This document shows, piece by piece, positions 1 to 64,000 of a stretch of 64,000 bases of DNA. This stretch comes from an uncultured Muribaculaceae bacterium (GTDB lineage Bacteria; Pseudomonadota; Alphaproteobacteria; Rs-D84), in contig CAZUED010000003.1 in NCBI GenBank assembly GCA_964619545.1, forward strand, positions 163 through 64,162, read 5' to 3'. The stretch's first letter is position 1. Each line of letters opens with the position of its first letter. The notes beneath the pieces were generated by a model. That model ran no database searches. It saw only the letters and a list, made by a program, of their open reading frames with translations, and was not told where the DNA came from. Both the position numbers and the translations under genes were made by a program.

Positions 1-124
1 TTCGTTCTGGTGATTATTGAGCACCAGCCACCCTCTGATCCATTCCGAACCAGACAGGGAAACGATGTATCGCCGATGGTACTTTGGCTTAAGCCACGGA
101 AGAGTAGGTCGTCGCCAGAACGAA
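1..124 (+). rRNA. rrf: 5S rRNA (near-complete; 5' end at or just before the window edge)
   Basis: Helix I pairs 1-12 (ttcgttctggtg) with 113-124 (cgccagaacgaa). Internal motifs ccgaacc, gaaacg and cgccgatggtact match bacterial 5S consensus. Confidence 0.8.
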
Positions 125-160
125 ATTCATAAAGACATGTAAAGCCGAGACAATGAAATA

Positions 161-187
161 CCGCCCCATTTTTGGGGCGTTTTTTTA
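161..187 (+). terminator. Rho-independent terminator after the rRNA operon
   Basis: ccgcccca/tggggcg hairpin followed by a T-run. Confidence 0.6.
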
Positions 188-418
188 TCCGATGTCATTC
201 CTATCACAATAGTTATAAATTTTAGTTATAATTTTTACATGGTTCAAAATAATCCGGACTTAAATTTTCCAAATTATACGGCACAGAATATGCCGCCAAA
301 AAATCCATGTGAAACCTGTTTGTTTTGGGGAATCACATGTAATCAATTAATATGCTCGAATTTCCAAAAATATAAAGAAGATACGAAAAAATTTGCGCTG
401 AGCAATGAAATTTCTCCC

Positions 419-447
419 TTTAACAATTTATATTGATGTGATATAAT
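419..447 (+). promoter_or_regulatory. Sigma70-like promoter for the first Cys-rich secreted protein gene
   Basis: TTTAAC, 17-nt spacer, TATAAT. The predicted TSS (~454) falls just downstream of the ATG at 451, which argues for the ATG at 475 as the real start. Confidence 0.45.
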
Positions 448-474
448 CAGATGAAAGTAGAGAAGGGGTTTTTT

Positions 475-2439
475 ATGAAAAGCCGGTTTTTAGCGTATTT
501 TGTGTTCGCATTTAGCGCTGTTTTTGTATTGCCTGGGGCGGCTGATCCAATTGCTGGATATGGCCAGACTGCGCCTGTTGCAACAACAAGCGCAACACAA
601 TCTCCGCGTGCAACAGGTCAGCGCGGCGGTCGTGCGACCCCCAGCCCCACTGCGGCAGCCAAAGTTGGCGCAACACAATCAGCGTCGCGTAGTGTGTCAT
701 CAAGAAGCGTTGGTGCGCGTGCAACCGCAACATCTGCGCAAAATATAGTTTCGCGTGGCACCAGTTCGCGTACAACAAGCAGTCGCGCGGTACGCGCTCG
801 TACAGCAAGTTCAGCAACAACGGCCAGGGTTTCGCTGACCGGTACCGCAATTCGCGGCAGCAGCACTTCGACCACAACACTTGCTAACAAGCTTTATACC
901 GGGACATATTCTAATATTATTGATCCTACAACCGGTTTAATTTCAGCAGATGCCTACAGCAACTGTCTTGAATCTTATTATGCTTGCATGGATGAAATTT
1001 GTACGGCGCGTAATCCAGGACAACGTCGTTGCGCGTGCGCCGGTCGAGTAAAAACTTTTGCTAATGTAGAAGCGCAATTGCAGACAGCACGTGAAGATTT
1101 ATTAAAAGTTTCGGGACAATTGTCATTATTAATCCTTACCAAGGGCAAGGATGTTACGTCTGCATTTACTTTGACCGAGTCAGAAAAAGTTTTGAATTGC
1201 GTTTCTTGGCGTGATGCCAAAACCGCTGGAAAGACCGATGAATGGTGCGAAAGTCATACCATGCTGTCTGGCACAACAAGTTGCACCAGCTATTCTGGGC
1301 CACCGGCGTTTGTAGCGGAATACTGCTCTAGTAACGATTTTGTTCTGGGTGGATCCGATTGGATGAATGTCTTGAATGGGGCGGATTCTGATATACTTTC
1401 CAGCTTGGAAACCTATGCCAGCACGATAAACCAAGTCAATGTTATTACCACAGATAACACAAACAGCTTGTTCAGTTCATTCATGAATGTCAGCGATATA
1501 GTTGGACAGCTGGACGGCACCGGGAATTTGTTCAGTTCAACAGAAACGGCGCCCGATACTTTGGCCCAGCTGTGGGGGTATAACTTGTTCCAGTACGCCC
1601 ATAACAATGTTTGCAATCGTGTTCTGAATTCTTGCTTTAACGGAATTTATGAAGCATGCGGAAGCAATAACGGAACAACTGGTCCATATAATTATAACAA
1701 TACAATAACTGTTAACAATGATGGATCGGACTTGAATTTTGTTGTTCCAGGATCGTCTTCTTCAACCAGCACGAATACAGCAACTTGCTTTGGTTATACA
1801 AGCAGCAGTGGCGATCCATATTCAACGTTGCGCCGGCCAGTGGCGGATTCGCGCCGCAGCATTTTGCAAAAGTATGCACTGGACGCAAATGCTGATTGCG
1901 ATACGTATGGTGAAGAGTTGAAAAAGCAAGCGACAAATATGGCATATCAAAAGATAGCCGCGACTCAGTACCTGCAGCAAAAGCGTCTTGAATTCGCAAA
2001 TGAAGATGAAACAAATACAACTGCTGAATTAGTTGCTGCCAAAGAGTCTTATCGCAGTTGCGTCAGCGAGGTTTATGATTGCTATGACCAACAGACACGG
2101 ACTAATCCAACCTGGACTGCGGCACGTGTAAAGAACTATTGCTCGCAAAGCGCGGAAGTTCCCAGCTGCTATGAAACGATGGTATGTGATCAAGAAGTTG
2201 GTCGTTTGATTGATGTCGCAGACAGCATAACATGCACAAGTACCCAAGATTGGGCAGCGAACACTTGCCGCAATGTTGTCAGATTGTCAGAAATCTTGAA
2301 TGGCACGGGCGCGGCAGCGGTTTCGACTGGTGCGAACTCGGCAGGTTTGCGCGAGTACTGCTTGCAAAGCACCCCAGGTGTATATGGCGAAGGCAGTATA
2401 CGTGATTTTGGCACCGGCTGGGGTCCAGGAAGTTTATAA
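475..2439 (+). CDS. Large secreted Cys-rich protein, paralog 1. It has a signal peptide, a Ser/Thr/Ala/Arg-rich low-complexity region and a Cys-rich C-terminal region
   Basis: Track ORF 451..2439; start moved to M9, which sits after GAAGGGG and in front of a hydrophobic signal (MKSRFLAYFVFAFSAVFVLPGAA). Shares the motif C-x6-C-M-D-x2-C-x8-R-C-x-C with the next gene. Confidence 0.75.
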   Translation: MKSRFLAYFVFAFSAVFVLPGAADPIAGYGQTAPVATTSATQSPRATGQRGGRATPSPTAAAKVGATQSASRSVSSRSVGARATATSAQNIVSRGTSSRTTSSRAVRARTASSATTARVSLTGTAIRGSSTSTTTLANKLYTGTYSNIIDPTTGLISADAYSNCLESYYACMDEICTARNPGQRRCACAGRVKTFANVEAQLQTAREDLLKVSGQLSLLILTKGKDVTSAFTLTESEKVLNCVSWRDAKTAGKTDEWCESHTMLSGTTSCTSYSGPPAFVAEYCSSNDFVLGGSDWMNVLNGADSDILSSLETYASTINQVNVITTDNTNSLFSSFMNVSDIVGQLDGTGNLFSSTETAPDTLAQLWGYNLFQYAHNNVCNRVLNSCFNGIYEACGSNNGTTGPYNYNNTITVNNDGSDLNFVVPGSSSSTSTNTATCFGYTSSSGDPYSTLRRPVADSRRSILQKYALDANADCDTYGEELKKQATNMAYQKIAATQYLQQKRLEFANEDETNTTAELVAAKESYRSCVSEVYDCYDQQTRTNPTWTAARVKNYCSQSAEVPSCYETMVCDQEVGRLIDVADSITCTSTQDWAANTCRNVVRLSEILNGTGAAAVSTGANSAGLREYCLQSTPGVYGEGSIRDFGTGWGPGSL

Positions 2440-2460
2440 AGCACAAGGCGTAGATAATAA

Positions 2461-4704
2461 ATGAATAAAAATTCCAGATTTTGCAAAAAGTTTGGTGCAT
2501 GTTTATCTATGCCTTATGCTGTTTTTTTGATGTTCTGCATGGGTATAGCTGATGCAGCTGAAGTAAGTCGTGCACTTCCCGGAAAACAAGTTGCTATTTC
2601 AACGACATTCCAAAATCAGATACAATCCGAAGATGAAGTACCGGTGATAGAGCCCGGACAAGTTTCTGTACCCATATCGGTTTCACGTACGGCAGCATTG
2701 CCTGCACAAAGAAGTCAAAATGAAATAAGATCACGCACAGCGGCGACAGCTGTTCCACGCGATGCACTGAATGAAGCTGCGCGCCAAGTTGGACGCAGCG
2801 CCAAGGCCGAGGCAGCAAGTATGAATGCAACGGCACCAGTTCGTCGTGCGGGGATTTCTTTACGTCCGACAGCTGCCGAGGTTGGCGGCCGTGCAGCAGT
2901 TGTTACAGCTGGTACAACTACAGCTTCAAGTGTCAGCGCGGCAAGTCGTAGATTAACTTCACGTGCTGCAACTACAGGTCCCGATACAGCTGGGATTGAC
3001 GATACAATAGCTGTGACGGAATCATGCCAAGCGCAATATACCGACTGCATGGATCAGTTCTGCGCTGTCATTGATGCCAACCAAAAAAGATGCAGCTGCA
3101 GTAATCGTCTTTCTTCTTATTCGCGTGTAGAAACATCTGTAAAAGAAGCAAACAATCAGCTGAATGACGTCGCACAACGCATACGCTATGTGGGATTGTC
3201 TGCGGATGAAATTAGTGCGATTATGAGCGCGACCGAGGCTGAGATTGCATTACAAAATACCCGTGATACAACAGAATCACGGAATATGCTGGATGAAATT
3301 GAAAATCTTATTCGTTCGCCGGAAAATGTTGTTGCGCAAAGTTCTTCATCAACGATTGATTTGGACTTGAGTTTTGATGCAGAGGCTGATCCCATGGAGT
3401 TGTTTAATCTTTCCGGATCATCAACAGGGTCATTTTCTAATTTGCGTGGAACGGATTTGCTAAATGCCGCAAAAAAACGTTGCCAATCTGTGCTGACATC
3501 ATGCAAAGCCAAAGGTGCAAACGTCAATCAAATTACAGGTCGGTATGAAATAGAGATAGATAAAGACTGCATAACATATGAAAAAGGTCTGGAAAAGATG
3601 AATCAGACCTTGCGCACAAATGTTCGCAGTGCAACACAAATGTTGCAAAAGGCAAGACTTGCTGTGCTTGAAAATCATAACTCTTACGACGCCAAGGGTT
3701 GTGTTGGTGCTTTGGAACAATGCATGCACGACGAAATGGTTTGCGGAAGCGACTATTCTAAATGCCTTGATCCGACTAAACGCTTTATAGACGAAAGCGG
3801 AAAAGTAGTTTTGGGTCAAAATATTTCCATGATAAGAAACATTATGGCGAATTTTGATAATTCTATAATAGACGAGTCGTTTATAGGTTCAGCATGGGCA
3901 ATGTCGGGAATGTCTGGTTGTGATCAGGCACCAAATAATAATGGCAAATGCATTGTGAAGTATTTGTTGGGAAAAATCGGAATGGGCGAAGATAGCAGCT
4001 CTGGTTTGTGTCGCCCGGTTTTAGACAAGTGTCAAAAACAAACGTATGATGGCCGCGGCAAATATAATCCGAAAAACGCAATAGTCGTGGGCTATATACA
4101 GCGCGCAATGACTAATATTCGTGCTGCCCAGGAAAATATAATTTCAGATTACGCATCGACATGTATGGCGGAAATTGCAACTTGCTATTCCAAGCAGGTT
4201 ACGCAAATCAATGCATGGTCATCAAATGCCAACGTTCAGAATGTGTATTCAGTTCTGAAAGGCGCATGTCGTAATGTTGCACTGACATGCAGCTATGCGG
4301 TTTTCTCGGCCGACCAAACTGTGAATGGTTGCCCAATAACCAGCAATGATATGGCTGGAACCGATGGTGATAGGCAAAGCAAATGTATAGAAAACATTTC
4401 GGATATATTCTATCAATCAATGTTGTGTCCAGATTATTCGACATGGGTCCCGGCACAGACAGGTGCTATCGCAGGCACTATGTATCCTTATTCGCCCGAT
4501 ACACCGATCAGAGTGCATGTTAACGAGCGCTGTGTATGCCAATCAGGATATGGCGTAAATGCGGGTAGTTGTGAACAATGCCCGACCGGATACGCATTCA
4601 ATGCAAATTGCACTTATGCCAGTGCATCCCAAGGTTGTCCGATTATAGGATGCGGTTGCCCAGCGGGTACGACTTGGAATACGACTGCATCTGCGTGCCA
4701 ATAA
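2461..4704 (+). CDS. Large secreted Cys-rich protein, paralog 2, with an EGF/furin-like Cys-rich C-terminus
   Basis: 747-aa ORF with an N-terminal hydrophobic signal and an Arg/Ser/Thr/Ala-rich region. It has the same CxxYxxCMDxxC...RCxC core as paralog 1. The C-terminal end reads CVCQSGYG...CEQCPTGY...CPIIGCGCPAG. Confidence 0.75.
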   Translation: MNKNSRFCKKFGACLSMPYAVFLMFCMGIADAAEVSRALPGKQVAISTTFQNQIQSEDEVPVIEPGQVSVPISVSRTAALPAQRSQNEIRSRTAATAVPRDALNEAARQVGRSAKAEAASMNATAPVRRAGISLRPTAAEVGGRAAVVTAGTTTASSVSAASRRLTSRAATTGPDTAGIDDTIAVTESCQAQYTDCMDQFCAVIDANQKRCSCSNRLSSYSRVETSVKEANNQLNDVAQRIRYVGLSADEISAIMSATEAEIALQNTRDTTESRNMLDEIENLIRSPENVVAQSSSSTIDLDLSFDAEADPMELFNLSGSSTGSFSNLRGTDLLNAAKKRCQSVLTSCKAKGANVNQITGRYEIEIDKDCITYEKGLEKMNQTLRTNVRSATQMLQKARLAVLENHNSYDAKGCVGALEQCMHDEMVCGSDYSKCLDPTKRFIDESGKVVLGQNISMIRNIMANFDNSIIDESFIGSAWAMSGMSGCDQAPNNNGKCIVKYLLGKIGMGEDSSSGLCRPVLDKCQKQTYDGRGKYNPKNAIVVGYIQRAMTNIRAAQENIISDYASTCMAEIATCYSKQVTQINAWSSNANVQNVYSVLKGACRNVALTCSYAVFSADQTVNGCPITSNDMAGTDGDRQSKCIENISDIFYQSMLCPDYSTWVPAQTGAIAGTMYPYSPDTPIRVHVNERCVCQSGYGVNAGSCEQCPTGYAFNANCTYASASQGCPIIGCGCPAGTTWNTTASACQ

Positions 4705-4763
4705 AACCCTTGAAAATCGTGTGGTATTTGCTATGCTTTTCCTATTAAAAGGAAGAAAGCATA

Positions 4764-6308
4764 ATGAGTCAAGCATACGCCGTTCTGGCGCGAAAATACC
4801 GCAGTCAAGATTTTGCCAGTCTGATTGGACAGGACGTTCTTGTTAAAACCCTTACTACAGCAATCAATACAGACCGAATCGCGCATGCGTATATTTTTAC
4901 GGGCATTCGTGGAACTGGGAAAACCAGCACCGCTCGCATTCTGGCCAAGGCGCTGAATTGTTTAAGCGCAAATAAAGCAACCGCTGCCCCATGTGGTGTA
5001 TGTGAAAATTGCAAAGCGATTGCTGCCGGTCAGCATATTGATGTTTTGGAAATTGACGCAGCATCGCACACTGGTGTTGATAATATGCGCGACATTTTGG
5101 ATGCAGCCCAGTATCGTCCAACTAATGGCAGATACAAGGTTTACATTATCGACGAAGTGCATATGCTTTCAACCAGTGCATTTAATGCATTATTAAAAAC
5201 TCTGGAAGAGCCGCCCGAGCATGTTATTTTTATTCTGGCGACGACAGAAATACGAAAAGTTCCTGTAACTATTCTTTCCAGATGCCAACGATTTGATCTT
5301 GTACGTGTTTCAGTCGAAACACTTAAGAAACATTTTGCTTGGATTGCCCAGTCGGAAAAAGTGAATTTGACAGATGGTGCAAACGAATTGTTGTCGCGTG
5401 CAGCAGATGGTTCAGTTCGTGATGGTCTGTCTTTATTGGATCAAGCAATTGCGCAAACAGGCGGCAATGTGGATGAGGCTGCAGTGCTGTCCATGTTAAA
5501 ACGCGCGGACCGCGGCGTGGTCGTTGATTTTATGCAGACATTACTGTCGGGCGATGTTGCGGCCGCAATAGACAAGGCGGACTCTTTGTATGCTAATGGC
5601 GCGGATTTATCAATGTTGCTTACTGACATGATGGAATGGACGCACTGGGCGACTCGTATGCACCCCAGCTTGCATGCAGGTGATGCAGCTGCAATTCCAT
5701 ATACGGCTGATCAAAAAGAACAAATAAGAAAAATTAACGAAACGACTAGCCTGAATACTTTGTCGCGCATATGGCAAGTAATGGTTGCCAGTGTACCTGA
5801 AATGCAGACTGCTGGGAATCAAAAGCAATGCTTTGATATGCTGGTTGTTCGTTTAATGCGTGTTGCTGATATGCCGCCCATCAACGAATTAGTAAAGCAA
5901 ACAGCAACGTCTGCACCCCAAGCAAAACAGCAGATACATAAAGTTCCAGCAAAAGACAATGCATTTATAAAAATTTCAACGCCAATTGAACTTTCTGGCG
6001 CCCTTTCTGATGCCAAAGAACCTTTGTTAATGACTCATTGGGCAAATAATGTAGAGGTTGCAGAATTTTCAGATGGGCAAATTAAGTTTTTTGATCGTAA
6101 TGATGATCGTGATTTCCCTACAAAATTGCGTGATTTTTTACGTACCAAAACCGGCAAAGAATGGATTTTGGAAAAGATAGAACCAGAGCAGAAAAATCAG
6201 CCCATGCAAACCCCGACCGAGGCACAGCGCGCAGAACTTGAAGCCGATCCTGTGGTTGCAAACGCGCTGGATTTATTTGCTGGTGCCGAAATTATTTCGG
6301 TAAAATAA
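4764..6308 (+). CDS. dnaX: DNA polymerase III subunit tau/gamma
   Basis: Walker A (GIRGTGKTS), the clamp-loader Zn motif (CGVCENC) and SRC and DEVH motifs. Confidence 0.95.
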   Translation: MSQAYAVLARKYRSQDFASLIGQDVLVKTLTTAINTDRIAHAYIFTGIRGTGKTSTARILAKALNCLSANKATAAPCGVCENCKAIAAGQHIDVLEIDAASHTGVDNMRDILDAAQYRPTNGRYKVYIIDEVHMLSTSAFNALLKTLEEPPEHVIFILATTEIRKVPVTILSRCQRFDLVRVSVETLKKHFAWIAQSEKVNLTDGANELLSRAADGSVRDGLSLLDQAIAQTGGNVDEAAVLSMLKRADRGVVVDFMQTLLSGDVAAAIDKADSLYANGADLSMLLTDMMEWTHWATRMHPSLHAGDAAAIPYTADQKEQIRKINETTSLNTLSRIWQVMVASVPEMQTAGNQKQCFDMLVVRLMRVADMPPINELVKQTATSAPQAKQQIHKVPAKDNAFIKISTPIELSGALSDAKEPLLMTHWANNVEVAEFSDGQIKFFDRNDDRDFPTKLRDFLRTKTGKEWILEKIEPEQKNQPMQTPTEAQRAELEADPVVANALDLFAGAEIISVK

Positions 6309-6318
6309 GGAGAGAAAA

Positions 6319-6777
6319 ATGAGAGAGCAATGCGGACGCAGCCTGATTGAAATGCTTGGAGTGCTGGCCATCGCAGGTGTTATGACCGCTGGTGCAATTG
6401 CTATGTATAACATTGTGCGCACCCGACAGATTCGGATGGTGGCGACCCAAGATATGAAAACAATCGCAAATAATACAAAGCTGTTGTATGCCGCGCGCCG
6501 TGATTATACCGGCATATCCGCAGATTATTTGGTTAAGGCTGGCGCAATGCGCAATGAAAAATCTCCTTTGGCTGGCGCTCAGTTTTCTATTTCTGCAAGT
6601 CCAGGCCCCAAGGAATTCGCAATGGTTTTTGCAGAATTAAATTTTAATGATTGCTCTTGGCTTGCGACGCAGAATTTTGATTGGGCGGACAGAATTAGTG
6701 TGAATGGGTATTTTGAGTCCGCATCGACTTATTGTCGTCAGATGGATAAAAATGAAGTTGCGGTTTGGGTGAAATAA
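6319..6777 (+). CDS. Type IV pilin-like / pseudopilin protein (prepilin-type N-terminus)
   Basis: G|RSLIEMLGVLAIAGVMTAG fits the class III signal, with Glu at +5 and a hydrophobic helix. There is a C-terminal Cys pair. Confidence 0.55.
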   Translation: MREQCGRSLIEMLGVLAIAGVMTAGAIAMYNIVRTRQIRMVATQDMKTIANNTKLLYAARRDYTGISADYLVKAGAMRNEKSPLAGAQFSISASPGPKEFAMVFAELNFNDCSWLATQNFDWADRISVNGYFESASTYCRQMDKNEVAVWVK

Positions 6778-6826
6778 AAATTAAAGAGCAAAGAGTTCCA
6801 CGGTACATTAATATAAAAGATAAGCT

Positions 6827-7546
6827 ATGAAAGTAAAACTGAAATGTTTTTATAAAACTTCATTTGCAAATTGCTCGTTGCTCTTTTCTCTTTGCGCATT
6901 TTTAAGTGGTTGTGTCACATATCAAACGCCGCCGCGCAATGATTGGCCGATTATTTTACGTGGCGCGACCTTCTCTGAAATGACCGATACTATGAAAATT
7001 GCAAAGCGACCCGTTTTTATTGGTGGTGGTGGAAAAATAATAAACAAAGATGCCGGGCCAGAAAATATAAGTCAATATGGTAAAGAGCCCACGCCAACAG
7101 ACATTAGTCCAGCAGTATTAAAGTATATGGCTTCGCTGGAATATGAGTTATATGATTCTTTATTAAAACCGGGAATCCAGGTTCAGCGCGTGGGCACCGA
7201 TGTTGTTTTATTGCTGACACGTGATTCGTTTATGTATTTGGACGCACCAGAAGTTTCGGATGATGGTGAAGATACATTGAAAATCGTTGCAAAAATACTG
7301 AAAAAATATGATGCTACGTTTATGGAAATTTCGGGTTATACCGATGCAACAATAGACAAGAATGCGGCATCTGCACTTTCGTTGGATATGGCGCAAAGGG
7401 TTGGAATTTTTATGGCAAACCATGATATAAACCCTGCACGTATGTTTATTGTTGGTCGGGGCGCTGCACGTCCTATTGCGGCCCAAGATGATACAGGTCG
7501 GCGCATGAATCGGCGCGTTGAAATCAGATTGTCGCCAGCAAGATAG
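6827..7546 (+). CDS. OmpA-family peptidoglycan-associated lipoprotein
   Basis: Lipobox LSGC plus a C-terminal OmpA_C domain (SGYTD...NRRVEI). Confidence 0.8.
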   Translation: MKVKLKCFYKTSFANCSLLFSLCAFLSGCVTYQTPPRNDWPIILRGATFSEMTDTMKIAKRPVFIGGGGKIINKDAGPENISQYGKEPTPTDISPAVLKYMASLEYELYDSLLKPGIQVQRVGTDVVLLLTRDSFMYLDAPEVSDDGEDTLKIVAKILKKYDATFMEISGYTDATIDKNAASALSLDMAQRVGIFMANHDINPARMFIVGRGAARPIAAQDDTGRRMNRRVEIRLSPAR

Positions 7547-7613
7547 CAAATTTTCTGATTGAAATTTATTTTTTATGGATTACAATTAGCAAAGAAAACA
7601 AAAAGGAAGGAAA

Positions 7614-8273
7614 ATGAAAAACCAAAAACCGCTTCCAAAAAAAGCGAAAAACTACAAGAAAATTGGTCTTATCGCTGCTGTGGTTGTCGCCGTGGCTGCA
7701 TTGGGATTTTGGGCTGTTCGGTATTTTACCGCACCGATTTCAATTGAAAAAGCAATCGAGCATGTTTCAACTGAAGCGGTAAGCGGCAGCGACCTGCGTA
7801 TTGCGGTCGTACGTATGGATGCAATTCAGACCCAAGCAAAAGTTTTGGCCGATTTGCATAAACAACGCGAATCTTATGAGAATAAGCTGCGTGATGAATT
7901 GTCAAATCGTCAGAAAGAGCTAGAAAATGAAAAGGCAGAAATAGAAAAATCGCAAGATGTTCTTTCACGTGAAGCTTTACAAAAACGCGTTTCTGATTAT
8001 CAGCAGAAAGTTTCAAAGTTGCAGCAAGATTTGACTACTCGCGCCCAGGCAATAGATGCATCTTTCCAGAAAGCATTGGCCAAGGTACAAAGCGAACATC
8101 TGGATCCGATAATTGACGCTGTTATTACAAAAAAGAACTTGTCATTGGTTATTGATGGCCGTTTGGCTCGCACAGGCGGAGAAATCAAGAATCTGGACAT
8201 TACGGATGACATAGTGATTGCTTTGGATAAAAGAATCCCAAGCGTCAAAATGGAAACTCCAAAAGGGTTCTAA
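7614..8273 (+). CDS. skp: Periplasmic chaperone Skp/OmpH-like
   Basis: N-terminal hydrophobic signal/anchor, a coiled-coil body, and a position upstream of lpxD. Confidence 0.7.
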   Translation: MKNQKPLPKKAKNYKKIGLIAAVVVAVAALGFWAVRYFTAPISIEKAIEHVSTEAVSGSDLRIAVVRMDAIQTQAKVLADLHKQRESYENKLRDELSNRQKELENEKAEIEKSQDVLSREALQKRVSDYQQKVSKLQQDLTTRAQAIDASFQKALAKVQSEHLDPIIDAVITKKNLSLVIDGRLARTGGEIKNLDITDDIVIALDKRIPSVKMETPKGF

Positions 8274-8403
8274 AATAGTTCTGAATTAAATCGCCGCAAT
8301 CGCGGCGATTTTTTTAATATAAAAATGTTTTGTAAAAAACTTTGATTTTGTTGATTTTGCCTTTCTACTTTTGCCTTTTGTTTTTTTGTGTTATAATTCA
8401 CCT

Positions 8404-9147
8404 ATGAAAAAGTTTTTTGCTTCATTGTTTGTTATTAGTTTTTCATTGCTGTTCATGGCGCCTGTGCGTGCATCAGATGCCCCGGATTTCAAGATTTACG
8501 AAGACGTTTCCATAAATAATCAGCCAAAATCCATGCCAGAAATAGAGGAATTATTTCTTAATCCCCGTGCCCAGACAGAAAATCTTTGGGCTGCCGGAAA
8601 AAATTCAATGTTAGAAATTTCTTATACTGGTTGCCCATTTCATACAATTCGTGAATGCCTGATTTGGAAGCGTAAACCAGTAATAATGGAAACAATCCCA
8701 TTGCCAACGCGGCATATTAAAAAAACTGATGATTATCAAACCGCATTGGTAAAAAGGTACGAGGCTCTGATGCAGGCAGCCAGATCTTGTTGCACTGCCG
8801 GCATGGAGAACAAGTTGATAAATTCTGGCGCATCCGCTGGTTTGATTTATAAATTTATGGTTGATGATGCAAACTTTTACGGATTTGGGGATAGATGCTT
8901 GATGATAACAGATGAAGAACTGCAAGAAAACTATTCTGGGACTGCAACCGCAAGGGCGGTGATGGGTGTTCGTGATACATGCCTGTGTCAGCGGCGGGAT
9001 TATTTTGATGCACTACTGGCGCCATTTGACGATTTTCCAGACGAAGAGTATAATTATACTTATCAAGATGGATTGAAGCGCGAGGTAAATGTTTCAATCA
9101 GCAATGATGTACGTGCAGTCAAAGAAATTTTGACACGCTGCCTATAA
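8404..9147 (+). CDS. Secreted Cys-containing hypothetical protein inserted between skp and lpxD
   Basis: Track ORF 8371..9147; the signal peptide starts at M12 (MKKFFASLFVISFSLLFMAPVRA). Ten Cys residues. Confidence 0.55.
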   Translation: MKKFFASLFVISFSLLFMAPVRASDAPDFKIYEDVSINNQPKSMPEIEELFLNPRAQTENLWAAGKNSMLEISYTGCPFHTIRECLIWKRKPVIMETIPLPTRHIKKTDDYQTALVKRYEALMQAARSCCTAGMENKLINSGASAGLIYKFMVDDANFYGFGDRCLMITDEELQENYSGTATARAVMGVRDTCLCQRRDYFDALLAPFDDFPDEEYNYTYQDGLKREVNVSISNDVRAVKEILTRCL

Positions 9148-9215
9148 AAAAGTTAATAATCACTACATTTCCAATAAACTTGCACTGACAATTTCTGTGT
9201 GGTATTATTTCAATC

Positions 9216-10265
9216 ATGAAAAAACTAATACAATTTTTGTTCGGCCAATGTGCTGAAAAAACTACTGCCGGTGCGCTGGCTAAGAAATTTGGCATGGAGC
9301 TGCATGGTAATGCTTCGGTTCCAGTTCGTGGTGTTGCGCCTATTGCGGATGCAAAGCCCGGTGACTTGGCATTCTATTCAACCGAGAGAAATTCCGAAGC
9401 ATTCAAGATTTTACCGATTGAAACATTAAAAAATACCAAGGCATCGGTAATATTGGTACAAAAAGAAAATGTGAAATTTGCCCCAAAATGTGCAACTTTG
9501 CTGCTGACCGACAGCCCTCGCGCAAACATTATAAAAATCATAGGTGAAATTTATAAAGAAAAACCGCGACTGGGTGTTCATTGGGCTGCTAATATAGAGC
9601 ATGGGGTATTTTTCCGTAAACGCCGAAGTGTTTATGTTAGTCAGTTTGCAACTATTGAAAAGGGTGCGGTGATAGAACAGGGGGTGAAAATTTATCCGGG
9701 GGCTTTCATCGGTCGCGGTGTGGTGCTGGGGACTGGAACAATCGTTCATACTGGTGCACATATTGAAAATGCCACCATTGGTGCGAATTGTGTAATTCAC
9801 AGCGGTGCTGTTATTGGCAAGGAAGGATTTGGATATACGCGTCAAAATGGTAAGAATGTATTTATTCCGCACGTTGGTCGCGTGGTTATCGGGGATCGCG
9901 TTTCTGTTGGTGCAAATTCTTGCATAGATCGCGGAATGATGACAGATACAACCATTGGGGCTGGAACAAAGATTGATAACTTGATTCAGATTGCGCATGG
10001 CGTTGTTATAGGTCAAGAGTGTTTTTTAGCCGCAGGCGTTGGTCTGGCCGGTGGGGTTGTAATTGGCGACAGGGCAATGATTGGCGGTCATGTTGGAATT
10101 GCCAATGGTGTTAAAGTTGGTGATGATGCTGAAATAGGCGCGCAAAGTGGTGTTTTTCGCGATATTCCAGCGGGCGAGCGTCATATGGGCTATCCCGCAG
10201 TTCCGGGGATGGAATTTATGCGCGCTCATGCATGGGTCAAGAAAAACATGAGGGATAAGAAATGA
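9216..10265 (+). CDS. lpxD: UDP-3-O-acylglucosamine N-acyltransferase
   Basis: Left-handed beta-helix hexapeptide repeats and an LpxD N-terminal region. Overlaps fabZ by 4 nt. Confidence 0.95.
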   Translation: MKKLIQFLFGQCAEKTTAGALAKKFGMELHGNASVPVRGVAPIADAKPGDLAFYSTERNSEAFKILPIETLKNTKASVILVQKENVKFAPKCATLLLTDSPRANIIKIIGEIYKEKPRLGVHWAANIEHGVFFRKRRSVYVSQFATIEKGAVIEQGVKIYPGAFIGRGVVLGTGTIVHTGAHIENATIGANCVIHSGAVIGKEGFGYTRQNGKNVFIPHVGRVVIGDRVSVGANSCIDRGMMTDTTIGAGTKIDNLIQIAHGVVIGQECFLAAGVGLAGGVVIGDRAMIGGHVGIANGVKVGDDAEIGAQSGVFRDIPAGERHMGYPAVPGMEFMRAHAWVKKNMRDKK

Positions 10266-10690
10266 TGGTAGATACAAAGGGTGTAGAAGCTGTAATTCCA
10301 CATCGCGGCAATATGAGATTGGTGGATGAAATTCGCGAATTTAATGAAATCAGTGGTGTTGGTATAAAACATGTCAGGGATGATGAATTTTGGTGTGCCG
10401 GACATTTTCCCGGAAATCCGATAATGCCTGGTGTTTTACAGGTCGAGGCCTTGGCGCAAACTGCATGCTTTATTGTGTTCAAGCAAATGGGTGCAACAGG
10501 TAAGGACACTTTGGGCTATTTTACCACTATGGAAAAAATCAGATTTTCGCACATGGTAAAACCTGGCGATACGCTTGAATTGCATGTAGAAATTTTGGCA
10601 AAAAAATTAAACATGTATAAATTTCATGGAATTGCAATGGTTGGCGGGAAAAAAGTTTCCGAGGCTACATTTTCCGCAATCATGAATTAA
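10262..10690 (+). CDS. fabZ: 3-hydroxyacyl-ACP dehydratase
   Basis: Hotdog-fold motifs (HFPGNPIMPGVL). Confidence 0.95.
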   Translation: MMVDTKGVEAVIPHRGNMRLVDEIREFNEISGVGIKHVRDDEFWCAGHFPGNPIMPGVLQVEALAQTACFIVFKQMGATGKDTLGYFTTMEKIRFSHMVKPGDTLELHVEILAKKLNMYKFHGIAMVGGKKVSEATFSAIMN

Positions 10691-10794
10691 AATCGCTGTA
10701 CGTGCCTTTATCGGCAGTTAAATACTTGTATAAAGCATCGGGCGTCCATATAAATGGCGCCCGAATTTTTAATACGTGTTTTGCGAAAGAAACA

Positions 10795-10995
10795 CAGGTT
10801 ATGTTAGAGCATAAGTTATAGGGCATAACGCATAGATATTTTTTACCTTGTGCCTTATGCTCTAAAAACACCCATCCATTTTGTTCCAGGATTTTTAGGT
10901 CGCGGGTTTGCAGCAGTATAAAGTTTATTTTCCCTGAACCGACTTGTATCATAGTGTATCTATGTCTTATGCCTTTAGCCTTATGCTCTAAAACG
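10795..10995. repeat. Three copies of a ~35-40 bp repeat unit (consensus ...gccttatgctctaaaa...), one inverted and two direct
   Basis: Copies at 10799-10840 (reverse), 10845-10872 and 10960-10995. The track ORFs here contain the internal repeats IVLEHKAKG and VFLEHKAQG and are probably non-coding. Confidence 0.6.
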
Positions 10996-11096
10996 ATTGC
11001 GCAGTGTCGAAATTTTCGGCAAAAAATGCGTGGCATTATTTTCCTGGTATTATTTGTAAATCCGATAAGCATGAAAATCTCCGATTTTTATTTAAT

Positions 11097-11205
11097 TTTC
11101 AAAGTGCAATTGTGGTGTCGGCTTCACCGACAACCTATAAATAATTATTTTACCTGTGAGCAACGCGAACACATTAATTGCACATTGCACTTTGCTAATT
11201 GCTCA
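11097..11205. repeat. MITE-like element, copy A (~100 bp, with terminal inverted repeats AAGTGCAA...TTGCACTT)
   Basis: Its reverse complement aligns at ~80% identity to 18612-18720. Confidence 0.7.
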
Positions 11206-11616
11206 TTAGTTTTCCAGCCATCCTTTGATTTTTGCAGCTTGCGCGATAGTTTGCATTGCATCATTCCACAGGGCAGCTTTGGCATTTTCTGACCATTCAT
11301 GCTGATGTGGAGCGCGCCGCAAGTCTCCAAATTCTTTCAAGACTTCCAGTTGTTTGGGCGTTAGCTTGCCGGCCAGGTAAAGCCGAGTGATAAGAGTTTC
11401 AACATCAATAGCTTCACAAGGATATGGATTTCGTGCCACTGGTCTTCCGATACGCATACGCGCAATGCTGGCAGATGAAAGCGCATCCTTTTGTCGGCAA
11501 GTTAAAAACCAAAACCACATTTGATCGGCGTCTTGAAATTTTCTTTCTGGTGCGTCAAAAGCCGTAGAAGGTATATTTTTTTGTTTTAAGTTGGCGTTCA
11601 TTTTTTCTCTCTCCAT
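11206..11616 (-). CDS. Hypothetical small protein with a possible helix-turn-helix (LTPKQLEVL)
   Basis: ORF with two possible ATGs (11616 and 11601; the second follows GGAG). Lies inside the IR-bracketed block. Confidence 0.5.
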   Translation of the reverse strand: MEREKMNANLKQKNIPSTAFDAPERKFQDADQMWFWFLTCRQKDALSSASIARMRIGRPVARNPYPCEAIDVETLITRLYLAGKLTPKQLEVLKEFGDLRRAPHQHEWSENAKAALWNDAMQTIAQAAKIKGWLEN

Positions 11617-11741
11617 TTTACCCCGTATAATTACTGGGTATGCATTCCTACACTAAAAATAATTGAATTATATCAAATGATACAACTACAAATAGATACT
11701 GCGGTTAGGTTTCTGACATTTTTTGTTTTTTGATAAATTAA

Positions 11742-11775
11742 AAAAATTCGCCACTTGGGCGAATCGGAGAATTGT
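11742..11775 (-). terminator. Rho-independent terminator after the Cys-rich paralog 3 gene
   Basis: attcgcc-acttg-ggcgaat hairpin with a T-run on the minus strand. Confidence 0.5.
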
Positions 11776-11790
11776 AAATACTAAATAAAA

Positions 11791-13938
11791 TTATCTATCT
11801 TGACCGATTTTGGTAGATGTTCCGGATTTCAGGTTGTCATTGGCTATACGAAGTTGTACTTGGTATGCGTTTATACAATCTGTCATACTGGAATTAGTCA
11901 TAGAATCGCCACATTTTTCAAATTGAGATTCAGATAATTTCAATGTTGTTGACATTCCTTTCAGCAAGTCAGAATCAAATTTAAGCTGCTTTCTGGCATC
12001 TGTTTTATTTGATGCGGAACGTATTACGCTCAAGTTGTTATTCAAGCAAGAAATCATATCTGATGTGCTGTAAACCTCATTACAATCACGAGCACCATTT
12101 AATCTTACATTACCTTTAGAAGATTTGCTTGCACTAGTAGAAGAATCATCAGTAGTATCGCCGCCAGCGGCCTGTAATTTTGATACCAGAATGGATTTCT
12201 CCATCTGAGTCTTTAACCGCTTCATAGTAACGTCCAAAAAGTCATACTGACGTTTCATCTGTTGAGTAATAATTGTCGTTTTCAATGCGATTGTATCCGC
12301 CATCATTTGTTTGTCAGCGGCCGAGGTTGGATTTTTTGTACTTCCAATGTTATAAGCATGGGTGCTGCACAAAGCGATGGCTGAATTGATATAATCATTT
12401 CCGCTGTCTTCTTTGCACCCGTTATCAGCTGTGCCAATGGAAAGAATTGCGTCCAGATTGTTGTTTTTGACACACAGATTGCGATCTGGCAAACGTCTTA
12501 GCTGTGCCAAATTACTTATAACAGCTAACTGATCAGAATTTGTTGCACACCATTTTATTGCGTCGGCTGCAGATTCTTCGCCGCGAATTACACTTGGTGC
12601 GTCCTGGGCAATTATTCTGCGCAAAGTTTCTATATCAATCGTCGATTGCTTTTTGCGATTTTTAAATAACACGGAATTATCAATTGCGTCAGATGCACAT
12701 GCAACGCGAATCCCGCCAGAACTGCCCGCATCCATATCCAGCCAGTTTTGTTGAATGTCCTCTTGATTATTTAACATCTTTAACAAAGTGCAATGGGGCT
12801 GTTGAGATTTTACTCGGCGGTTCCCCTGAGCATCATTTTCGTATGCTATAGGCCAGTATCCGCGGCCGGTTTTTGTATCATAATCGCAAGTTATGCTTGT
12901 CTTATCATCAATTTTTTCAGTTTGATTTTGAGAACATGTCTCGCACATATATTGCCCCCAGACATTGCAAGAGCCATTCAGCATCATGTAAATATCTGTT
13001 ATATCAACGCCCAAAGATTGCGCTAAAACCAACGCATCATACAACTCGTCCAAAACTGCATCATACGGATCAAAGAATTTATTTGCCTTATCCTTGAACG
13101 CTTTGACTCGCCGAGGACCCTGGCAATTATTTCCATTAGAATCACAACGCGCATAATCAAAAACATTTTGCATTGTGTTTTTTAAATCTTTCATCGCAAC
13201 ATCAGAATTTTCAAGCTGGGTCAGTATTTGACCACCAATTTGTTCGCGTGCCAAAACATCTGCCGATACACCCGCATTGACTGCATTAGTAATTGTTTTA
13301 TCGGGTGCTGATGCGCTTGCTGCTTGGGCCGCGGCCTGTGCTTGCTGGGCCGCCAGTTGTTTTTGCTCTTCCAATGCTTGCTGAACAGCCGCGGCGGATT
13401 GAGCAGATTGTTCTTGCATCTGTTGCTGCATCTGCATCATCTGCGCTTGCATTTGTTCTATCTGAGTGTTTGATTGCGCCGCTGCTGCATTTGCAGCCTG
13501 CGTTGTTGCAGCATTTTGCGCCTCGGTTGCTTTTGCAATAGCGGCACTTACCATCTGTGCCGCCAATGTTTGGATTAAATCGTCACCATATTGCTCGCAC
13601 GAAGGATTACTTTTCACGCAACCTTTCACAATCGGAAGCGCCAATTCCATGGTTGTGCAGCCCGCGCACTTTGGCTGGGCGCAACGCAAAATAAGTGAAT
13701 TACAATTTCCAAAATCTGCAACCGGCCTTTGTTGCCCCAGTGGATTAGGGTTTATCGCGGCATTCCACTGATTGTTGTTCAATGCGCCGGCACTGCCGGT
13801 AAATACAGTTCTGTTACCTGAAATTCCGCCAGAATTTGCAAAAGAAGGCCCTGGTCCGCCGATAGGACTGTCGCCATAGGCAGTCCCCAGTGCAAAGCAG
13901 GCGGTACAAACAGATAAAAATCTGATTAAAATCTTCAT
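11791..13938 (-). CDS. Large secreted Cys-rich protein, paralog 3. It has a signal peptide, a Gln/Ala-rich coiled region and many Cys residues
   Basis: Track ORF 11791..13998; start moved to M21 (MKILIRFLSVCTACFALGTAYG). The motif C-x6-C-x4-C-x2-C resembles paralogs 1 and 2. Lies 67 nt downstream of virB10. Confidence 0.7.
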   Translation of the reverse strand: MKILIRFLSVCTACFALGTAYGDSPIGGPGPSFANSGGISGNRTVFTGSAGALNNNQWNAAINPNPLGQQRPVADFGNCNSLILRCAQPKCAGCTTMELALPIVKGCVKSNPSCEQYGDDLIQTLAAQMVSAAIAKATEAQNAATTQAANAAAAQSNTQIEQMQAQMMQMQQQMQEQSAQSAAAVQQALEEQKQLAAQQAQAAAQAASASAPDKTITNAVNAGVSADVLAREQIGGQILTQLENSDVAMKDLKNTMQNVFDYARCDSNGNNCQGPRRVKAFKDKANKFFDPYDAVLDELYDALVLAQSLGVDITDIYMMLNGSCNVWGQYMCETCSQNQTEKIDDKTSITCDYDTKTGRGYWPIAYENDAQGNRRVKSQQPHCTLLKMLNNQEDIQQNWLDMDAGSSGGIRVACASDAIDNSVLFKNRKKQSTIDIETLRRIIAQDAPSVIRGEESAADAIKWCATNSDQLAVISNLAQLRRLPDRNLCVKNNNLDAILSIGTADNGCKEDSGNDYINSAIALCSTHAYNIGSTKNPTSAADKQMMADTIALKTTIITQQMKRQYDFLDVTMKRLKTQMEKSILVSKLQAAGGDTTDDSSTSASKSSKGNVRLNGARDCNEVYSTSDMISCLNNNLSVIRSASNKTDARKQLKFDSDLLKGMSTTLKLSESQFEKCGDSMTNSSMTDCINAYQVQLRIANDNLKSGTSTKIGQDR

Positions 13939-14005
13939 ATTCTCTCTTGAAGCAAGTTTATCATAAAATGCGAGGAAATGCAAGCCTCCCTTTAACAAGT
14001 GGAAG

Positions 14006-16300
14006 CTAAATTATTGGGGGAAAGCAATCACCGCCAGCTGCTGGACAGCAGTTGAATCCTTGGCTACCCATGTCTGTATAAACCTCGCCCGTGCAACAGC
14101 CGTTTAAGTCTGGCGATGTACCATCTTCGCAGGTCAGTGCCGTCGTGGTGGTGGTTGCGGGTGGTGTTTCTTTGGCAAATGGATTTTTTATTGTACCGTC
14201 CGCATTGTATTGCAGGCCCAAAACTTGCTCGTTATATTCTTTTGTTCCCTTAGTTAATTGCTGGCCATTGGTTCCGACAATACCGGTTTGCTGCTGGTTA
14301 TTCCAAATAGCCTGCTGTTGGGCATTATTTATCGCTTGATACTGAATTGCTTTACAATATGCAACAACGGTACGATAGTCATAGCCAGCCTCGGAAATAG
14401 TTTGTGCTGTTACACCCGCACTCAGCTGTCCATTAGTGCCGCAGTATTTCTGTATATCAAATCCGCGAACTTGTCCAACCCATGATGCATCATCATAATT
14501 TGGTATGGCTTCGGACGCTTTATGAGAAACATATTGCGAAGGAGTCAAATTGCAATTTTCAAGCCCATTCACCTTGTCGCAGAAGTTCACAATTAAATCC
14601 TTTGGCGAATAAACCGTTATGCGCGTACCAGCGGCAATAGAAAATGGAGGAACCGTGTTGTCCAGCATATCAACCATTAATTTTTGCGCAACTCTGTTCC
14701 ATGTTGAAATAATTTCATTTTTTGCCAGCTCGGACGAGCGAACTTGACCACTTTGTGTAACCGTATTGTTATCCAGATCAATTTGATTTACGAACTTGTC
14801 TGAAATTGGCGCAATCAAATTAACAGCGGCAGGCACAACTGCCGTTATCATCGGCATTATGAATTGCTCCATATAATCTGTGCTGCCGTGACCTGGAACG
14901 CCAACGCGACCTTGGCTGTCGCCAGCAAAGGGCTCGTCCCCGGCAAAGCTGAATTCAACTCCGTCCGGTCTAACAAAGCGATACCATTTGATTTGCATAC
15001 GACCGATGGCTTTATACGGACCCGGCATTTCACCAGTCAAATAACCCAACATCAATGTTCCGGTCGGAATTATTATAGTGCGTCCGTTATCAGAATAGAC
15101 ATGTCTATCAACTGTTGCCTGAACTGGCAACATGGATTGACGCTCTATCTTTGCATCTGCACGTATTTCATTTACGATTGTCGCAGGAATAGGCTTGTAC
15201 TGGCGCAGAACAAAAGTGCGGTCATAGGGCTCGGTCGATATAAATGCATCGCCCGCAGATGAAGGTACCAGGTTACTTTCTGGTTTATATGCAAATGCTG
15301 GATTTATCTCTGACAAACGTTTTGCACCACCCGCAGCTCTGGGTAATTCTGCCGCTGCTGCATTTACTTGTCTTGCTCGATTTTGTACGCGTGCGTTCGC
15401 CGGATTGGACAATACAGGAACATTCGCGCTTGATGCAATAAATCCGATTCGATCAAAGTCAGAGCCTATTTTTCTGCTGGGATTTTTAAGATCGGTAATA
15501 AATCCGGTATCCAAATTATATTCACCCAGTGGGCTGGTGCAGTCCAAGTCAGAAAAAGGATGAAAAAGATAATGTCCACCTTGGGGACGTATCCATCCGA
15601 TTTGCTTTCCATATGCGTCATAGCCGCCGAATGCAAATTCATAGCAGCGCTCGGTATTTAATGCTGCTGTAGTTACTGGCGCAGGCAAATTTTCTGTTGC
15701 AAATTTTGGCGCAAGGGTTTCGACCGCCTCGGCCACAGGATTAATTTCAGGGGCAGTCAAAACAGGTTCTGGTTCTGGCAATTGCACTGGTTTTTGTGGT
15801 TCTACTTTTTTTGTAGATAAAGCAACAGGAATTTCAGCAGTTTGTGCCATTTTGGCCTCGGCACTGGCGGGGTAATACTCAATAAGTACTTTAATGCCGG
15901 TTGGTTCCAAGTCTGCAGCAGGCGTCCAAGTTAATTCTGCACTGCAAGGAATGCCAAGTGTAATTTCGCCCATATTTGTACAGGTGGTATCTATGCTTAA
16001 TCCATCAATTTTTTGGGATAGTTTTACGCTGGGAATCATTGCGACTGCATTCGAAGAAATTTTAATAGTCTGTGTCTGTTTTTCGCCAACTGGAATGTTT
16101 TGCCATGCGATCTCAGATGGATCCATGGTCAGCTCCAGAACTGGTTTTGATTCGGACTTTGGTTTATCCTTGGAATCGCGACCCATCAGAATAACCAGCA
16201 AAACAACGACTACCAAAAAAGCAGCGAACATCACGATCCACAGCACATGCCGTGGCATGGACTTTTTTACATCGCTGATAGTGGTTGTTATCATCGCCAA
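14006..16300 (-). CDS. virB10: Type IV secretion protein VirB10/TrbI-like with a long C-terminal extension
   Basis: N-terminal TM segment, a Pro-rich region and a TrbI-type domain (...VDRHVYSDNGRTIIIPTGTLMLG...). This is followed by a Q/N-rich stretch, a TTTTT linker and a tail with 6 Cys. Confidence 0.88.
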   Translation of the reverse strand: MAMITTTISDVKKSMPRHVLWIVMFAAFLVVVVLLVILMGRDSKDKPKSESKPVLELTMDPSEIAWQNIPVGEKQTQTIKISSNAVAMIPSVKLSQKIDGLSIDTTCTNMGEITLGIPCSAELTWTPAADLEPTGIKVLIEYYPASAEAKMAQTAEIPVALSTKKVEPQKPVQLPEPEPVLTAPEINPVAEAVETLAPKFATENLPAPVTTAALNTERCYEFAFGGYDAYGKQIGWIRPQGGHYLFHPFSDLDCTSPLGEYNLDTGFITDLKNPSRKIGSDFDRIGFIASSANVPVLSNPANARVQNRARQVNAAAAELPRAAGGAKRLSEINPAFAYKPESNLVPSSAGDAFISTEPYDRTFVLRQYKPIPATIVNEIRADAKIERQSMLPVQATVDRHVYSDNGRTIIIPTGTLMLGYLTGEMPGPYKAIGRMQIKWYRFVRPDGVEFSFAGDEPFAGDSQGRVGVPGHGSTDYMEQFIMPMITAVVPAAVNLIAPISDKFVNQIDLDNNTVTQSGQVRSSELAKNEIISTWNRVAQKLMVDMLDNTVPPFSIAAGTRITVYSPKDLIVNFCDKVNGLENCNLTPSQYVSHKASEAIPNYDDASWVGQVRGFDIQKYCGTNGQLSAGVTAQTISEAGYDYRTVVAYCKAIQYQAINNAQQQAIWNNQQQTGIVGTNGQQLTKGTKEYNEQVLGLQYNADGTIKNPFAKETPPATTTTTALTCEDGTSPDLNGCCTGEVYTDMGSQGFNCCPAAGGDCFPPII

Positions 16301-16321
16301 CGCAGACTCCTGAGCCTTTTA

Positions 16322-17797
16322 TTATTGAACTCTTACTACATTGCAAGCGGTCCCTTGGAACTTTGTCATTTTATCACAAAGCTTTTGTGCGCTTTCAATG
16401 TCCGACATGGGCCCAATACGCAGGCGATAAAGCCGCGCGGTTGCAGCGCCCGTACCCAGATCTCCAACTCCAGACTCGTCAACTGCGAAATAAACCATAT
16501 TACGATAAGGATTCAGCAGTCCTTGTCCATCATCACCACTGAATTTCGCCAGCAGCTTTGTCCAATAATCATTCAGTGCTTTGACAGAAGTATCGGATTT
16601 CAGCTCAACAGCGACACCTGCTTGATTAGAGGTTATAATTGGAATGTCGCTTTGCGGCAGGAACGAGCCCGCAGTATTGCGAACACTTGGCAGCATATTA
16701 ACGCCAGTCGCACCAGTTGATGCGCCATTTGTCGGCATTACCATCGGCGGTTGAAATCCATTAACCTGTTGGTCAGTGATTGGCTGCAACATTGCACCAG
16801 AATCAACCGGCATATTTCCATAACCAACATTTTGCAAGGATTGTGATGATTGCATGCTTTGCATAACGTTAGATTCAGCCAGTGCCATGACGCTGGAAGT
16901 GTCAGCAATCAAGAAGGGTTTTGCGCGACGCTTGATACAAACAATTCGCTGACCACTGCGCAATACCATATCCCCAACTGCTTCTACAATCAACAGGCGT
17001 CCGTTTTCACCATCAGTACGAAAACCGACTGGCGATTCACCACCTTCGACCAAGATAGAAACAACTGGTCTTTGAGTCATTGCGATAACCTTGTCGCCAA
17101 AATCAATATAGGTAAAGATTCTGTCGCGCCATACGCGTTCAGGCGCAATTACAAAGTCATCAGGATTCGGGACAAAAATGTCTAAATCAAAGCGGAACTC
17201 TGACGGATCAATTTTCATTGTTTTTATCCAGCCGTAATCTTCGCCGTCAACGCCCAAGGTAGAAGTTGAATTTTTCTTTGGGAAAATAGAGTTCATACCA
17301 GAAGTTTGACCAGCAGAAGAGCTGGTTGCATTTGGTATGCTAGAACGCCCATCCAGAACAACATCAACCTGGGAATAAGAAATTTCGCTGGAATTAGCAG
17401 GTTCGGAACGCAGATAGAATAAATATTTATTTCCTGATTTGCCAGTAATAATCAAATTTGTGTCGCTGCCCTGATTTGTTGCAACCGGTGTCATATAAAT
17501 TGTTCTGCCACCTTTTTGCGGATCCATTTGGAACAAACCTTCGTTACCAATGACGCCATCTTCGATAATTTCGCCTTCGGGCAAATTTATCATGGTTACC
17601 ATTCCATTACGCAAACGAATCGGAAGAACTGCGCCTGGCGCCCATGTCAGTTGGGCAAAGCCAGGTTTAGAACTGCCTGTGGCCATATTTGCCTCTGGGT
17701 TATCCCACGCATCCTGGACACCATAATCTTCGGCACTTGCCCCGCCAATACAAAAGGCAAAAATCAAAGGGCAAAGAGCAAATAATTTTATATTCAT
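16322..17797 (-). CDS. virB9: Type IV secretion protein VirB9-like with a C-terminal SPOR-like extension
   Basis: Signal peptide, and N- and C-terminal domains similar to VirB9/TrbG. About 190 extra residues end in a putative SPOR fold. Confidence 0.82.
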   Translation of the reverse strand: MNIKLFALCPLIFAFCIGGASAEDYGVQDAWDNPEANMATGSSKPGFAQLTWAPGAVLPIRLRNGMVTMINLPEGEIIEDGVIGNEGLFQMDPQKGGRTIYMTPVATNQGSDTNLIITGKSGNKYLFYLRSEPANSSEISYSQVDVVLDGRSSIPNATSSSAGQTSGMNSIFPKKNSTSTLGVDGEDYGWIKTMKIDPSEFRFDLDIFVPNPDDFVIAPERVWRDRIFTYIDFGDKVIAMTQRPVVSILVEGGESPVGFRTDGENGRLLIVEAVGDMVLRSGQRIVCIKRRAKPFLIADTSSVMALAESNVMQSMQSSQSLQNVGYGNMPVDSGAMLQPITDQQVNGFQPPMVMPTNGASTGATGVNMLPSVRNTAGSFLPQSDIPIITSNQAGVAVELKSDTSVKALNDYWTKLLAKFSGDDGQGLLNPYRNMVYFAVDESGVGDLGTGAATARLYRLRIGPMSDIESAQKLCDKMTKFQGTACNVVRVQ

Positions 17798-17876
17798 TTC
17801 ACATCCTTCCTAATTTTTTTCTCAAGCGAATTCAGCTGTGACATTTGCCACTTGCCGTTTGCTATTTAAGTTTATG

Positions 17877-18530
17877 CTATTGCATAAAATCGAGCGGATC
17901 ACTTCCCCCTGATTCCACCCGGTATTCCGAGACTTGCAGCCCCAGCGGATTTTCCTGTCTGTTGCCCCATTTCAATTCTGGCGTGTAGGTCAATCCTATT
18001 ACAATAGTAAAATCTTTTGGCGGGGTATGTCCAGCGCTTTCTGATGTGCAAAACCATCTGAATTTTACAGCGAATTTATCACTTCCGCGTGGCTCAATTG
18101 CGGGCGATTGAAACTCTACAGGGCACGAAAACTGAACGTTCGGAGAATCCTGCATGAAAGCAGACCATAACTGAGTTGTTGCAAATCTGGCATAAACCTC
18201 TCTAGATGACCAGATATAAACTGGGCCGTCTGGGCTGCGCCACTTGTACCGCATGGTATTTACATTGGGTGTTATTTCGTTGCGCGCGCGAATATATTCC
18301 TTGATGAAGCTTTCCTTGTAATCGATCATAGTTTTGTTATTTACTGGCAGTTGTTGAATTTCGATTATTTGACCCTCGACACGGCGCGCATTCAGCAAGA
18401 AAACCTGGGTCCTATTCAATGGGAACATGTTAGAGACTGCGAAAATCATGGCCAAAGCAGTTGCAATTGCTGCGGCCAGCACGAAAGACATCATGCGCGC
18501 GGTAAAAGCATTGGGTGTGACAACTGCCAT
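17877..18530 (-). CDS. virB8: Type IV secretion protein VirB8-like
   Basis: N-terminal TM segment, a periplasmic domain and the NPLG motif (NPLGLQVSEYRV). Confidence 0.78.
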   Translation of the reverse strand: MAVVTPNAFTARMMSFVLAAAIATALAMIFAVSNMFPLNRTQVFLLNARRVEGQIIEIQQLPVNNKTMIDYKESFIKEYIRARNEITPNVNTMRYKWRSPDGPVYIWSSREVYARFATTQLWSAFMQDSPNVQFSCPVEFQSPAIEPRGSDKFAVKFRWFCTSESAGHTPPKDFTIVIGLTYTPELKWGNRQENPLGLQVSEYRVESGGSDPLDFMQ

Positions 18531-18611
18531 TTTCTTCAGAATTCTCCCTTCTTTGCGCGATTGTAGTAAATTTCCAGATTACTATGCAAGGGAAAAGTTC
18601 AATTTTCAATT

Positions 18612-18720
18612 ATCAAAGTGCAATTAACGTGTTCGCTGCGCTCACAATTAAATAATTATAAAAGCATCGGTGAATGCCGACACCACAATTGCTAATTGAA
18701 TTTTGTACATTGCACATTAA
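18612..18720. repeat. MITE-like element, copy B (inverted relative to copy A)
   Basis: caaagtgcaatt...gccgacaccacaattgc aligns to the reverse complement of 11097-11205. Confidence 0.7.
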
Positions 18721-18729
18721 ACTTTTCCC

Positions 18730-18758
18730 TTGCCTTAAAAAAACTAATAGGGTAGAAT
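18730..18758 (+). promoter_or_regulatory. Sigma70-like promoter for the tRNA-Trp-secE-nusG unit
   Basis: TTGCCT, 17-nt spacer, TAGAAT. Confidence 0.45.
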
Positions 18759-18873
18759 ACTTTTCGCTTGATTTTGGTAATAAATGTGTTATTGTGCGCG
18801 AACGAAAATAAGATAAACTGGGGTGGAGTTCGCACGATTCCTGCGGTGCAGGCGCGTGGCAGACAAGAGTTTT

Positions 18874-18947
18874 AGGGGCATAGTTCAACGGTAGAATAGA
18901 GGTCTCCAAAACCTTTGGTGTGGGTTCGATTCCTACTGCCCCTGCCA
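18874..18947 (+). tRNA. tRNA-Trp (CCA)
   Basis: Cloverleaf folded by hand. The anticodon loop is CTCCAAA, the T-loop is TTCGATT, and CCA is encoded. Confidence 0.9.
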
Positions 18948-19018
18948 AAAAGCTTTTGTGATGGGTATAAAAATGTCCACCAAAAGCCAAGCGACCAGTT
19001 AAAAAGTTTGGAACACGT

Positions 19019-19198
19019 ATGAAGAAATTTCTTGATTACATCAAAGCAGTTCGCCAGGAATGGTTTAAAATTGTGTGGCCATCACGCGATGCGGTTATTC
19101 GCGCGACCATAATGATTTTGGTGTTTTCAGGACTTGCAGCGCTGTTCTTTTTTATCACCGATAGTGCATTGAATGCGCTGGTGGAGTGGATTTTTTAG
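19019..19198 (+). CDS. secE: Preprotein translocase subunit SecE (59 aa; below the track's size cutoff)
   Basis: Translation MKKFLDYIKAVRQEWFKIVWPSRDAVIRATIMILVFSGLAALFFFITDSALNALVEWIF. The position between tRNA-Trp and nusG is the conserved one. Confidence 0.8.
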   Translation: MKKFLDYIKAVRQEWFKIVWPSRDAVIRATIMILVFSGLAALFFFITDSALNALVEWIF

Positions 19199-19241
19199 AA
19201 AATGTGCAATCTGCACATAAAACGAATTGAGTGGAGCAATT

Positions 19242-19763
19242 ATGAATTGGTATGTCGTGAATGTTCATACAGGATGCGAGGATAAAGTAGCGCGTGAATT
19301 GCGTGAGCAAATCAATACGCGAAAATTAAATCCTTTATTCGGCGAGATACTGGTACCAACTCGCGAAGTATCCGAGGTAAAGGGCGGCAAACGCGTAAAA
19401 ACGGAAAGAAAATTTTTCCCTGGATATATCGTTGTTCAAATGCAAATGACTAACGAGACTTTTTCGTTGGTAAAGTTGCACCCTCAGGTTGTTATGTTCT
19501 TGGGACAAAAGCAAAAACCTGTAGCGATAACAGAGGATGAAGCCCGCCGTCTGATGAAACAGATGGAAGAGGGTTCGGCAAGTTTGGACGAGTCTGAATA
19601 CGAAGTCGGTCAAGAAATTCACATTATTGATGGTCCATTCATGAACTTTAACGGAATTGCCGCCGAGGTTGATAATTTGAAACAGAAAATGGTTGTGAAC
19701 GTTTTAGTGTTCGGCCGTGAAACCAGCGTCAGCTTAGACTTTAACCAGGTGGAAAAAGTTTAG
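19242..19763 (+). CDS. nusG: Transcription antiterminator NusG
   Basis: NGN and KOW domains. The ATG at 19242 follows GGAG; the track start at 19227 is a TTG. Confidence 0.95.
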   Translation: MNWYVVNVHTGCEDKVARELREQINTRKLNPLFGEILVPTREVSEVKGGKRVKTERKFFPGYIVVQMQMTNETFSLVKLHPQVVMFLGQKQKPVAITEDEARRLMKQMEEGSASLDESEYEVGQEIHIIDGPFMNFNGIAAEVDNLKQKMVVNVLVFGRETSVSLDFNQVEKV

Positions 19764-19896
19764 TTAAATCGAGTGGTTTAATTATAGGGATTTTTATGGT
19801 TTAGGAATGTTCTGAAAACCATATCCTGGAAACGGGAAATAAACGCGGAAGCAGTAGCCACTGCGCACCGCAAACTCTAAAACAACGGAGAAAAAA

Positions 19897-20328
19897 ATGG
19901 CAAAGAAAGAGTTCAAGGGGCTGGTAAAGCTTGTTGCCCCTGCAAAACAGGCGAACCCATCGCCTCCGATTGGCCCAATTTTGGGCGCTAACGGCGTTAA
20001 CATCGCCGAATTCTGCAAACAATTTAATGATGCAACCAAGGACATGGAAGCAGGTATGCCTGTTCCAGTCATTATTACTGTTTATACTGACCGCAGTTTC
20101 GAATTTATTATGAAATTGCCACCAGTGTCGTACTTTATTAAAAAGGCGTTGAAATTGAAATCTGGTTCTAAAAAGCCAGGTCGTGATTTTGTCGGAACTT
20201 TATCAATGGCCGAAGTTCGCAAAATTGCCGAAGGTAAAATGCCAGACTTGAATTGCTCTACCATTGATGCGGCCGCAAAAATCGTTGCCGGACAATGCCG
20301 TTCTATGGGCGTAAAGGTGGAGGAATAA
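19897..20328 (+). CDS. rplK: 50S ribosomal protein L11
   Basis: L11 motifs (PPIGPILG). Confidence 0.95.
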   Translation: MAKKEFKGLVKLVAPAKQANPSPPIGPILGANGVNIAEFCKQFNDATKDMEAGMPVPVIITVYTDRSFEFIMKLPPVSYFIKKALKLKSGSKKPGRDFVGTLSMAEVRKIAEGKMPDLNCSTIDAAAKIVAGQCRSMGVKVEE

Positions 20329-20331
20329 GAT

Positions 20332-21003
20332 ATGAAAACGACAAAAAGAATGAAAGCTTGGGAAGCATTGGATACAAAAAAAATATATGGTCTGAACGAA
20401 GCTATCGAAGTTTTGCGCGGCTATGCCAGCAAAAAATTCGATGAAAGTCTGGAAGTTGCGGTTCGCTTGGGTATTGATGTTACCAAGGCTGACCAAAACA
20501 TTCGCTTGATGTTGGCATTGCCAAATGGCACCGGGAAAAAAGTTCGTGTCGCGGTTATCACCAATGACAAACAAGATGAAGCCAAAAAAGCAGGTGCAGA
20601 TTTGGTTGGTGCAGACGACTTGATTGATAAAATCGCAGCTGGCGAAATGAATTTTGATCGAGTAATTGCATCCCCAGACATGATGCCAAAAATGTCAAAG
20701 GTTGCCCGTGTATTGGGCCCCAAGGGTTTAATGCCGAATCCAAAATTGGGTACAGTTACAAATAATGTTGCCGAAGCAATTAAAACGGCTAAGGCCGGTC
20801 AGGTTGAGCTGCGCGCCGAAAAGAAAGGCATAATTCACGCAGGCTGTGGCAAAATGTCGTTCAAGAATGAAGAATTATCCCAGAACGTTTTGGCGATAAT
20901 TGATACATTGAAAAAGGCAAAGCCAGCCAGCAGCAAAGGCCAGTATATTATTGGTGTTTGTGTGTCCACGACACAGGGGCCTGGGTTAAAGGTAAATATA
21001 TAA
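20332..21003 (+). CDS. rplA: 50S ribosomal protein L1
   Basis: L1 family sequence. Confidence 0.95.
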   Translation: MKTTKRMKAWEALDTKKIYGLNEAIEVLRGYASKKFDESLEVAVRLGIDVTKADQNIRLMLALPNGTGKKVRVAVITNDKQDEAKKAGADLVGADDLIDKIAAGEMNFDRVIASPDMMPKMSKVARVLGPKGLMPNPKLGTVTNNVAEAIKTAKAGQVELRAEKKGIIHAGCGKMSFKNEELSQNVLAIIDTLKKAKPASSKGQYIIGVCVSTTQGPGLKVNI

Positions 21004-21174
21004 AGAATTCTTGTCCAAGACTGATGGGGGAGAAATCCTTAAAAAAATAACCCCTCAATAGACAAAAGAGATGAATACTCTTTTGGGACAGAATGAAAGG
21101 GTGGAAAAATCCACCCTCCAAAAGAGCCCCAATCGAAAGATTGGAAAAAAGAAACGAAAGCAAAAGGATAAAGC
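21004..21174 (+). promoter_or_regulatory. rplJ leader, a possible L10(L12)4 autoregulatory structure
   Basis: Structured 170-nt leader (gggtggaaaaatccaccc hairpin) between rplA and rplJ. The autoregulatory role is inferred by analogy to E. coli. Confidence 0.3.
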
Positions 21175-21651
21175 GTGAAAAGAGATGAAAAATCCGCGCT
21201 GGTATCGTCTTTGCAGGAAAACATCAAATCCGCGAATGGTATTTTCGTTATAGAAAACCATGGAACAAGCGTGAAAGATTTCGAGGCTTTGCGTCGCGAA
21301 CTTGCGCCTGTTACTTCGGTATTCAAGGTCGTGAAAAATCGTTTGTTCAAGTTGGCATTGAAAGATTCCGGCTTTGTTGATGTTGAAAAGCTGATGAAGC
21401 GTCCAACGGCGGTTGCTATTGCAACTGACGGCTTGGCTGTGACCAAAGTTTTGGCAAAATTTGCTGAAACTCACCCAACAATAACAATTGTTGGTGGCCA
21501 AATGGATGCTGGTTTGCTGGATGCAAAAGCGGTAGAGCAATTGTCCAAACTTCCGTCATTGCTTGAAATTCGTGGCACGATTGCACGCATACTGATAGAG
21601 CCTGCGTCTCGTATCGCCCGTGTTTCTGCAGAATACGGAAAAAAGAATTAA
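21175..21651 (+). CDS. rplJ: 50S ribosomal protein L10 (GTG start)
   Basis: L10 family sequence with AAGGA upstream. Confidence 0.93.
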   Translation: MKRDEKSALVSSLQENIKSANGIFVIENHGTSVKDFEALRRELAPVTSVFKVVKNRLFKLALKDSGFVDVEKLMKRPTAVAIATDGLAVTKVLAKFAETHPTITIVGGQMDAGLLDAKAVEQLSKLPSLLEIRGTIARILIEPASRIARVSAEYGKKN

Positions 21652-21669
21652 AATCAAAAGGAAACTAAA

Positions 21670-22032
21670 ATGGCAGATATTCAGAAAATTGTAGAAGACT
21701 TGTCAAAATTGAGTGTTTTAGAAGCAGTTGAATTGTCCAAAGCTTTGGAAGAAGCTTGGGGCGTTTCTGCGGCAGCGGCAGTTGCAGTTGCAGCTGGTCC
21801 AGCAGCCGTAGCAGAAGAAAAAACCGAATTTGATGTTGTGTTGGCAGATGCTGGCAGCAATAAATTGGGTGTTATTAAAGCTGTGAAAGACGCAACTGGT
21901 TTGGGTTTGGGCGATGCAAAAGCGTTCGTCGAATCCGCACCAAAAGTTGTGAAAGAAGGATTGTCCAAGGACGATGCTGAAAAATTGAAAGCAACACTGG
22001 AAGCCGCAGGCGCTAAGGTGGAGCTGAAATAA
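21670..22032 (+). CDS. rplL: 50S ribosomal protein L7/L12
   Basis: Ala-rich hinge and conserved CTD. Confidence 0.95.
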
Positions 22033-22044
22033 AAAAAAGTAAAC

Positions 22045-22090
22045 AGCAAAGTGCAAAGTGCAAGTACGCGCTTTGCCTTTGCTTTTGCGG
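22045..22090 (+). terminator. rplL-rpoB intergenic hairpin (attenuator-like)
   Basis: Imperfect palindrome agcaaagtgcaaagtgcaag / cgctttgcctttgcttttgc. Confidence 0.4.
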
Positions 22091-22208
22091 ATAATTCTGA
22101 GATTGCTTTGCAATTTTTGAGTTATTCAATTGCATCTTGCACCCTGCAAAATGCAAATTTTGCAAAAATCGACAGGCGATTTTTGATATGCGACTAAGGA
22201 GCGAACAT

Positions 22209-25200
22209 ATGGCTGTTATCCAAAAATTCAGAAAGTATTTCGGAAAAAGTTTCTTGAAAACACCCCTGCGTGATTTAGTGGAAATTCAATATGATTCTTA
22301 TAGAGATTTTCTGCAAGAAAATGTTGCACCAAATGCGCGTCGCAATGTCGGCTTGCAAAATGTTTTCAAGTCTGCATTCCCGATAAAGGATTATGCGGGT
22401 ATTGCTGATTTAGAGTTTGTTGAATATACTTTGGACAAGCCTTTGTATAATGTCAAAGAATGCATGCTGCGTAATATGACATATAGCGCGCGTTTAAAAT
22501 TAAAGTTGAAACTTATAATTTGGGATGTTGCGGAAAATGGAAAGAAAACACTTCGCGACATCAAAGATCAAGAAATTTTTATGGGCGAAGTTCCATTGAT
22601 GACCGAACGCGGAACCTTTGTTTCGTCTGGTGTTGAACGTGTTATCGTTTCGCAAATGCATCGTGCACAGGGTGTGGTTTTTGGTCTGACCAAGGAAGCG
22701 AAAACTGCTGATGCGACAAACGCAACATATACTGCCCGTATTATTCCAGAACGCGGATCTTGGATTGATTTCGAAGAAGCCAAGGGCGTTATCTATGTTC
22801 GCATAGATCGCAAACGCAAAATCCCTGCATCTGTTTTGTTGCGCGCATTACCAGCTGCAAGTGATGAAAAAAAGTTTGAATCTGATCCCCGTCGCGCAGC
22901 TGTTTCCGGCATGACTGATGTGGAAATTTTGTCAGAATTTTATAAAAAGATTTCTTTATCGTTTGATGGAAAATTCTGGATTGGCGAAACAGCCGATTTT
23001 ATCGAACTTGGAAATTATCGTCTGAATTACGATCTTTTGGACGTTAAATCTAAAAAGCCGATTGCTGAAAAAGGCGAGCGTATTACCGCAAAAAAATGGG
23101 AAAAGCTGGTCGCGGCTAACAAAGAATTTGCAATAACAAAAGAAAGTGTAATCGGAGAATATTTATTTGATCCACTGGCCAATGGCGGCGAAACATTGTT
23201 CCCATCAGCCACAGAAATCACAGAAGAAATACTGGCGGATTTTGAAAAGCTGGATGTTAAAAATATATCAATTATCTCTATAGATAATATGTTTTATGGC
23301 GCACACATGCGTAATACTTTGGCAGCAAGCAAAACCACAACGCGCGACGAAGCATTAATTGAAATTTACAATGTAATTCGTCCGGGAGAGCGCCCAACAC
23401 CAGAAGCCGCTGCAGCATTGTTCGCGCATCAGGGATTTGATTCTTCTTATTATGATTTGTCAGCAGTTGGTCGATTCAAGATGAACAAGCGCTTGAAAAT
23501 TGATTCTGGCAAAAAACCAGAAGATGAAAGATTGTTAAGCAAACAAGATTTTCTGGCGACATTAAAAACTTTGGCAAACATTATTGATCGCAAAGATGTT
23601 ATTGATGACATTGATAACCTGTCGAACCGCCGTGTGCGTACGGTTGGAGAATTGCTGGAACAGCAATTCCGTATTGGTATGGCGCGTATCGAAAGATTAG
23701 TTCGCGAGCATTTGGCATCACCAAACATTTCAAACATGAAGCCCCAGGATGTTATCAATGTAAAGCCTTTGACGGCTTTGGTTGCTGAATTCTTTGGCAC
23801 ATCACAATTGTCGCAGTTTATGGATGCGTATAATCCATTGGCGGAATTAGAACATAAACGTTTGATTTCTGCAATGGGTCCTGGCGGCCTTAATCGCGAC
23901 CGCGCAGGCATTGATGTCCGTGACGTACATCCGACTCACTATGGTCGCTTGTGCCCGATACACACGCCCGAAGGCGCAAACATTGGTTTGATTAACCATC
24001 TTGCATCATATGCCCGTGTTAATCCGTATGGATTTATTGAAACTCCTTACTACATCGTTAAAAACGGAAAAATTACGGAAGAAATTGTCTATTTGACAGC
24101 TGACGAAGAAACTGGTCATCGTATTGCCCAGGGTAATACTGCGACAAACTCGGATGGAAAAATTTCCGAAGAAGTTGTGACTGCACGTGTTGATGGCGAA
24201 TTCGTAAAAATCCCGCGTGAAGAAATTGACCTTATCGACGTTGCACCGCGTCAGGTTGTGTCTATTGCGCCAGGACTGATACCATTTATTGAAAATGACG
24301 ACGCAAACCGCGCACTGATGGGATCAAACATGCAGCGCCAGGCAATTCCGTTAATGCGCGTTGATGCGCCAACAATCGGAACAGGTATTGAACGCGAAGT
24401 TGCACGTGATTCCAGAACTGGCAAAGTTGCAAAGCACAGCGGTGTTGTTGAATCTGTTGATGCAAATCGTATTGTGGTGAAGTGTATGAACAGCCGCAAT
24501 GTTGTAACCGGTGTTGACATCTATAATTTGGAAAAATTCCAGAAATCAAATTCAGAAACAATGATACACCAAAAACCATTGGTAAAGGTTGGCGATCGTA
24601 TTTCTGCCGGTGACATTATTGCCGATGGTGCCAGTATGAATTATGGCGAACTTGCACTGGGTAAGAATGTGTTGGTTGCCTTTGTGCCTTGGCGTGGTTA
24701 TAACTTTGAAGACTCTATAGTTATTTCTGAAAAGATTTCACGCGATGACGTATTTACTAGCATCAAGATTGTTGAAAAAGAGTTCAAGGCTCGTGATACT
24801 CAACTGGGCCCAGAAAGCTTTACACGCGATATTCCAAACGTTGGCGAAGAAGCACTGAAAAATCTGGACGAGTCTGGAATTATCTATATCGGCAGCCATG
24901 TGAAGCAAGGCGACATCTTGGTTGGTCGTGTATCACCTAAATCTGAAAGCTTGCTGACCCCAGAGGAAGCATTGCTACGCAGCATCTTTGGTGAAAAGGC
25001 TTTATCTGTAAAAGATACATCAATGCGCGTTGGTCCGAACGAGGAAGGCGTTGTTATTGGTGTGAACATCTTGACCCGTCATGGTGTGAAGAAAGACGAA
25101 CGCACGCAGATGATAGAGCTGCAAAAGATCGAACAGATAAACAAAAACCGCGAAGAAGAGATTGCAATTTTGGAGCGTGGATTTGCAGCCCAAGCATTCC

Positions 25201-26348
25201 AGATCGCTGAAGGCCTGACAATCGAAGGCGGTATTGGCAGCGTAAAGCCATTTATTGGTAAAAAGCTGACAGCCGAAGTTTTTGAAGGTATCCGCCCATC
25301 TGATATGAAAAAGATTCAGGTCAAAAGCAAAGAAGCCGCAGAAAAATTGGAAGAGTTGCGTGAACAAAATGCAATAACTTTGAAAAACTTGAACGAAAAG
25401 GCCGACGGGGAAGTTGCGCGCGTGACCGAAAGCAACTCGCTTAATGCAGGTGTATTGAAAGAAGTCAAAGTTTATATCGCGCATAAAATGAAACTGCAAC
25501 CCGGCGATAAAATGGCTGGCCGTCACGGAAACAAGGGTATCGTTTCCAAGGTTGTGCCGATTGAAGATATGCCACACATGGAAGATGGAACGCCGGTTGA
25601 TATAGTTTTGAATCCATTGGGTGTGCCCAGCCGTATGAACATTGGTCAGGTATTAGAAGTTCACTTGGGTATGGCCGCACGTGAATTAGGTAAACAAATC
25701 GGCGAAGTGCTGGATGAAGTAAAGGCAAAGCGCGCCGTGACCGATGACTTGCGCACAATGATTGGCAAAATCTATGGCAAGGATGTTACTCAGCAACTTG
25801 AAAAGATGACTGACACTGATGTTCGCGCCCAGGCTGCATTATTGCGCAGTGGTGTATCAATGGCAACACCGACATTTGACGGGGCTATGCCGGAAGACAT
25901 CAAAAAAATGTTAAAGATGGCAAAGCTTCCAGAGAGCGGACAATTCACTTTGTATGATGGAATGACCGGTGAAAAATTTGCACGACCAGTAACAGTTGGT
26001 GTTATGCATATGTTAAAGCTGCATCACTTGGTGGATGAAAAAATCCATGCGCGTTCAGTAGGCAGCTATTCTTTGGTTACACAACAGCCTTTGTCCGGTA
26101 AAGCGCACAATGGTGGACAGCGTTTGGGTGAAATGGAAGTCTGGGCGCTGGAAGCGCACGGCGCGGCCCACCTGATTAAAGAAATGCTGACCGTTAAATC
26201 GGACGACATTGCGGGCAAAAACAAGATGTATGAAACCATAATCAGCGGAAGCTATGACATTCAAACAGGCACGCCCGAGGCATTTAATGTCTTGACCCGT
26301 GAACTGCGCGGACTGGGCTTGGCTATGACACCGCGAAAGCTAGATTAA
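22209..26348 (+). CDS. rpoB: RNA polymerase beta subunit
   Basis: Start at MAVIQKF after AGGAG. The track ORF begins 72 nt upstream, inside the leader. Confidence 0.97.
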   Translation: MAVIQKFRKYFGKSFLKTPLRDLVEIQYDSYRDFLQENVAPNARRNVGLQNVFKSAFPIKDYAGIADLEFVEYTLDKPLYNVKECMLRNMTYSARLKLKLKLIIWDVAENGKKTLRDIKDQEIFMGEVPLMTERGTFVSSGVERVIVSQMHRAQGVVFGLTKEAKTADATNATYTARIIPERGSWIDFEEAKGVIYVRIDRKRKIPASVLLRALPAASDEKKFESDPRRAAVSGMTDVEILSEFYKKISLSFDGKFWIGETADFIELGNYRLNYDLLDVKSKKPIAEKGERITAKKWEKLVAANKEFAITKESVIGEYLFDPLANGGETLFPSATEITEEILADFEKLDVKNISIISIDNMFYGAHMRNTLAASKTTTRDEALIEIYNVIRPGERPTPEAAAALFAHQGFDSSYYDLSAVGRFKMNKRLKIDSGKKPEDERLLSKQDFLATLKTLANIIDRKDVIDDIDNLSNRRVRTVGELLEQQFRIGMARIERLVREHLASPNISNMKPQDVINVKPLTALVAEFFGTSQLSQFMDAYNPLAELEHKRLISAMGPGGLNRDRAGIDVRDVHPTHYGRLCPIHTPEGANIGLINHLASYARVNPYGFIETPYYIVKNGKITEEIVYLTADEETGHRIAQGNTATNSDGKISEEVVTARVDGEFVKIPREEIDLIDVAPRQVVSIAPGLIPFIENDDANRALMGSNMQRQAIPLMRVDAPTIGTGIEREVARDSRTGKVAKHSGVVESVDANRIVVKCMNSRNVVTGVDIYNLEKFQKSNSETMIHQKPLVKVGDRISAGDIIADGASMNYGELALGKNVLVAFVPWRGYNFEDSIVISEKISRDDVFTSIKIVEKEFKARDTQLGPESFTRDIPNVGEEALKNLDESGIIYIGSHVKQGDILVGRVSPKSESLLTPEEALLRSIFGEKALSVKDTSMRVGPNEEGVVIGVNILTRHGVKKDERTQMIELQKIEQINKNREEEIAILERGFAAQAFQIAEGLTIEGGIGSVKPFIGKKLTAEVFEGIRPSDMKKIQVKSKEAAEKLEELREQNAITLKNLNEKADGEVARVTESNSLNAGVLKEVKVYIAHKMKLQPGDKMAGRHGNKGIVSKVVPIEDMPHMEDGTPVDIVLNPLGVPSRMNIGQVLEVHLGMAARELGKQIGEVLDEVKAKRAVTDDLRTMIGKIYGKDVTQQLEKMTDTDVRAQAALLRSGVSMATPTFDGAMPEDIKKMLKMAKLPESGQFTLYDGMTGEKFARPVTVGVMHMLKLHHLVDEKIHARSVGSYSLVTQQPLSGKAHNGGQRLGEMEVWALEAHGAAHLIKEMLTVKSDDIAGKNKMYETIISGSYDIQTGTPEAFNVLTRELRGLGLAMTPRKLD

Positions 26349-26426
26349 ATGATAAATGGCGAAAGATGAGTGTTTGCATTCATCTTTCATCACATATCAT
26401 TCATCATTATTCAAGGAGCAAAATAA

Positions 26427-29400
26427 ATGACTAACATGCTGCAAAAGATTTTTGGCCAGATTGAAACGAAGGAGCAGTTTGATGCGCTGCAAATAAAAAT
26501 TGCGTCACCAGAAGAAATTCTGTCTTGGTCTCATGGCGAAGTTAAAAAGCCTGAAACCATCAACTATCATTCGTTAAAGCCGGAATCAGATGGATTGTTT
26601 TGCCAGCAGATTTTTGGCCCCAGCAAAGATTACGAATGCGCATGTGGAAAATACAAACGTGTTAAGTTCCGCGGTGTAGTATGCGAGCGTTGTGGTGTCG
26701 AAGTCGGATCAAGCAGTGTTCGTCGTGAGCGTATGGGACATATTAAATTGGCGACACCCGTATCTCACTTTTGGTTCATGCGCGAAGGAAAAATTGCTAC
26801 TCTTTTGAACAATATGCCGCAAAAAAAGTTAGAGCAGGTTATTTATTATGACGCTTATATTGTGACCGAGCCAGGTCTGACCAAGCTGAAACTTTATGAT
26901 GTTATTTCCGAAGATGAATACCAAGAAGCACTGACTGAATTCGGCGATGGAGCATTCCATGTTGGAATTGGTGCAGACGGCGTACGCAGTGTTATTGCAA
27001 ATTTGGATATGGGGGATGAGCGGACTCGTTTGCGTCAAGAGTTGTCGGAAACAAAATCCGAAGCAAAACGCAAAGGAATTATCAAACATCTGAAATTAGT
27101 TGAAGCATTCATGGATTCTAAAACAGAACCTGCATGGATGTTGCCGGATGTTTTGCCGGTTATTCCACCAGATATGCGTCCTTTGGTTACGCTCGAGGCT
27201 GGACATGTCGCTTCATCTGACTTGAACGATTTGTATCGCCGCGTAATTATTCGCAACAATCGTCTGAAAAAATTGATAGACTTGCGTGCACCAGAAATCA
27301 TCGTGCGCAACGAAAAACGTATGTTACAGGAAGCGGTTGATGCCTTGTTCGATAACGGACACAAAAGCCGCCCATTGGTTTCGCAAAATCGTCAAAAGTT
27401 AAAGTCTTTGTCAGATTCATTGTTGGGGAAGCAGGGTCGCTTCCGTATGAATATGTTAGGTAAACGTGTGGATTATTCTGGACGCAGTGTTATCGTGTCG
27501 GGCCCCAGCTTGAAATTACACCAGGTTGGTTTGCCGAAATCCATGGCACTGGAGCTGTTTAAACCTTTTGTTTATGCACGTTTATTGGCTGGCGACTATG
27601 CTAATACATTAAAGACCGCAAGAAAGATGGTCGAAGCCGGTGAAGACATTGTGTGGGAAATGTTGGAAAAGGTTATTTATCAGCATCCGGTCTTGTTAAA
27701 CCGCGCGCCATCTTTGCATCGTCTTTCAATGCTTGCGTTCGAGCCCATCTTAATCGAAGGTAAAGCAATTCGTCTACATCCGTTGGTTACCAAGGGATTT
27801 AATGCTGACTTTGACGGCGACCAAATGTCTGTCTATGTCCCTATTTCATTGGAAGCACAATTAGAAGCGCGTACATTAATGTTGTCTTCTAATAACGTGT
27901 TGTTACCTGCGAACGGCGAACCGGTTATAGTTCCATCACAAGACATGGTTTTAGGTGTTTATTATTTATCATTGGTAAATGGTGAACATAACGAAAAATC
28001 ACCACGTTTTGCATCAATGGATGAAATTTATATGGCATTGAATGCAAAGACAATTACTTTGCACACTCCAATCATTGCGCGTTATCACGCGGCCGAGGGG
28101 ACTCAAACCGTAAAGACGACTGCTGGTCGTATGATTTTGGGCGAATTGCTGCCGAAAAAACCTGGCATGCCATTTGACTTGGTAAATCAGGAAATGCCAG
28201 TCGGAAAGATAAAATCATTGTTGGCAACTACTTACGAACGTTGTGGCGACAAGGATATGATTGCTTTGGCGGATAATCTGAAAAATACAGGTTTCGAGCA
28301 AGCTGCACGCAGCGGAATTTCCATTGGCTTTGACGATATAAAAATTCCAGAAGAAAAACAGGAAATTATCGCCAATGCAACAACTCAGACAGAAGAAATT
28401 GAAACCCAGTATCAAAATGGATTGATTTCACGCAAAGAAAAATATAACAAAATTGTCGATATGTGGCATGGGGTTACAAACAGACTGGCGGATTTGGCTT
28501 TCTCGAACTTGCGTAAGTCCGAAGGCGATAACTGGAACAGCATCTCGATGATGCAGGCATCTGGTGCCCGTGGATCTAAAACCCAAATTCAGCAGCTGGC
28601 AGGTATGCGTGGAATGATGATGAAGCCGGACGGATCTATTATCGAGGTTCCGATTATCTCGAACTTTAAAGAAGGTCTGTCAATGGCGGAATACTTTACC
28701 AGTACGCACGGCGCGCGCAAAGGTATGTCCGATACAGCATTAAAGACTGCGAACGCGGGTTATCTGACACGCAGAATGGTTATCTTGGCTCAGAATACAT
28801 TTATTACCGAACATGATTGCGGTACAGATGAATCCATAACTGCAAAACCAGTATTTGATGGCTCTATGTTGTCTATTTCACTGGGCGATGTAGTTTTGGG
28901 CAGAACCGCAGCGCAAGATGTTGTGAATCCTGGAACTGGTGAATTAATCGTTAAAAGGGGCGACTTGATTACAAAGGCGGATTCAAAGAAAATTAATGAT
29001 TCCGGTTTGGGCAGTATTGAAATTCGCAGTGGTTTGACATGCAAATCTAATGGTTTGTGCGCAAAATGTTATGGTATGGATTTGTCGCGCGGTACTTTGG
29101 TGCATGTTGGTGAAGCAGTTGGTGTTATCGCTGGACAATCTATTGGTGAGCCCGGAACTCAGTTGACCCTTAGAACCTTCCACGTTGGTGGAATTGCGTC
29201 CTCTGGCAGCGGCAGCAACTTTATCGAAGCGCCAATGAATGGTCGCCTGGAACTGATTGATGCCGACTTGGTCACAAACAGCGCAGGCAAAAACATAGTT
29301 GTATCGCGCAACTCGAAAATAGCGGTCACCGATAACAAAGGTAATCATTTATTTACCGCAAAATTGCCGTATGCTTCGTGGCTGATTGTAAAAGATGGGG

Positions 29401-30551
29401 CAATGGTTGAAAAGGGAACAAAGATTGCAGAATGGGATGCGTACGCTAATCTGATTATTGCTGAAAAAGATGGAAAAGTTCAGTTGTCAGATATGATTGA
29501 GAATATTTCATTCTCGGAAAGTATTGATCCTATGACTGGAATAACCAGTCGCAAAATCTTGAACTGGAAAAACCAGACCAAGAAAGCATTGCAGCCGAAA
29601 GTATCGCTTTTGGGTGCAAATGGCGCAGTGGTTTCTTTGGGTGGTAAGAAATTGGCAGAATATATGTTGCCGATATACTCGGTTCTGAACGTTGCCGAAG
29701 GTGCATCCGTTCGTGCTGGCGATGTCTTGGCGCGTATTCCAATTGAAAGCAAAAAAGTTCATGACATTACCGGCGGATTGCCACGAATCAATGAACTGCT
29801 GGAAGTTCGTCATCCAAAGAATCCAGCGATACTGGCCGAAATTGATGGCGAGATTGAAATCGAAGACAGCGGAAAGAATAAAGTTGTTGTCCGTATTGTT
29901 CCTACCGAGGGAACGCCAGTGGAATATATGATTCCAAAGGGCGAACCACTATTAGTTCGCAGCGGTGACATTGTGAAAAAAGCCGATATGTTGGTCAGTG
30001 GTGATCCAGTCGCACAAGACATCTTGCGCATATTGGGTCAAAAAGCATTGGCGACATTTATGGTGAATCAAATCCAACAAGTTTATCGCTTGCAGGGCGT
30101 GGTTATCAACAATAAGCACATCGAAATCTTGATACGTGAAATGACCAGACGTGTAGAGGTCTCGGAACCGGGCGACACCCAGTTCTTGATGGGACAGGTT
30201 GTTGATCGTGTTGATTTCGAAGAAGAAAACGAACGCGTAGCACGTGAAAATGGGCGCCAAGCCGAAGCCAGCCAAATTTTGGTTGGATTGACCCGTGCCA
30301 GCTTGACCAGCCGTTCATTTATATCTAACGCGGCTTTCCAACAGACAACAAAGATCTTGGTGGATGCAGCGATAAATGGTGCAACCGATAAATTGGCAGG
30401 TATAAACGAAAACCTTATTGTTGGTCGCTTGATACCAGTTGGTACGGGCTCTTATGTTCGTCGAGTTCGCGAAATTGCCAAAGAGGAAGAGCGTCAGGAA
30501 AAACTGGCCAGCGAAAACTCTGGTGGTGAACAGCAAATGTTGGGAATATAA
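26427..30551 (+). CDS. rpoC: RNA polymerase beta' subunit
   Basis: NADFDGD motif and Zn-binding Cys residues. Confidence 0.97.
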   Translation: MTNMLQKIFGQIETKEQFDALQIKIASPEEILSWSHGEVKKPETINYHSLKPESDGLFCQQIFGPSKDYECACGKYKRVKFRGVVCERCGVEVGSSSVRRERMGHIKLATPVSHFWFMREGKIATLLNNMPQKKLEQVIYYDAYIVTEPGLTKLKLYDVISEDEYQEALTEFGDGAFHVGIGADGVRSVIANLDMGDERTRLRQELSETKSEAKRKGIIKHLKLVEAFMDSKTEPAWMLPDVLPVIPPDMRPLVTLEAGHVASSDLNDLYRRVIIRNNRLKKLIDLRAPEIIVRNEKRMLQEAVDALFDNGHKSRPLVSQNRQKLKSLSDSLLGKQGRFRMNMLGKRVDYSGRSVIVSGPSLKLHQVGLPKSMALELFKPFVYARLLAGDYANTLKTARKMVEAGEDIVWEMLEKVIYQHPVLLNRAPSLHRLSMLAFEPILIEGKAIRLHPLVTKGFNADFDGDQMSVYVPISLEAQLEARTLMLSSNNVLLPANGEPVIVPSQDMVLGVYYLSLVNGEHNEKSPRFASMDEIYMALNAKTITLHTPIIARYHAAEGTQTVKTTAGRMILGELLPKKPGMPFDLVNQEMPVGKIKSLLATTYERCGDKDMIALADNLKNTGFEQAARSGISIGFDDIKIPEEKQEIIANATTQTEEIETQYQNGLISRKEKYNKIVDMWHGVTNRLADLAFSNLRKSEGDNWNSISMMQASGARGSKTQIQQLAGMRGMMMKPDGSIIEVPIISNFKEGLSMAEYFTSTHGARKGMSDTALKTANAGYLTRRMVILAQNTFITEHDCGTDESITAKPVFDGSMLSISLGDVVLGRTAAQDVVNPGTGELIVKRGDLITKADSKKINDSGLGSIEIRSGLTCKSNGLCAKCYGMDLSRGTLVHVGEAVGVIAGQSIGEPGTQLTLRTFHVGGIASSGSGSNFIEAPMNGRLELIDADLVTNSAGKNIVVSRNSKIAVTDNKGNHLFTAKLPYASWLIVKDGAMVEKGTKIAEWDAYANLIIAEKDGKVQLSDMIENISFSESIDPMTGITSRKILNWKNQTKKALQPKVSLLGANGAVVSLGGKKLAEYMLPIYSVLNVAEGASVRAGDVLARIPIESKKVHDITGGLPRINELLEVRHPKNPAILAEIDGEIEIEDSGKNKVVVRIVPTEGTPVEYMIPKGEPLLVRSGDIVKKADMLVSGDPVAQDILRILGQKALATFMVNQIQQVYRLQGVVINNKHIEILIREMTRRVEVSEPGDTQFLMGQVVDRVDFEEENERVARENGRQAEASQILVGLTRASLTSRSFISNAAFQQTTKILVDAAINGATDKLAGINENLIVGRLIPVGTGSYVRRVREIAKEEERQEKLASENSGGEQQMLGI

Positions 30552-30572
30552 AACCCCAAGGGTAAATAAAAA

Positions 30573-30600
30573 GGGCGCGAAATGCGCCTTTTTATTTTTT
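30573..30600 (+). terminator. Rho-independent terminator after rpoC
   Basis: gggcgcgaaatgcgcc followed by a T-run. Confidence 0.7.
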
Positions 30601-30785
30601 TAATTATTATTTAATTAGTATGTAAAAATTATACATCCGAATCAAACCGCGCCTGTGCGCGGTTTTTGTATAGGCCTTTGTATGTAAAAAAATTGAACAA
30701 AAAATAAAAAAATTACAAAAAAAGGTCGTGCCGATTCGAAAAATAGGCAGATTTCTGGTAAAAATAAAGTTTCTTAAAAATCCTC

Positions 30786-30815
30786 TTGACGGGCGATTCG
30801 TTTTTGTTCTATGAT
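30786..30815 (+). promoter_or_regulatory. Sigma70-like promoter
   Basis: TTGACG, 18-nt spacer, TATGAT. Confidence 0.4.
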
Positions 30816-30881
30816 TCGTGTGTAGACAAGAGTATAGGCGATAAAAACCGCAGAAAATAGGGAAAAACAAAGGAGGGCGAT

Positions 30882-31211
30882 GTGCCGAAAAACATTAAAG
30901 AAATAATGATTGCGCTGGACAGCGTTCTCACCACAAGTGTTTGGGTAAATGGCGATCGCCAAATAGTTTCATTGGCTGACGAATTGCACATTGGGGTAGG
31001 AACAGCGCCACGTAGTATCGAGGATTTGCCTCGTGCGTCATTGGTGGGTGCATATGTATCTTTGCAAATTCGCACAGATAATTTTGACATTGCAGCAGAA
31101 AGTCTGGAAACAGAGGTTTTGGCATGCAAGGTCAAAGAAATGGTATTTGCGGAAGCAAAAAAGATAATGGACGCATCCGAGACAGAAGAAAAAATTGCCA
31201 AGGCTGCATAA
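30882..31211 (+). CDS. Hypothetical protein (GTG start)
   Basis: ORF with AGGAGGG immediately upstream. Confidence 0.4.
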   Translation: MPKNIKEIMIALDSVLTTSVWVNGDRQIVSLADELHIGVGTAPRSIEDLPRASLVGAYVSLQIRTDNFDIAAESLETEVLACKVKEMVFAEAKKIMDASETEEKIAKAA

Positions 31212-31344
31212 GTAAAAAGCGCCAAAGCGAATAAAGTTTCCGGTATCCGGAAGGAAGGGAGAGGCCGCGGGCAATTTGCCCGCGGTTTTTTGTTTAATTA
31301 CTGATTAATAAAAATAAATAGGCGGTAAGAATTTTTTAGAATTT

Positions 31345-31920
31345 TTAATGTTCAAAGCCAAGTGCGTGTGCCAGCTCTTTTGCAAATAAAGTTCGATAAT
31401 TTACATAAAATGCAAGATTGTCTGCACTATCTTCGCGCGTGTAATCTGGTGAATACCAGTGACCCACTATTTTTACAATGCCATACCATTTACCGCGAAC
31501 TTTCATAAAGCCGTATGCATGACGGCTGTTTTTACTATCTTTCTCTTGAAAATAAAATTTTGATATATCTACGTCTCGCATACATTTCATTTTATTCCAA
31601 AGCGTTCGAACAGCAGAAAAATTTTTATCGTGATTAGTAACAGCAATAGATTCAATTTCCTTTGGATTCACACCAATCATGTTTGCCATTATTTTCTGAA
31701 AGTTTTTCCAACAAGCAGCATCATAGCAAATAGTTGTTTGTTTGCGCGCTTTGCCATGATACTTATATTCCCAAGCCCAACCATTCGCAATGGCTTTTTC
31801 AACAAGTTCGGTCATTTCATGTTGAGATATATTGGTAACGGCCATGGGATTTTGTATATTATATTCGCATTGATGTTTTTTTTGATTTTTTAACACAGGA
31901 ATAGTTATAGACTCACTCAT
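31345..31920 (-). CDS. Hypothetical protein (191 aa, ends ...ELAHALGFEH)
   Basis: ORF; no family recognised. Confidence 0.5.
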   Translation of the reverse strand: MSESITIPVLKNQKKHQCEYNIQNPMAVTNISQHEMTELVEKAIANGWAWEYKYHGKARKQTTICYDAACWKNFQKIMANMIGVNPKEIESIAVTNHDKNFSAVRTLWNKMKCMRDVDISKFYFQEKDSKNSRHAYGFMKVRGKWYGIVKIVGHWYSPDYTREDSADNLAFYVNYRTLFAKELAHALGFEH

Positions 31921-32053
31921 AATACTCAGTCCTTATTTATTTTGGTCAAGATTATAGTCGTATATTATATTTCGTCAAGAGTTTTATAAATTGTTGCAAT
32001 ATGTAAATGTTAAAAAAATCGCCGCGTTTGCGGCGATTTTTTTCTTTTACAAT

Positions 32054-32308
32054 TTATTCAGCAACAACTGAAACTGTTTTACGATCGCGAACGCCACGTT
32101 TGAATTCTACGTGTCCGTTAACTTTCGCAAACAATGTGTGATCTTTGCCCATGCCGACATTTAATCCCGGATGAACAGTTGTTCCACGTTGTCTGACAAT
32201 AATGTTGCCAGCAATTACTTTCTGACCGCCGCCTTTTTTGACGCCCAACCGACGTCCGGCCGAGTCGCGTCCATTCGTAGATGCTGAACCTGCTTTCTTA
32301 TGTGCCAT
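32054..32308 (-). CDS. rpmA: 50S ribosomal protein L27
   Basis: [16 protein letters not shown]... Confidence 0.95.
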
Positions 32309-32342
32309 AATTTGCTCCTTTCAGTCGCAAATAGTCTATAGA

Positions 32343-32645
32343 CTATCCCTTGATTTCTGTTATCTTCAAGACCGTGATGTTTTGGCGGTGGCCTTTGGTT
32401 CTGCGATAGTTGTGACGACGTTTTTTCTTGAAAACCAAGATTTTGTCCGCACGTTCTTGCGCAATAACCTGGGCGGATACTTTCGCGCCTGAAACCAACG
32501 GATTTCCAATTTTATCGCCGACCATCAAAACCTGGTCAAAGTCAATTTTTTCATCAGCTTTCAGCTTTTCTACCTTTATGGTATCACCGGTTTTAACACG
32601 GTATTGCTTTCCACCGGTCTGAAATATTGCATAAATTTCTGCCAT
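32343..32645 (-). CDS. rplU: 50S ribosomal protein L21
   Basis: [17 protein letters not shown]... Confidence 0.95.
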
Positions 32646-33076
32646 ATTTTTACCCTTTTTTGCTCAGTTTGTAAAAAACTTTATGCAATAATAGCGTTTT
32701 TATAGCAAAAGTCAAGCTAAAATTCGTCGACTATAAAATTGTAAATATATTTTTTATTTATAGGTTTTAAGACAAAAATACCAATAATTTCGGTTATAAC
32801 AGATGGTCAAGGGCCATCGTATGTTTACTTATACATTTTTTGTGCAAAAAACTAACGAATCGCCAAAGGAAAAAATGCCCGAAAACGAGGCTATTCATAA
32901 AATCAAGCACCAAATACACATAATTGTAAAAAAAATTATCGCCCGGTACGCTAAAATACTATATCTTGTGTCTTAGAGGCTGGTTTGGCCACTACCTGTT
33001 GATTTTTTGTGATTCTGGGGAGGGCGCAAAAACAATAGTAAATATGTTTAAAAAGTAATATAAAGGGCCGATAATA

Positions 33077-34948
33077 ATGAACGAATCATTGAAACTTTTA
33101 TCCGATTTGGTTTATTACATGAAATACAGCCGGTATTTGCCAGATTTAAAGCGCCGTGAAACATGGAAAGAAACAGTTTTGCGTAATAAAGAAATGATGA
33201 TGGCTAAATATGCCCATATCCCCAATGTTTTTCCATATATTGATAAAGCTTTTGATCTTGTGTTGGAAAAAAAGATTTTGCCATCTGGCCGTTCTTTGCA
33301 ATTTGGTGGCGAAGGCATTCTGAAAAACAACAATAAAATTTATAATTGTTCTGCCATAGGGATTGATTCCATCAAGGCTTTTACTGATTTGATGTTTTTG
33401 TTGCTTTGTGGGTGTGGTGCTGGAATTTCTGTGCGTCATGTTTTCATAGATAAACTGCCATTATTGATACCAAAGTCTGGTAAAAAAGTAAAATTTAAAC
33501 CGGACGATTCTATCGAAGGTTGGGCGGATTGTTTGAACGAACTTTTGCATGCTTCGTTTGAAACCGGTGCGGATGTAGAGTTTGATTTTTCAGCTGTTCG
33601 GCCAAAGGGTGCATTAATTAGATCTTCGTTGTGCAGCGCACCAGGACCAGAGCCGTTGGCAGAAATGTTGAAAAACATCAAAACATTTATAGATAAAAAA
33701 ATTGCGGCCGAAGATTACAAAATGACATCGCTTGATTGCTTTGACATTTGTTGTTTGGCGGCCGATGCAGTTTTGTCTGGTGGAATTCGCCGTAGCGCAT
33801 TGATTACCCTGTTTGACAAGGATGATGAATTAATGCTGCATGCGAAAGAAGGTAAGTGGTGGGAAACTGCTCCTTGGCGTGGAAATTCTAATAACTCGGT
33901 TCAATTTGATCGTGCGACCACGACCAAGGAAGAGTTTGATAAGATTTTTGAACAATGCAAAAAATCCGAATGTGGCGAACCTGGATTCGTTTGGACCAAT
34001 AATCCAGAGTGGTGTGTGAATCCGTGCTGTGAAATTTCAATGCCCAGCCATGGTTTTTGCAATCTTTCATCTATAAATTTGGGCAGTGTTGAATCCCAGG
34101 AAGATTTTAATGATCGTGCTTATTGGTGTTCGGTCCTTGGGACTTTGCAGGCTGGATTTACAGATCTGAAATACATTGATTCTAAATGGAAAGAAACTGC
34201 CGAAGACATGTCTTTAATTGGCGTTTCCATAACTGGTATTGCATCTCATCCTGACATTACGCAACTCAGCTTTGAAGAAGCAGTATCGCATGTAAAAAAG
34301 GCAAATGAAGAAGTTGCAAAAATTTTGGGCATAAAACCGGCTGACAGATTAACCAATGTAAAGCCTGATGGAACTGGTGCACCAGTATTGGGAACCAGCA
34401 GCGGAATTCACAGCTGGCATGCAAAGCATTACTATCGTCGTATTCGCGTGAACAAGCTGGAGCCGATATATGAATACATGGTCAAAAATTTCCCAGACTT
34501 GGTAGAAGATGACAAGCGTAAATCCACAGACGGGGTTATAACTTTGGTTATTCGTGCACCCGAGGGAGCAGTTACTCGTCGTAATGAAACAGCCATAGAA
34601 TTTTTGGAACGTGTGAAGTATATTTTTGAACATTGGGTAAAGCCTGGACACATCCGCGGCGACAATTACAACAATGTTTCATGCACATGCAATGTAAAGA
34701 ATCACGAATGGGACGAGGTTCGCGAATGGATGTGGGAAAATCGTGAAAACTATACTGGAATTTCTTTATTGCCTTATTCGGATGCCAGTTATGAACAAGC
34801 CCCATTCGAAGATACTAATGAAGATGTATACAGAGAGTTTGCTGCAAAAAATTATAATTTCGAATTTGATAAGATAAAAGAAGAAAAAAATTGGGTGAAC
34901 TTTGGCGCAGCGATGGCATGTTCGGGCGGCGGATGCGAGGTTTTCTGA
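33077..34948 (+). CDS. nrdJ: Ribonucleotide reductase, class II-like (monomeric NrdJ type, presumed adenosylcobalamin-dependent)
   Basis: Thiyl-radical loop NPCCEI (N-x-C-x-E). Single 623-aa chain with no class I R2 partner. Confidence 0.8.
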   Translation: MNESLKLLSDLVYYMKYSRYLPDLKRRETWKETVLRNKEMMMAKYAHIPNVFPYIDKAFDLVLEKKILPSGRSLQFGGEGILKNNNKIYNCSAIGIDSIKAFTDLMFLLLCGCGAGISVRHVFIDKLPLLIPKSGKKVKFKPDDSIEGWADCLNELLHASFETGADVEFDFSAVRPKGALIRSSLCSAPGPEPLAEMLKNIKTFIDKKIAAEDYKMTSLDCFDICCLAADAVLSGGIRRSALITLFDKDDELMLHAKEGKWWETAPWRGNSNNSVQFDRATTTKEEFDKIFEQCKKSECGEPGFVWTNNPEWCVNPCCEISMPSHGFCNLSSINLGSVESQEDFNDRAYWCSVLGTLQAGFTDLKYIDSKWKETAEDMSLIGVSITGIASHPDITQLSFEEAVSHVKKANEEVAKILGIKPADRLTNVKPDGTGAPVLGTSSGIHSWHAKHYYRRIRVNKLEPIYEYMVKNFPDLVEDDKRKSTDGVITLVIRAPEGAVTRRNETAIEFLERVKYIFEHWVKPGHIRGDNYNNVSCTCNVKNHEWDEVREWMWENRENYTGISLLPYSDASYEQAPFEDTNEDVYREFAAKNYNFEFDKIKEEKNWVNFGAAMACSGGGCEVF

Positions 34949-34949
34949 T

Positions 34950-35405
34950 ATGAAGCTGAAAATCGTATTTGAATCTGAAAAAATCCGCGATGCATATCTG
35001 AATGGTCAGAAAAAATTCGCTTGGGCTAATGGGGATTCAGGAATTGATTTGCGCAGCGCAGAAGATGCATTTGATTTGCAGCCAGGGGAAAGAAAGTTGG
35101 TCAGTTCGGGGGTTCGAACTCAACTGATTGCGGAAAATGATTTGTGGGAGATTCAGCTTCGCCCAAGATCAGGAATGAATGCCAATGGTATTTATGTGGC
35201 ATTTGGAACGATAGATTATTCTTATACTGGTGTTATCGGGGCTGTGATGACGAATCAAACTTTACAGCCAGTCAGGGTCGAGTTTGGTGATCGTATCGCG
35301 CAAATCGTGGTATGTCCAATAGCAAAGCCAGAAATAGAATTTGTTGAAAACTTGAATAAAACAGACAGAAGCGGCAATGGATTTGGGTCAACAGGGATAA
35401 AATGA
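34950..35405 (+). CDS. dut: dUTP diphosphatase
   Basis: Start at MKLKIV, immediately after the nrdJ stop. dUTPase motifs (GDSGIDL, RSG, GTIDYSYTG). Confidence 0.88.
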   Translation: MKLKIVFESEKIRDAYLNGQKKFAWANGDSGIDLRSAEDAFDLQPGERKLVSSGVRTQLIAENDLWEIQLRPRSGMNANGIYVAFGTIDYSYTGVIGAVMTNQTLQPVRVEFGDRIAQIVVCPIAKPEIEFVENLNKTDRSGNGFGSTGIK

Positions 35406-35432
35406 ACCATTAAAAAAATTAAAGGGTTTGTC

Positions 35433-35975
35433 ATGGCACAAATTACAACCAAGAAAGGTGATTACGGAATGACTCAGCTGAATCCAGACAGGATTGCCAG
35501 CAAGACTCATCCTGTGATTGAAATTATGGGGTCCGTGGACGAGCTTTCATGCGCCCTGGGATTGTGTGATGACAAGTATGATGGTATACAGACCTTTTTG
35601 TCGGAAATGATGGGATACCTGTATTATAAAACGATTGATGAAAGACGTGTTGCGCAACAGATTTGGCAACTGGAAGATTATATTACGACTCACAATAATT
35701 CTATACCTCCGTTTTTTGTAAATCCACGTGGCTATGTCAGCTTGGCGCGCGCAATATGCCGTCGCGCAGAAAGACGTGTTGTGGAATTTATGGAGGCCGA
35801 GCGTAATGCATCCCTGGAAGAAAGATATGGATTGAATTTGCAGCCTATCCAGCAATACCTGAACAGATTGAGTGATTATCTGTTTGTAAAAAGCTTTGAA
35901 CGTGTCGTTGCTGAACCCAGCCTGTTCCAAGATGAGCTGGCGACAAATCCACAAGTATTTGCAGCTGTTGCATAA
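35433..35975 (+). CDS. ATP:cob(I)alamin adenosyltransferase, PduO type
   Basis: N-terminus TKKGDYGMTQL...IEIMGSVDELS matches the PduO/MMAB consensus. Confidence 0.82.
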   Translation: MAQITTKKGDYGMTQLNPDRIASKTHPVIEIMGSVDELSCALGLCDDKYDGIQTFLSEMMGYLYYKTIDERRVAQQIWQLEDYITTHNNSIPPFFVNPRGYVSLARAICRRAERRVVEFMEAERNASLEERYGLNLQPIQQYLNRLSDYLFVKSFERVVAEPSLFQDELATNPQVFAAVA

Positions 35976-36000
35976 AAAATCCGCCAATTTGGCGGATTTT

Positions 36001-36117
36001 TTATTCTGTTGGATAATTTCGTGGGAACTGGTCACCACCTGGGTGTTTCAGGTTGGATTTTACACCACAACCACCCAGCACAATAACCAGCATTAAAAAT
36101 AAAATTACTTTCTTCAT
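36001..36117 (-). CDS. Putative small lipoprotein (38 aa, MKKVILFLMLVIVLGGCG...)
   Basis: Not in the track (<60 aa). Lipobox LGGC; the stop abuts a bidirectional terminator. Confidence 0.35.
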   Translation of the reverse strand: MKKVILFLMLVIVLGGCGVKSNLKHPGGDQFPRNYPTE

Positions 36118-36164
36118 ATCCCGATTATACATTAGAAAAGTGAAAAATAAACAAAAAATGTCAC

Positions 36165-36193
36165 TTGCACGGCATTCGCAATTAAGTTATTAT
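36165..36193 (+). promoter_or_regulatory. Sigma70-like promoter
   Basis: TTGCAC, 17-nt spacer, TATTAT. Confidence 0.45.
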
Positions 36194-36237
36194 TCGCATG
36201 CTATAACAGATTATCAAATTATAAAAAAGGAAGGAAA

Positions 36238-36744
36238 ATGAGATTTGGAAAAGTTCTTATTGGATTGGGCTTTGCGGTTATTACTCAGGGCGCAATCGCC
36301 GGACAAAATATTGAAATTTATTATTCGCCATCATGCCCCCATTGTCACCATGCAATGGAGTTTATTGATAAAACTTTGAGCGTGCAGTACAAAGATTTGC
36401 AGGTCAACAAGGTAAATGTTGTCGAACAAAAAAATCGTGATGCATTCATGAATGTTTTGAAAAAATGTGAATACAAATCTGGTGGTGTTCCAGTGATGGT
36501 CGTAAATGGTAAATGCTTCCAAGGTTATGCCGAATTCATGAATACAGAAATAATGCAGGCAATGGGCCCGGCCGATGTTGCTAGTGATAAAGCTGTCGCA
36601 ACAGAAAAATCTGAATCTGTTGCCCAGCTTCCGCCCGAACAAATACAGCCGGCAGACAAGGGAACATCAACAATGCTTTATGTTTTGCTGGGTTTGTTGG
36701 TAGCAGCGCTGGGCGTAGTATTGTTCGTTAAGAAGAAAAAATAA
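36238..36744 (+). CDS. Exported glutaredoxin-fold protein (CPHC) with a C-terminal TM anchor
   Basis: Signal peptide, a Grx-like fold (CPHC ... GGVPVMVVNGKCFQGY) and a C-terminal hydrophobic helix ending in KKKK. Confidence 0.65.
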   Translation: MRFGKVLIGLGFAVITQGAIAGQNIEIYYSPSCPHCHHAMEFIDKTLSVQYKDLQVNKVNVVEQKNRDAFMNVLKKCEYKSGGVPVMVVNGKCFQGYAEFMNTEIMQAMGPADVASDKAVATEKSESVAQLPPEQIQPADKGTSTMLYVLLGLLVAALGVVLFVKKKK

Positions 36745-36806
36745 ATAAATAGGGGATAGGATTAGAATGCAGAAATTTTTCTGTTTATTAACTATTACTT
36801 ACAAAA

Positions 36807-37562
36807 ATGTTTGACTTAACTACTCTTGATTATATTTACATAGGATTGTTGTTGGTATCGACAATTTGGGCGTCGATTCGCGGTGGTGTGTATGAAACTG
36901 TGGCGACGATTTCTTGGATTGTTGCGGCATTGGCGGCGCGTTTTATATCACCCTTACTGGATGGATTGCTGCAAGGCTGGTTCAATCTGAATGAATCTAC
37001 GATTGGAACATTGGTTACTTCGTATTTTATCGTCTTTTTTGTAATTTTGGTCATATTTGGGCTGTTTAATCAAAAGCTGCGTGACCGCGTGCAAGATAGT
37101 ATGCTGAATGTAACCGACCATGCATTTGGAATTATTTTCGGCATTATTCGCGGTATAGCGGTAATGGGTTTGGTTTATTGGGTTTTACTTTGGTATTATT
37201 CAGACACAAAATTGCCTTCTTATATTACGACTTCGCGGACGCGACCAGTTATGCAGCTGACTACAAAGAAAATACATGACTGGTTTATCCCGGGTGACAA
37301 TAAATTATTAGAACGTGATATACAGGGCGAGCAAGAGGCACAAAAGATATATGAAAATCTGATAAATCCAGCAGTAAGCCCAAAAACCACATCACAACAA
37401 AATGCACAAACATCCAATGAAAAACCTGTGAAAGCTGAACCAGTTGCCAATACCACGAATGCTTCTGCTGAAATAAATTTGGATAAACCTGCCGAGGTTG
37501 GATATAAGGATTCCGAGCGCCAAGCCCTGGATAACCAGTTAATCCAAATTGAATCAAAGTAA
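36807..37562 (+). CDS. cvpA: CvpA-family membrane protein
   Basis: Four TM helices in a CvpA-like layout, followed by a hydrophilic tail. Confidence 0.75.
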   Translation: MFDLTTLDYIYIGLLLVSTIWASIRGGVYETVATISWIVAALAARFISPLLDGLLQGWFNLNESTIGTLVTSYFIVFFVILVIFGLFNQKLRDRVQDSMLNVTDHAFGIIFGIIRGIAVMGLVYWVLLWYYSDTKLPSYITTSRTRPVMQLTTKKIHDWFIPGDNKLLERDIQGEQEAQKIYENLINPAVSPKTTSQQNAQTSNEKPVKAEPVANTTNASAEINLDKPAEVGYKDSERQALDNQLIQIESK

Positions 37563-37601
37563 TAATAAATAAAAAAAAATCGCGCTGTTTAGCGCGATTT
37601 T

Positions 37602-38162
37602 TTATACACTCATTATATCTTGTTCTTTTTGTTTGGCCAGTTTATCTACTTCGGCCGCGCGCGCATCAAAAACTTTTTGTAAATCTTCTTCGTATCTGTG
37701 CTGATCGTCTTCGGAAATGTCTTTATCGTCTTTGGCGCGTTTTATTTTACCCATAGCATCCTGGCGGATGTTTCGCATAGAAATTTTTGCATCCTCGGCA
37801 TATTTTCCAGCAACTTTCACCAGTTCTTTGCGGCGTTCTTCTGTCAAAGGCGGCAGATTCAGGCGAATTACTCCGCCGGCGGTCATTGGGTTCAGTCCCA
37901 GGCCAGATTCACGAATTGCCTTTTCAACAGCAGCAGCGTTTGATAAATCCCACACGGAAATGGATAAAACCTGGGATTCGGGTGCGGAAACGGTTGCCAG
38001 CTGATCAACAGGCATTTCAGTTCCATATACGGGTACGCGAATACCATCCAGTAAATGTACGGACGCACGGCCTGTGCGCAGTCCTGCGAATTCTGTTTTT
38101 AATACTTCTATAGTTTGCAGCGTTTTTACCTCTGCTTCGGATTTTAAATTATCGTAATCCAT
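37602..38162 (-). CDS. frr: Ribosome recycling factor
   Basis: RRF family sequence. Confidence 0.95.
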   Translation of the reverse strand: MDYDNLKSEAEVKTLQTIEVLKTEFAGLRTGRASVHLLDGIRVPVYGTEMPVDQLATVSAPESQVLSISVWDLSNAAAVEKAIRESGLGLNPMTAGGVIRLNLPPLTEERRKELVKVAGKYAEDAKISMRNIRQDAMGKIKRAKDDKDISEDDQHRYEEDLQKVFDARAAEVDKLAKQKEQDIMSV

Positions 38163-38240
38163 TAAAGCTCCTTTTGGACTATAATCTTAGCAAAATCGTT
38201 TGACTTTTGGCAAGTGTAAATATAGAATGCGCAGATGTTC

Positions 38241-38316
38241 GGGGTTGTAGCTCAGTTGGTAGAGCACTTGCATGGCATGCAAGGGGTCGTCGGTTCGAGT
38301 CCGATCAGCTCCACCA
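38241..38316 (+). tRNA. tRNA-Ala (GGC)
   Basis: Folded by hand. G3:U70 identity pair, anticodon loop ATGGCAT, CCA encoded. Confidence 0.9.
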
Positions 38317-38355
38317 TGTTTTTTGAAAGACAAAAAATAATAAAAAGGTTCAGCT

Positions 38356-39048
38356 ATGAAAATAACGTCTTTATTTGATGTTCTTTCGCAGATTGGTAAA
38401 CCTGATTCAGGAAATCAAGATTATTTTTTTGCAAAACAAAGCTTTAATAGTTTCGACAGTTTTATAGTCGTAGGTGTTGGTCATAAATCAAGAATTTCCA
38501 ACATAGATAATTTCCGTACTTTTGATAATTATGTTTTAGATCATTTATATAAGTTTAACTTGGATTCATACGAATTAGTCGAAGAAATAGAAAAACATAA
38601 AATACATAAAAGAAGCATTTGTAAATCGCCAGAGAAAGAAGATACGTATTTCATGGGTGCGATAGAGGTTAAGGCTTTTAAGCAGCATCTTGAGATGGGA
38701 AATGGATTGTTAAGAAAATTCCCACAGATAGATAAAAAAATCATTCCTAATGGAATTGGTAAAAAATTTCATTTTTTTACGGATTTCCCAACTGATGATT
38801 ATTTAAGCGAAATGCCGTTCTTCCCAGGAATTGGGAAGGGTACTTTTGCATATTTTCAACCAGAAAACAAAGAAGAGTTACTTAATCAAATGCGCAATCT
38901 GGATGAATGGGTAGGGCGAAAGAAATCCATAACAGAAGAAGAGTTTGCATACGTAAAAAATTATAAAGAGTATTTGAATAAACGTGGCAAGAATTTACAA
39001 CAAAATGTAAATATGCCGGGAATGTTGGATGGACGTAGGGAAAAGTAA
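38356..39048 (+). CDS. Hypothetical protein, very AT-rich, lying between two tRNA genes
   Basis: 230-aa ORF rich in K, N, F and D, with no recognisable family. Confidence 0.5.
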   Translation: MKITSLFDVLSQIGKPDSGNQDYFFAKQSFNSFDSFIVVGVGHKSRISNIDNFRTFDNYVLDHLYKFNLDSYELVEEIEKHKIHKRSICKSPEKEDTYFMGAIEVKAFKQHLEMGNGLLRKFPQIDKKIIPNGIGKKFHFFTDFPTDDYLSEMPFFPGIGKGTFAYFQPENKEELLNQMRNLDEWVGRKKSITEEEFAYVKNYKEYLNKRGKNLQQNVNMPGMLDGRREK

Positions 39049-39114
39049 GATTGGACTTTTATATATTTTCCTTGAAAATCTAAATTTTGGATGCTAGGCT
39101 TGCAAAGCTTCGAC

Positions 39115-39191
39115 GGCGGATGTAGCTCAGTTGGTAGAGCGCCGGTTTGTGGTACCGGTTGTCGCGGGTTCGAACCCCGTCATTCGCCCCA
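39115..39191 (+). tRNA. tRNA-His (GTG) with encoded G-1
   Basis: Folded by hand. Extra 5' G paired to discriminator C73, anticodon loop TTGTGGT, CCA encoded. Confidence 0.9.
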
Positions 39192-39311
39192 TTATTAAAA
39201 AAAACCGCCGCAATTCGCGGCGGTTTTTATTTTTTACTAGATTTATCATATTTCAAGGGTTAATATGCTCGACCCAATAATTATAAGAAATAAAAAATAA
39301 AAGAGATAGAA

Positions 39312-39587
39312 ATGGCAAAAAATAAAAAAATAGATGGTTTTCGTATGCTTGTGTTAAAGAATGGACTTATAGATTTTAGTTCTACAATGAGTTTTATTTG
39401 TTTAAATTGTTCAAAGGGACAATGCGCAGGTGAATGTGAAAAAATAAAAGAGATTAAAAAAATTGAAGATATTAAAATTCAAGAAAATGATGAATTGAGT
39501 AAGGGCGATATTATATTTGATAATAGTGGTCGACTTATGAGTGTTATGAATAAGCTTTTAAATGAAAAATTACAAAATCAAAAGTAA
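39312..39587 (+). CDS. Hypothetical small protein with a C-x2-C...C-x3-C cluster
   Basis: AT-rich 91-aa ORF. It is flanked by two near-identical terminator hairpins at 39199-39236 and 39604-39640. Confidence 0.4.
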   Translation: MAKNKKIDGFRMLVLKNGLIDFSSTMSFICLNCSKGQCAGECEKIKEIKKIEDIKIQENDELSKGDIIFDNSGRLMSVMNKLLNEKLQNQK

Positions 39588-39634
39588 TAAATAACAGCTA
39601 TTAAAAAACCGCCGCAATCCGCGGCGGTTTTTAT

Positions 39635-40519
39635 TTATGACTCTCGGGTAATCATATAATCCATCAACTCTCGCAAATCGTCTGCGCGGTTATCAAAAAT
39701 GCTTAAGGCTGACTTTGCATCAACCGCAAATTGCCGGGCGTACTTTCTTGCGCCGTCCAATCCGTACAGCGAAATGTATGTTGCTTTGCCCGCCGCATCA
39801 TCTTTGCGCAAAGTTTTACCCACCTTTGATTCGTCGCCAATTGCGTCCAGAATGTCATCGGTAATCTGAAAGCACAATCCCATTGCGTCGGTGAATTTCT
39901 TTAATGCTGCGCGCTGCACATCACTTGCATTTCCCAATGTTGCACCAAACATGGTGCAAGCGTTAAAGATACAACCTGTTTTCAATGATTGAATTTCATT
40001 TACTTCTTCCAATGTTTGAAAGCTTCCCGTTTCAGCCTGAACATCCATCCATTCACCTAACAGCATTCCTTCGGTCATTTGCGAAAGTATACGGGCAAGT
40101 TCCATCCGAGTTTTAAAATTATCAGAAATCTTTTCATCAGTTGCCAGGATAAAGTAAGGACGATTTAACAAATAATCGCCGCCCAGCATTCCATCACACT
40201 CTCCGAATTTAGCCCAAGCAGATGCGCGCCCACGGCGCAGCCGGTCATTATCAATGCAAGGCATATCATCGTGTATTAATGAAAAGTTATGCACCATTTC
40301 AATGCATGCACCAGCCCGCAATGCAGGTTCATAATCAACACCAAACAATTTTGCAGATTGAATACACAAGAAAGTACGCAAACGTTTACCAGCGTCCAAT
40401 GCGGAATAGCGCGCGACATTAGCGGGCGCACCAGTCCAATCGGCACGAGAACTTGGAATCATTTCATCCAATACTTTATCAACATCATTTGCTATGCGTG
40501 AAAGTTCGGTTTTAAGCAT
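39635..40519 (-). CDS. ispA: Polyprenyl (farnesyl/geranylgeranyl) diphosphate synthase
   Basis: Two DDxxD motifs (LIHDDMPCIDND and FQITDDILD). Confidence 0.9.
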   Translation of the reverse strand: MLKTELSRIANDVDKVLDEMIPSSRADWTGAPANVARYSALDAGKRLRTFLCIQSAKLFGVDYEPALRAGACIEMVHNFSLIHDDMPCIDNDRLRRGRASAWAKFGECDGMLGGDYLLNRPYFILATDEKISDNFKTRMELARILSQMTEGMLLGEWMDVQAETGSFQTLEEVNEIQSLKTGCIFNACTMFGATLGNASDVQRAALKKFTDAMGLCFQITDDILDAIGDESKVGKTLRKDDAAGKATYISLYGLDGARKYARQFAVDAKSALSIFDNRADDLRELMDYMITRES

Positions 40520-40536
40520 TTGCCCCCCCTATAATT

Positions 40537-41595
40537 TTAATTCCATCCAAATACTCGTGCAAAATCATTCCACATCGTGAATGCGAACAAAGCCATTATT
40601 AAAATCCAGCCAAATAAAATCACAAAGTCCATACCGCGACCTTGCAATTTTTTACGAATCACACCCTCGACCCCCAGAATTAAAAGATAGCCACCATCCA
40701 AAACCGGCAAAGGCAACAGATTGATGATTGCCAAGTTAACCGACAAAAGTCCGATTATTGACAGCAATGCGAAAATGCCAGAGCTCATGGCTTTGCCGCT
40801 GACCTCGGCAATAGTAATAAAGCTGCCCAATTGTTTGGAAGAACGTTCGCCAGTTATTATTTGCTTTAATACACGGACAAGGGTTTTGCTTTGCACCCAT
40901 GTTTCGCGTGCGCCGCTGTATGCGGCCTGGAAAATGTTTTTCTTTTGTAATTCAGATCTTGTTCCATCCGCGACCAAACCCCATCTGTCACCCGGTGCAA
41001 TTTTAACCTGGACCAGTGATTCGCCGCGAATCAAGACTACATCCGCATCGCGTTTACCAGCCAGTTCTTTACCTAAAATAATTTCACCCCAGTTGGTAAT
41101 TTTCGCACCATCAATTCTTGCAATAGTATCACCTGCACGCACGCCTGCAATAAATGCAGGGCTGCCCTGGATAACCTGACCAACAACTGGCAATTGTACC
41201 ATACGTGGTTTTGCTGCAAACATTGCCGTATAAATTCCCCATGCCAGAAGGAAATTCATGATAACGCCGGCCGCAACAATCAATGCTTGTTTCCAAGCTG
41301 GGACAGAAAGGTAATGACCTTTCTTTTTTGCGGCGGAAAGTTTGGCGTATTTTTTACGATCAAACATATCTTCTTGGCCATATGCCGCGCAATACCCACC
41401 AAGTGGCAAAACAGAAATTTTCCACAATGTGCCATGCTTGTCATGCCATTTAATCAGTGCAGGTCCGAATCCGATAGAAAAAGTATTAACACGAACACCC
41501 GCCCAGCGCGCGGCCAGAAAGTGTCCCAGCTCGTGAATAAATACCACGACACCCAGAACAATCAATAAAGCAATAATCATTAAAAAAATATTCAT
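40537..41595 (-). CDS. rseP: RIP metalloprotease RseP (site-2 protease)
   Basis: HELGH motif, PDZ domain and TM segments. Confidence 0.9.
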   Translation of the reverse strand: MNIFLMIIALLIVLGVVVFIHELGHFLAARWAGVRVNTFSIGFGPALIKWHDKHGTLWKISVLPLGGYCAAYGQEDMFDRKKYAKLSAAKKKGHYLSVPAWKQALIVAAGVIMNFLLAWGIYTAMFAAKPRMVQLPVVGQVIQGSPAFIAGVRAGDTIARIDGAKITNWGEIILGKELAGKRDADVVLIRGESLVQVKIAPGDRWGLVADGTRSELQKKNIFQAAYSGARETWVQSKTLVRVLKQIITGERSSKQLGSFITIAEVSGKAMSSGIFALLSIIGLLSVNLAIINLLPLPVLDGGYLLILGVEGVIRKKLQGRGMDFVILFGWILIMALFAFTMWNDFARVFGWN

Positions 41596-41617
41596 TAAAT
41601 TTTTCCTTACTTATTAT

Positions 41618-42247
41618 TTACAGCATAACCAACCAGACCAATGGCAAAACCAAAATCCAGCCATCAAAGCGATCTATAAATCCACCATGTCCCGGCAGAG
41701 ATTTTCCAAAATCATCAATGCCAATTTTACGTTTCAAAGTACTGGCAATCATTCCTCCGTATTGTGACAGCAAGGAAATTGAAATTCCAATCCACATCAG
41801 CTGGGGCATAAAAGTATCTGTTCCCAGCAAACCATAAAGTACTGCAGCGGCTGTTCCGCATGCGATACCTGCGATTTGTCCGGACCATGTTTTGTTCGGA
41901 GAAACTTTTGGCCACATTTTATCACCGCCTATTTTGCGTCCAAAAAACCAAGCACCTATGTCAGCTGCAGATATAATCAACAACAGCAGTAAAATTATCC
42001 AAGGCCGAGTACCCACAAAATAAGCACTGACACCAACCAAAATCAGCCAAGCGCCAAATGCTACGCGCAATGTGCACAACTTTTTATCCTTTATCTTCAG
42101 CATCATGGTTTCAAGAATCATAATTGCAACAACCAATGGCGCCAAATAACGTACAACAGGAATTCCATAGTGTTCGGCAATCCCCGCGCCCAATGCAGCC
42201 AAGAACATTGCACCGCCGGTTAAAATTCTTTTCAAGGTATTAGTCAT
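41618..42247 (-). CDS. cdsA: Phosphatidate cytidylyltransferase
   Basis: C-terminal signature PGHGGFIDRFDG. Confidence 0.9.
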   Translation of the reverse strand: MTNTLKRILTGGAMFLAALGAGIAEHYGIPVVRYLAPLVVAIMILETMMLKIKDKKLCTLRVAFGAWLILVGVSAYFVGTRPWIILLLLLIISAADIGAWFFGRKIGGDKMWPKVSPNKTWSGQIAGIACGTAAAVLYGLLGTDTFMPQLMWIGISISLLSQYGGMIASTLKRKIGIDDFGKSLPGHGGFIDRFDGWILVLPLVWLVML

Positions 42248-42259
42248 TATATTTTCTCC

Positions 42260-42958
42260 TTATTTTCCAAATCTTCTTTGTCTGTCAGAGTATTCATCCA
42301 GCATTTTCTGAAAATCGCGTTTACCCAGTGCAGGCCAGTATTTTGGATAAAACATCAGCTCGGCATATGCCAGCTTCCACAGCATGAAATTAGAAATGCG
42401 TTGTTCATGACTGGTTCGGACAACCAAATCAATTGGCAATAATTCGCCCGAATCCATAAAACACTCCAAGTCATCTATATTAACAGAATTTCCATCAGCA
42501 ATCGCAGCATTCACAGCGCGTAAAATTTCGTCTTGGCCACCATAATCCAGTGCCATTACGATTGTGCCTGCTGTATTTTCAGATGTTTGTTTTTCTATTT
42601 TCTCAAAAATTTTGATGACTTTCGCAGAAAACCTGTCACGACGCCCTATAATTTTGACACGAATGTTTTTTTTATCAGCGCGGTCCGCATGCTGCTGCAA
42701 TTCTGCCGCTAGTAAATTCATCAAGTATTCTACTTCATTTTTTGGGCGCAGCCAATTTTCCGTAGAAAATAAAAAATAGCTGACCGTTGAAACGCCGCAT
42801 CCAATAAAAAACTCGGCCGACTTATCAACAATGTCAGCGCCCACTTTATATCCTGCAACAGCTGGTATTCCGCGATGCTTTGCCCAGCGGCGATTACCAT
42901 CGCATATAAACGCGATATGCTGTGGTATTTTGAGTTTTTTCTTTTTTATAAAAAACAT
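42260..42958 (-). CDS. uppS: Undecaprenyl diphosphate synthase
   Basis: DGNRRWA motif. Confidence 0.95.
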   Translation of the reverse strand: MFFIKKKKLKIPQHIAFICDGNRRWAKHRGIPAVAGYKVGADIVDKSAEFFIGCGVSTVSYFLFSTENWLRPKNEVEYLMNLLAAELQQHADRADKKNIRVKIIGRRDRFSAKVIKIFEKIEKQTSENTAGTIVMALDYGGQDEILRAVNAAIADGNSVNIDDLECFMDSGELLPIDLVVRTSHEQRISNFMLWKLAYAELMFYPKYWPALGKRDFQKMLDEYSDRQRRFGK

Positions 42959-43057
42959 GAACTTTCCTTACTCCGGCAATTTTATATTGTCAAATGGCAA
43001 AAAACAAGTTCTTTTAATCCTTGAAAAGCAAACTATAAATTGCTAGATTGCACAGCG

Positions 43058-45364
43058 ATGAAAAAACCATTATTTGTTATTCTGGGTATATTATCCTTTA
43101 TACCTGTATCTCACGCTGAAATAATTTCGCGGGTGGATGTCGTCGGCAATCGCCGAATGGACGCAGAATCCGTGCGATTACTTGCCGATGTCAAGACTGG
43201 TCAGAACTTGACCACCGAGGGCGTAAATCAGGCTGTAAAGCGTCTGCAGCAGTCTGGCTATTTTTCCAGTGTTCGTGCGCAAATAGATAATGGAGTTCTT
43301 AAAATAAATGTATCGGAATCACCAACTATAGACAAAGTAACAATCGAGGGTAATGACGATATTTCAACAGATGATTTACGAAAAGAACTGCGATTGAAAG
43401 AGCGTGGCACATTCGATGAATCGGTAATTGGCGCAGATGTTCAACGGATTTTGATGGTCTATCAACGTAAGGGATTTTTCGGAACACGTGTAAATCCACA
43501 AAAAATAGAGCAGGCTGATGGCCGCGTAAATGTTGTCTATGAAATTACCGAGGGGCATCCGACTTATGTGAAAGAAATTGATTTTAATGGGAATAAAAAG
43601 TTTTCATCAAGAACACTAAGGGGTGAGTTGCTATCGCGTGAGCATGCTTGGTGGCGCTTTATGTCACAATTTGATGTGTATGACGAAGATCGGATTCAAT
43701 ACGATGCCCAGTTGTTGCGGCAGTTTTACATGCGTAATGGATTTGCCGATGTTCAAGTTAAAATAGCAAGGGGGGCATTTACACCAGATCGTCAGTATTA
43801 TTCTGTTGTTTTCCAAGTAGAAGAGGGTGCGCGTTACAAGGTTGGAACACTGAAAATAGAAAATCCGTTCAAAGATGTTGATAACGAAGATTTGTATGAT
43901 GCATTGAAAATTGGCAAAGGTGACATTTATAATGTTGATCAGGTCGAGGCAACTATCGCTGCATTACGTGGTGTTGTTGCGGGCAGTGGATACTCTTTCA
44001 TAAACGTTGATGTTGTGCCAGAAAAAGATGATTTTGCGCGGACAATTTCTATGACTTTCAAGATTCAGAAAACGAATCGAATTTATTTGGACAGCATAAA
44101 CATACTGGGAAATGTCCGAACATTTGACAGCGTCATAGATCAACAGCTGGGTATTCGTGCAGGCGACCCGTTTTCATTACAGGAAATAGAGGCTGGTCGC
44201 CAAAGAATGATGCGTTCTCGTTATTATAAAGACGTCCAGATGATTCCATCACGCGTTGCAGATGCAAACTTGATGAATTTGGATGTTCAGATTGAAGAAC
44301 AGCCGACCGGTGAATTATCCGGCGGAGTTGGTTGGTCCAGCATCAATGGCTTTATGGTTGATGCAGGAATTACTGAAACTAACTTTATGGGTCGTGGTCA
44401 GATAGTTCAGTTAAAGGGAAGTCTTGCGCAATATACAAAACAAGCCACTTTTAGCTTTACCGAGCCATATCTATTTGGGCGTGAACTTTCCGCCGGATTT
44501 GATGTAAATTACACGGTTTATAATTATGGTAAATTGGGCAGCTATGGATACGATCGGGACAGCATCAGTGTAGCTGGAAGACTGGGGTGGAAACTGACAG
44601 ATCACTGGACCCAGGGATTGCGTTTGTCTGCAATGTATGATCAGAACTATGATTTGCATGCAACCAATGGTTGGCAACAAGCAAATCTGTATACTTTGGG
44701 GACAAATTTCAAGTATCAAAATTTGGATACGGATTTTACGCAAAATACTCATACTGGTGTGGTTGCAAATTTGGGAGTTGCTTATACTGGATTTGGTATC
44801 AGTACAGAACCATTTATGCGATATAACGGCGACATTACTGGTCTGTTGAATTTCTTTGATAACAGGTGGCAGTTAAAATCAAGTTTGGAATTTGGATATG
44901 TTCAACCACTGGATGGCGATTATATCAGTCGCGTGTATCGTTATTTCTTGGGCGGTGAATCTTTACGTGGTTTCCAAATTGCCGGGATGGGTTCCAGAAA
45001 TTGGGCTTATCAGAATTATGCGCTGGGTGGATTATGGAAGGCAAATGGCAGTACCCAATTAAATTTCCCGGTATTTATTCCTGATGAATACCAGGTTAAG
45101 GGTTTTGTCTTTGCGGACTATGGTATGGTTGGCAAGCCACCAAAAGATGAGTATAAATACCGTCCAACAATAGGGTATTCCTGTCCAGCATCAAACCCAG
45201 GATGTGATAACTTTATCGATCAGGATTTACGCACTAGCGTTGGTGTTGGCGTGTATTGGAATACACCGATGGGGCCGATGAATTTTTCATGGGGTTGGCC
45301 GCTGAAGCTGAATGAATACGACCGAGAACAAAGATTTTTGCTATCATTTGAAACTCAGTTTTAA
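43058..45364 (+). CDS. bamA: Outer membrane protein assembly factor BamA
   Basis: POTRA repeats and a C-terminal beta-barrel. The ATG at 43058 precedes the signal peptide; the track start is a TTG. Confidence 0.95.
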   Translation: MKKPLFVILGILSFIPVSHAEIISRVDVVGNRRMDAESVRLLADVKTGQNLTTEGVNQAVKRLQQSGYFSSVRAQIDNGVLKINVSESPTIDKVTIEGNDDISTDDLRKELRLKERGTFDESVIGADVQRILMVYQRKGFFGTRVNPQKIEQADGRVNVVYEITEGHPTYVKEIDFNGNKKFSSRTLRGELLSREHAWWRFMSQFDVYDEDRIQYDAQLLRQFYMRNGFADVQVKIARGAFTPDRQYYSVVFQVEEGARYKVGTLKIENPFKDVDNEDLYDALKIGKGDIYNVDQVEATIAALRGVVAGSGYSFINVDVVPEKDDFARTISMTFKIQKTNRIYLDSINILGNVRTFDSVIDQQLGIRAGDPFSLQEIEAGRQRMMRSRYYKDVQMIPSRVADANLMNLDVQIEEQPTGELSGGVGWSSINGFMVDAGITETNFMGRGQIVQLKGSLAQYTKQATFSFTEPYLFGRELSAGFDVNYTVYNYGKLGSYGYDRDSISVAGRLGWKLTDHWTQGLRLSAMYDQNYDLHATNGWQQANLYTLGTNFKYQNLDTDFTQNTHTGVVANLGVAYTGFGISTEPFMRYNGDITGLLNFFDNRWQLKSSLEFGYVQPLDGDYISRVYRYFLGGESLRGFQIAGMGSRNWAYQNYALGGLWKANGSTQLNFPVFIPDEYQVKGFVFADYGMVGKPPKDEYKYRPTIGYSCPASNPGCDNFIDQDLRTSVGVGVYWNTPMGPMNFSWGWPLKLNEYDREQRFLLSFETQF

Positions 45365-45366
45365 GC

Positions 45367-45396
45367 TTGACTATCCGCGTTAAAATTCTTTATAAT
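45367..45396 (+). promoter_or_regulatory. Sigma70-like promoter
   Basis: TTGACT, 18-nt spacer, TATAAT. Confidence 0.45.
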
Positions 45397-45423
45397 TTTT
45401 GATGAAAAGATAAAGGTGGGAAG

Positions 45424-45570
45424 ATGAAAAAAATTCTTTTGGGTTTGTTGGTTGTTTTCGCATTGGCTGGATGCGGGCAAGTTTATGATCGTGAACCAGT
45501 TGGTGTCGGATTTGACAATAATGAATTAAAATTATCTCCTTGCGCATGCATGCAGGTCTATCGCGCATAA
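45424..45570 (+). CDS. Putative small lipoprotein (48 aa, MKKILLGLLVVFALAGCG...)
   Basis: Not in the track. RBS AAGGTGGG, lipobox LAGC, and the promoter just upstream. Confidence 0.5.
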   Translation: MKKILLGLLVVFALAGCGQVYDREPVGVGFDNNELKLSPCACMQVYRA

Positions 45571-45582
45571 AGGCGCGAACTG

Positions 45583-46275
45583 GTGAGCGTCATGGATTTT
45601 CCGGCAGATTATGATACAAAGATGTTTCCGGAAACACGCTACCTTGGGATGGCGCGGGCTTTTGCGATTTGGTCCGCGATTTTGTTTTTATTAATTGCTG
45701 GACTTTCTTGGGCATTGGTTTGGACGATGCGTGCCAGCAGGGTAGAACCTGTTTTGGTTTCAATTTCTGCCGATGGTGCAACTTGGACGGCAGTATTGGA
45801 CGGAACAGGTCGCTTAAATTATTCTGTATCGCGCGCAATGCAAGAGGCAACAGTCGGAAAATTCACAAAACTTTGGTTCAGTATTTCGCGTGATGCAAAA
45901 GAAAATGAATCTAACTGGTGTCAATGCGAACAAACAAAATGTTGGGATGACGATGCGGCTGCGCCGCAGTGCAAAGTTTGTTGCGCTTCGGGCACCAGTT
46001 TATTTTCTAATTTCTTACAAGTTGTGAATGGTGACTTTCGTGAGCGGGCCGCGGCCGGCGAAGAATGGTCGATTGTTTCTGATTCGATTCGTGCAACACC
46101 TGTGGGTGAAATCTCTGACAATGGTGGATTATGGCGTGTTACTGCCAGTGTGAAAATGGGCGCGGGTCGGACGCAAAAGATAGAGGCGTTTGCACGTATC
46201 ATCAAAGCATCCGAAGGCTATCCATCAACAATGGGTTATTATGTCGCAGATTTTCATGCATATCCCGGGGAATAA
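45583..46275 (+). CDS. Hypothetical membrane-anchored periplasmic protein
   Basis: Single N-terminal TM segment and a ~180-aa exported domain with a Cys cluster (WCQCEQTKCW...CKVCC). Confidence 0.55.
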   Translation: MSVMDFPADYDTKMFPETRYLGMARAFAIWSAILFLLIAGLSWALVWTMRASRVEPVLVSISADGATWTAVLDGTGRLNYSVSRAMQEATVGKFTKLWFSISRDAKENESNWCQCEQTKCWDDDAAAPQCKVCCASGTSLFSNFLQVVNGDFRERAAAGEEWSIVSDSIRATPVGEISDNGGLWRVTASVKMGAGRTQKIEAFARIIKASEGYPSTMGYYVADFHAYPGE

Positions 46276-46283
46276 AAAATTAA

Positions 46284-46934
46284 ATGAAAACACTAGTATC
46301 ATTTTTTTTCGGAATTATTTTGATGGCTTTGGTCTTGGCTATTGCACTAACGGGCGGCAAGTCATTTGATGCCAGTCGAAATTTTTCTATAAATTCTGTA
46401 ATTTTTCAGCCTGCGGATTTATCGCGAGATCGGATTGAAAAGCCAATACCACTGGATGTTTTATCAGACGAGTTTGTGCGCGACAGCCTGATAAAAAAAT
46501 TTGTGAACGAGTATTTTTACATAGCGCCAGATAGCTTTGATATGGCGCGTCGTAGAAGAACAGACAGCACACTTGCAAGAATGTCCGATCCCGCAGTATT
46601 TGATCAATGGAATGAAAAGTTTGCCGAAGATATGGAAAATCTGGCAGATCAAAATGTAATGCGTCGGGTTATTGTAAATAGCATTAATCTGCCAGCTAAC
46701 AGCGAGTATTTCCAAGTGTCATATGACTTGCTGACATGGGATGTTGCGAACGACATCACTCGTCAGCCATTAATCCAAAAAAACAAATCAATGTCTGTTC
46801 GATTGGATTTCGAAAAAGGGGTTCGGCAACAGCAAACAAACGGCGCACGTTTTGATGTAAAAAAATATTTGGTTGATGGTGGTGATCCTGCTACAATTTT
46901 CAGATTCCGAGTGTTGGAAGTAGTTGTGAAATAA
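46284..46934 (+). CDS. Hypothetical membrane-anchored periplasmic protein
   Basis: Single N-terminal TM segment and a ~190-aa exported domain. Confidence 0.55.
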   Translation: MKTLVSFFFGIILMALVLAIALTGGKSFDASRNFSINSVIFQPADLSRDRIEKPIPLDVLSDEFVRDSLIKKFVNEYFYIAPDSFDMARRRRTDSTLARMSDPAVFDQWNEKFAEDMENLADQNVMRRVIVNSINLPANSEYFQVSYDLLTWDVANDITRQPLIQKNKSMSVRLDFEKGVRQQQTNGARFDVKKYLVDGGDPATIFRFRVLEVVVK

Positions 46935-46944
46935 GGGATAAATA

Positions 46945-47805
46945 ATGATGGTTGAAGTAAAAATACTTTTTAGAAAATTAATTAAATCGCTGGTGATAAT
47001 TGGTGTTGCCTTCATCCTTAATCCCTCATCCTTCATCCTTTCTGCGCAAGCTGCGGAAGAGGCGGATCCATTCATAATAAATGCGGCGCTGGGCGAAGAT
47101 GCGAAATTGCCAGATGCAAAAATTTCCGCACCCGAGCCAGTTCAGTTTGATACAGCGCCATTACCACTTAATGATGGCGCAGGCTTTTATGATGTTTCTG
47201 ACTTTGACATTTCGGGCATATATTTGGGTATGCCTTTCGAGGATGTTCAAACTTTGTTTTTCAAAAGCCATTCTCTTTATACGCCACTGAAAAATAATTC
47301 TATAATTTATACATTGGCAGGTGATTGGCGTATTAATTTGGACTATGAATGTCGCCAGCAAGGTATAGTTGTTCCAGCTGGTTTGGAAAATTGCATTTTG
47401 TCTGCGGCGCGAAAACGCGGATTGTTGTACCCGGCCCAGCTTCGTCTGATACGTGAATCCACTGGTGAAACGATAGACATTTATTTTACTAGCAATGCTA
47501 CAGATAACGTGGTTTGGCGGGTAGTATATAAAAATGATGTAAATGATTTAGAAGGCGCGGCAGAAAAGTTTTCGCGTCAACGGGATAATAAAATTTTGTC
47601 TTTTTGGCAGGATGTTGTCGATAAATACGGCCAGCCAAACAGCGGAAATGATAAATGGGCATCCAGTGATAATTCTTTTGATCCGATGCTGACGGCATAC
47701 TATGGCATGCTGGATTTGACCGACCAAGGCTTGATGGCGTCTGATGCAGCAAAGAATGTATCCGATGCGCGTGAAAATTTCCGGGCAAAACCTTATGCGT
47801 TCTAA
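46945..47805 (+). CDS. Hypothetical secreted protein
   Basis: ORF with a signal peptide. Confidence 0.55.
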   Translation: MMVEVKILFRKLIKSLVIIGVAFILNPSSFILSAQAAEEADPFIINAALGEDAKLPDAKISAPEPVQFDTAPLPLNDGAGFYDVSDFDISGIYLGMPFEDVQTLFFKSHSLYTPLKNNSIIYTLAGDWRINLDYECRQQGIVVPAGLENCILSAARKRGLLYPAQLRLIRESTGETIDIYFTSNATDNVVWRVVYKNDVNDLEGAAEKFSRQRDNKILSFWQDVVDKYGQPNSGNDKWASSDNSFDPMLTAYYGMLDLTDQGLMASDAAKNVSDARENFRAKPYAF

Positions 47806-48145
47806 AAACACTTATCGCGCGGGACTTTTTGCTGAGTTTTTGGCACGAGTTTATTTGCGTATTCATGGATTCAGTATTGTAAAATCCAGATACATAACGG
47901 GTCAACATACCAAACGTGCAGAAATTGATATAATTGCAATACGCGGAAATTTAATTGCGTTTATAGAGGTTAAAAATCGACCAAATGTCCGCACTGCATT
48001 TGATGCGATCGGTCATACCCAGGCGTTAAGGTTGCGACGTGCCGCCGAAACATGGATTGCAAAAAATCGTTGGCATGGTGATGCCAGATTTGATGTAATA
48101 GTTGTAACCCGTTTACATATTCGGTGGTTTAAAAACGCTTTGTAA
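47795..48145 (+). CDS. yraN: YraN/UPF0102 family endonuclease
   Basis: YRAGLFAEFLARVYL...EIDIIA...FIEVKNR. Start taken at MRSKNTY. Confidence 0.8.
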   Translation: MRSKNTYRAGLFAEFLARVYLRIHGFSIVKSRYITGQHTKRAEIDIIAIRGNLIAFIEVKNRPNVRTAFDAIGHTQALRLRRAAETWIAKNRWHGDARFDVIVVTRLHIRWFKNAL

Positions 48146-48228
48146 AATAAAATTTACATAATGGGTTTTTTAGTTTATAATTGCCCTGTTCTGCCAAGGC
48201 AGTTCTAAACCAATAAAGGAGAAAATAA

Positions 48229-48378
48229 ATGAAAAAAGCATTATTGTTGGGATTTGCAGTTTTAACATTGGCTGCTTGCACAGGTTCTTATAAATCTGGA
48301 AATTGCGAATATGATTTCTTGCTGCACAAAGACATCTCGATTTCCAAAGTAATTGGCAACGCAACAGGCGGCTGCTAA
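48229..48378 (+). CDS. Putative small lipoprotein (49 aa, MKKALLLGFAVLTLAACTG...)
   Basis: Not in the track. RBS AAAGGAG and lipobox LAAC, with a terminator following. Confidence 0.5.
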   Translation: MKKALLLGFAVLTLAACTGSYKSGNCEYDFLLHKDISISKVIGNATGGC

Positions 48379-48419
48379 AAATTAGAATAAATAAAACGCG
48401 GCGGTTGCCGCGTTTTATT

Positions 48420-48704
48420 TTATCACTGCTGATTTTATCAAGGATAAGTCTTCTTTAATTCCGTCTATTTTTAATTGCAGCTGACCAATACCCGATTCCA
48501 GAATTGTTGTTCTGTTTTCCAGCGTGGTTATGCGGGCATCAGATTTTTTATTTTTTCCATCTCTTCGTTTGACAGCATAGATTGCATATCAAATGCAGCT
48601 GCAATAAAAGATTGTTCTTGAATATCGTATGGGTTGGAAGTTTTTTTGTCAGCCAATTTCTTTTCAACAACTGCTATCAATTCTTTTTTATGTTTTTCAA
48701 ACAT
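48420..48704 (-). pseudogene. Disrupted coiled-coil protein gene, interrupted in a poly-A run
   Basis: MFEKHKKELIAVVEKKLADKK...EKIKN (58 aa) stops inside GAAAAAATAAAAAAT. The open frame continues in another frame (ITTLENRTTILESGIGQLQLKIDGIKEDLSLIKSAVIK). There is also an upstream in-frame TGA. Confidence 0.35.
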
Positions 48705-48819
48705 CCGAGTGGCATTTATAGATTCTGCAACTTTTTTTCAATCATCTGTAAGCACTAATGGCATAATTCATCCTTTGTAGTACAGGTCAATTATACTTTT
48801 AAATAATGAGTTTTCAATA

Positions 48820-49656
48820 TTAAATCCTAAACTCGGTTTTTGCCTGGACGGGACGCAAAGTTTGACCAAGTGGACGAACCGGGGCTGCGTTCAGGTCCAG
48901 CGCCCCAGCAATCGCGTCCAGACCGTCATCGTGCCCCGAATCGCCCATCGGCGTCCAACCCAGCATTTCAGACAGCAATGGAGTCGCCTGAATTCTTTGG
49001 TGGGCCCAAATACGACCCGTCGTCAGTAGTGGCTCTACCGCGTTCAGAATCCGAGATTCCTTGCGCGTGTGATTTATGATTTTTTGGATAACAACAGATT
49101 GGTCGTGTTTTTTTGCGACTTCGCGCAAAATCTCGGGCAAGGCGTTTCCCAGCCCATTTACTTCTATCCCGATTATATGCGCGCCATGTATTTTCATAAA
49201 TCCCAAAACTTTCTCGCACTGAGTCGCCAGTGGATGCAAATCATTGTCATCCACAATCAAGTACCGAACATCATGAATAAATGCGCGCCGATTTTTATCG
49301 TCTCGGTAAAGCAAGACACATACACTGGAATCGGCCCCTTTACGCCCGCCTGATGGATCCCAATAGCACGATACGCCCGTTATCAAAAATTCTTTATCAA
49401 TTCCCAGTTTCGCTGTGCGAGCATCAAACTCTCCGTCATAAAAATAAAGCGCGCCTGGATCCAGCCGCGCTTTATCTTCCGAAATATATTCCAGCATCAT
49501 TTGACTGGAAAAATGACGTGGTCCGACCGTTTCCCTTAATTCTTCTATTTTTTCCAGTGGAAAAATATCTGGCCATGCAGGTATGCCGCCAGAATCAATT
49601 ATCGGTAGGCGGAATAATTGGTATCCGCGTAAAAATGGCAAGGTCTGTTCATTCAT
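48820..49656 (-). CDS. Phage terminase large subunit, C-terminal nuclease-domain fragment
   Basis: RNaseH-like nuclease motifs (CYWDPSGG..D...VLLY..D...RAFIHDV.YLIVDD, GHDDGLDA). Confidence 0.6.
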   Translation of the reverse strand: MNEQTLPFLRGYQLFRLPIIDSGGIPAWPDIFPLEKIEELRETVGPRHFSSQMMLEYISEDKARLDPGALYFYDGEFDARTAKLGIDKEFLITGVSCYWDPSGGRKGADSSVCVLLYRDDKNRRAFIHDVRYLIVDDNDLHPLATQCEKVLGFMKIHGAHIIGIEVNGLGNALPEILREVAKKHDQSVVIQKIINHTRKESRILNAVEPLLTTGRIWAHQRIQATPLLSEMLGWTPMGDSGHDDGLDAIAGALDLNAAPVRPLGQTLRPVQAKTEFRI

Positions 49657-49726
49657 GGGAAAATAAAAAAAACGCGCTATGCGCGTCTGTTTGATGCCTC
49701 AATTATATCAAATTTTTCATAAAAAA

Positions 49727-51268
49727 TCAATCTAAAAATGGAACGTCAGCCATATCAGGCACTTCGGCATTACCATTGCTTGCGCTAGCAGGTGCAGAAT
49801 AAGATGGTTCTTCCGATTGATAACCTTCATCCAAATCATCAAACAAAGAATATTCCCCACTGAATTTCAGTTTAATCGTTTCTGGTTTTCCATGACGATT
49901 TTTACCGATAATCAATTCGGCCTTACCGCGTGATGCGTCCAGACGCTTGCGCCAATTGTCTGCCTTGTTGGTTGTAAATTTTTCGGAATGGTCACCGACA
50001 ACATCAGATGGATCGCGACCCTGCAAGTAATACTCTTCACGATAAGTGAACATAACAATGTCGGCATCTTGTTCAATAGACCCAGATTCGCGCAAGTCCG
50101 ACAGCAATGGTCGTTTGTCATCGCGTGATTCGACTGCGCGGGAAAGCTGAGACAGCGCGATAACCGGCGCATCCAATTCCTTGGCCAACATTTTCAGACC
50201 CCGGGTGATTTCTGATAATTCATTAACACGGCTGTCGTTTTTACGAAGAGTTGGTGACTGCATCAACTGCAAATAATCGATAACGATAAGTGCAATACCG
50301 CCATGCTTACGGGCAATACGGCGTGCGCGTGCGCGCATCATAGGGACACTCATCCCCGGGGTATCATCAACCAGCAAAGGAACATTAGATAGTGCATCAG
50401 AATACTGCGACATCCGCAGAAACTCTTGATCATTCAGGCTGCCGTTACGCATAGAACTGGATGGAATTTTCGCCTGGGACGACAGAACGCGAGCCGCCAG
50501 TTGAGATGCTGACATTTCAAGGCTGAAAAACACGACCGCGCCACGATACTTTTTATTTGCGCGATTTGCCATAATTGCGCTGGCCGCGTTAAAGGCAATA
50601 TTCATCGCAACCGTGGTCTTTCCCATAGCAGGACGACCAGCAATTATTACCAAATCAGACTTGTGCAATCCGCTGATAGATTTATCCAAATCACGCAGAC
50701 CTGTGGTCAGACCCGATAATTTTCCATCGGCCTTATAAGCAATTTCGGCTTCTTCTAATGCAACGCGAAGTGCCGCCCCCAGTGGAGATGCCCCGCGGTC
50801 GGACGATCCGGTGGTGGATAAATCAAACAGTTTTTGTTCGGCTATTTCTATTTGTCTGTCTACCGGATTGTCTAAATCTTCGACAAATGCCGAATCGGTA
50901 ATGTTTTGACCTATATTAATCAGGTGACGCCGCAAAGCATTATCATAAACTATTTTGGCATAGCTTTCTATATTTACAACAGATGCGCCGGCACTCGCCA
51001 GTTCTGACAAATACTCGACCCCGCCGACAGAATCAAGAACACCTTGTTGTGTCAGATAGTTTTTTGCCGTAATGATGTCAAATGGGATTCCGGCGGCGAA
51101 TTGCTTTTCGGCAAGTTTAAAAATCTCTTGGTGGGCGGGATGAGTAAAATGTTCAGAGTGTAAAAAATCGCTGACTTTTTCCAGTGCGCGGTTGTTCATC
51201 AAGACTGCTGCCAGCACGGCTTGCTCAGCTTCCAAATTAGTCGGTAAAGACTTGGGAGTAAAATCCAT
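49727..51268 (-). CDS. dnaB: Replicative DNA helicase DnaB
   Basis: N-terminal domain (LEAEQAVLAAVLMN) and Walker A (AGRPAMGKTT). No intein. Confidence 0.95.
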   Translation of the reverse strand: MDFTPKSLPTNLEAEQAVLAAVLMNNRALEKVSDFLHSEHFTHPAHQEIFKLAEKQFAAGIPFDIITAKNYLTQQGVLDSVGGVEYLSELASAGASVVNIESYAKIVYDNALRRHLINIGQNITDSAFVEDLDNPVDRQIEIAEQKLFDLSTTGSSDRGASPLGAALRVALEEAEIAYKADGKLSGLTTGLRDLDKSISGLHKSDLVIIAGRPAMGKTTVAMNIAFNAASAIMANRANKKYRGAVVFFSLEMSASQLAARVLSSQAKIPSSSMRNGSLNDQEFLRMSQYSDALSNVPLLVDDTPGMSVPMMRARARRIARKHGGIALIVIDYLQLMQSPTLRKNDSRVNELSEITRGLKMLAKELDAPVIALSQLSRAVESRDDKRPLLSDLRESGSIEQDADIVMFTYREEYYLQGRDPSDVVGDHSEKFTTNKADNWRKRLDASRGKAELIIGKNRHGKPETIKLKFSGEYSLFDDLDEGYQSEEPSYSAPASASNGNAEVPDMADVPFLD

Positions 51269-51371
51269 GTCTCAAACCATACAACACGAATTTTAATTTG
51301 CAATGATTTTTCTTGCTTTGTTATAAAAAAAAAACTACTCTGTTTGTCAATAAGAACAAGAGGATTCAGTC

Positions 51372-52388
51372 ATGGCATGGGAAGAAATCTGTTTTCCAAA
51401 TAACCTTAGAAATATAAGGTTGTCGCGCGGAATGCGTATGACCGAAGTCGCCAAAAAATCCGGCCTTTCGCTGTCAGCAATGTCCAAGGTTGAAAAGGGG
51501 GTGCGCCGGTTAAAACAAAGTCAACTGATGCAGCTTTGCACAATTCTGGACTGCAAGTTGGCCGACATCTTTATAAAGGCTGACGATGAAAAGGCTACCA
51601 AATGGCAATCTGAAATGCAACGTCGCTTGACTGAAAATGAAACCGCTGGTTTGAAGGTATTTGGTGCGGGGATACGGGTTTTACGCCGTGAAGTTGGTAA
51701 GACTATCGCCCAGGCGGCCCATGATGCTAAGATGACGCTAAGCGTATATCACAAGATAGAAACTGGCCAGCGAGAGGTTTATGAAAACGAAATAGAAAAT
51801 TTGGCAAAGGCAATGGGTAAATCGATTGATGAAATGTTCAAGGCAATCGCAGGACTTTATAATTCTGGTGCGCTGAACAGACAAATCGACAAGGCCGAAG
51901 AACGTGTTCGCGAAGCGCTGAAAGTTGGTAAGTCCGAATCTAATTTAGATATGGGCAGCGCGATTTATGGCGCAACGGTTTATGATTCTGTGCGGAAAAA
52001 TTTGGTTCCGGTATATGGAACCGCGAATGGAAAAAATATAGTATTTATGAAATCTGATGACAATATGCTGCCACCATTGCCAAAGATAAAAAGCGGCAGT
52101 GGGATATATGCTGTTCAGGCACCTGCTGGTCGGTTGGGACCGCTGTTTCCGCACAAATCACATTTGCTTGCAAATCCTGGTATAATGCCTGTGGCTGGTG
52201 ATTTAGCGGTTTTGTTTGATGATGATTACGAAAATATCGAGCCTCGTACCCAGGCGACCGCACGGATTGTCATGCTGAAAGAGGATAAAAATGGCACGCT
52301 AATCGGTGTTCAGTCTTATCCAGAAGAGAAAATACAGATAAAGAACGGCAAAAAGCGACTGCATAAAATTGTGCAGATTGTCTGTTAA
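51372..52388 (+). CDS. XRE-family regulator with two HTH domains and an S24/LexA-like C-terminal domain (phage-repressor-like)
   Basis: Two HTH_XRE segments. The C-terminal beta-rich domain resembles the CI/LexA C-terminal domain, but no clear Ser-Lys dyad was found. Confidence 0.65.
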   Translation: MAWEEICFPNNLRNIRLSRGMRMTEVAKKSGLSLSAMSKVEKGVRRLKQSQLMQLCTILDCKLADIFIKADDEKATKWQSEMQRRLTENETAGLKVFGAGIRVLRREVGKTIAQAAHDAKMTLSVYHKIETGQREVYENEIENLAKAMGKSIDEMFKAIAGLYNSGALNRQIDKAEERVREALKVGKSESNLDMGSAIYGATVYDSVRKNLVPVYGTANGKNIVFMKSDDNMLPPLPKIKSGSGIYAVQAPAGRLGPLFPHKSHLLANPGIMPVAGDLAVLFDDDYENIEPRTQATARIVMLKEDKNGTLIGVQSYPEEKIQIKNGKKRLHKIVQIVC

Positions 52389-52411
52389 TAATTTGTAAAA
52401 TAGAGAGAGAA

Positions 52412-53047
52412 ATGAGAGAACTGACTTCCATAATAGCGCAGCGCTTGTTGAACTTGTATCGCCAGGCTCATGTGATTGATGGCGGCTGGGCAGCTGTTAA
52501 TAAGGCATTGTTGGCCGAGGCAGATAATGAAGTTCTGGCCGATTTGCAAAAATTGCCGAACGGGGGAAAGTTGGTTCAGCATATAAAAAATTTGCAATCT
52601 GGAAAAACGGAAGTCAGCGGAATAGAACGCGAAGTTATACCATATGGTGGTAAGATGGACAGCGCGGTAAAGGCAACGCAAATTTCCAACAAGGATTTGA
52701 AAGAGTTAGAATCTGCGCTGGCAGAATTTCAATCAGACGAAGAACATATTGAAAAAATTAAAAATTTATCATTTGTTCAATCTTTTGGTGAAAAGTGGAT
52801 TTCCGGGGTTCGGTCATCATTATCTGGCAAGCCAGAGTTAGAGAAAAAATGGCTTGAAGTTTCCAGATCCGCACGGGCATATGATTTATGGAATAAAGCC
52901 TATGCCGTTTTAATTCCGCCAGTTTCGGACAGAGCACGTGCCGAGATTCAGGCAGAATTATCTGAATATGAAACTTATCTGCCGATGTTTGGCGAAGACG
53001 GAACGCAACTTTTATCGCGACTCCGCTCATTTGTAAGCAGTTTGTAA
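52412..53047 (+). CDS. Hypothetical protein
   Basis: ORF followed by a terminator at 53048-53075. Confidence 0.5.
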   Translation: MRELTSIIAQRLLNLYRQAHVIDGGWAAVNKALLAEADNEVLADLQKLPNGGKLVQHIKNLQSGKTEVSGIEREVIPYGGKMDSAVKATQISNKDLKELESALAEFQSDEEHIEKIKNLSFVQSFGEKWISGVRSSLSGKPELEKKWLEVSRSARAYDLWNKAYAVLIPPVSDRARAEIQAELSEYETYLPMFGEDGTQLLSRLRSFVSSL

Positions 53048-53074
53048 AAAAAACGCGGTGGTTCCCCGCGTTTT

Positions 53075-53731
53075 TTAATTTTCAACCTTATAAATTGTGT
53101 CAACTGCATGTGGTGTGCCGATATAAATCATGGTGCCGCTAGGGGAAAGAATAAAGTCCAGTTCCCGCAGACGCATGCGTAACATTTCTCGTTTTTGAGA
53201 AGTATTGCTGGTGTTGGGAACTTCCACGTCATCGCAGATAATCATATCGGCGCGCTGACCTGTTATATTTCCATGAATACCTTGGCAGACTACAGAAGGT
53301 TCCCGAATTCCAACTTGGCGCGAGATTGTAATTTTATGCATTCCCCATTCTTTTTTAACGTTTGGCAATAAATCTCGGCATTCTGGATGATTTTCCAGAA
53401 TATGTTTTATATGTGACACCATTCTTGATGCCAGATTGGATTCTGCAGAAAGAATAAGTATACGTGTTTGTGGTCTTATAGAAAGTACCCATGCGGCGAA
53501 AATGCCAACAACTGATGATTTTCCTGAATGTCTAAATGCCAATAAAAGCGCCCGACGGGGCGGATTTTCAAGGCTGTTTACCAGAAATCTCAAAATGTTT
53601 TTATGATGTGTTGGTGTTTCCATTCCCAGTATCTGGTTCCATGCATCTAAAAAATTTTTCGCGGATTCATAAAGTTCCATAATCATCAATACTTTCACTG
53701 GGGCCTGTATCTGCCGGGGTTCCATAATCAT
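53075..53731 (-). CDS. Phage terminase large subunit, N-terminal ATPase-domain fragment
   Basis: Walker A-like RHSGKSS, Walker B IICDDVE and the coupling motif IGTP. The fragment ends right after the ATPase domain. Confidence 0.65.
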   Translation of the reverse strand: MIMEPRQIQAPVKVLMIMELYESAKNFLDAWNQILGMETPTHHKNILRFLVNSLENPPRRALLLAFRHSGKSSVVGIFAAWVLSIRPQTRILILSAESNLASRMVSHIKHILENHPECRDLLPNVKKEWGMHKITISRQVGIREPSVVCQGIHGNITGQRADMIICDDVEVPNTSNTSQKREMLRMRLRELDFILSPSGTMIYIGTPHAVDTIYKVEN

Positions 53732-54215
53732 TTATCATTCGCGGCATGGCAGTACTCAGCACTGATAAAAGATTATTATAAAGCCCCAGTGCAGCGCCTC
53801 CACCAGTTTTATCTTCTATTAATTCTTTAATGACATCCATCTGATGCACGACATTGTCATGAATATTTTGCCACTGGGCAATACTGATTTCAACTGAGTT
53901 TAAATCTCGGAAAGCCTCTAGTATAAAATTAAAATCTGCGTTCAGGTTTTCGGGATCAATTTTTGCAGCTGGCTGATAATCGATAAAGCGGGATAGACTT
54001 ATCTTGCGAAATATATCTATACGAGAATTTTGCACGGGTGGATTTGCAAAAGAAATTATTCCACCAATCATATTCTCATCATATTGCAAATTATATTCAG
54101 TAGAATCCAAAATAACTTCATTGATTGCCACATGAACGTCTAATGGCTGAAAAAAAGGAAAAGCAAAGGCAAAGCAATATGCTTCGCCGTCACCGACATA
54201 AGAAATCTTGTACAT
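53667..54215 (-). CDS. Hypothetical phage-associated protein
   Basis: ORF sitting between the structural genes and the terminase. Confidence 0.4.
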   Translation of the reverse strand: MYKISYVGDGEAYCFAFAFPFFQPLDVHVAINEVILDSTEYNLQYDENMIGGIISFANPPVQNSRIDIFRKISLSRFIDYQPAAKIDPENLNADFNFILEAFRDLNSVEISIAQWQNIHDNVVHQMDVIKELIEDKTGGGAALGLYNNLLSVLSTAMPRMINDYGTPADTGPSESIDDYGTL

Positions 54216-54232
54216 TTTATAACCTTTGTTTG

Positions 54233-54580
54233 TCAGGCAATCAATCCATCCAGTCTGGAAATGAATGATTTCAACAGATTGGATTTTGGTGTTTTTATTT
54301 TATAAAGCTTGTCCAGATTGGATTTCTTTTTTTCATCAAATGGTTCTTCGGTTTCTTCACGCAGTCTTTTCAGAACAGCCTCTTCGGTCATTCCTTTATT
54401 TGTCATTCCTGCGCTGCCGTATTTTGCACGTTGTGCGGCTAATGTTTTTTTTACCAGATTGATTTTTGCTTTTTCATCCGCCGCAATTTTTTCTAAAATT
54501 CTTTTTCGTTCTGACACGTTTTCTTTTTTGTCTTGTTTTTGATTTAAGATGTCTGTGACATCTGATACAAGTTGTCCCAT
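54233..54580 (-). CDS. Hypothetical protein (K/E-rich)
   Basis: ORF. Confidence 0.4.
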   Translation of the reverse strand: MGQLVSDVTDILNQKQDKKENVSERKRILEKIAADEKAKINLVKKTLAAQRAKYGSAGMTNKGMTEEAVLKRLREETEEPFDEKKKSNLDKLYKIKTPKSNLLKSFISRLDGLIA

Positions 54581-54590
54581 TTTTTTCTCC

Positions 54591-56315
54591 TTAGATTAAA
54601 TACCAGCCTTCTACTGATATGCCCAGTATGCTTACAGGTAATGGTTCGCTACCCGATATAGTCCAAAGAGGACAGGTAGTATCGTCAATTGTTCCCAATG
54701 AACCTACAGAAACATCTCCGCAGTATCCAGGCGAGTCTACACCAAGTGCATCATTTGGAAGTTGTGCACGAACTGCATTTATAAATAAAGATTTGGTATT
54801 CAGGCATCGTGCGGAAATTTTATGCACTCGAATTTTTTTCGGAGCTCGTCCACTGGCGAATAAAGGCATCGCAGCAGCCGTATGTGAAAATCCGAATTGA
54901 CCAGAATCAAGAGTTTCTGCTGCTGAAAATTTTTCTATGAATACGCCTGATTCGCGCGCGACTATTACAAATGTTTCACCATTCAGCACAGCGACAGATT
55001 TGAATGATCCCAGTGTTTTGTAGATGCCCCAGGCAGAAATTTCCAATGCCGAGTTTTTATTCAGTACTGCCATGGAACCATCTGTCATCACCACAAACAA
55101 CTGGCGTGTTTTATCATTATATGCCAGATCCACGGGATGCTTCATCAAGTGACCGGAAATCGCGCACAAGTTTGGTGCATTGTAGTTTTCACCTAACTCA
55201 TCCATAATCATTTCTCTGATTTCGTTGCCACCTTTGGAAACAAAAATAGTGCTGCGGTCTATCTTTTGTGGCTGCAGATAAATCGAAGAAATACTTCCTG
55301 CATTGGTATGTTGTCTGATGTCCATGGATGATGGAGTTAATGGTTTTGCGCTGATTGCCCATTCGCCTGCTGTGGTTAAAATTTGTAAATTATCGCTGGA
55401 TACAACCGTGCAAATTTGTTGGCGTGCAGATGAAAGCAGTGTCAGAAAAATGGCTTGGTCATCCAATCCTGTTTCAGCATTAAAGTTTTGATGATCACCA
55501 ACGCATGACATCCAAACCCCACATGGCCACGCGCGCGAACCCCCAAATACCAATCGGTCCTGATGAAAAGTGATGCTGCGTGGCCATCCGCGGCGGACAC
55601 CAAATGCGGCTTCGCGCCAATCAGAAATTGCCGCACTGGGCAGCGAGTAAGTTCCATTAGTGTATGCAACGATAGTGGTAGAATTTACATACTCGTAAAT
55701 GACCCATTGCTTACCCATCAAGTAAAGTCTGCCATTGAGATTTTCAGGTGTCCAAAAAGCGGCACTGGCAGTAAAAGTAGCATAGTTATTCCCATTCGCA
55801 TTACTTGATACAGAAATTTTTATACCAGCTGCATCGTCAAATTTCATAAATGGCATATTTCGTGACATATCATCGTTTGTTGAAAAATCAAATGTGGACA
55901 GATAAAACGCGCCACCTGTTTTTTTCAGAACTCGTGGCTGAAAATCCTGATGCACGAAAATCATGGTATCAAAACGTTGCGCATATTGCATGTTACACAA
56001 TGCATCCGCGCCCCAAGGCGAGATCAAGGCCTGGACCATATTCTGACCATCATAAATTTTCATCTGACCATCAGAAATAGCCAGCATATAATTTTCTGAA
56101 TCGGAAATAGAAAAAGGAATCAAAATTGCACCATTTTTTGTCGCAGCAATCCGAATTGTTCCATTCCGCCGTGAAATAGCCCCCGATGCCAAGACATCCA
56201 TATTTTCCATACGCGACAAGCCGCGGGATGAAACATCCAAATCACCACGCGCAAAAAATTCTGGCGATACTTCCCCCAATGCGAAAGAGTTCTGATTGTG
56301 AATAAATTTTCCCAT
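54591..56315 (-). CDS. Putative phage structural protein, positioned like T7 gp12 (tail tubular protein B)
   Basis: 574-aa beta-rich ORF immediately downstream of the gp11-like gene. Confidence 0.35.
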   Translation of the reverse strand: MGKFIHNQNSFALGEVSPEFFARGDLDVSSRGLSRMENMDVLASGAISRRNGTIRIAATKNGAILIPFSISDSENYMLAISDGQMKIYDGQNMVQALISPWGADALCNMQYAQRFDTMIFVHQDFQPRVLKKTGGAFYLSTFDFSTNDDMSRNMPFMKFDDAAGIKISVSSNANGNNYATFTASAAFWTPENLNGRLYLMGKQWVIYEYVNSTTIVAYTNGTYSLPSAAISDWREAAFGVRRGWPRSITFHQDRLVFGGSRAWPCGVWMSCVGDHQNFNAETGLDDQAIFLTLLSSARQQICTVVSSDNLQILTTAGEWAISAKPLTPSSMDIRQHTNAGSISSIYLQPQKIDRSTIFVSKGGNEIREMIMDELGENYNAPNLCAISGHLMKHPVDLAYNDKTRQLFVVMTDGSMAVLNKNSALEISAWGIYKTLGSFKSVAVLNGETFVIVARESGVFIEKFSAAETLDSGQFGFSHTAAAMPLFASGRAPKKIRVHKISARCLNTKSLFINAVRAQLPNDALGVDSPGYCGDVSVGSLGTIDDTTCPLWTISGSEPLPVSILGISVEGWYLI

Positions 56316-56842
56316 TAGAACCTCGTTGATATAAGTGAAAAGTCAGGTATGTCATTGCTGGGTGACACAGTGCTGTCTATGAATTTTGCCGCGCGCAGCT
56401 CGGATTCAAACAATGCTGCAATGGTGCGTAATAAATTCTGGTCGCCGGTCAATGGCATACAGAATTCCCGTGCAAGTTGCAATGCAGCGACATTTGAAAA
56501 ATATGAAGGATAATTTTCTGGTCCCATTCGCACAACAGCAGTGATTGAAATTTTATCGGCCGGTGCAGAAATTCTGTTCCCGCTAGTTTGATAAAGCAAG
56601 CAATCACAATCCAAAACACGAAGAATTTCTACTGGCAAAAGAAAATCACCATCTGTGGTCTTGCTTAAATTGAATTTTTTCTGGGCAAATTTCCACGGAT
56701 GCGACGCCAGCAAAGAATCAATCGTAGTATCAAATAGGGTCTTTGCGACTTTGGCTGCAGCACTATCGTCGTTAAAAGACTGAATGGGATTTTCACCAAT
56801 TTTCAATAAAGCAATAGAACACAGATCAATTTTAGTAAGCAT
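56315..56842 (-). CDS. Tail tubular protein A-like (T7 gp11-like)
   Basis: N-terminal pattern IALLKIGENPIQSFNDDSAAAKVAKTLFDTTIDSLLASHPWKF resembles the gp11 N-terminus (recalled from memory, not searched). Confidence 0.45.
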   Translation of the reverse strand: MLTKIDLCSIALLKIGENPIQSFNDDSAAAKVAKTLFDTTIDSLLASHPWKFAQKKFNLSKTTDGDFLLPVEILRVLDCDCLLYQTSGNRISAPADKISITAVVRMGPENYPSYFSNVAALQLAREFCMPLTGDQNLLRTIAALFESELRAAKFIDSTVSPSNDIPDFSLISTRF

Positions 56843-56865
56843 GGGGAACTCCTGACTTTTAACTT

Positions 56866-57150
56866 TTATGCCAAAGCACTGGTTGTTACATTCTGGGATG
56901 TGATGTTAATTTTTTTGATTACGGTGTTGTCGGAAGCATTGATAATTACAATGTCGCCAATATTCATCAAAGTGCGGACCGGATTAAAAAAACCAGTAGT
57001 ACTGATGGTCGCAATACTTTCTTGGGCGGCATAGTGCCACAGAGTAAATCCATTTGCATACGCAATAACGGACAAGTTTTTGTTTTGGAAATACATGAAA
57101 AACTCCATTGTTTGAGGGATGAAGGAGGAAGTTTGAGGTAAAAAAATCAA
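56866..57150 (-). CDS. Hypothetical phage protein
   Basis: ORF between the capsid and tail-tube genes. Confidence 0.35.
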   Translation of the reverse strand: MIFLPQTSSFIPQTMEFFMYFQNKNLSVIAYANGFTLWHYAAQESIATISTTGFFNPVRTLMNIGDIVIINASDNTVIKKINITSQNVTTSALA

Positions 57151-57188
57151 TAAAACTAAAACCTAATCCTTCATCCCTCATTCTTTAA

Positions 57189-58004
57189 TTATTCGGCGCA
57201 ATTGATTTTGACGATCCCGTCCTGATCAATCAGCACGCTGCCCTGGGACATGCTGTTGCTGATAAAGTGCGCAGCGCGTTCGCCATTCCAAAAGATGTCA
57301 GATTTGACTTCTTGGCCACATGCATGACCGATAGCGGACGAGTGATACATAAAGCACTTACGCATATTGGTACCGGTTGGCAGGCCGTTATGCATAATCC
57401 AATTGATGCCCAACCACTTACGCAGTTCGAATCCACCAATCAAAGGTGTTTCGTTGCCGACGTATTCAGCCGAAACGAATTCATCCATAGACAAAAGCTC
57501 ATTCCACTGATGAACACCGACGACGCAGAATCTGCGACCATCGTCAGGAACGTCTTTAGAGTTCAATGCTTCGACCGCGGACAAAATAATTTCTTTGGTC
57601 AAAGCGGCAGTTCCATCTCCGACAGCGGTTGTTGCATTGGCCATAGATGTTATAATCAGCTCGTCAGTCTTGCGACCCAATGCATATGCACCTGCGCTTG
57701 CGACAACCCGACGTTCATCAATGTTGATTTTTAATTCATCCAAAGCATCAACCCAATCGCCCGCATAATAGTCCTGCAATACGCATTCAACAGGCTCGTG
57801 GTCCAAGTTCATGACAGGAACTAATCCGTGGCGAGATTTGGTAGTGGCAGTACCACGACCAACTTTTTGGAAAGTTGTACTGCTGCCTATAACGCCGGAT
57901 TTACTGCGTATTGTGTTGCGAAGCTTTGTCCCCATTTGTTGATAAGCAAGATGAACATCGGCCTCGAATTGTTTTACGAATATCTGGTCTATTGATTCAG
58001 ACAT
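57189..58004 (-). CDS. Major capsid protein, T7 gp10-like
   Basis: Several local pattern matches to gp10 as recalled (FVKQFEADV..., RRFCVVG, FMYHSSAIG). Strong RBS AAAGGAGA. Confidence 0.5.
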   Translation of the reverse strand: MSESIDQIFVKQFEADVHLAYQQMGTKLRNTIRSKSGVIGSSTTFQKVGRGTATTKSRHGLVPVMNLDHEPVECVLQDYYAGDWVDALDELKINIDERRVVASAGAYALGRKTDELIITSMANATTAVGDGTAALTKEIILSAVEALNSKDVPDDGRRFCVVGVHQWNELLSMDEFVSAEYVGNETPLIGGFELRKWLGINWIMHNGLPTGTNMRKCFMYHSSAIGHACGQEVKSDIFWNGERAAHFISNSMSQGSVLIDQDGIVKINCAE

Positions 58005-58311
58005 AGTTTCTCCTTTTTGATTGAAAAAAACCGGACATTATTGTCCGGTCATAAATAATTTGTTTTTCAGGTTCCGCGCAAAAGCGCGCCGTAAAAACAA
58101 ATATGCGGGTTCGTCAGAATTGTATGTCTTTTTCTGATGCTATGTTTTGCCTTATTATATACCAATTGTCCTTAAATCCGTTTTAGTGGTAGTTGCGAGA
58201 AAACAGCACATTACAGCACTTCATAGGTTGTAATGGGGCATTTTAGCACTAGAAAAGCGGTAATAAAAAATCCCGCTTTGCGGGATTTTTTATTTCAATA
58301 ATGTAATTACA

Positions 58312-58800
58312 TTATTTCTTTTTAGCAACTGGCTTTTTCGCCGGGGCTTTCTTAGCAACAGGCTTTTTAGCAGCTGGTTTTTTCGCAGCTGGCTTTTTCG
58401 CCGGGGCTTTCTTAGCGACAGGCTTTTTGGCAACCGGCTTTTTAACCGCAACTTTCTTAGCAGCAGGTTTTTTAGCAGCAGGTTTTTTAGCAGCAGGTTT
58501 CTTTGCCATTGGCTTTTTAGCAACAGGTGCTTTTACTGCCAATTTCATAACTTTTTTTGCAGCTGGTTTTTTTGCTGGAGCTTTCTTAGCAACAGGCTTT
58601 TTAGCGGCAACTTTTTTTACAGCTGGTTTTTTTGCAACTGCTTTTTTCACAGCTGGTTTTTTAGCAGCAGGTTTTTTAGCAGCTGGTTTTTTTACAACGG
58701 GCTTTTTAGCAGCTGGTTTTGCAGTTGCTTTCTTTGCCGCTGGTTTCAAGAATGAAAATGCCATTCTCTTCTCCTTCCTTTTTTTGTTTTTATAGAACAA
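58312..58800 (-). CDS. Histone H1-like Lys/Ala-rich protein (AKKP-type tandem repeats)
   Basis: About 25 PAAKK/PVAKK repeats and strong DNA-level tandem periodicity. An alternative start exists at M13 (58764). Confidence 0.7.
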   Translation of the reverse strand: MFYKNKKRKEKRMAFSFLKPAAKKATAKPAAKKPVVKKPAAKKPAAKKPAVKKAVAKKPAVKKVAAKKPVAKKAPAKKPAAKKVMKLAVKAPVAKKPMAKKPAAKKPAAKKPAAKKVAVKKPVAKKPVAKKAPAKKPAAKKPAAKKPVAKKAPAKKPVAKKK

Positions 58801-58876
58801 AAAATTTTTGTTCTTGATTACATTTTATCTGAAACAAAAAAATTAGTAAAGCGAAAAGAAAAAAATTACATAAAAT

Positions 58877-59575
58877 TTATGAATATAATTTTTTGAAACC
58901 AGTTTCTATTTTACGAATATATTCTGAATCATGATCACGCCAATATTTTGGATCTTTCATCATGTTGCGTAATTCATTATCAGATAGTTTTTCTGATGCA
59001 TGATTTCCAGTTGCAACATCTGGTTCCATTGATTGCATCATTTTATAAATGCTTTGGATTCCCTGGGGTGTAGAGCACAATGACTCAAATGCATCAGATG
59101 GTAAAAACTTTTCACCGAATGCATTGATAGCCTGCATGGCATCTTTCATCTTTTCTTCGCTACCGAAAAAATTTTGTAATGTGGCGATTGATTCTGACTG
59201 GGCGCGCAAAGAGAAAATTTCTGACAATGCTGGGGATAAAAATTCTTCAGCTATCGAATAAATTTTTTCAACTTGCTTTGGAGTCAATCCTGCATCAAAA
59301 AATTTTTTGCGAATCGTTTCATCATCAAACATCGGATTTGATGGATATTCGTCAGCAGTCTTTGGAACCCCCAATGTGCGCATAAATTTTTCACGTGAAT
59401 TTTCGTCGGCATCTTCGCCTGGGATGGATACCATGGTCCCGATTTTCTTTTCCAGTTCGGAATAAGACTTAATCAAAGCATCGCTGTTTAATGTTCCATC
59501 ATCGTTTTGGAATTTTTCTGGAATTTGCATTCTTTCCCCTTTGAGTTGATTTGCGTAAGAAATATATCCCCGCAA
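58877..59575 (-). CDS. Putative scaffolding protein (acidic, helical), in the gp9-like position
   Basis: Inferred from composition and its position upstream of the capsid gene. Confidence 0.35.
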   Translation of the reverse strand: MRGYISYANQLKGERMQIPEKFQNDDGTLNSDALIKSYSELEKKIGTMVSIPGEDADENSREKFMRTLGVPKTADEYPSNPMFDDETIRKKFFDAGLTPKQVEKIYSIAEEFLSPALSEIFSLRAQSESIATLQNFFGSEEKMKDAMQAINAFGEKFLPSDAFESLCSTPQGIQSIYKMMQSMEPDVATGNHASEKLSDNELRNMMKDPKYWRDHDSEYIRKIETGFKKLYS

Positions 59576-59720
59576 GAGTAAAAATTGAATTCATAGTCGT
59601 AAAAACATTTTCATCACCAACAAGATATGCCGTGATTGCGGATAAAATTCCAACGCCGGAAATTATGTAAGTCCGTTGTCCTGCAAAGAATCCGCCACTT
59701 AAAATTTTTGACATTCGCAT
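59499..59720 (-). CDS. Small two-TM protein, a possible holin
   Basis: 73 aa with two hydrophobic segments and a charged C-terminus. Adjacent to the cell-wall hydrolase. Confidence 0.3.
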   Translation of the reverse strand: MRMSKILSGGFFAGQRTYIISGVGILSAITAYLVGDENVFTTMNSIFTLAGIYFLRKSTQRGKNANSRKIPKR

Positions 59721-59737
59721 AAAAAACTCCGTTCAGG

Positions 59738-60190
59738 TTATTTATAGAAAAGCAGCCCATCAATATCTGCAATACTTCCTTTATCTGTTGCCCAATCTGG
59801 CAAAATGTCTTCGCGATGAAATCGAACTGCGCTACGAACAGAATCAGGCAGTTTCCCATTAATCATTCTTTTTAAGACACGCAAACACATTTGGAATTTT
59901 GGGTCATCTTCGGAAATTAAAAGATCGCTGTGGCGGGAAGATTCTTTTTGCAAACATTCAAATAAAGATTCGTCCGCTGCAATACAAGAAAAAGGCTGCA
60001 TAGATTGTTGATAAATATTTCCAATCATAGACGCCATGGCTTCAACCGCTGGCAAACTTGACGTGCGCGTTTCGGCATAAATAATTTTTCCCAGTTGGAC
60101 AAGTATTGTTTTTTCATCCTGAAACTCATTACGAGGCATTGTTTGCATTCGGACTTCCTTTGTATAAGAAAGACCCGCGCAGCAATGCAC
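59738..60190 (-). CDS. Cell wall hydrolase, SleB/Hydrolase_2 family
   Basis: AETRTSSL...QFSC...RFHREDILPDWA pattern. Confidence 0.65.
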   Translation of the reverse strand: MHCCAGLSYTKEVRMQTMPRNEFQDEKTILVQLGKIIYAETRTSSLPAVEAMASMIGNIYQQSMQPFSCIAADESLFECLQKESSRHSDLLISEDDPKFQMCLRVLKRMINGKLPDSVRSAVRFHREDILPDWATDKGSIADIDGLLFYK

Positions 60191-60292
60191 GGGTCAAAAT
60201 AACATAAAAAAAACGCGCATGGGCGCGATTAAATTTTTATTGTTTGATAGATTAATCATATCACAAAATCACAAAAAAAGCAACAAGAAAAA

Positions 60293-60976
60293 TTAAATGC
60301 TGATCTCGTCCCCATATGCCATTATGTATTCTTGTCCAGCGCGCAGCACCAATGCGCCATCATCATTCAGTCCGCATAAAACTGCCTGGCGTCCACGATA
60401 GGTAATAGTTTCGTTCAGATTTGCTGCCAAATCCATCCATCTATTTTTAACAATGACGAAGCCGCGAGATAACCAAATATCCATCTGTTTTGCCAAGGTT
60501 GCCAATAATTCGTCGCGAGAAATCTGGTTTGTATAATCTGAAACTTTAGTTGTTTGGTAATCAGCTCTTACACTGGGATTTGATTTAATGTTTATTCCAA
60601 TTCCGATTATTACAAATTCTTTGGCATATTCGATTAAAATCCCACTAATTTTTTTGCCATCTATTAAAATGTCATTAGGCCATTTTATTTGTGGCTGTAT
60701 ACCGAAAGAAATTAAAGTTTCTGCAACAGCAACGGCAACAGCGTATGAAAGTCTGGGCTCGCGATTTTCGATTTTATAAATAAAGCTGGCATACAGATTG
60801 CCATGATGAGAAACCCAAGTGCGACGATAGCGTCCGCGACCATTACTTTGTGAATCAGCTAAAATAATGGTGCGATCGGTTGCGTTTCCCAAACGAATCA
60901 AGTCCTGGGCATACGATTGAGTGCTGGGAATTTTATCAAAAGAGATAAGTTTATAATTTATATTTTCCACCTTCAT
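60293..60976 (-). CDS. birA: Biotin-[acetyl-CoA-carboxylase] ligase (class I)
   Basis: GRGRYRRTW motif. Confidence 0.9.
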   Translation of the reverse strand: MKVENINYKLISFDKIPSTQSYAQDLIRLGNATDRTIILADSQSNGRGRYRRTWVSHHGNLYASFIYKIENREPRLSYAVAVAVAETLISFGIQPQIKWPNDILIDGKKISGILIEYAKEFVIIGIGINIKSNPSVRADYQTTKVSDYTNQISRDELLATLAKQMDIWLSRGFVIVKNRWMDLAANLNETITYRGRQAVLCGLNDDGALVLRAGQEYIMAYGDEISI

Positions 60977-61358
60977 TTTTTATAAATTCTTTTCCAAAGA
61001 TTTTACGCAGCTGATAGATTGTCGTGCCCACCGCGTTTGTTGCGGCGCCTGGTGCATAGCCTAACTGCTGTTGCAGTTCACCGGCGTTTGCACCAAATGC
61101 GCCCGCGTGGTGCAGTGCAATAATTATTTTTTTCTGCGAACCTGAAAGAGTTGTAACACCGCAGATTTTTTTAATAATTGATACTTCGCGTGCATCACGC
61201 AGACGCAAAATTTCGGCTTTTAATTCAGCGGGAGAAAGTTTTTTATTTGCGGAAAAAATTACATCAGCAGATTCGCGTGCAGCAAACCCCGCGCCCAGGT
61301 CGGTCAGAATCCCGCGCCAAACCATATCATCAGTCCAAATCGTAATTCCATTAAACAC
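60951..61358 (-). CDS. Small protein with an OmpR-like winged-helix C-terminus
   Basis: ...TTIYQLRKIFG resembles an OmpR/PhoB wing. Confidence 0.4.
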   Translation of the reverse strand: MFNGITIWTDDMVWRGILTDLGAGFAARESADVIFSANKKLSPAELKAEILRLRDAREVSIIKKICGVTTLSGSQKKIIIALHHAGAFGANAGELQQQLGYAPGAATNAVGTTIYQLRKIFGKEFIKNEGGKYKL

Positions 61359-61421
61359 TGATTAGATTATAGACTAAAAAATCCCGCTGCCGCAAATAAA
61401 AATCGCCCATACGGGCGACTT

Positions 61422-64000
61422 TTATTTTTTGCCATATTTGACAGCTGCTTGGGCAGCGGCCAGTCTTGCAATTGGCACTCGGAATGGACTGCAAGAAACA
61501 TAGTCCAAACCAGCTTTGTGGAAGAATTCCACAGATTCTGGGTCTCCGCCGTGTTCTCCGCAAACGCCCAAGTGTATTTCATGACCTTTGGCTTCACGTG
61601 CCATTTTAACTGCGCCTGCAACCAGTTGTCCAACACCTGCTTGATCAATGCTGGCAAATGGGTCTGCAACATAGACTCCACGAGCGCGATACTCGTCCAA
61701 GATTGCGCCAGTGTCATCACGAGACATTCCAAGAGTTGTTTGAGTTAAATCGTTTGTTCCAAAACCGAAAAACTCTGCGCTTTGGGCAATTTCATTTGCC
61801 AATAAAGCAGCGCGTGGCAATTCAATCATGCATCCGACCTTGTATTTAACCCTTTCACCGGATTCAGCAAAAATCTGTGCAGCGGTTGAATCAATAATGG
61901 CCTTTACAATGTCTTGTTCTTTTTTCGAGCCTATCAAAGGAACTTCGATTTCAGGCAAAACTTTTACGCCAGATTTTACGCACTCGATAGCTGCGCCCAA
62001 GATAGCGCGGGTCTGCATTTCGCAAATTTCTGGATAAGTGATCGCCAAGCGGCAACCACGATGTCCCAGCATTGGATTTTGTTCATGCAACGCTGCGGTG
62101 CGCTCTTTAACGAACGACGCAGGCTTTCCAATATGATCGGCCAACAATTTGATGTCTTCTTCTGTATGTGGCAAGAATTCATGAAGTGGTGGATCGATCA
62201 AGCGGATAACGACAGGCAATCCATCCATAATTTTGAACAATTCAACAAAGTCCGCACGTTGATAAGGTAACAACTTGTTTAGTGCATTACGGCGACCTTC
62301 GGTTGTTTCTGCCAAAATCATTTCGCGCATATCCATAATACGTGAAGGATCAAAGAACATGTGCTCGGTACGAGCCAAACCAATTCCTTCGGCGCCGAAT
62401 TCCAATGCTTGTTTTGCATCACGTGGAGTTTCAGCGTTTGCACGAACTTCCAAAGTTTTGATTGAATCAACCCACTCCATCAACTTACCAAAGTTTCCAG
62501 TCATTTCGACAGAAACTGTTGGAACCTGACCCAAGATGATTTCACCCTTTGCGCCATCAATAGAAATCCAATCACCTTCGTTGATAACGTCGCCCTTGGT
62601 GGTTTTCATAGTTTTTGAAGCATAGTCAATTTTGATGTCTGCGCTACCTGAAACGCAAGGAGTCCCCATACCGCGTGCAACGACAGCAGCGTGAGAAGTC
62701 ATTCCACCACGAGCAGTGATAACGCCCTGGGCTGCGTCCATTCCAGCAATGTCTTCAGGGGAAGTTTCAATACGGACAAGGATAACTTTTTCACCACGAC
62801 CTGCCCATTCAACAGCGTCTTCGGCATTGAAAACTGCGCGTCCAACAGCCGCACCAGGGGATGCAGGCAAACCAGTTGCAATTACATTCTTGTTTGCTTT
62901 TGGATCAAGCATAGGATGCAACAAGTGATTTAATTGATCTGCACCAACGCGCAGTATTGCTTCTTCTTTATTCAGCAATCCTTCGCTAACCATTTCAACA
63001 GCGATACGAACTGCGGCGGCGGCGGTACGCTTTCCATTACGAGTTTGCAGCATCCACAATTTTCCATGCTCGATAGTAAATTCCATATCTTGCATGTCTT
63101 TGTAATGCTGTTCCAGTTTGTTGCGAGCAGCAACCAGTTCGGTATAAACAGCAGGCATAGCTTCTTCCAAAGACAAGCGTCCGCTGTCATCTTTCGCCAT
63201 AGGCTGTGGAGTGCGAATTCCAGCAACAACGTCTTCACCTTGGGCATTGATTAAGTATTCTCCGTAAAAGCGATTTTCGCCGGTCGCCGGATCGCGCGAA
63301 AAACATACGCCAGTTGCGCAATCATCACCGGCGTTTCCAAAGACCATCGCTTGAACATTGACGGCAGTTCCCCAATCGCCCGGAATGTTGTTTAATTTAC
63401 GATAAGTGATTGCTTTCTTTGACATCCAAGAACCGAACACTGCGCCAATACCGGCTTTTAATTGAGCCCATGGATCTTGTGGAAATTCTTTACCAATGTT
63501 TTTTCCAATTTCTTTGAATTTTTCAACCAACTCTTTCAAGTCATTGGCGGTCAGTTCGTTATCAAATTTGTATCCTTTGGATTCTTTCATGTGTTCCAAG
63601 GCATGCTCGAACAAGTCAATGTCTGCGCCCAAAACTACGTCAGAAAACATCATGATAAAACGACGATAAGAATCATAAGCAAAACGTTCATCGTTTGCAG
63701 CAGCGGCCAAAGCCTGTACCGTTTCGTCATTCAAACCCAAATTCAAAACCGTATCCATCATGCCCGGCATAGAAACGCGAGCTCCACTGCGAACAGAAAC
63801 TAACAAAGGATTAGTTTTATCAGCGAATTTTTTACCCATAACTTTTTCAATGTGGGAAATGCCCTCGCGAACTTGGTCATCTAAATCAGCAGGGTAAGAA
63901 TTGTTGTTTTCGTAATAGTACGTGCAAACTTCAGTAGTAACTGAAAAACCGGCAGGGACAGGCAGTCCAACAAGATTCATCTCGGCCAGGTTAGCGCCTT
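61422..64000 (-). CDS. ppdK: Pyruvate phosphate dikinase (5' end lies beyond the window)
   Basis: PEP-utilizer His motif GGMTSHAAVVARGMG and a C-terminal TIM barrel. Confidence 0.95.
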   Translation of the reverse strand, partial: GANLAEMNLVGLPVPAGFSVTTEVCTYYYENNNSYPADLDDQVREGISHIEKVMGKKFADKTNPLLVSVRSGARVSMPGMMDTVLNLGLNDETVQALAAAANDERFAYDSYRRFIMMFSDVVLGADIDLFEHALEHMKESKGYKFDNELTANDLKELVEKFKEIGKNIGKEFPQDPWAQLKAGIGAVFGSWMSKKAITYRKLNNIPGDWGTAVNVQAMVFGNAGDDCATGVCFSRDPATGENRFYGEYLINAQGEDVVAGIRTPQPMAKDDSGRLSLEEAMPAVYTELVAARNKLEQHYKDMQDMEFTIEHGKLWMLQTRNGKRTAAAAVRIAVEMVSEGLLNKEEAILRVGADQLNHLLHPMLDPKANKNVIATGLPASPGAAVGRAVFNAEDAVEWAGRGEKVILVRIETSPEDIAGMDAAQGVITARGGMTSHAAVVARGMGTPCVSGSADIKIDYASKTMKTTKGDVINEGDWISIDGAKGEIILGQVPTVSVEMTGNFGKLMEWVDSIKTLEVRANAETPRDAKQALEFGAEGIGLARTEHMFFDPSRIMDMREMILAETTEGRRNALNKLLPYQRADFVELFKIMDGLPVVIRLIDPPLHEFLPHTEEDIKLLADHIGKPASFVKERTAALHEQNPMLGHRGCRLAITYPEICEMQTRAILGAAIECVKSGVKVLPEIEVPLIGSKKEQDIVKAIIDSTAAQIFAESGERVKYKVGCMIELPRAALLANEIAQSAEFFGFGTNDLTQTTLGMSRDDTGAILDEYRARGVYVADPFASIDQAGVGQLVAGAVKMAREAKGHEIHLGVCGEHGGDPESVEFFHKAGLDYVSCSPFRVPIARLAAAQAAVKYGKK

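Follow-up and report, generated by a model that had tools for sequence, protein, structure and literature searches.

Two paralogous cysteine-rich proteins of gut Alphaproteobacteria with arginine-studded tails as a possible envelope or surface scaffold

The window, by which we mean the whole 64,000-nucleotide stretch of DNA analysed here, begins with a 5S rRNA gene and an intrinsic terminator. These are the only parts of an rRNA operon within it, and they fit the end of an operon lying upstream, in line with the original prediction that the gene pair described below follows such an operon. A sigma-70-like promoter and two adjacent genes, here called A and B, come next on the same strand, with the following features.

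6..120, plus strand: 5S rRNA (Rfam RF00001, 66.5 bits, E=8.7e-12)
162..189, plus strand: intrinsic terminator of the rRNA operon, a 7-bp GC stem followed by a T run (terminator scan)
420..447, plus strand: sigma-70-like promoter, TTAACA-16 nt-TATAAT, 11/12 matches, with a TG extension
475..2439, plus strand: gene A, ORF of 654 aa (more than 1200 homolog clusters, invariant columns, AF2 model)
A, residues 1-23: putative signal peptide
544..903, plus strand: A, residues 24-143, disordered cationic Ala/Ser/Thr/Arg tail
A, residues 144-654: Cys-rich helical core
964..1038, plus strand: family A signature C164-x6-C171-M-D-E-I-C176 ... R-C186-A-C188, invariant in 40 homologs
2461..4704, plus strand: gene B, ORF of 747 aa (more than 1000 homolog clusters, invariant columns, AF2 model)
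B, residues 1-32: putative signal peptide
2557..3000, plus strand: B, residues 33-180, disordered tail
B, residues 181-655: helical Cys-rich core
3025..3099, plus strand: family B signature C189-x6-C196-M-D-Q-F-C201 ... R-C211-S-C213, invariant in 55 homologs
4426..4701, plus strand: B, residues 656-747, variable C-terminal Cys-rich beta-hairpin module

The start of A is an ATG behind the Shine-Dalgarno sequence GAGAAGGGG; read from this codon at 475, the protein has 654 residues rather than the 655 first proposed, while the 747 residues proposed for B stand. An alternative in-frame ATG at 451 would give an A of 662 aa, and an internal ATG of B at 2509, as called in two other assemblies, would give 731 aa starting without a charged n-region. 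Only 21 nt separate the A stop from the B start, and the terminator scan found nothing between the two genes. The upstream promoter that had been predicted is the top site of our promoter scan, though promoter-like sites overall are at shuffle level (13 found, 9.6 expected) and show no enrichment. Judging from this arrangement, A and B probably form one transcript driven from 420..447.

Export likewise seems likely. Inspected by eye, and with the conservation in alignments taken into account, both N-termini open with a basic n-region that leads into a hydrophobic h-region, and small residues occupy -3 and -1 (MKSRFLAYFVFAFSAVFVLPGAA before DP in A; MNKNSRFCKK...CMGIADA before AEV in B), and in family A the conservation of A23, D24 and P25 reaches at least 90%. 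The signal peptides of the original prediction are thus likely, of the Sec type, and the proteins likely extracytoplasmic and disulfide-rich. Neither sequence shows a beta-barrel, a lipobox, a C-terminal sorting signal or any other known signal for translocation across the outer membrane, and the pair has no linked T2SS or T5SS component.

The tandem arrangement, the paralogy and the common layout of the two genes are well borne out. BLASTP aligns A and B with 26% identity over 219 aa (E=3e-12; second HSP at 1e-4), and hhalign, run on the profiles of both families, aligns 395 columns that span the whole core with 98.2% probability (E=3.4e-14), the cores matching end to end. By these comparisons A and B are true paralogs, each with a probable Sec-type signal peptide leading to a disordered tail and then to a core with nearly invariant cysteines, which the AF2 models predict to be helical. 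No relationship to described proteins emerged. A has no match at E<=1 in Pfam-A or NCBIfam, and B gives only sub-threshold noise: in Pfam-A an Nsp1_C match of 12.2 bits where the cut-off is 24.1, and in NCBIfam two matches of about 13 bits where the cut-offs are 211 and 644. A PDB profile search and a fold search returned no chain match and no specific fold match. A hit to a well-known family, which might have undone the prediction, was found in none of the Pfam, NCBIfam or PDB searches, and as far as such comparisons reach A and B belong to no known protein family or fold.

The pair is nevertheless widespread. Clustered at 90% identity, homologs of A form more than 1200 and those of B more than 1000 clusters, all unnamed, from MAGs of gut, rumen and termite origin whose titles read Alphaproteobacteria, 'Rickettsiales' or Candidatus Enterousia, and 433 matching stretches occur among GTDB species representatives. 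Core identity is 64-75% among diverged homologs, and both proteins evolve at a rate similar to OmpA and the pilin-like neighbour and faster than DnaX or PPDK. Of 63 species-level loci with enough flank, 43 have A ahead of B in the same orientation, and in 18 no A lies within 10 kb of B. This order, together with cores that align throughout, points to a partnership of the two proteins, and the wide clusters, the GTDB spread, the core identity and the OmpA-like rate suggest structural rather than effector behaviour. As judged from these data, A and B are single, order-wide, syntenic genes with one-to-one orthologs rather than the copy-number-variable effectors implied by the original prediction, and they do not behave as fast-evolving effectors specific to strains. 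The intracellular bacterium of the same prediction finds no support, the relatives being MAGs from gut, rumen and termites in the uncultured Rs-D84/Enterousia group, which is also present in flagellate-free termites.

The tails are unusual in composition. Residues 24-143 of A are 66% Ser, Thr, Ala and Arg, and 91% when Gly, Val, Gln, Asn and Pro are added, with 13 Arg, 2 Lys and a single acidic residue. The arginines stand singly in spaced S-R-[A/T] units, with Ala and Thr as abundant as Ser, and R72, R94, R104, R109 and R118 are invariant. The description of some 150 residues made almost entirely of S, T, A and R suits A and is overstated for B, where residues 33-180 reach only 51% and include 12 acidic residues. 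In the B tail, the first half has an acidic or neutral character and little conservation (30% identity); the second half (aa 111-180) has 60% identity family-wide, with the consensus ...PAVRRAGxTLRPSTAEVGGRATI.... Tail composition is itself conserved (16 Arg vs 2-4 Lys, Asp and Glu being almost absent in A), and some arginines of both families are invariant in the alignments, which suggests that the tail is a functional element and not filler. SR and RA dipeptides occur at about 1.6-1.9 times the shuffle expectation, RS is at expectation (108 vs 99), and RR is strongly depleted in family A tails (5 observed vs 74 expected). The 'RS-like' label therefore has to be dropped: the tails share with the nuclear SR/RS domains of eukaryotes only a Ser- and Arg-rich, disordered composition, and differ in having no tandem RS/SR arrays, in their RR depletion and in belonging to exported bacterial proteins. 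The A and B cores are net acidic.

The shared core motif of the original prediction, here read as C-x6-C-M-D-x2-C...R-C-x-C, is common to 55/55 B and 40/40 A homologs. Mature cysteine counts are even, 22 in A and 32 in B; across the same homologs 21 of the 22 are invariant in A, and in B 22 of the 32 are invariant with 6 more at least 90% conserved. C-x6-C spacing occurs nine times in B (1.38 expected, P<2e-4; family mean 8.6) and three times in A (0.73 expected, P=0.03), mostly within predicted helices in the AF2 model of B. From these features we infer that A and B form disulfides; the window also encodes, at 36238..36744, a secreted CPHC protein of glutaredoxin/thioredoxin-like type. The gut lumen is reducing, which counts against disulfides, and since the lineage is reported to be without respiratory chains (PMC12306168), the classical DsbA/DsbB-quinone pathway may be missing. 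Cysteine pairs of fixed spacing on one helix face, presumably disulfide-bonded to the neighbouring helix, recall the twin-CX9C/CHCH proteins of the mitochondrial intermembrane space, and C-x6-C is enriched about 6.5-fold in B. In contrast to these hairpins of about 10 kDa, with spacings of 9 or 3, the bacterial, apparently Sec-exported A and B have a spacing of 6 and large multi-helix cores of about 470 residues, and no homology between the two groups was detected.

The C-terminus of B, earlier called EGF/furin-like, has the pattern C-x-C-x2-G-Y ... C-x2-C-P-x-G-Y ... and is modelled by AF2 as small beta hairpins (pLDDT about 90), a look shared with the mostly eukaryotic Ephrin_rec_like modules (PF07699, GCC2/GCC3, TNFR/furin-like). 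The Cys-rich end of that description is borne out, and the label holds in part. The B of the window has no PF07699 match at E<=1 in the Pfam scan, whereas two orthologs, P0025 (6e-11, 42.4 bits) and P0030 (1.6e-5, 25.0 bits), match at this position above the gathering cut-off of 23.1. The family thus contains this type of module, though it is not demonstrable in the window's own B. The Ephrin_rec_like stretch takes up only about the last 60 residues of the protein. This C-terminal region shows the lowest conservation of any part, varying from 48 to 325 residues with 38% identity family-wide, and some orthologs carry much longer repeat arrays in its place. Of 147 family representatives, 58 have at least 850 aa and the longest has 2338, the extra length lying entirely C-terminal to the conserved core. 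Some members have 500-1600 additional residues there, made up of Cys-rich, Listeria-Bacteroides and ephrin-receptor-like repeats. Recognisable surface-type domains occur in the extensions of only 8/33 long members, as Listeria-Bacteroides repeats (PF09479) in six and Ephrin_rec_like in two.

Neighbours of the pair differ by genome (dnaX, rplU-rpmA, PBP1a, PPDK), envelope and ribosomal genes (ompA, skp, lpxD, PBP1a, rplU-rpmA) being among them. A prepilin-like gene at 6319..6777, 1.6 kb downstream (N_methyl E=1.3e-3, under the Pfam cut-off), is kept near B in 10 related loci. In one related locus, L006, three large genes that look pilin-like by eye from their N-termini precede the A-B pair. VirB8, VirB9 and VirB10 are encoded in the window at 14006..18530, 9 kb from the pair and on the opposite strand, and virB genes are absent near the pair in loci L004 and L006. 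A third Cys-rich orphan family at 11791..13998 on the minus strand has a similar C-x6-C-x4-C start; hhalign gives it 0.6-2.4% probability against A and B, which are not related to it by profile.

We propose, tentatively and with a probability of roughly 40%, that A and B constitute a disulfide-stapled surface scaffold that uses its cationic tail as a hold and displays variable adhesive modules. Co-transcribed and Sec-exported, the two proteins would adopt their fold outside the cytoplasm, as elongated alpha-helical cores with helices stapled by many intramolecular disulfides, typically through C-x6-C pairs on one helix face. The cores might then assemble, probably as an A/B hetero-oligomer, into a conserved scaffold in the envelope or on the surface of gut Alphaproteobacteria of the Rs-D84 type. 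The Arg-studded, disordered tail could tether the scaffold by charge to LPS or peptidoglycan, as anionic polymers of the envelope, or perhaps to a neighbouring subunit with its acidic core, while the outward C-terminus with its lineage-variable Cys-rich repeats would bind a partner cell or the gut surface. A surface or partner-interaction role, as first suggested, remains our best guess. Modular surface adhesins, for example those with PF09479 repeats, similarly combine a conserved part with highly variable distal repeat extensions, but the conserved part of A and B is N-terminal, helical and apparently disulfide-rich, and LPXTG, autotransporter barrel, T1SS and T9SS signals are absent from A and B.

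Somewhat unlikely, in our view, is that the proteins never cross the outer membrane and instead serve as structural components inside the envelope, with tails binding peptidoglycan or inner-leaflet lipids and cores forming a scaffold or cross-linked network that stiffens it in a cell of reduced genome. A Sec signal, with neither a recognisable signal for export across the outer membrane nor a secretion system linked to the pair, would suit such a location, as would the housekeeping-like conservation, the envelope and ribosomal neighbours and the nearly invariant cysteines. An Arg-rich disordered tail exposed in the gut would be highly protease-sensitive, and sheltering it argues for the periplasm, at least for the tail. 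However, C-terminal repeat extensions of the length found in this family would be hard to accommodate there, and Listeria-Bacteroides and ephrin-receptor-like modules are typical of extracellular proteins. Such a network would be a functional analogue of the chlamydial cysteine-rich outer-membrane complex, whose OmcB and OmcA are also Sec-exported Cys-rich envelope proteins, present lineage-wide in a host-associated Gram-negative with a reduced genome. OmcB even has a basic N-terminal segment, used in glycosaminoglycan binding. Yet OmcB is built of beta-rich repeats while A and B are predicted helical, and no OmcA or OmcB similarity appeared in Pfam at E<=1. A substitute for the sacculus would moreover not be needed, because this lineage, unlike the chlamydial case, has peptidoglycan synthesis genes (PBP1a, encoded in a related locus; RodA and MrdA, PMC12306168).

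Improbable is the idea, going back to the host-interaction role first suggested, that A and B are effectors or toxins released, to the medium or a host cell, against a eukaryotic host or protist, their Cys-rich modules mimicking host ligands or receptors. The Ephrin_rec_like/TNFR-like modules of the orthologs and the T4SS genes of the window invite this thought, and pertussis toxin provides a precedent for a Sec-exported, disulfide-bonded protein released by a T4SS. However, typical effectors are patchy and fast-evolving, the pair is unlinked to T4SS genes in the window and in the two related loci considered above, and no enzymatic or toxin domain was found in the family and fold searches. No single host type stands out, since the Rs-D84/Enterousia lineage is present in vertebrate guts as well as in flagellate-free termites. 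Very improbable is an accessory role in a pilus or secretion machine, for instance as the tip or stalk of a T4SS or type IV pilus-like structure. The prepilin-like gene near B, the large pilin-like genes ahead of the pair in L006 and the T4SS genes again could be taken to favour it, but the neighbours of the pair change between genomes with no conserved linkage to an ATPase, secretin or VirB gene, the fold search gave no similarity to VirB5, CagL or pilins, and A and B have no Pfam match to VirB/Trb families. Lastly, mis-assembled repeats can yield low-complexity protein sequence, but an origin from collapsed repeats, chimeric assembly or non-coding sequence with spurious ORFs, the sequencing error once feared included, has a practically negligible chance, because 400..4800 contains no DNA tandem repeats and three other sequencing runs yielded independent assemblies of this 4.4 kb at 99.95-99.98% identity, with thousands of full-length homologs sharing invariant residues.

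Returning to the surface scaffold, one may go a step further and ask whether A and B are two subunits of a previously unseen surface structure, a disulfide-stapled, all-helical coat or attachment organelle found order-wide in Rs-D84, a proposal on which, from sequence and models, we would place only low odds. Rs-D84 genomes are smaller than 1 Mb and without the standard nutrient transporters, and dependence on a partner is suspected (PMC12306168). If the proposal were true, these transporter-poor bacteria would hold on to a partner cell by means of an Arg-tail-anchored coat with exchangeable, Cys-rich 'eukaryote-like' tips, and, because such a coat would have to be made by a fermentative anaerobe with no respiratory chain, a non-canonical pathway of oxidative protein folding would be implied.

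A and B, the two adjacent genes near the start of the window, belong to a protein family that is real, order-wide and distinctive in its architecture: each product carries a predicted signal peptide, a disordered N-terminal tail and a Cys-rich helical core, to which B adds a Cys-rich C-terminal module. An artefact is excluded. No DNA tandem repeat lies beneath the low-complexity region and independent assemblies of three further sequencing runs contain the same 4.4 kb region at 99.95–99.98% identity, so the collapsed repeat or assembly error against which the original prediction had cautioned does not account for the pair. The locus is arranged as follows.

6..120, 5S rRNA, opening the window (Rfam, 66.5 bits)
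162..189, strong intrinsic terminator after the 5S rRNA (terminator scan)
420..447, sigma-70-like promoter TTAACA-16-TATAAT with TG extension (11/12 matches, top site of the region)
between the sigma-70-like site and ORF A, ribosome-binding site GAGAAGGGG, read from the sequence
475..2439, + strand, ORF A, 654 aa
2461..4704, + strand, ORF B, 747 aa, starting 21 nt past the A stop
from 4764, dnaX, 3' of B

An AT-rich spacer of 230 nt separates the terminator at 162..189 from the sigma-70-like site. Because the gap between A and B is so short and the terminator scan found none between them, the two genes are probably read as one transcript.

That A and B are paralogs, as proposed earlier, is borne out by BLASTP (E=3e-12 across tail, signature and first helices, with a second HSP at 1e-4) and by profiles of 55 B and 40 A homologs, which align over 395 columns (B 183–650, A 158–608) with 98.2% probability and E=3.4e-14. 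Both N-termini read as signal peptides of the classical n-h-c type, the cleavage region A23-D24-P25 being nearly invariant in family A, and the shared signature C-x6-C-M-D-x2-C...R-C-x-C is invariant in all full-length homologs inspected. A well-known family, the other outcome that had been envisaged, did not emerge: A and B matched no family in Pfam or NCBIfam, profile searches of PDB sequences retrieved nothing with either family alignment, and the Foldseek fold search gave a best E of 0.78 and no specific fold match. The family is uncharacterised, without a Pfam model or a structural relative; we found no description of these proteins in the Enterousia and Rs-D84 literature, and the membership tests against known systems that could be decided were negative. 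In function, A and B come closest by analogy to the chlamydial cysteine-rich envelope proteins and to modular repeat adhesins, and the C-x6-C staples considered below structurally recall twin-CX9C hairpins, but none of these are homologs.

At a 90% identity threshold, A and B each have over 1000 homolog clusters, all unnamed, with identity typically 48–56% over nearly full length; where a source is named it is 'MAG: Alphaproteobacteria bacterium' or 'Rickettsiales bacterium', and the source metagenomes are from termite, rumen, bird and human gut. Across GTDB, with each species represented by a single genome, 433 stretches encode relatives; 'Candidatus Enterousia' MAGs are frequent among the best 80, which also take in two closed chromosomes (717 and 959 kb). 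When 1.84 billion representative proteins were searched exhaustively with an HMM, the matches formed no more than 598 clusters at 50% identity, of which 207 had E<=1e-30, which argues for a family that is real but lineage-restricted. A phage origin was also considered and rejected, with 0 relatives among 2.9 million viral contigs. Since uncultured lineages often carry orphan surface proteins, the family is no surprise in kind. Enterousia is a member of the GTDB order Rs-D84, an uncultured gut lineage with genomes <1 Mb, few transporters and no respiratory chain, for which a partner-dependent lifestyle is suspected (PMC12306168); the lineage is present in flagellate-free termites too (PMC11257099). 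Judged by these matches, the window itself probably derives from Rs-D84 or a near relative. Some records of relatives (loci L008, L009, L011, L025, L030 and L045 and protein record P0528) come from MAGs titled 'uncultured Muribaculaceae bacterium', 'Bacteroides fragilis' or 'Lachnospiraceae bacterium', the closed 717-kb chromosome OZ246409.1 included; these are probably mislabelled or mis-binned submissions.

Loci were compared at species level where 6 kb or more is available upstream of B; in 43 of these 63, A precedes B on the same strand. The two are directly adjacent in 9 loci, as in the window, and 1–2.5 kb apart in most other same-strand loci, the gap in L004, the locus of a distant relative, being rplU-rpmA. 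The remaining neighbours (dnaX, PBP1a, PPDK, ribosomal genes) vary, so that the unit is the A...B pair and not a larger operon.

The tails required some revision of the original prediction. The composition of Ser, Thr, Ala and Arg ascribed to both holds for A, where these make up 66% of residues 24–143, but only 51% of residues 33–180 in B, whose tail is acidic in its first half. Both tails are disordered in AlphaFold2 models from the family alignments (pLDDT about 30). Across the tails, 16 Arg stand against 2–4 Lys. In family A the tail is almost free of acidic residues, with a net charge of about +14; the cores of A and B are net acidic. Dipeptide order in the family A tail is non-random: SR was observed 189 times vs 98 expected, RA 198 vs 125 and RR 5 vs 74, with RS at expectation. 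This enrichment of SR and RA together with depletion of RR indicates that the arginines form single, spaced S-R-[A/T] units, and several of them are invariant. The label 'RS-like' is best abandoned, since tandem RS arrays, its defining feature, are absent.

Conservation resides largely in the cores. Mean pairwise identity among diverged homologs is 68–75% in the B core and 64–69% in the A core segments, compared with 30–39% in the first part of the tails, 60% in the second half of the B tail (aa 111–180) and 38% in the C-termini, where B homologs carry anywhere from 48 to 325 residues beyond the last core Cys. Invariant cysteines number 21 of 22 in mature A and 22 of 32 in mature B, where 6 more are at least 90% conserved, and 12 invariant cysteines are common to the two families. 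B contains the spacing C-x6-C 9 times vs 1.38 expected, a count reached by 0 of 5000 shuffles (family mean 8.6), and A contains it 3 times vs 0.73 expected (P=0.03). The AF2 models (mean pLDDT 68.7 for B, 63.0 for A) have confidently helical cores, at pLDDT 80–95 over B 330–655 and with one ~90-residue helix in A; most C-x6-C sites fall within predicted helices and, as positions i and i+7 share a helix face, the geometry would be that expected of helix-to-helix disulfide staples. At loci where B and the neighbour gene could both be compared, B diverges faster than PPDK (identity 52% vs 83%) and DnaX (65% vs 79%) and at a rate similar to that of OmpA and of the pilin-like neighbour, which points to the behaviour of an envelope protein rather than a hypervariable effector.

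The main functional clue is the variable C-terminus. Of the 147 best family representatives surveyed for length, 58 have 850 aa or more and 23 have 1200 aa or more, the maximum being 2338 aa with 121 Cys; every long member places its additional residues on the C-terminal side of the conserved tail and core, as arrays of Cys-rich modules. Of 33 long members scanned with Pfam, 6 match Listeria-Bacteroides repeats and 2 match Ephrin_rec_like. The C-terminal 90 residues of B are modelled as small beta hairpins (pLDDT about 90). An EGF/furin-like character had been suggested for this end, and it gains partial support from two ordinary-length B orthologs that match Ephrin_rec_like at the very place of the C-x-C..GY..C-x2-C-P-x-GY stretch of B, though not from the window's own copy.

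We propose, at a probability of roughly 0.4, that A and B may form a cell-surface scaffold displaying binding modules. A conserved base, made of the cationic N-terminal tail and a helical core with predicted disulfide staples, would be accompanied by a paralog encoded alongside and would carry an exchangeable, repeat-rich C-terminal tip; this combination follows the logic of a modular surface adhesin, which is why we favour it. Such a role is plausible but unproven. Its weaknesses are that no route across the outer membrane is visible, that an Arg-rich tail would be protease-sensitive, and that the organism is an anaerobe without a respiratory chain. For the last point the window offers one gene.

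36238..36744, + strand, small exported glutaredoxin/thioredoxin-fold protein with CPHC active site, signal peptide and hydrophobic C-terminal segment

This protein could act as an extracytoplasmic thiol-disulfide oxidoreductase, in a lineage from which respiratory chains are reportedly absent, and is, we infer, a candidate oxidant for A and B.

A purely periplasmic, structural role would agree with the protease-sensitivity of the tail, but giant C-terminal extensions do not fit it, and we regard it as a doubtful second choice. That A and B are released, host-directed effectors seems unlikelier still: eukaryote-like modules would suit such proteins, yet their one-to-one, order-wide, syntenic conservation would not. 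An accessory role in a pilus or type IV secretion system (T4SS) is very improbable, its sole basis being the loose proximity of such genes, listed here with a neighbouring ORF.

6319..6777, + strand, prepilin-like protein, 152 aa, directly after dnaX, N-terminal methylation motif below the Pfam cut-off
11791..13998, - strand, third secreted Cys-rich ORF, 715–735 aa, 24 Cys, directly downstream of virB10
14006..16300, - strand, VirB10/TrbI, in the type IV secretion gene run 14006..18530
16322..17797, - strand, VirB9/CagX, same run
17877..18530, - strand, VirB8, same run
45583..46275, second VirB8-like gene (weak match), after bamA and followed by two unknown secreted/membrane ORFs

The A-B pair shows no linkage to virB8-virB9-virB10 on the other strand. 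The VirB9 C-terminus matches the SPOR peptidoglycan-binding domain at 20.8 bits, just under the Pfam cut-off of 21. The ORF at 11791..13998 starts with C-x6-C-x4-C-x2-C, continues into a coiled-coil stretch rich in Gln and Ala, matches nothing in Pfam or NCBIfam, and has homologs in about 1200 clusters from the same lineage. As a distant A/B paralog tying the family to the T4SS it was rejected (hhalign probability 0.6–2.4%, with a single sequence and a 35-sequence profile); it is a separate, second order-wide orphan family linked to T4SS genes. In 10 related loci, too, the prepilin-like gene is found close to B. In L006, the locus of another relative, three ORFs of 419–486 aa (1867..5889) ahead of the A-B pair look pilin-like by eye from their N-terminal sequences. 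In L004, five paralogous ORFs of ~400–480 aa near the B gene (15074..21674) lack Pfam matches; some at least look by eye to have a hydrophobic N-terminal stretch, and a VirB6-like identity is possible.

Further genes of the window deserve a brief record.

8371..9147, + strand, secreted ORF, 258 aa, 9 Cys, between skp (ompH) and lpxD
33077..34948, + strand, B12-dependent (class II-like) ribonucleotide reductase, 19 Cys
48820..49656, terminase RNaseH-like domain, prophage region
51372..52388, double-HTH repressor-like gene, prophage region
57189..58004, Phage_capsid_2 major capsid (E=5e-69)
58312..58800, lysine/alanine-rich repeat protein, prophage region
58877..59575, T7 capsid assembly protein, prophage region

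The ORF at 8371..9147, without a family match, interrupts an otherwise classical envelope gene row. The reductase draws attention because nucleotide biosynthesis is reportedly missing from the genome, and ~48800..60200 is a T7-like/podovirus prophage or remnant.

Widespread in the guts of humans, livestock, birds and termites, the Rs-D84/Enterousia bacteria have next to no biosynthesis or classical transporters, and A and B give a well-defined, testable handle on this enigmatic group. The pair defines an uncharacterised family in which a C-x6-C helix-staple motif recurs and the disordered tail is unusual for its spaced arginines, and it raises the question of how an anaerobe without a respiratory chain oxidises a predicted 11–60 disulfides per protein. 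A and B could serve as antigens for labelling or enrichment and as targets for metaproteomics and cryo-ET. As a group-wide, exported, Cys-rich pair with predicted variable binding modules, they are a leading candidate for the attachment structure of these bacteria.

Follow-up and report, generated by a model that had tools for sequence, protein, structure and literature searches.

Our analysis of a 64-kb stretch of DNA from an uncultured alphaproteobacterial lineage (hereafter the window, meaning the whole of that stretch) reveals a palindromic intergenic repeat of about 110 bp, of which two diverged copies, A and B, lie on either side of virB8-9-10. We consider it somewhat probable that these are old, diverged members of a small non-coding family of modular palindromic intergenic repeats and that their bracketing of the virB genes is incidental. 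A blastn search of copy A against the window returned a reverse-strand partner (11106-11187 against 18692-18614; 83 nt at 80.7% identity, E 5.6e-12), and a gapped local alignment covers 105 columns at 76% identity (11098-11201 against 18700-18600) with a longest exact match of 17 nt. A and B are mutually inverted and are the sole two copies within the window, where an nhmmer profile found no others and gave next matches at E >= 0.1; the copy count refers to these 64 kb, to which a related organism adds one copy at a locus of different context. The preliminary description had reported two inverted ~100-bp copies of ~80% identity, with inverted termini, that enclose exactly five genes including virB8-9-10 and of which B lies directly upstream of virB8, and all of this is borne out. 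It had described the copies correctly but placed B at 18612-18720, ~10-20 nt off the true partner of 11097-11205.

Both copies follow a common plan in which two inverted arms of 3-6 contiguous 7-bp repeats, roughly NNWTTGC, surround a 60-65-bp core, which combines a short GC hairpin with an AT-rich tract and with the conserved box TGTGAGC-N3-GCGAACAC. Each element measures about 105-125 bp, a range that becomes about 105-148 bp when B is counted with its outer symmetric arms. Neither copy has coding sequence of its own, and the ORFs that overlap them are long mechanical ones extending through other genes. Direct and inverted runs of at least four adjoining 7-bp repeats are present in the arms, with a lag-7 autocorrelation of 0.61 that was reached by 0 of 5000 shuffles (0.60 for the right arm of A), and the pattern WTTGN3WTTGN3WTTG occurs 10 times in the window against 0.77 expected, six of the ten in A and B. 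The claim that each copy carries terminal inverted repeats (TIRs) holds for both as far as inverted termini are concerned; those of A form a perfect 11-mer (CAAAGTGCAAT at 11099-11109 and ATTGCACTTTG at 11184-11194) but those of B are imperfect (AATGTGCAATG ... ATTGCACTTTG). The termini of A and of B pair in predicted folds; the folding z-score is -2.5 for A and, with the promoter-symmetric outer arms counted in, -6.3 for B.

Copy A as a whole spans 11091-11213 on the forward strand, as judged from blastn, nhmmer and a three-way alignment with B and the third copy described below. Its slot lies between the stop codon of a 136-aa gene (11206-11208) and the start of a 130-aa gene (11072), and it occupies the space that separates that stop from the 130-aa gene's ribosome-binding site. 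All parts are given on the forward strand: the left arm (11091-11111) has ~3 heptads (TTTAATT TTCAAAG TGCAATT), is inverted relative to the right arm and holds the left TIR CAAAGTGCAAT; it is followed by the short GC hairpin GTGTCGG-CTTCA-CCGACAAC (core module 1, 11115-11134), the conserved box TGTGAGC-N3-GCGAACAC(A) (core module 2, 11155-11173) and the right arm (11176-11210), whose five contiguous heptads (AATTGCA CATTGCA CTTTGCT AATTGCT CATTAGT) were delimited by autocorrelation, heptad pattern and sliding scan and overlap the stop codon of the 136-aa gene. The sequences flanking A (TTAATTTT / TTAGTTTT) are alike at 7 of 8 positions, which in AT-rich DNA is weak as a target-site duplication.

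Counted together with its symmetric outer arms (GCAAGGGAAAAG...CTTTTCCCTTGC), copy B spans 18586-18733 on the reverse strand, with an A-homologous part at about 18600-18700, and fills the spacer between two back-to-back divergent promoters. On the same strand it comprises a left arm of five contiguous heptads (18687-18721; TTTAATG TGCAATG TACAAAA TTCAATT AGCAATT), a core hairpin GGTGTCGGCATTCACCGATGC followed by TTTTATAATTA (18664-18684) that appears terminator-like by consensus scan, the conserved box TGTGAGC-GCA-GCGAACAC(G) (18628-18646) and a right arm (18586-18625; AATTGCA CTTTGAT AATTGAA AATTGAA CTTTTCC CTTGC) that runs in phase into the virB8 -35. The box is identical in A, B and the third copy except for N3. 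The flanks of B are palindromic rather than direct repeats, and alignment with relatives indicates that B is a replacement of the ancestral spacer including -35-proximal bases and not a clean insertion. The two copies are not oriented alike with respect to the genes beside them.

The enclosed genes all lie on the reverse strand and begin with virB8 (17877-18530; Pfam PF04335, E 6.6e-14), virB9 (16322-17797; a CagX domain with a C-terminal SPOR-like stretch) and virB10 (14006-16300; a TrbI domain). These are followed by a gene for a 735-aa protein with 3.3% Cys (11791-13998), which has no family match, carries an apparent N-terminal signal peptide as read from the sequence rather than by a prediction tool, and is kept downstream of virB10 in L002, L004, L015 and L016. 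Paralogy of this protein with a 662-aa and a 747-aa protein was considered, a relationship that BLASTP does not detect. The 136-aa gene (11206-11616) encodes a conserved clade-specific family with a predicted four-helix structure; it has no Pfam or NCBIfam match, a PDB profile search reached only E 0.8, and its AlphaFold model (pLDDT 78.8, four helices) gave no Foldseek match below E 0.8. We therefore set aside its earlier designation as HTH-like, together with the reading of it as an HTH regulator, no HTH, DNA-binding or known-fold match having been obtained. Directly downstream of copy A is the 130-aa gene (10680-11072, reverse strand), whose product has an internal repeat and is conserved in L002, L015 and L016. 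The GC content of the virB block (0.38-0.47) is like that of its surroundings. The lineage carries a Rickettsiales-like split VirB system, and the repeat is missing from a second VirB8-like cluster at 45583-47805. Both window copies lie beside T4SS genes, a placement that would also fit a dedicated regulatory role.

The predicted virB8 promoter (18560-18589, reverse strand) has a -35 TTGCAT (18589-18584), an 18-nt spacer and a -10 TACAAT (18565-18560), and its CTTGC...TACAAT is conserved in all relatives by alignment. It is located between copy B and virB8 and hence within the A-B segment. On the other side of B is the predicted divergent tRNA-Trp/secE/nusG promoter TTGCCT-17-TAGAAT (18730-18758, forward strand), followed by tRNA-Trp (CCA) at 18874-18947 on the forward strand, which starts the conserved tRNA-Trp-secE-nusG-rplKAJL-rpoBC cluster. 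As copy B adjoins the -35 of the predicted conserved virB8 promoter, the earlier suggestion that it contributes promoter or operator sequence is plausible, and from its position copy B may modulate the two divergent promoters.

A third copy was found in a related alphaproteobacterium (L012, 1700-1803; nhmmer E 3e-30), directly upstream of ruvB, with 73% identity to A and 70% to B; it is cut by the contig end. Because it stands at ruvB it points to a dispersed repeat family and not a virB-specific feature. The assemblies L012 and L013, possibly one dataset, both end within the repeat, and a multi-copy repeat could cause such breaks. The synteny check in related genomes proposed in the preliminary description was also run. 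Six relatives with VirB8 72-96% identical (L009, L019, L010, L004, L006 and L002) have the tRNA-Trp|virB8 junction, its orientation and the divergent promoters in common with the window, and none of the six has element B at the orthologous site, with flanks 91-94% identical at the sites in L009 and L019. It follows that the virB8-10 block is older than copy B. The B-site spacer of L009 is unrelated in sequence and is also 7-bp periodic (lag-7 autocorrelation 0.51). Site A is likewise variable, with arms present and core absent in L016, arms and a hairpin/AT module present and the box absent in L015 (nhmmer E 0.004), and an unrelated palindrome with a 19-bp stem in L002. Arm, hairpin and box modules thus occur in differing combinations across the window, L015, L016 and L012, and throughout this alphaproteobacterial clade both slots hold palindromic, hypervariable sequence. 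The absence of B at sister sites together with the third copy elsewhere fits a MITE-like or otherwise mobile or recombining repeat, and we infer such mobility from presence/absence across three copies only.

We class the repeat as a new family within the MITE/REP/BIME-like mosaic palindromic repeats, for which the comparison with REP/BIME, RIME, BOX and the Rickettsia palindromic elements (RPEs) is one by description. Mosaic palindromic repeats include the E. coli REP/BIME, rhizobial RIME and pneumococcal BOX elements, which reach tens to hundreds of copies per genome. Like these the A/B family consists of extragenic palindromic units combined with other motifs in modular mosaics, its module combinations vary at the orthologous site A (window, L015 and L016), and it occurs between genes of one operon; in contrast to REP/BIME no RAYT-type transposase gene is present in the 64-kb window. 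RPEs are, by description, also small palindromic repeats of about 100-150 bp from an alphaproteobacterial host clade, and the host clade here has a Rickettsiales-like split VirB system, but RPEs often insert in frame within protein-coding genes whereas all three copies here are intergenic and A merely touches a stop codon. MITEs, the bacterial representatives of which include the Neisseria Correia elements and ERIC (reviewed in PMC10969869), are about 100-200 bp in length with inverted termini, and A and B resemble them in being non-coding, shorter than about 600 bp and bounded by terminal inverted repeats, in their intergenic location, often immediately upstream of genes, and in varying between presence and absence among close relatives at orthologous sites. 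They differ in that there is no clear target-site duplication at either copy, no parent IS or transposase with matching ends among the main window ORFs, arms made of 7-bp repeat arrays and not one long TIR, and in copy B a replaced ancestral spacer. For the multiple dispersed copies typical of a MITE, the count here is two in 64 kb plus one in another organism. Promoters, IHF sites and RNase sites can occur within known MITEs and affect how neighbouring genes are expressed (PMC10969869).

The preliminary description had proposed that the two copies could allow the virB module to invert or could be a footprint of its mobilisation, which raises the question as to whether the 7.4-kb block flips or was acquired as a composite element. 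Inverted copies do bracket exactly five genes, the block adjoins a tRNA gene, and the neighbourhood has been rearranged in the clade, with lpxD-fabZ inverted in L006 relative to the window. However, the six relatives that lack B have the block in the same orientation beside tRNA-Trp, with virB8-9-10 in the same location, and in L002 and L004 the accessory genes and fabZ follow the virB block likewise. Three independent assemblies of the strain (window, L001 and L017; sister strains were found by exact-protein look-up with L11) agree on a single orientation across the B junction, as do all relatives. Domain searches found no recombinase, invertase, integrase or transposase gene among the main ORFs of the 64-kb window and no recombinase domain in the five enclosed genes or their neighbours. 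RecA has substrate requirements for which A and B, at 76-81% identity with a longest exact match of 17 nt, would be a poor match. Since the predicted virB8 promoter lies within the A-B segment, inversion would not switch expression. Site-specific invertible segments such as the Hin, Gin and Fim-type switches also have inverted repeats flanking a segment beside surface or secretion genes, but those seen here are not near-identical crossover sites, no recombinase gene is in the window, the promoter moves with the segment and one orientation is seen in the assemblies compared. A tRNA-linked genomic island was also considered and does not fit, there being no integrase gene in the window, the flanking repeats being inverted and not direct, the block being present beside tRNA-Trp in all relatives and its GC resembling the surroundings. 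Neither an alternative orientation nor an acquisition was thus evident, and this part of the preliminary description falls; with relatives that lack the copies keeping the block, its place and its orientation, a flip or relocation of the virB block by A and B is not supported, the bracketing looks incidental from these comparisons, and we regard an invertible or mobilisable module as highly improbable.

A better, though still doubtful, alternative is that A and B are a dedicated cis-regulatory cassette in which heptad arrays and box are operators for a cooperative small DNA-binding protein. Such a protein would place the virB8 operon, the 130-aa gene and the divergent tRNA-Trp/nusG promoter under joint control, so that the likeness of A and B would come from a common regulator and not from mobility. 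The heptad consensus of plasmid pSM19035 is 5'-WATCACW-3', from which the heptad here differs. The architecture of the arms, with at least four contiguous 7-bp repeats in both orientations, the B array running in phase into the virB8 -35 between two divergent promoters and the 7-bp periodicity of the otherwise unrelated L009 spacer (0.51) all argue for such a cassette, as does the ribbon-helix-helix ParB of pSM19035, which binds parS arrays of contiguous heptads and needs at least four of them in direct and inverted orientation (PMC9499535). This parallel is an analogy of architecture only: B arrays also lie directly upstream of promoters, but the heptad here is NNWTTGC-like, the setting is chromosomal and alphaproteobacterial, a long non-repetitive core separates the arrays, and the adjacent small proteins, the 136-aa protein included, gave no match to ribbon-helix-helix or other DNA-binding proteins. 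Against a cassette of this kind, relatives keep the promoters and the 136-aa gene yet lack B, such that the elements are not conserved with their supposed targets, the third copy is upstream of ruvB, the second VirB8-like cluster has none, the window shows no enrichment of the TIR nonamer and no HTH protein was found nearby. A structured RNA (a small RNA, terminator or processing site) is very unlikely. Arms that can pair, with the folding z-scores given above, the position of A between two genes of a probable co-transcript and the terminator-like score of the B core hairpin and its TTTTAT would suit an RNA element, but B, placed between the -35 boxes of two divergent promoters, probably remains untranscribed, A and B are oriented differently relative to neighbouring genes, Rfam gave no match for them even at E <= 1, and the usual terminators of the genome are GC-rich hairpins followed by T-runs, a different sequence type. 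That two AT-rich, internally repetitive intergenic regions should be alike by chance or low complexity is next to negligible given the blastn E-value, the exact sharing of 16-18-nt blocks against 0.7-1.2 matches expected at 3 mismatches, and the recurrence of the same core in an independent metagenome.

Several searches gave candidates that were set aside. A scan of GTDB representative genomes, a set that does not include the source genome, with the pattern AATTGTGGTGTCGGC[N0-1]TTCACC gave a single match in a Heliomicrobium MAG (L008) in which only 21-34 nt fit the profile (nhmmer E 0.015-0.055) and which we attribute to chance; exact patterns are insensitive to copies of ~80% identity. The repeat had no match in viral contigs (scan) or plasmids (blastn), and Rfam over 10600-19300 returned tRNA only, at the gathering threshold and at E <= 1. 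The Agrobacterium vir box, a 12-bp VirG site of consensus TNCAATTGAAAY found upstream of vir operons, has no match in A or B at up to 2 mismatches, and its matches in the whole window number 92 against 111 expected. As a widespread binding motif the TIR nonamer AAGTGCAAT was also rejected (31 matches against 36 expected in the window), and a TIR look-alike at 22045-22064 is the rplL-rpoB hairpin. None of the LexA (alphaproteobacterial, GTTC-N7-GTTC), CRP, CtrA, IHF or DnaA-box readings fits the core, as judged by eye against their consensus sequences, and the only consensus match to an outward promoter inside A overlaps the start of the 130-aa gene.

Under our preferred explanation of a mosaic palindromic repeat family, the elements would spread or be exchanged between intergenic slots as DNA, possibly by MITE-like trans-mobilisation or by palindrome-driven template switching or gene conversion as in REP/BIME-type mosaics, and their modules would be gained and lost piecemeal. 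A and B would neither have delivered the virB block nor invert it. At B, promoter architecture could be changed, or a DNA-binding protein recruited, by the heptad arrays that lie just upstream of the two -35 boxes, and the element at A could give the mRNA a hairpin between two cistrons. A more elaborate proposal, which we hold to be unlikely, is that of a portable promoter-architecture cassette whose heptads and box are cooperatively bound by a putative small protein, and which would move by hairpin-mediated template switching in place of a transposase and would have rewired the virB8 and tRNA-Trp/secE/nusG/ribosomal-protein/rpoBC control region; here each heptad is likened to the -35 hexamer TTGCAN of the clade.

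If the mosaic repeat explanation is true, the repeat adds one more small palindromic intergenic family, in a poorly known uncultured alphaproteobacterial lineage. Arms built as heptad arrays are uncommon in repeats of this sort and suggest a candidate protein partner. It also cautions that inverted repeats around a virulence-type block need not imply mobility or invertibility, a question that was settled here by the comparison with relatives. A lineage-specific insertion between the divergent promoters of virB8 and of the nusG/ribosomal-protein/rpoBC cluster could change the expression of both.

On sequence comparison, copies A (11091-11213, forward strand) and B (18586-18733, reverse strand) form, together with a third copy on contig L012 from another assembly, a genuine and new family of small palindromic repeats with a modular build. 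The shared element that the preliminary description had reported on either side of virB8-9-10 is genuine, with 83 nt at 80.7% identity by blastn (11106-11187 against 18692-18614, E 5.6e-12) and 76% identity over 105 columns in a gapped alignment (11098-11201 against 18700-18600). The copies had been described correctly apart from the coordinates of B, which were 10-20 nt off, and of the inverted termini ascribed to each, those of A are a perfect 11-nt terminal inverted repeat and those of B an imperfect one. Two blocks, CAATTGTGGTGTCGGC and TGTGAGC-N3-GCGAACAC, are exactly common to A and B with no other close match in the window, and an nhmmer profile found no third copy within the 64 kb. Alignment of A, B and the L012 copy gives a modular palindrome in which the outer arms are contiguous arrays of 7-bp repeats, one arm inverted relative to the other, around a core composed of a short GC hairpin, an AT-rich tract and the box TGTGAGC-N3-GCGAACAC. 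The right arm reads AATTGCA, CATTGCA, CTTTGCT, AATTGCT, CATTAGT in A and AATTGCA, CTTTGAT, AATTGAA, AATTGAA, CTTTTCC in B. Pooled arms have a lag-7 autocorrelation of 0.61, a value reached by 0 of 5000 shuffles and compared with about 0.2-0.35 for the other lags. The pattern WTTGN3WTTGN3WTTG has 10 matches in the window where 0.77 would be expected, six of them within A and B.

Similar tracts were seen at other places. A 7-nt periodic tract (TTTGCTC, TTTGCCC, TTTGATT, TTTGCCT, TTTG) in the first codons of virB9 (17747-17785, reverse strand) is kept in relatives (L002 10782-10813; L010 990-1014) and is resembled by one at the 5' end of an OmpA-like gene (6861-6900); these may simply be signal-peptide codons, yet their heptads are of the type found in the arms of the repeat. 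The rplL-rpoB intergenic region (22100-22170) holds a TTGCA/TGCAA run with ~7-nt spacing (TTGCATC, TTGCACC, CTGCAAA, ATGCAAA) that matches the arm part of the profile weakly (nhmmer E 0.2-0.6), and the end of contig L018 falls at this run. Hairpins with a GC stem flanked by A-runs and T-runs at gene ends (for example AAAAAACCGCCGC...GCGGCGGTTTTT; 8283-8341, 30566-30605, 32012-32051, 39199-39238, 39603-39642, 53047-53086 and 61394-61433) are, unlike A and B, ordinary bidirectional intrinsic terminators of the genome.

The region is chromosomal and comes from an uncultured alphaproteobacterium. An OmpH-like gene, a 258-aa gene, lpxD and fabZ (10262-10690, forward strand) precede a 130-aa gene (10680-11072, reverse strand) that lies between fabZ and copy A. 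Genes for a 136-aa protein and a 735-aa protein (3.3% Cys), virB10, virB9 and virB8 follow between the copies, all on the reverse strand, and past copy B come tRNA-Trp (18874-18947, forward strand), nusG, rplKAJL and rpoBC. The 136-aa protein is a member of a conserved family specific to the clade and is modelled as four-helix (pLDDT 78.8); it had been labelled HTH-like, a label left unsupported because no match was found in Pfam, NCBIfam, PDB sequences or Foldseek. The 130-aa gene contains internal direct and inverted DNA repeats (10797-10993; 44 nt, 75% identity) encoding the duplicated peptide VLEHKAKG / FLEHKAQG. Directly past the 5S rRNA gene (451-4704) are two large Cys-rich ORFs of 662 aa (3.3% Cys) and 747 aa (4.7% Cys), weakly alike (26% over 219 aa); neither matches a family or is detectably similar to the 735-aa protein.

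Homologues of VirB8 led to contigs from six relatives and L11 to two more loci, and in all relatives compared tRNA-Trp is divergent from virB8-virB9-virB10. The intergenic region between them (site B) has a framework common to all, ...AAGGCAAG-[spacer]-TTTTYNCTTGC-N-TACAAT-N-GAAGGGAG-ATG, which we infer to be two back-to-back promoters, TTGCCT-17-TAGAAT being read as a putative promoter of tRNA-Trp and TTGCAT-18-TACAAT, from its conservation, as that of virB8. What separates the two -35 boxes is a hypervariable spacer, about 38-85 nt long in relatives, and among the loci compared element B is carried only by the window and by L001 and L017, contigs of the same strain, the latter 99.86% identical to the window. 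In L009 (VirB8 96% identical) and L019 (flanks at 91-94% DNA identity) the spacer is unrelated to B and is also 7-bp periodic. With B restricted to this strain and the framework present in all relatives, B is a gain specific to the lineage, in a slot whose putative promoters are older than it. The earlier remark that B is promoter-proximal is reasonable. Nearby, a 69-aa ORF between nusG and rplK (L019 1327-1536; L018 357-566), in sisters about 91% identical in DNA, is absent from the window strain (19763-19897) and L017, a further sign of rapid turnover of intergenic slots in the clade.

Site A, the gap between the 136-aa and 130-aa genes, was compared through homologues of the 136-aa protein in L015 and L016 (about 80% identical) and L002 (62%). 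The flanks are conserved, on one side the last part of the 136-aa gene and on the other the start of the 130-aa gene with its ribosome-binding site, and the filler differs among the window and all three relatives. L016 has both arms (GTGCAATGTGCAA ... CATTGCACTTTGCTAATTAAATAAAAATCGG) with 14 nt in place of the core, L015 has GAGCAAT-type heptad arms with the AT-rich and hairpin module and without the box (nhmmer E 0.004), and in L002 the gap is filled by an unrelated palindrome whose 19-bp stem is perfect (z = -5.5). Site A thus appears, from these alignments, to have long been occupied by a palindrome whose modules are gained and lost.

The bracketing of the virB block had suggested that the module could invert or be mobilised, and this reading is not supported. 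The block and its tRNA-Trp junction occupy the same place in the same orientation in relatives without copy B, the accessory genes and fabZ come next in L002 and L004 as they do in the window, and the GC content of the block is like that of its surroundings. No second orientation across the B junction was found in three assemblies of the strain, no site-specific recombinase is present within the window, and none of its main ORFs has a recombinase, integrase or transposase domain. The longest exact match between A and B is 17 nt at an overall identity of 76-81%, which makes the pair a poor substrate for RecA. As the putative virB8 promoter is situated between B and virB8, it would move with the block on inversion. 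With ~55 intergenic gaps in the window, two randomly placed copies would, by rough estimate, be no more than five genes apart in about one case in five, and the bracketing would be statistically unremarkable. Rearrangement is seen in L006 (VirB8 72% identical) at 14615-17844, compared with 8371-10690 and 37602-39191 in the window: virB10 is followed directly, in the same orientation, by the 252-aa gene, lpxD and fabZ, and then by tRNA-His, tRNA-Ala and frr. The 735-aa, 136-aa and 130-aa genes are missing at that position, with a homologue of the 136-aa gene elsewhere on the contig. Inversion and translocation have therefore affected this neighbourhood in the clade, and neither A nor B lies at a breakpoint.

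The ribbon-helix-helix ParB of pSM19035 also binds arrays of contiguous heptads in mixed orientation (PMC9499535). This is an analogy only, as the heptads of A and B have another sequence and a partner protein was not found. That the repeat is an operator specific to the type IV secretion system (T4SS) is argued against by a second VirB8-like cluster (45583-47805), upstream of whose VirB8-like gene no copy was found. This gene is a weak match (Pfam E 5e-4) directly past bamA, and is followed by 216-aa and 286-aa ORFs with no family match, the latter (46945-47805) containing a CATCCTT-type heptad repeat (47004-47046); the cluster may be a duplicated set of T4SS components, as in Rickettsiales. 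Further along is a phage-derived gene cluster (48820-59575, reverse strand) with T7-type terminase pieces (48820-49656, 53075-53731), a tail tubular protein (56315-56842), a major capsid protein (57189-58004) and a T7 capsid-assembly protein (58877-59575), all on the reverse strand and interspersed with housekeeping genes (dnaB, a double-HTH regulator); the cluster may be what is left of a prophage, or a GTA-like unit. In its midst a 162-aa ORF (58312-58800, reverse strand) matching the histone H1-like HC2 family contains 15-nt tandem repeats (58259-58750).

Exchange by template switching or gene conversion has been proposed for mosaic REP-type repeats, and the present repeat could likewise pass between palindromic slots in this way, or spread as DNA mobilised in trans like a MITE. 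Presence and absence at orthologous sites, and a copy at an unrelated locus, make the MITE-like reading reasonable. Known MITEs supply promoters, IHF sites and RNase sites in such positions (PMC10969869). Copy B spans about -40 to -160 relative to each of the divergent promoters, and its heptads keep phase with the -35; it could modulate these promoters or attract a protein. Copy A could fold as an intercistronic hairpin. The L012 copy came from scanning metagenomes for the box pattern, and exact-pattern scans of this kind overlook diverged copies. It lies directly upstream of ruvB with modules as in A and B (nhmmer E 3e-30; 73% identity to A, 70% to B). Its RuvB falls within the same broad clade of uncultured Alphaproteobacteria, and a GC content of 51% against 42% in the window indicates that it is probably from a different species. 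Both L012 and L013, a second assembly of that locus maybe from the same data, end inside the element, as expected of an assembly-breaking repeat. The copy upstream of ruvB shows that the family is dispersed and that virB is not its specific site.

Follow-up and report, generated by a model that had tools for sequence, protein, structure and literature searches.

A secreted cysteine-rich fusion protein encoded beside virB10 in an Rs-D84 alphaproteobacterium: a lineage-restricted family with clade-restricted adjacency to type IV secretion genes

The locus

The window analysed here is a stretch of 64,000 nucleotides from an uncultured alphaproteobacterium of the Rs-D84 lineage. On its minus strand, the virB8, virB9 and virB10 genes of a type IV secretion system (T4SS) are followed by the gene for a 715-residue protein, hereafter X, and by two small open reading frames (ORFs). 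Genes for other secreted cysteine-rich proteins lie on the plus strand. The features are as follows.

14006..18530, minus strand: virB8 (17877-18530), virB9 (16322-17797) and virB10 (14006-16300), assigned by Pfam and NCBIfam
13939..14005, minus strand: spacer of 67 nt between the virB10 stop (14006) and the ATG of X (13938)
11791..13938, minus strand: gene for X, 715 aa plus stop, in the fused XN + XC form, from the ORF and its translation
13873..13938, minus strand: X residues 1-22, signal peptide (MKILIRFLSVCTACFALGTAYG/D; cleavage AYG/D), read by eye
13708..13872, minus strand: X residues 23-77, conserved Asn/Trp motif, from alignment columns, with pLDDT <50
13588..13707, minus strand: X residues 78-117, first Cys cluster, from the alignment of 86 homologues
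13276..13587, minus strand: X residues 118-221, long Ala/Gln(/Met)-rich helix, from composition and model
12430..13275, minus strand: X residues 222-503, conserved globular core of XN, from the alignment and the AlphaFold model
11794..12429, minus strand: X residues 504-715, XC module, by comparison with a separate downstream ORF in locus L007
11735..11765, minus strand: terminator-like hairpin GATTCGCC-CAAGT-GGCGAATT and then a T-run
10680..11616, minus strand: h136 (11206-11616) and h130 (10680-11072), small ORFs 3' of X, by homology to locus L087
8371..9147, plus strand: h258, a third secreted Cys-rich protein with 8 Cys, from its sequence
451..4704, plus strand: A662 (451-2439) and A747 (2461-4704), paralogous secreted Cys-rich proteins, by BLASTP and HHalign

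The ORF from 13938 to 11791 on the minus strand is a real gene. Its longest form begins at a TTG at 13998, and initiation at the ATG at 13938 yields the 715-aa protein; homologues begin at the same MKILIRF, and an identical 715-aa protein was found on two independent contigs. An AGAGAG purine run immediately precedes the ATG within the 67-nt spacer, in which neither a consensus promoter nor a convincing terminator was detected. A hairpin with its T-run (11765-11745, minus strand) lies 26 nt 3' of the stop codon. The ORF coordinates thus bear out the claim of the earlier note that the gene is co-oriented with virB10 and begins 67 nt 3' of it, and the terminator that the note assigned to it corresponds to this terminator-like element. 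X is probably co-transcribed with virB8-10 in this genome.

Domain organization of X

The signal peptide proposed for X agrees with our reading of the N-terminus by eye and with the alignment, in which every homologue retains a hydrophobic segment at this end. It reads as a Sec-type peptide of the signal peptidase I type. Assignment as a lipoprotein was rejected on the lack of a canonical lipobox and because Cys is missing from the signal peptide of many homologues. In the mature protein, the Asn/Trp motif comprises the invariant or near-invariant columns N42, T44, G51, N54-N56, W58, N59 and N63, and is followed by the first Cys cluster, in which C79, C86, C91, C94, C107 and C114 are invariant in the 86 homologues. 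The spacing C79-x6-C86-x4-C91-x2-C94 is present as described earlier, as is the long Ala/Gln region, which corresponds to residues 118-221 (32 Ala and 24 Gln out of 104), is predicted to be helical (residues 118-175 and 183-209, at low pLDDT in the monomer model) and probably forms a coiled-coil stalk.

The core of XN consists, in the AlphaFold model, of a helical bundle (residues 226-321, pLDDT 90-96), a beta-rich Cys domain (residues 324-415) and a helical part (residues 436-480), with invariant or near-invariant Cys at positions 265, 272, 324, 332, 351, 383, 414, 464 and 489. The XC module is modelled as helical, with a long helix (residues 540-590) and a helical bundle (residues 625-712). 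The model of the whole protein is only moderately confident (mean pLDDT 72.9, pTM 0.54), and structure searches with it returned no specific fold match for X or for the XN core.

X contains 24 Cys, 22 of them in the mature part, rather than the more than 30 counted earlier. Fifteen are invariant or near-invariant among the 86 homologues, and in 81 of these 86 the Cys of the mature protein come in an even number, the counts spanning 16 to 34. The even parity suggests intramolecular rather than intermolecular disulfides. At the level of sequence, the export signal, the conserved Cys and the parity are consistent with disulfide formation, and an exported CPHC protein of glutaredoxin/thioredoxin fold is encoded at 36238-36744 of the window. 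The spacing between C91 and C94 varies between x2 and x4 in the alignment, which, together with the even parity, argues against a fixed metal site; reading C-x6-C-x4-C-x2-C as a metal cluster is therefore disfavoured. Once exported, X would fold with about 11 intramolecular disulfides.

X is a fusion of two secreted proteins

In X, two secreted proteins encoded side by side are fused, XN (residues 1-503) and XC (residues 504-715). The two are encoded by adjacent genes in 53 of 80 species and are fused in the other 27; the separate XC gene of those 53 has its own signal peptide. Residues 504-715 of X share 85% identity with residues 24-236 of the ORF that stands separately downstream in L007, and the fusion junction coincides exactly with the predicted signal-peptide cleavage site of that ORF. 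Split ORFs are matched in the family search at E values of 1e-22 to 1e-32, and split and fused forms are interspersed on the tree. Separate XC genes always stand 3' of XN, not of virB genes. With about 210 aa when mature, a helical structure and its own signal peptide, XC was considered as a VirB5-type minor pilin and rejected, as residues 507-715 have no Pfam match at E<=10 and the separate XC genes keep to this place after XN.

Distribution of the family

More than 1200 homologues of X were found, all in uncultured Alphaproteobacteria or 'Rickettsiales' MAGs, and the family occupies 250 species loci in GTDB genomes. A search of 1.84 billion entries retrieved 363 representative clusters at E<=1e-3, 345 of them at <=1e-10, all from Rs-D84/Ca. 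Enterousia-type gut MAGs. The family is thus sharply bounded, being confined to the order Rs-D84/Ca. Enterousia lineage of reduced-genome gut Alphaproteobacteria, and its identity across the order (44-50%) is much like that of VirB10. These bacteria occur widely in the guts of humans, ruminants, birds and termites; their genomes are smaller than 1 Mb, and dependence on other cells is suspected (PMC12306168).

Pfam and NCBIfam scans of X gave no match, including to VirB, Trb, Tra and Cag families. Pfam searches at E<=10 with the whole protein, the core and the C-terminal module returned only low-complexity coiled-coil noise, as did a profile of 75 sequences run against the PDB sequences, and no toxin or enzyme domain was found in the Pfam scans.

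Linkage to type IV secretion genes

The upstream genes are recognized by Pfam as VirB8 (PF04335, 52.7 bits), VirB9 (CagX, 77.5 bits) and VirB10 (TrbI, 67 bits). VirB10 has an N-terminal extension and a Cys-rich C-terminal tail with seven Cys that is invariant across the order, and VirB9 has a SPOR-like tail; the extra domains of both proteins are found order-wide. From their sequences and position, virB8-10 are upstream neighbours of X and candidate functional partners at most.

In rvh-type clusters, the gene after virB10 is usually virB11. VirB11 belongs to the T2SSE/VirB11 family; it is a hexameric ATPase of the cytoplasm that carries Walker motifs and lacks a signal peptide. X matches no Pfam or NCBIfam model and has a signal peptide and 22 Cys in its mature part, and it was rejected as a VirB11. 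The notion that X fills a virB11 slot is not borne out: apart from virB8-10, no virB11, virD4, virB4 or other T4SS gene was found among the large ORFs of the window, and a large ORF fit for virB11 or virD4 follows virB10 in none of 10 related virB8-10 loci, of which L087 was assessed by Pfam and the others by gene order and ORF sizes.

Across the order, virB9 or virB10 lies within 10 kb of X in only 6 of 80 species loci, 77 of which offer 2.5 kb or more upstream. X adjoins virB10 in 9 loci, most of which leave 59-106 nt between the two genes; in L015 an outer-membrane beta-barrel-like ORF intervenes. On the NJ tree, five of the six virB10-adjacent species loci form one derived clade with the window and two further loci, and L015 lies apart from it. 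The derived clade and L015 are both nested in a clade in which X adjoins lpxD/fabZ/ompH, and in one clade X adjoins the envelope genes ompA-skp-lpxD-fabZ. In one Enterousia assembly, a single contig carries nusG next to virB8-9-10-h136-h130, and X stands about 75 kb away between A-like and h258-like proteins. In L087, the Enterousia homologues of h136 and h130 (47% and 34% identity) follow virB10 immediately, and in L012 X, h136 and h130 occur together without virB10. Between these two arrangements, parsimony favours neither an insertion of X nor virB10-X-h136-h130 as the ancestral order.

The functional tie to the T4SS proposed in the earlier note is therefore unsupported, as most homologues lie away from T4SS genes; linkage conserved across the lineage was not found in the 80 species loci or in the one Enterousia contig. 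What stands of that interpretation, itself partly supported, is a large secreted Cys-rich protein encoded co-oriented after virB10 and a real connection to the tandem pair at 451-4704, of the kind set out below; the observation as a whole is partly confirmed. The best reading of the T4SS link is a clade-restricted adjacency.

Two explanations would give the adjacency a functional meaning. X could be a lineage-specific T4SS accessory, either a periplasmic or surface part of the VirB8-10 outer-membrane core, docking for example onto the Cys-rich tail of VirB10 or the SPOR tail of VirB9, or an adhesin through which the T4SS contacts target cells. Its position directly after virB10, co-oriented and with no terminator in the 67-nt gap, agrees with this, as do the recurrence of the adjacency in 9 loci and the order-wide extra domains of VirB9 and VirB10, including the invariant seven-Cys tail; the adjacency is nevertheless missing in 74 of the 80 species loci and confined to one derived clade and one locus. 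The presence of both the X family and the virB genes across the order also agrees with this explanation; because the Cys-tailed VirB10 and the X family both appear to be order-wide, phyletic co-occurrence cannot separate them. In the Enterousia contig, by contrast, it is h136/h130 that follows virB10, with X far removed. X is moreover unlike any VirB, Trb, Tra or Cag family, and its conserved neighbours are other Cys-rich secreted proteins. We regard such an accessory role as fairly unlikely.

Alternatively, X could be a Sec-exported T4SS cargo that folds and forms disulfides in the periplasm before release as an effector or toxin, in the manner of pertussis toxin and the Ptl system. The signal peptide, the probable disulfides and the probable single transcription unit with virB8-10 would suit such a cargo, but the 44-50% identity across the order is core-gene behaviour and lacks effector-like variation, X carries no toxin or enzyme domain and usually lies far from virB genes, and the fusion and fission of XC and the tight linkage to other Cys-rich proteins suggest an assembly. 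This explanation is very improbable.

Linkage to other cysteine-rich proteins

A662 and A747 are paralogues (BLASTP E 1e-11; HHalign 98%), and their family supplies the most widespread neighbours of X in other genomes. An A-family member lies within 10 kb of X in 41 of 86 loci; often it shares the orientation of X and immediately precedes it. An h258-like protein is likewise near X in 41 of 86 loci. In L041 an A-like gene, XN and XC form a tight co-oriented arrangement with a 72-nt gap, and the order A662-like, X, A747-like occurs in L052, L070 and L042. These links persist in basal and derived clades, even though the neighbourhood is heavily rearranged. Pfam searches of the neighbouring unknowns in related loci gave no functional hint beyond a BspA-type LRR surface protein and an outer-membrane beta-barrel.

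The connection that had been drawn between X and the tandem pair is thus one of conserved gene neighbourhood across the order, and not of detectable sequence similarity. Aligned all against all, X, A662 and A747 share no significant similarity as a trio, only A662 and A747 being homologous; comparisons of X with the pair gave BLASTP E>4, reciprocal family HMM E>0.09 and HHalign probabilities of at most 2%. One HHalign segment (X 111-155 against A662 480-510; C-x2-YG-x2-L and then a helix; E=0.025, probability 2%) was not accepted. The resemblance noted between the first Cys clusters extends only to the common C-x6-C-x4-C, a spacing that arises in 2% of shuffled mature sequences; the pair continues with x9-C-x-C. 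The VirB10 tail, likewise compared with X, is real and similar in style, but no alignment joins it to X.

X could also be a periplasmic protein of an unrelated kind, for instance a chaperone or a protein that binds a ligand or a metal, with no role in any assembly and a neighbourhood that is inherited synteny. Reduced genomes keep long syntenic blocks, and the fold of X gives no function; on the other side, the A-family and h258 links survive heavy rearrangement in both basal and derived clades, XC has repeatedly been fused and split, and the Cys parity and variable C91-C94 spacing speak against metal sites. We consider this explanation fairly unlikely as well.

Proposed role

The account that we favour, to which we give an even chance, is that X belongs to the envelope or the cell surface, is stabilised by disulfides and functions together with other Cys-rich families, and that it is no dedicated part of the T4SS. 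XN and XC, probably with the A-family and h258 proteins, would build a disulfide-stabilised periplasmic or surface structure, in which the Ala/Gln-rich helix may oligomerise into a coiled-coil stalk flanked by head domains that are locked by disulfides. Such a structure could help to keep the envelope intact or to attach the bacterium to a partner cell. X would have come to lie between virB10 and h136/h130 through a rearrangement within a single sub-lineage. As a counterpoint, in the clade of the window X begins 59-106 nt after virB10 with no terminator detected between them, which fits co-expression with the T4SS.

A bolder proposal, which strikes us as distinctly doubtful, is that XN/XC, the A662/A747-like proteins, h258 and the Cys-tailed VirB10 make up an undescribed, disulfide-locked, Rs-D84-specific envelope or attachment apparatus for holding a partner cell and perhaps, through the T4SS, feeding from it.

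The analysis defines an order-wide two-gene module, XN + XC, with persistent linkage to two Cys-rich families, and the module and these two linked secreted families are concrete candidates for structures that make up the envelope of these bacteria or attach them. The tempting annotation of X as a new T4SS component that replaces VirB11 is removed. For T4SS biology, the invariant Cys-rich tail of VirB10 and the SPOR-like tail of VirB9 are the more notable features.

Comparison with known systems

The T4SS genes of the window resemble the rvh-type cluster of Rickettsiales (virB8-virB9-virB10-virB11-virD4) in that virB8, virB9 and virB10 occur in the same order on one strand. They differ in that no T4SS gene can be recognised beyond virB10, either here or, by gene order and ORF sizes, in the 10 related loci, and in the SPOR-like tail of VirB9 and the N-terminal extension and invariant Cys-rich C-terminal tail of VirB10.

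Pertussis toxin is a Sec-exported, disulfide-bonded T4SS cargo of the Ptl system. X shares with it a signal peptide, probable disulfides and a place in a strand block with T4SS genes, but lacks toxin domains, occurs order-wide with core-like conservation and is mostly not adjacent to, and usually far from, virB genes, so that a cargo of this type is disfavoured.

F-type systems have TraN, a secreted protein of the outer membrane that is about 600 aa long and carries 22 conserved Cys. X could be a TraN-like mating-pair-stabilisation adhesin, an analogue in a P-type-like system; it too is secreted, with about 600-700 aa, a signal peptide, 22 mature Cys and, in this genome, adjoining T4SS genes. 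By contrast, no Pfam TraN match was obtained for X even at E<=10, nor a PDB sequence match or a fold match to solved TraN structures; the neighbours are P-type VirB8/9/10 with no F-type tra genes among the large ORFs of the window, and the family is mostly without T4SS linkage. X was rejected as a TraN, and a TraN-like role, already disfavoured, is extremely improbable.

The chlamydial proteins OmcB and OmcA offer a further parallel. Like OmcB, X is Sec-exported, with 60-75 kDa and about two dozen Cys; it belongs to a host-dependent bacterium with a reduced genome and is encoded with other Cys-rich envelope proteins, and the role proposed for it, disulfide-stabilised envelope or adhesion, is the same idea. 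OmcB is beta-rich, whereas X is predicted to be mostly helical with a coiled coil, and the even Cys parity of X suggests intramolecular and not intermolecular disulfides. Without a match to the OmcB/DUF11-repeat models of Pfam, X was rejected as an OmcB. A further difference is that Rs-D84 genomes reportedly retain peptidoglycan synthesis and rod-shape genes (PMC12306168). If the apparatus proposed above were real, it would parallel the chlamydial cysteine-rich outer-membrane complex in function while consisting of wholly different folds.

Genomic Setting of the Gene

X, the gene that follows virB10, is read from the reverse strand in a block with virB8-10 that is divergent from tRNA-Trp-secE-nusG-rplK. 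Its product begins with MKILIRF, a start common to X and its close homologues. The 715-aa sequence is identical on two independent contigs, the 64.9-kb NCBI contig and the Logan assembly of SRR31702759, which indicates a real gene and not an assembly artefact. The block comprises the following features.

17877–18530 (−): VirB8 (PF04335, 52.7 bits), upstream of X
16322–17797 (−): VirB9 (CagX, 77.5 bits), upstream of X
14006–16300 (−): VirB10 (TrbI, 67 bits), upstream of X
11791–13998 (−): longest open reading frame of X in the window
11791–13938 (−): X read from the ATG at 13938, 715 aa
11765–11745 (−): terminator-like hairpin and T-run, 26 nt past the X stop
10680–11616 (−): h136 and h130, small ORFs after X, signal peptides absent

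The spacer of 67 nt between the virB10 stop and the X ATG, and the terminator after X, are both as described in the earlier note; inspection of the spacer revealed neither a convincing terminator nor a consensus promoter. X had been placed in the slot of virB11. The large ORFs of the window include no virB11, virD4 or virB4, and in the related loci examined virB10 is never followed by a large ORF able to encode virB11 or virD4, as judged from Pfam calls of the neighbours for L087, an Enterousia locus, and from gene order and ORF sizes elsewhere. There is no support for X as a new type IV secretion system (T4SS) component that occupies the virB11 slot. Upstream of virB8, a 125-aa ORF (18613–18990, −) overlaps tRNA-Trp(CCA) at 18874–18947 (+) and is almost certainly spurious, as is likely for the equivalent 80-aa call in L087 (7379–7621).

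An Order-Specific Family of Cys-Rich Proteins

None of the more than 1200 relatives of X returned by a search of 5.8 billion proteins has a name beyond "hypothetical", and every one comes from an uncultured alphaproteobacterium or a "Rickettsiales" MAG. Against 1.84 billion representatives, the X profile matched 363 clusters at E ≤ 1e-3, 345 of them at ≤ 1e-10, so that the family is sharp-edged and lacks twilight-zone relatives. Among GTDB species genomes, a scan located relatives at 250 loci, in Ca. Enterousia and allied MAGs from the guts of humans, ruminants, horses, chickens and termites. The lineage is the order Rs-D84, whose members are described as having genomes below 1 Mb, lacking respiration, having incomplete glycolysis and being suspected of partner-dependence (PMC12306168). 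With neither a characterised relative nor a recognisable fold, X is new as a protein family; as read from sequence, it is specific to this order, and its product is secreted and Cys-paired. The MAG records behind L007–L010, L015, L019, L027, L083 and the homologue P0112 carry titles naming other taxa ("uncultured Muribaculaceae bacterium", "Bacteroides fragilis", "Lachnospiraceae bacterium") at a clearly alphaproteobacterial locus, which is probably mislabelling or bin contamination.

Residues 40–495 are well conserved (44–50% identity over the order), and 15 Cys are invariant or nearly so. The signal peptide noticed earlier (residues 1–22, read by eye) is conserved across the family, the Ala/Gln-rich stretch has 32 Ala and 24 Gln among its 104 residues and is predicted to be helical, and the first Cys cluster, C79-x6-C86-x4-C91-x2-C94, is present; the count of more than 30 Cys was wrong, as X has 24, of which 22 lie past the signal peptide. 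Such a peptide would also suit a Sec-exported T4SS cargo, a reading that we regard as very improbable. The AlphaFold model, built with 75 sequences (mean pLDDT 72.9, pTM 0.54), divides the protein as follows.

Residues 22–77: low confidence, with an invariant Asn/Trp motif
Residues 78–117: small, helical Cys cluster
Residues 118–221: long helix rich in Ala/Gln, of low confidence when modelled as a monomer
Residues 226–321: confident helical bundle
Residues 324–415: beta-rich Cys domain
Residues 436–480: helices
Residues 540–712: helical C-terminal module

The number of mature Cys is even in 81 of 86 homologues (range 16 to 34), and the spacing past C91 varies between x2 and x4; together these favour paired disulfides over metal sites. 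Even counts also hold for the exported parts of A662 (22) and A747 (32), the tandem pair of secreted Cys-rich paralogues at 451–2439 (+) and 2461–4704 (+), of the secreted h258 (8) and of VirB10 (14). An exported, C-terminally membrane-anchored CPHC protein with a glutaredoxin/thioredoxin fold (36238–36744, +; PF00462, 23.8 bits) could serve these many proteins as a periplasmic thiol-disulfide oxidoreductase.

The earlier note likened the first cluster of X to one shared by A662 and A747. The spacing C-x6-C-x4-C is indeed common to all three, but the pair continues with x9-C-x-C, and the A family, comprising relatives of the pair, strongly conserves the form C-x3-Y-x2-CMD-x2-C. Since the shared spacing arises in 2% of shuffled mature X sequences, it is suggestive at most. 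In an all-against-all BLASTP comparison, X matched A662, A747 or VirB10 only at E > 4, whereas A662 matched A747 at E = 1e-11. Family HMMs built from related loci gave no cross-detection between X and the A family (E > 0.09), and HHalign assigned a probability of at most 2%, against 98% for the A662 and A747 families. X thus has no detectable homology to A662 or A747; its proposed resemblance to the VirB10 tail holds in Cys-rich style and does not extend to an alignment.

X as a Fusion of Two Secreted Proteins

Comparison with L007, the locus of the closest GTDB relative, shows that, at the sequence level, X fuses two secreted proteins, XN and XC, whose genes are neighbours in L007. Residues 1–503 correspond to the first L007 gene (90% identity) and residues 504–715 to residues 24–236 of the next (85% identity), with the junction where signal peptidase is predicted to cleave the product of the second. 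Compared with L007, the window X lacks this second signal peptide and a Cys-rich tail of about 50 residues with EGF-like spacing from the first gene. XN and XC are split in 53 of the 80 species loci, with XC ORFs of 227–298 aa that match the family HMM at E 1e-22 to 1e-32, and form a single ORF in 27; on the tree, split and fused loci are intermingled. That fusion and fission have recurred gives good grounds to conclude that XN and XC act together.

The short C-terminal module of split XN forms (for example C-x5-G-x-W-x4-5-C-x-C-x2-G...C) occurs at about 5690–5842 in L007 and at the C-termini of the homologues P0012, P0098, P0110 and P0112. Residues 690–747 of A747 form a comparable Cys-rich tail. 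Pfam lends no support to these modules in XN or A747.

Neighbourhood of X across the Order

Neighbourhoods were compared at 86 loci, of which 80 represent one GTDB species each (upstream sequence reaches 2.5 kb or more in 77 of these). A functional link to the T4SS had been proposed from adjacency; virB9 or virB10 lies within the fetched flanks in just 6 of the 80 (L007, L008, L009, L011, L013 and L015). An NJ tree of the conserved core, rooted at its midpoint, unites five of these six, the window and two further loci as one derived clade, apart from L015; both are nested inside an lpxD/ompH-adjacent clade. Linkage to virB8-10 is therefore confined to one small clade plus L015, which speaks against X being a T4SS accessory component or adhesin; this we consider unlikely, for all its position behind virB10.

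By contrast, linkage of X to two further families of secreted Cys-rich proteins is persistent, and genes of envelope biogenesis are often linked to it as well. An A-family protein is near X in 41 of 86 loci, a count that takes in relatives of 1030–1140 aa (A747 profile, E about 1e-5), and an h258-like protein likewise in 41 of 86, in basal and Enterousia clades alike. The typical Enterousia order is A-like (+), sometimes a BspA-type LRR gene (−), XN (+), XC (+) and h258-like (−). The gap from the A-like gene end to XN is 72 nt in L041, and A662-like, X and A747-like genes share a strand in L052, L070 and L042. In another clade (L006, L010, L014, L016, L022, L023 and L027), X lies between lpxD-fabZ and skp-ompA-dnaX. 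That X has an unrelated periplasmic function is rather unlikely.

In the window, h258 (8371–9147, +) sits between skp (ompH) and lpxD and has no Pfam or PDB match; longer homologues (about 400–460 aa), encoded on the strand opposite to X, lie 1–3 kb from it in about half of the loci. A five-gene block (about 415–450, 380–400, 436–445, 170 and 155 aa), with a weak Zn-ribbon as its sole Pfam match, recurs in distantly related members of the order, close to X or dnaX (L041 621–5376; L002 1–3975; L006 10805–14715; L010 16171–20925).

On the Enterousia contig NODE_1_length_707725, the neighbour of virB8-9-10 is nusG, the same as in the window; right behind virB10 come homologues of h136 (47% identity) and h130 (34%), and X lies about 75 kb away between A-like and h258-like proteins. 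The h136 and h130 homologues of L087 occupy 12697–13443; these two small genes could be what truly forms the conserved end of the virB8-10 block. L012 has X-XC-h136-h130 together without virB10. These orders fit two histories: X entered the interval between virB10 and h136 in a single sub-lineage, or the order virB10-X-h136-h130 is ancestral and underwent two breaks. Under both, linkage of X to virB10 is not kept up across the order.

VirB10 has a Cys tail order-wide. Its Cys-rich segment, residues 723–764 (14009–14134, −), reads CEDGTxPDxNGCCTGExYTDMGxQGFNCCPxxGGDCFPP(I/L)(I/L) and is invariant in 14 orthologues across the order (alignment A3; overall identity 50–82%). Past the TrbI domain there are about 150 more conserved residues with four further Cys, and the N-terminal extension has conserved Cys 106, 118, 218 and 253. 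The C-terminal part of VirB9 contains a SPOR-like (peptidoglycan-binding) segment, residues 455–489 (16331–16435, −), whose PF05036 match scores 20.8 bits, just below the cut-off of 21; VirB9 of the Enterousia locus L087 shows the same faint match.

Elsewhere in the window, a 152-aa ORF with a prepilin-type N-terminus (G|RSLIEML...) and sub-threshold N_methyl, Bundlin and PilS matches is type IV pilin-like, and is kept at the same position in relatives. The stretch at about 48800–58000, which also holds a double-HTH regulator, is probably a prophage or remnant.

6319–6777 (+): 152-aa ORF, between dnaX and an OmpA-like lipoprotein
48800–58000 (−), approximate: phage-type genes
57189–58004 (−): major capsid protein (PF19821, E 5e-69)
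48820–49656 (−): T7-type terminase RNaseH-like fragment
49727–51268 (−): DnaB

Proposed Function and Comparison with Known Systems

X and XC, probably with A-family and h258 proteins, would form an assembly in the periplasm or at the surface, stabilised by disulfides and bearing a coiled-coil stalk, that serves envelope integrity or attachment. In the window genome, X is probably co-transcribed with virB8-10, yet would not be a dedicated T4SS component. We give this reading as a whole, a disulfide-stabilised envelope or attachment assembly, about an even chance. It seems quite unlikely that the order possesses an attachment apparatus of its own, locked by disulfides and with the Cys-tailed VirB10 among its parts.

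In function, X most plausibly represents a variant of a known theme, in which a bacterium that depends on a host or partner exports Cys-rich proteins to its envelope or surface. A TraN-like role is scarcely credible; X and TraN are alike in size and Cys count only. Compared with rvh-type virB8-9-10-11-D4 clusters, the window cluster has virB10 as its last T4SS gene. The closest functional analogy is to the chlamydial Cys-rich envelope proteins OmcB and OmcA, although X has no sequence or fold relationship to them and does not belong to their family.
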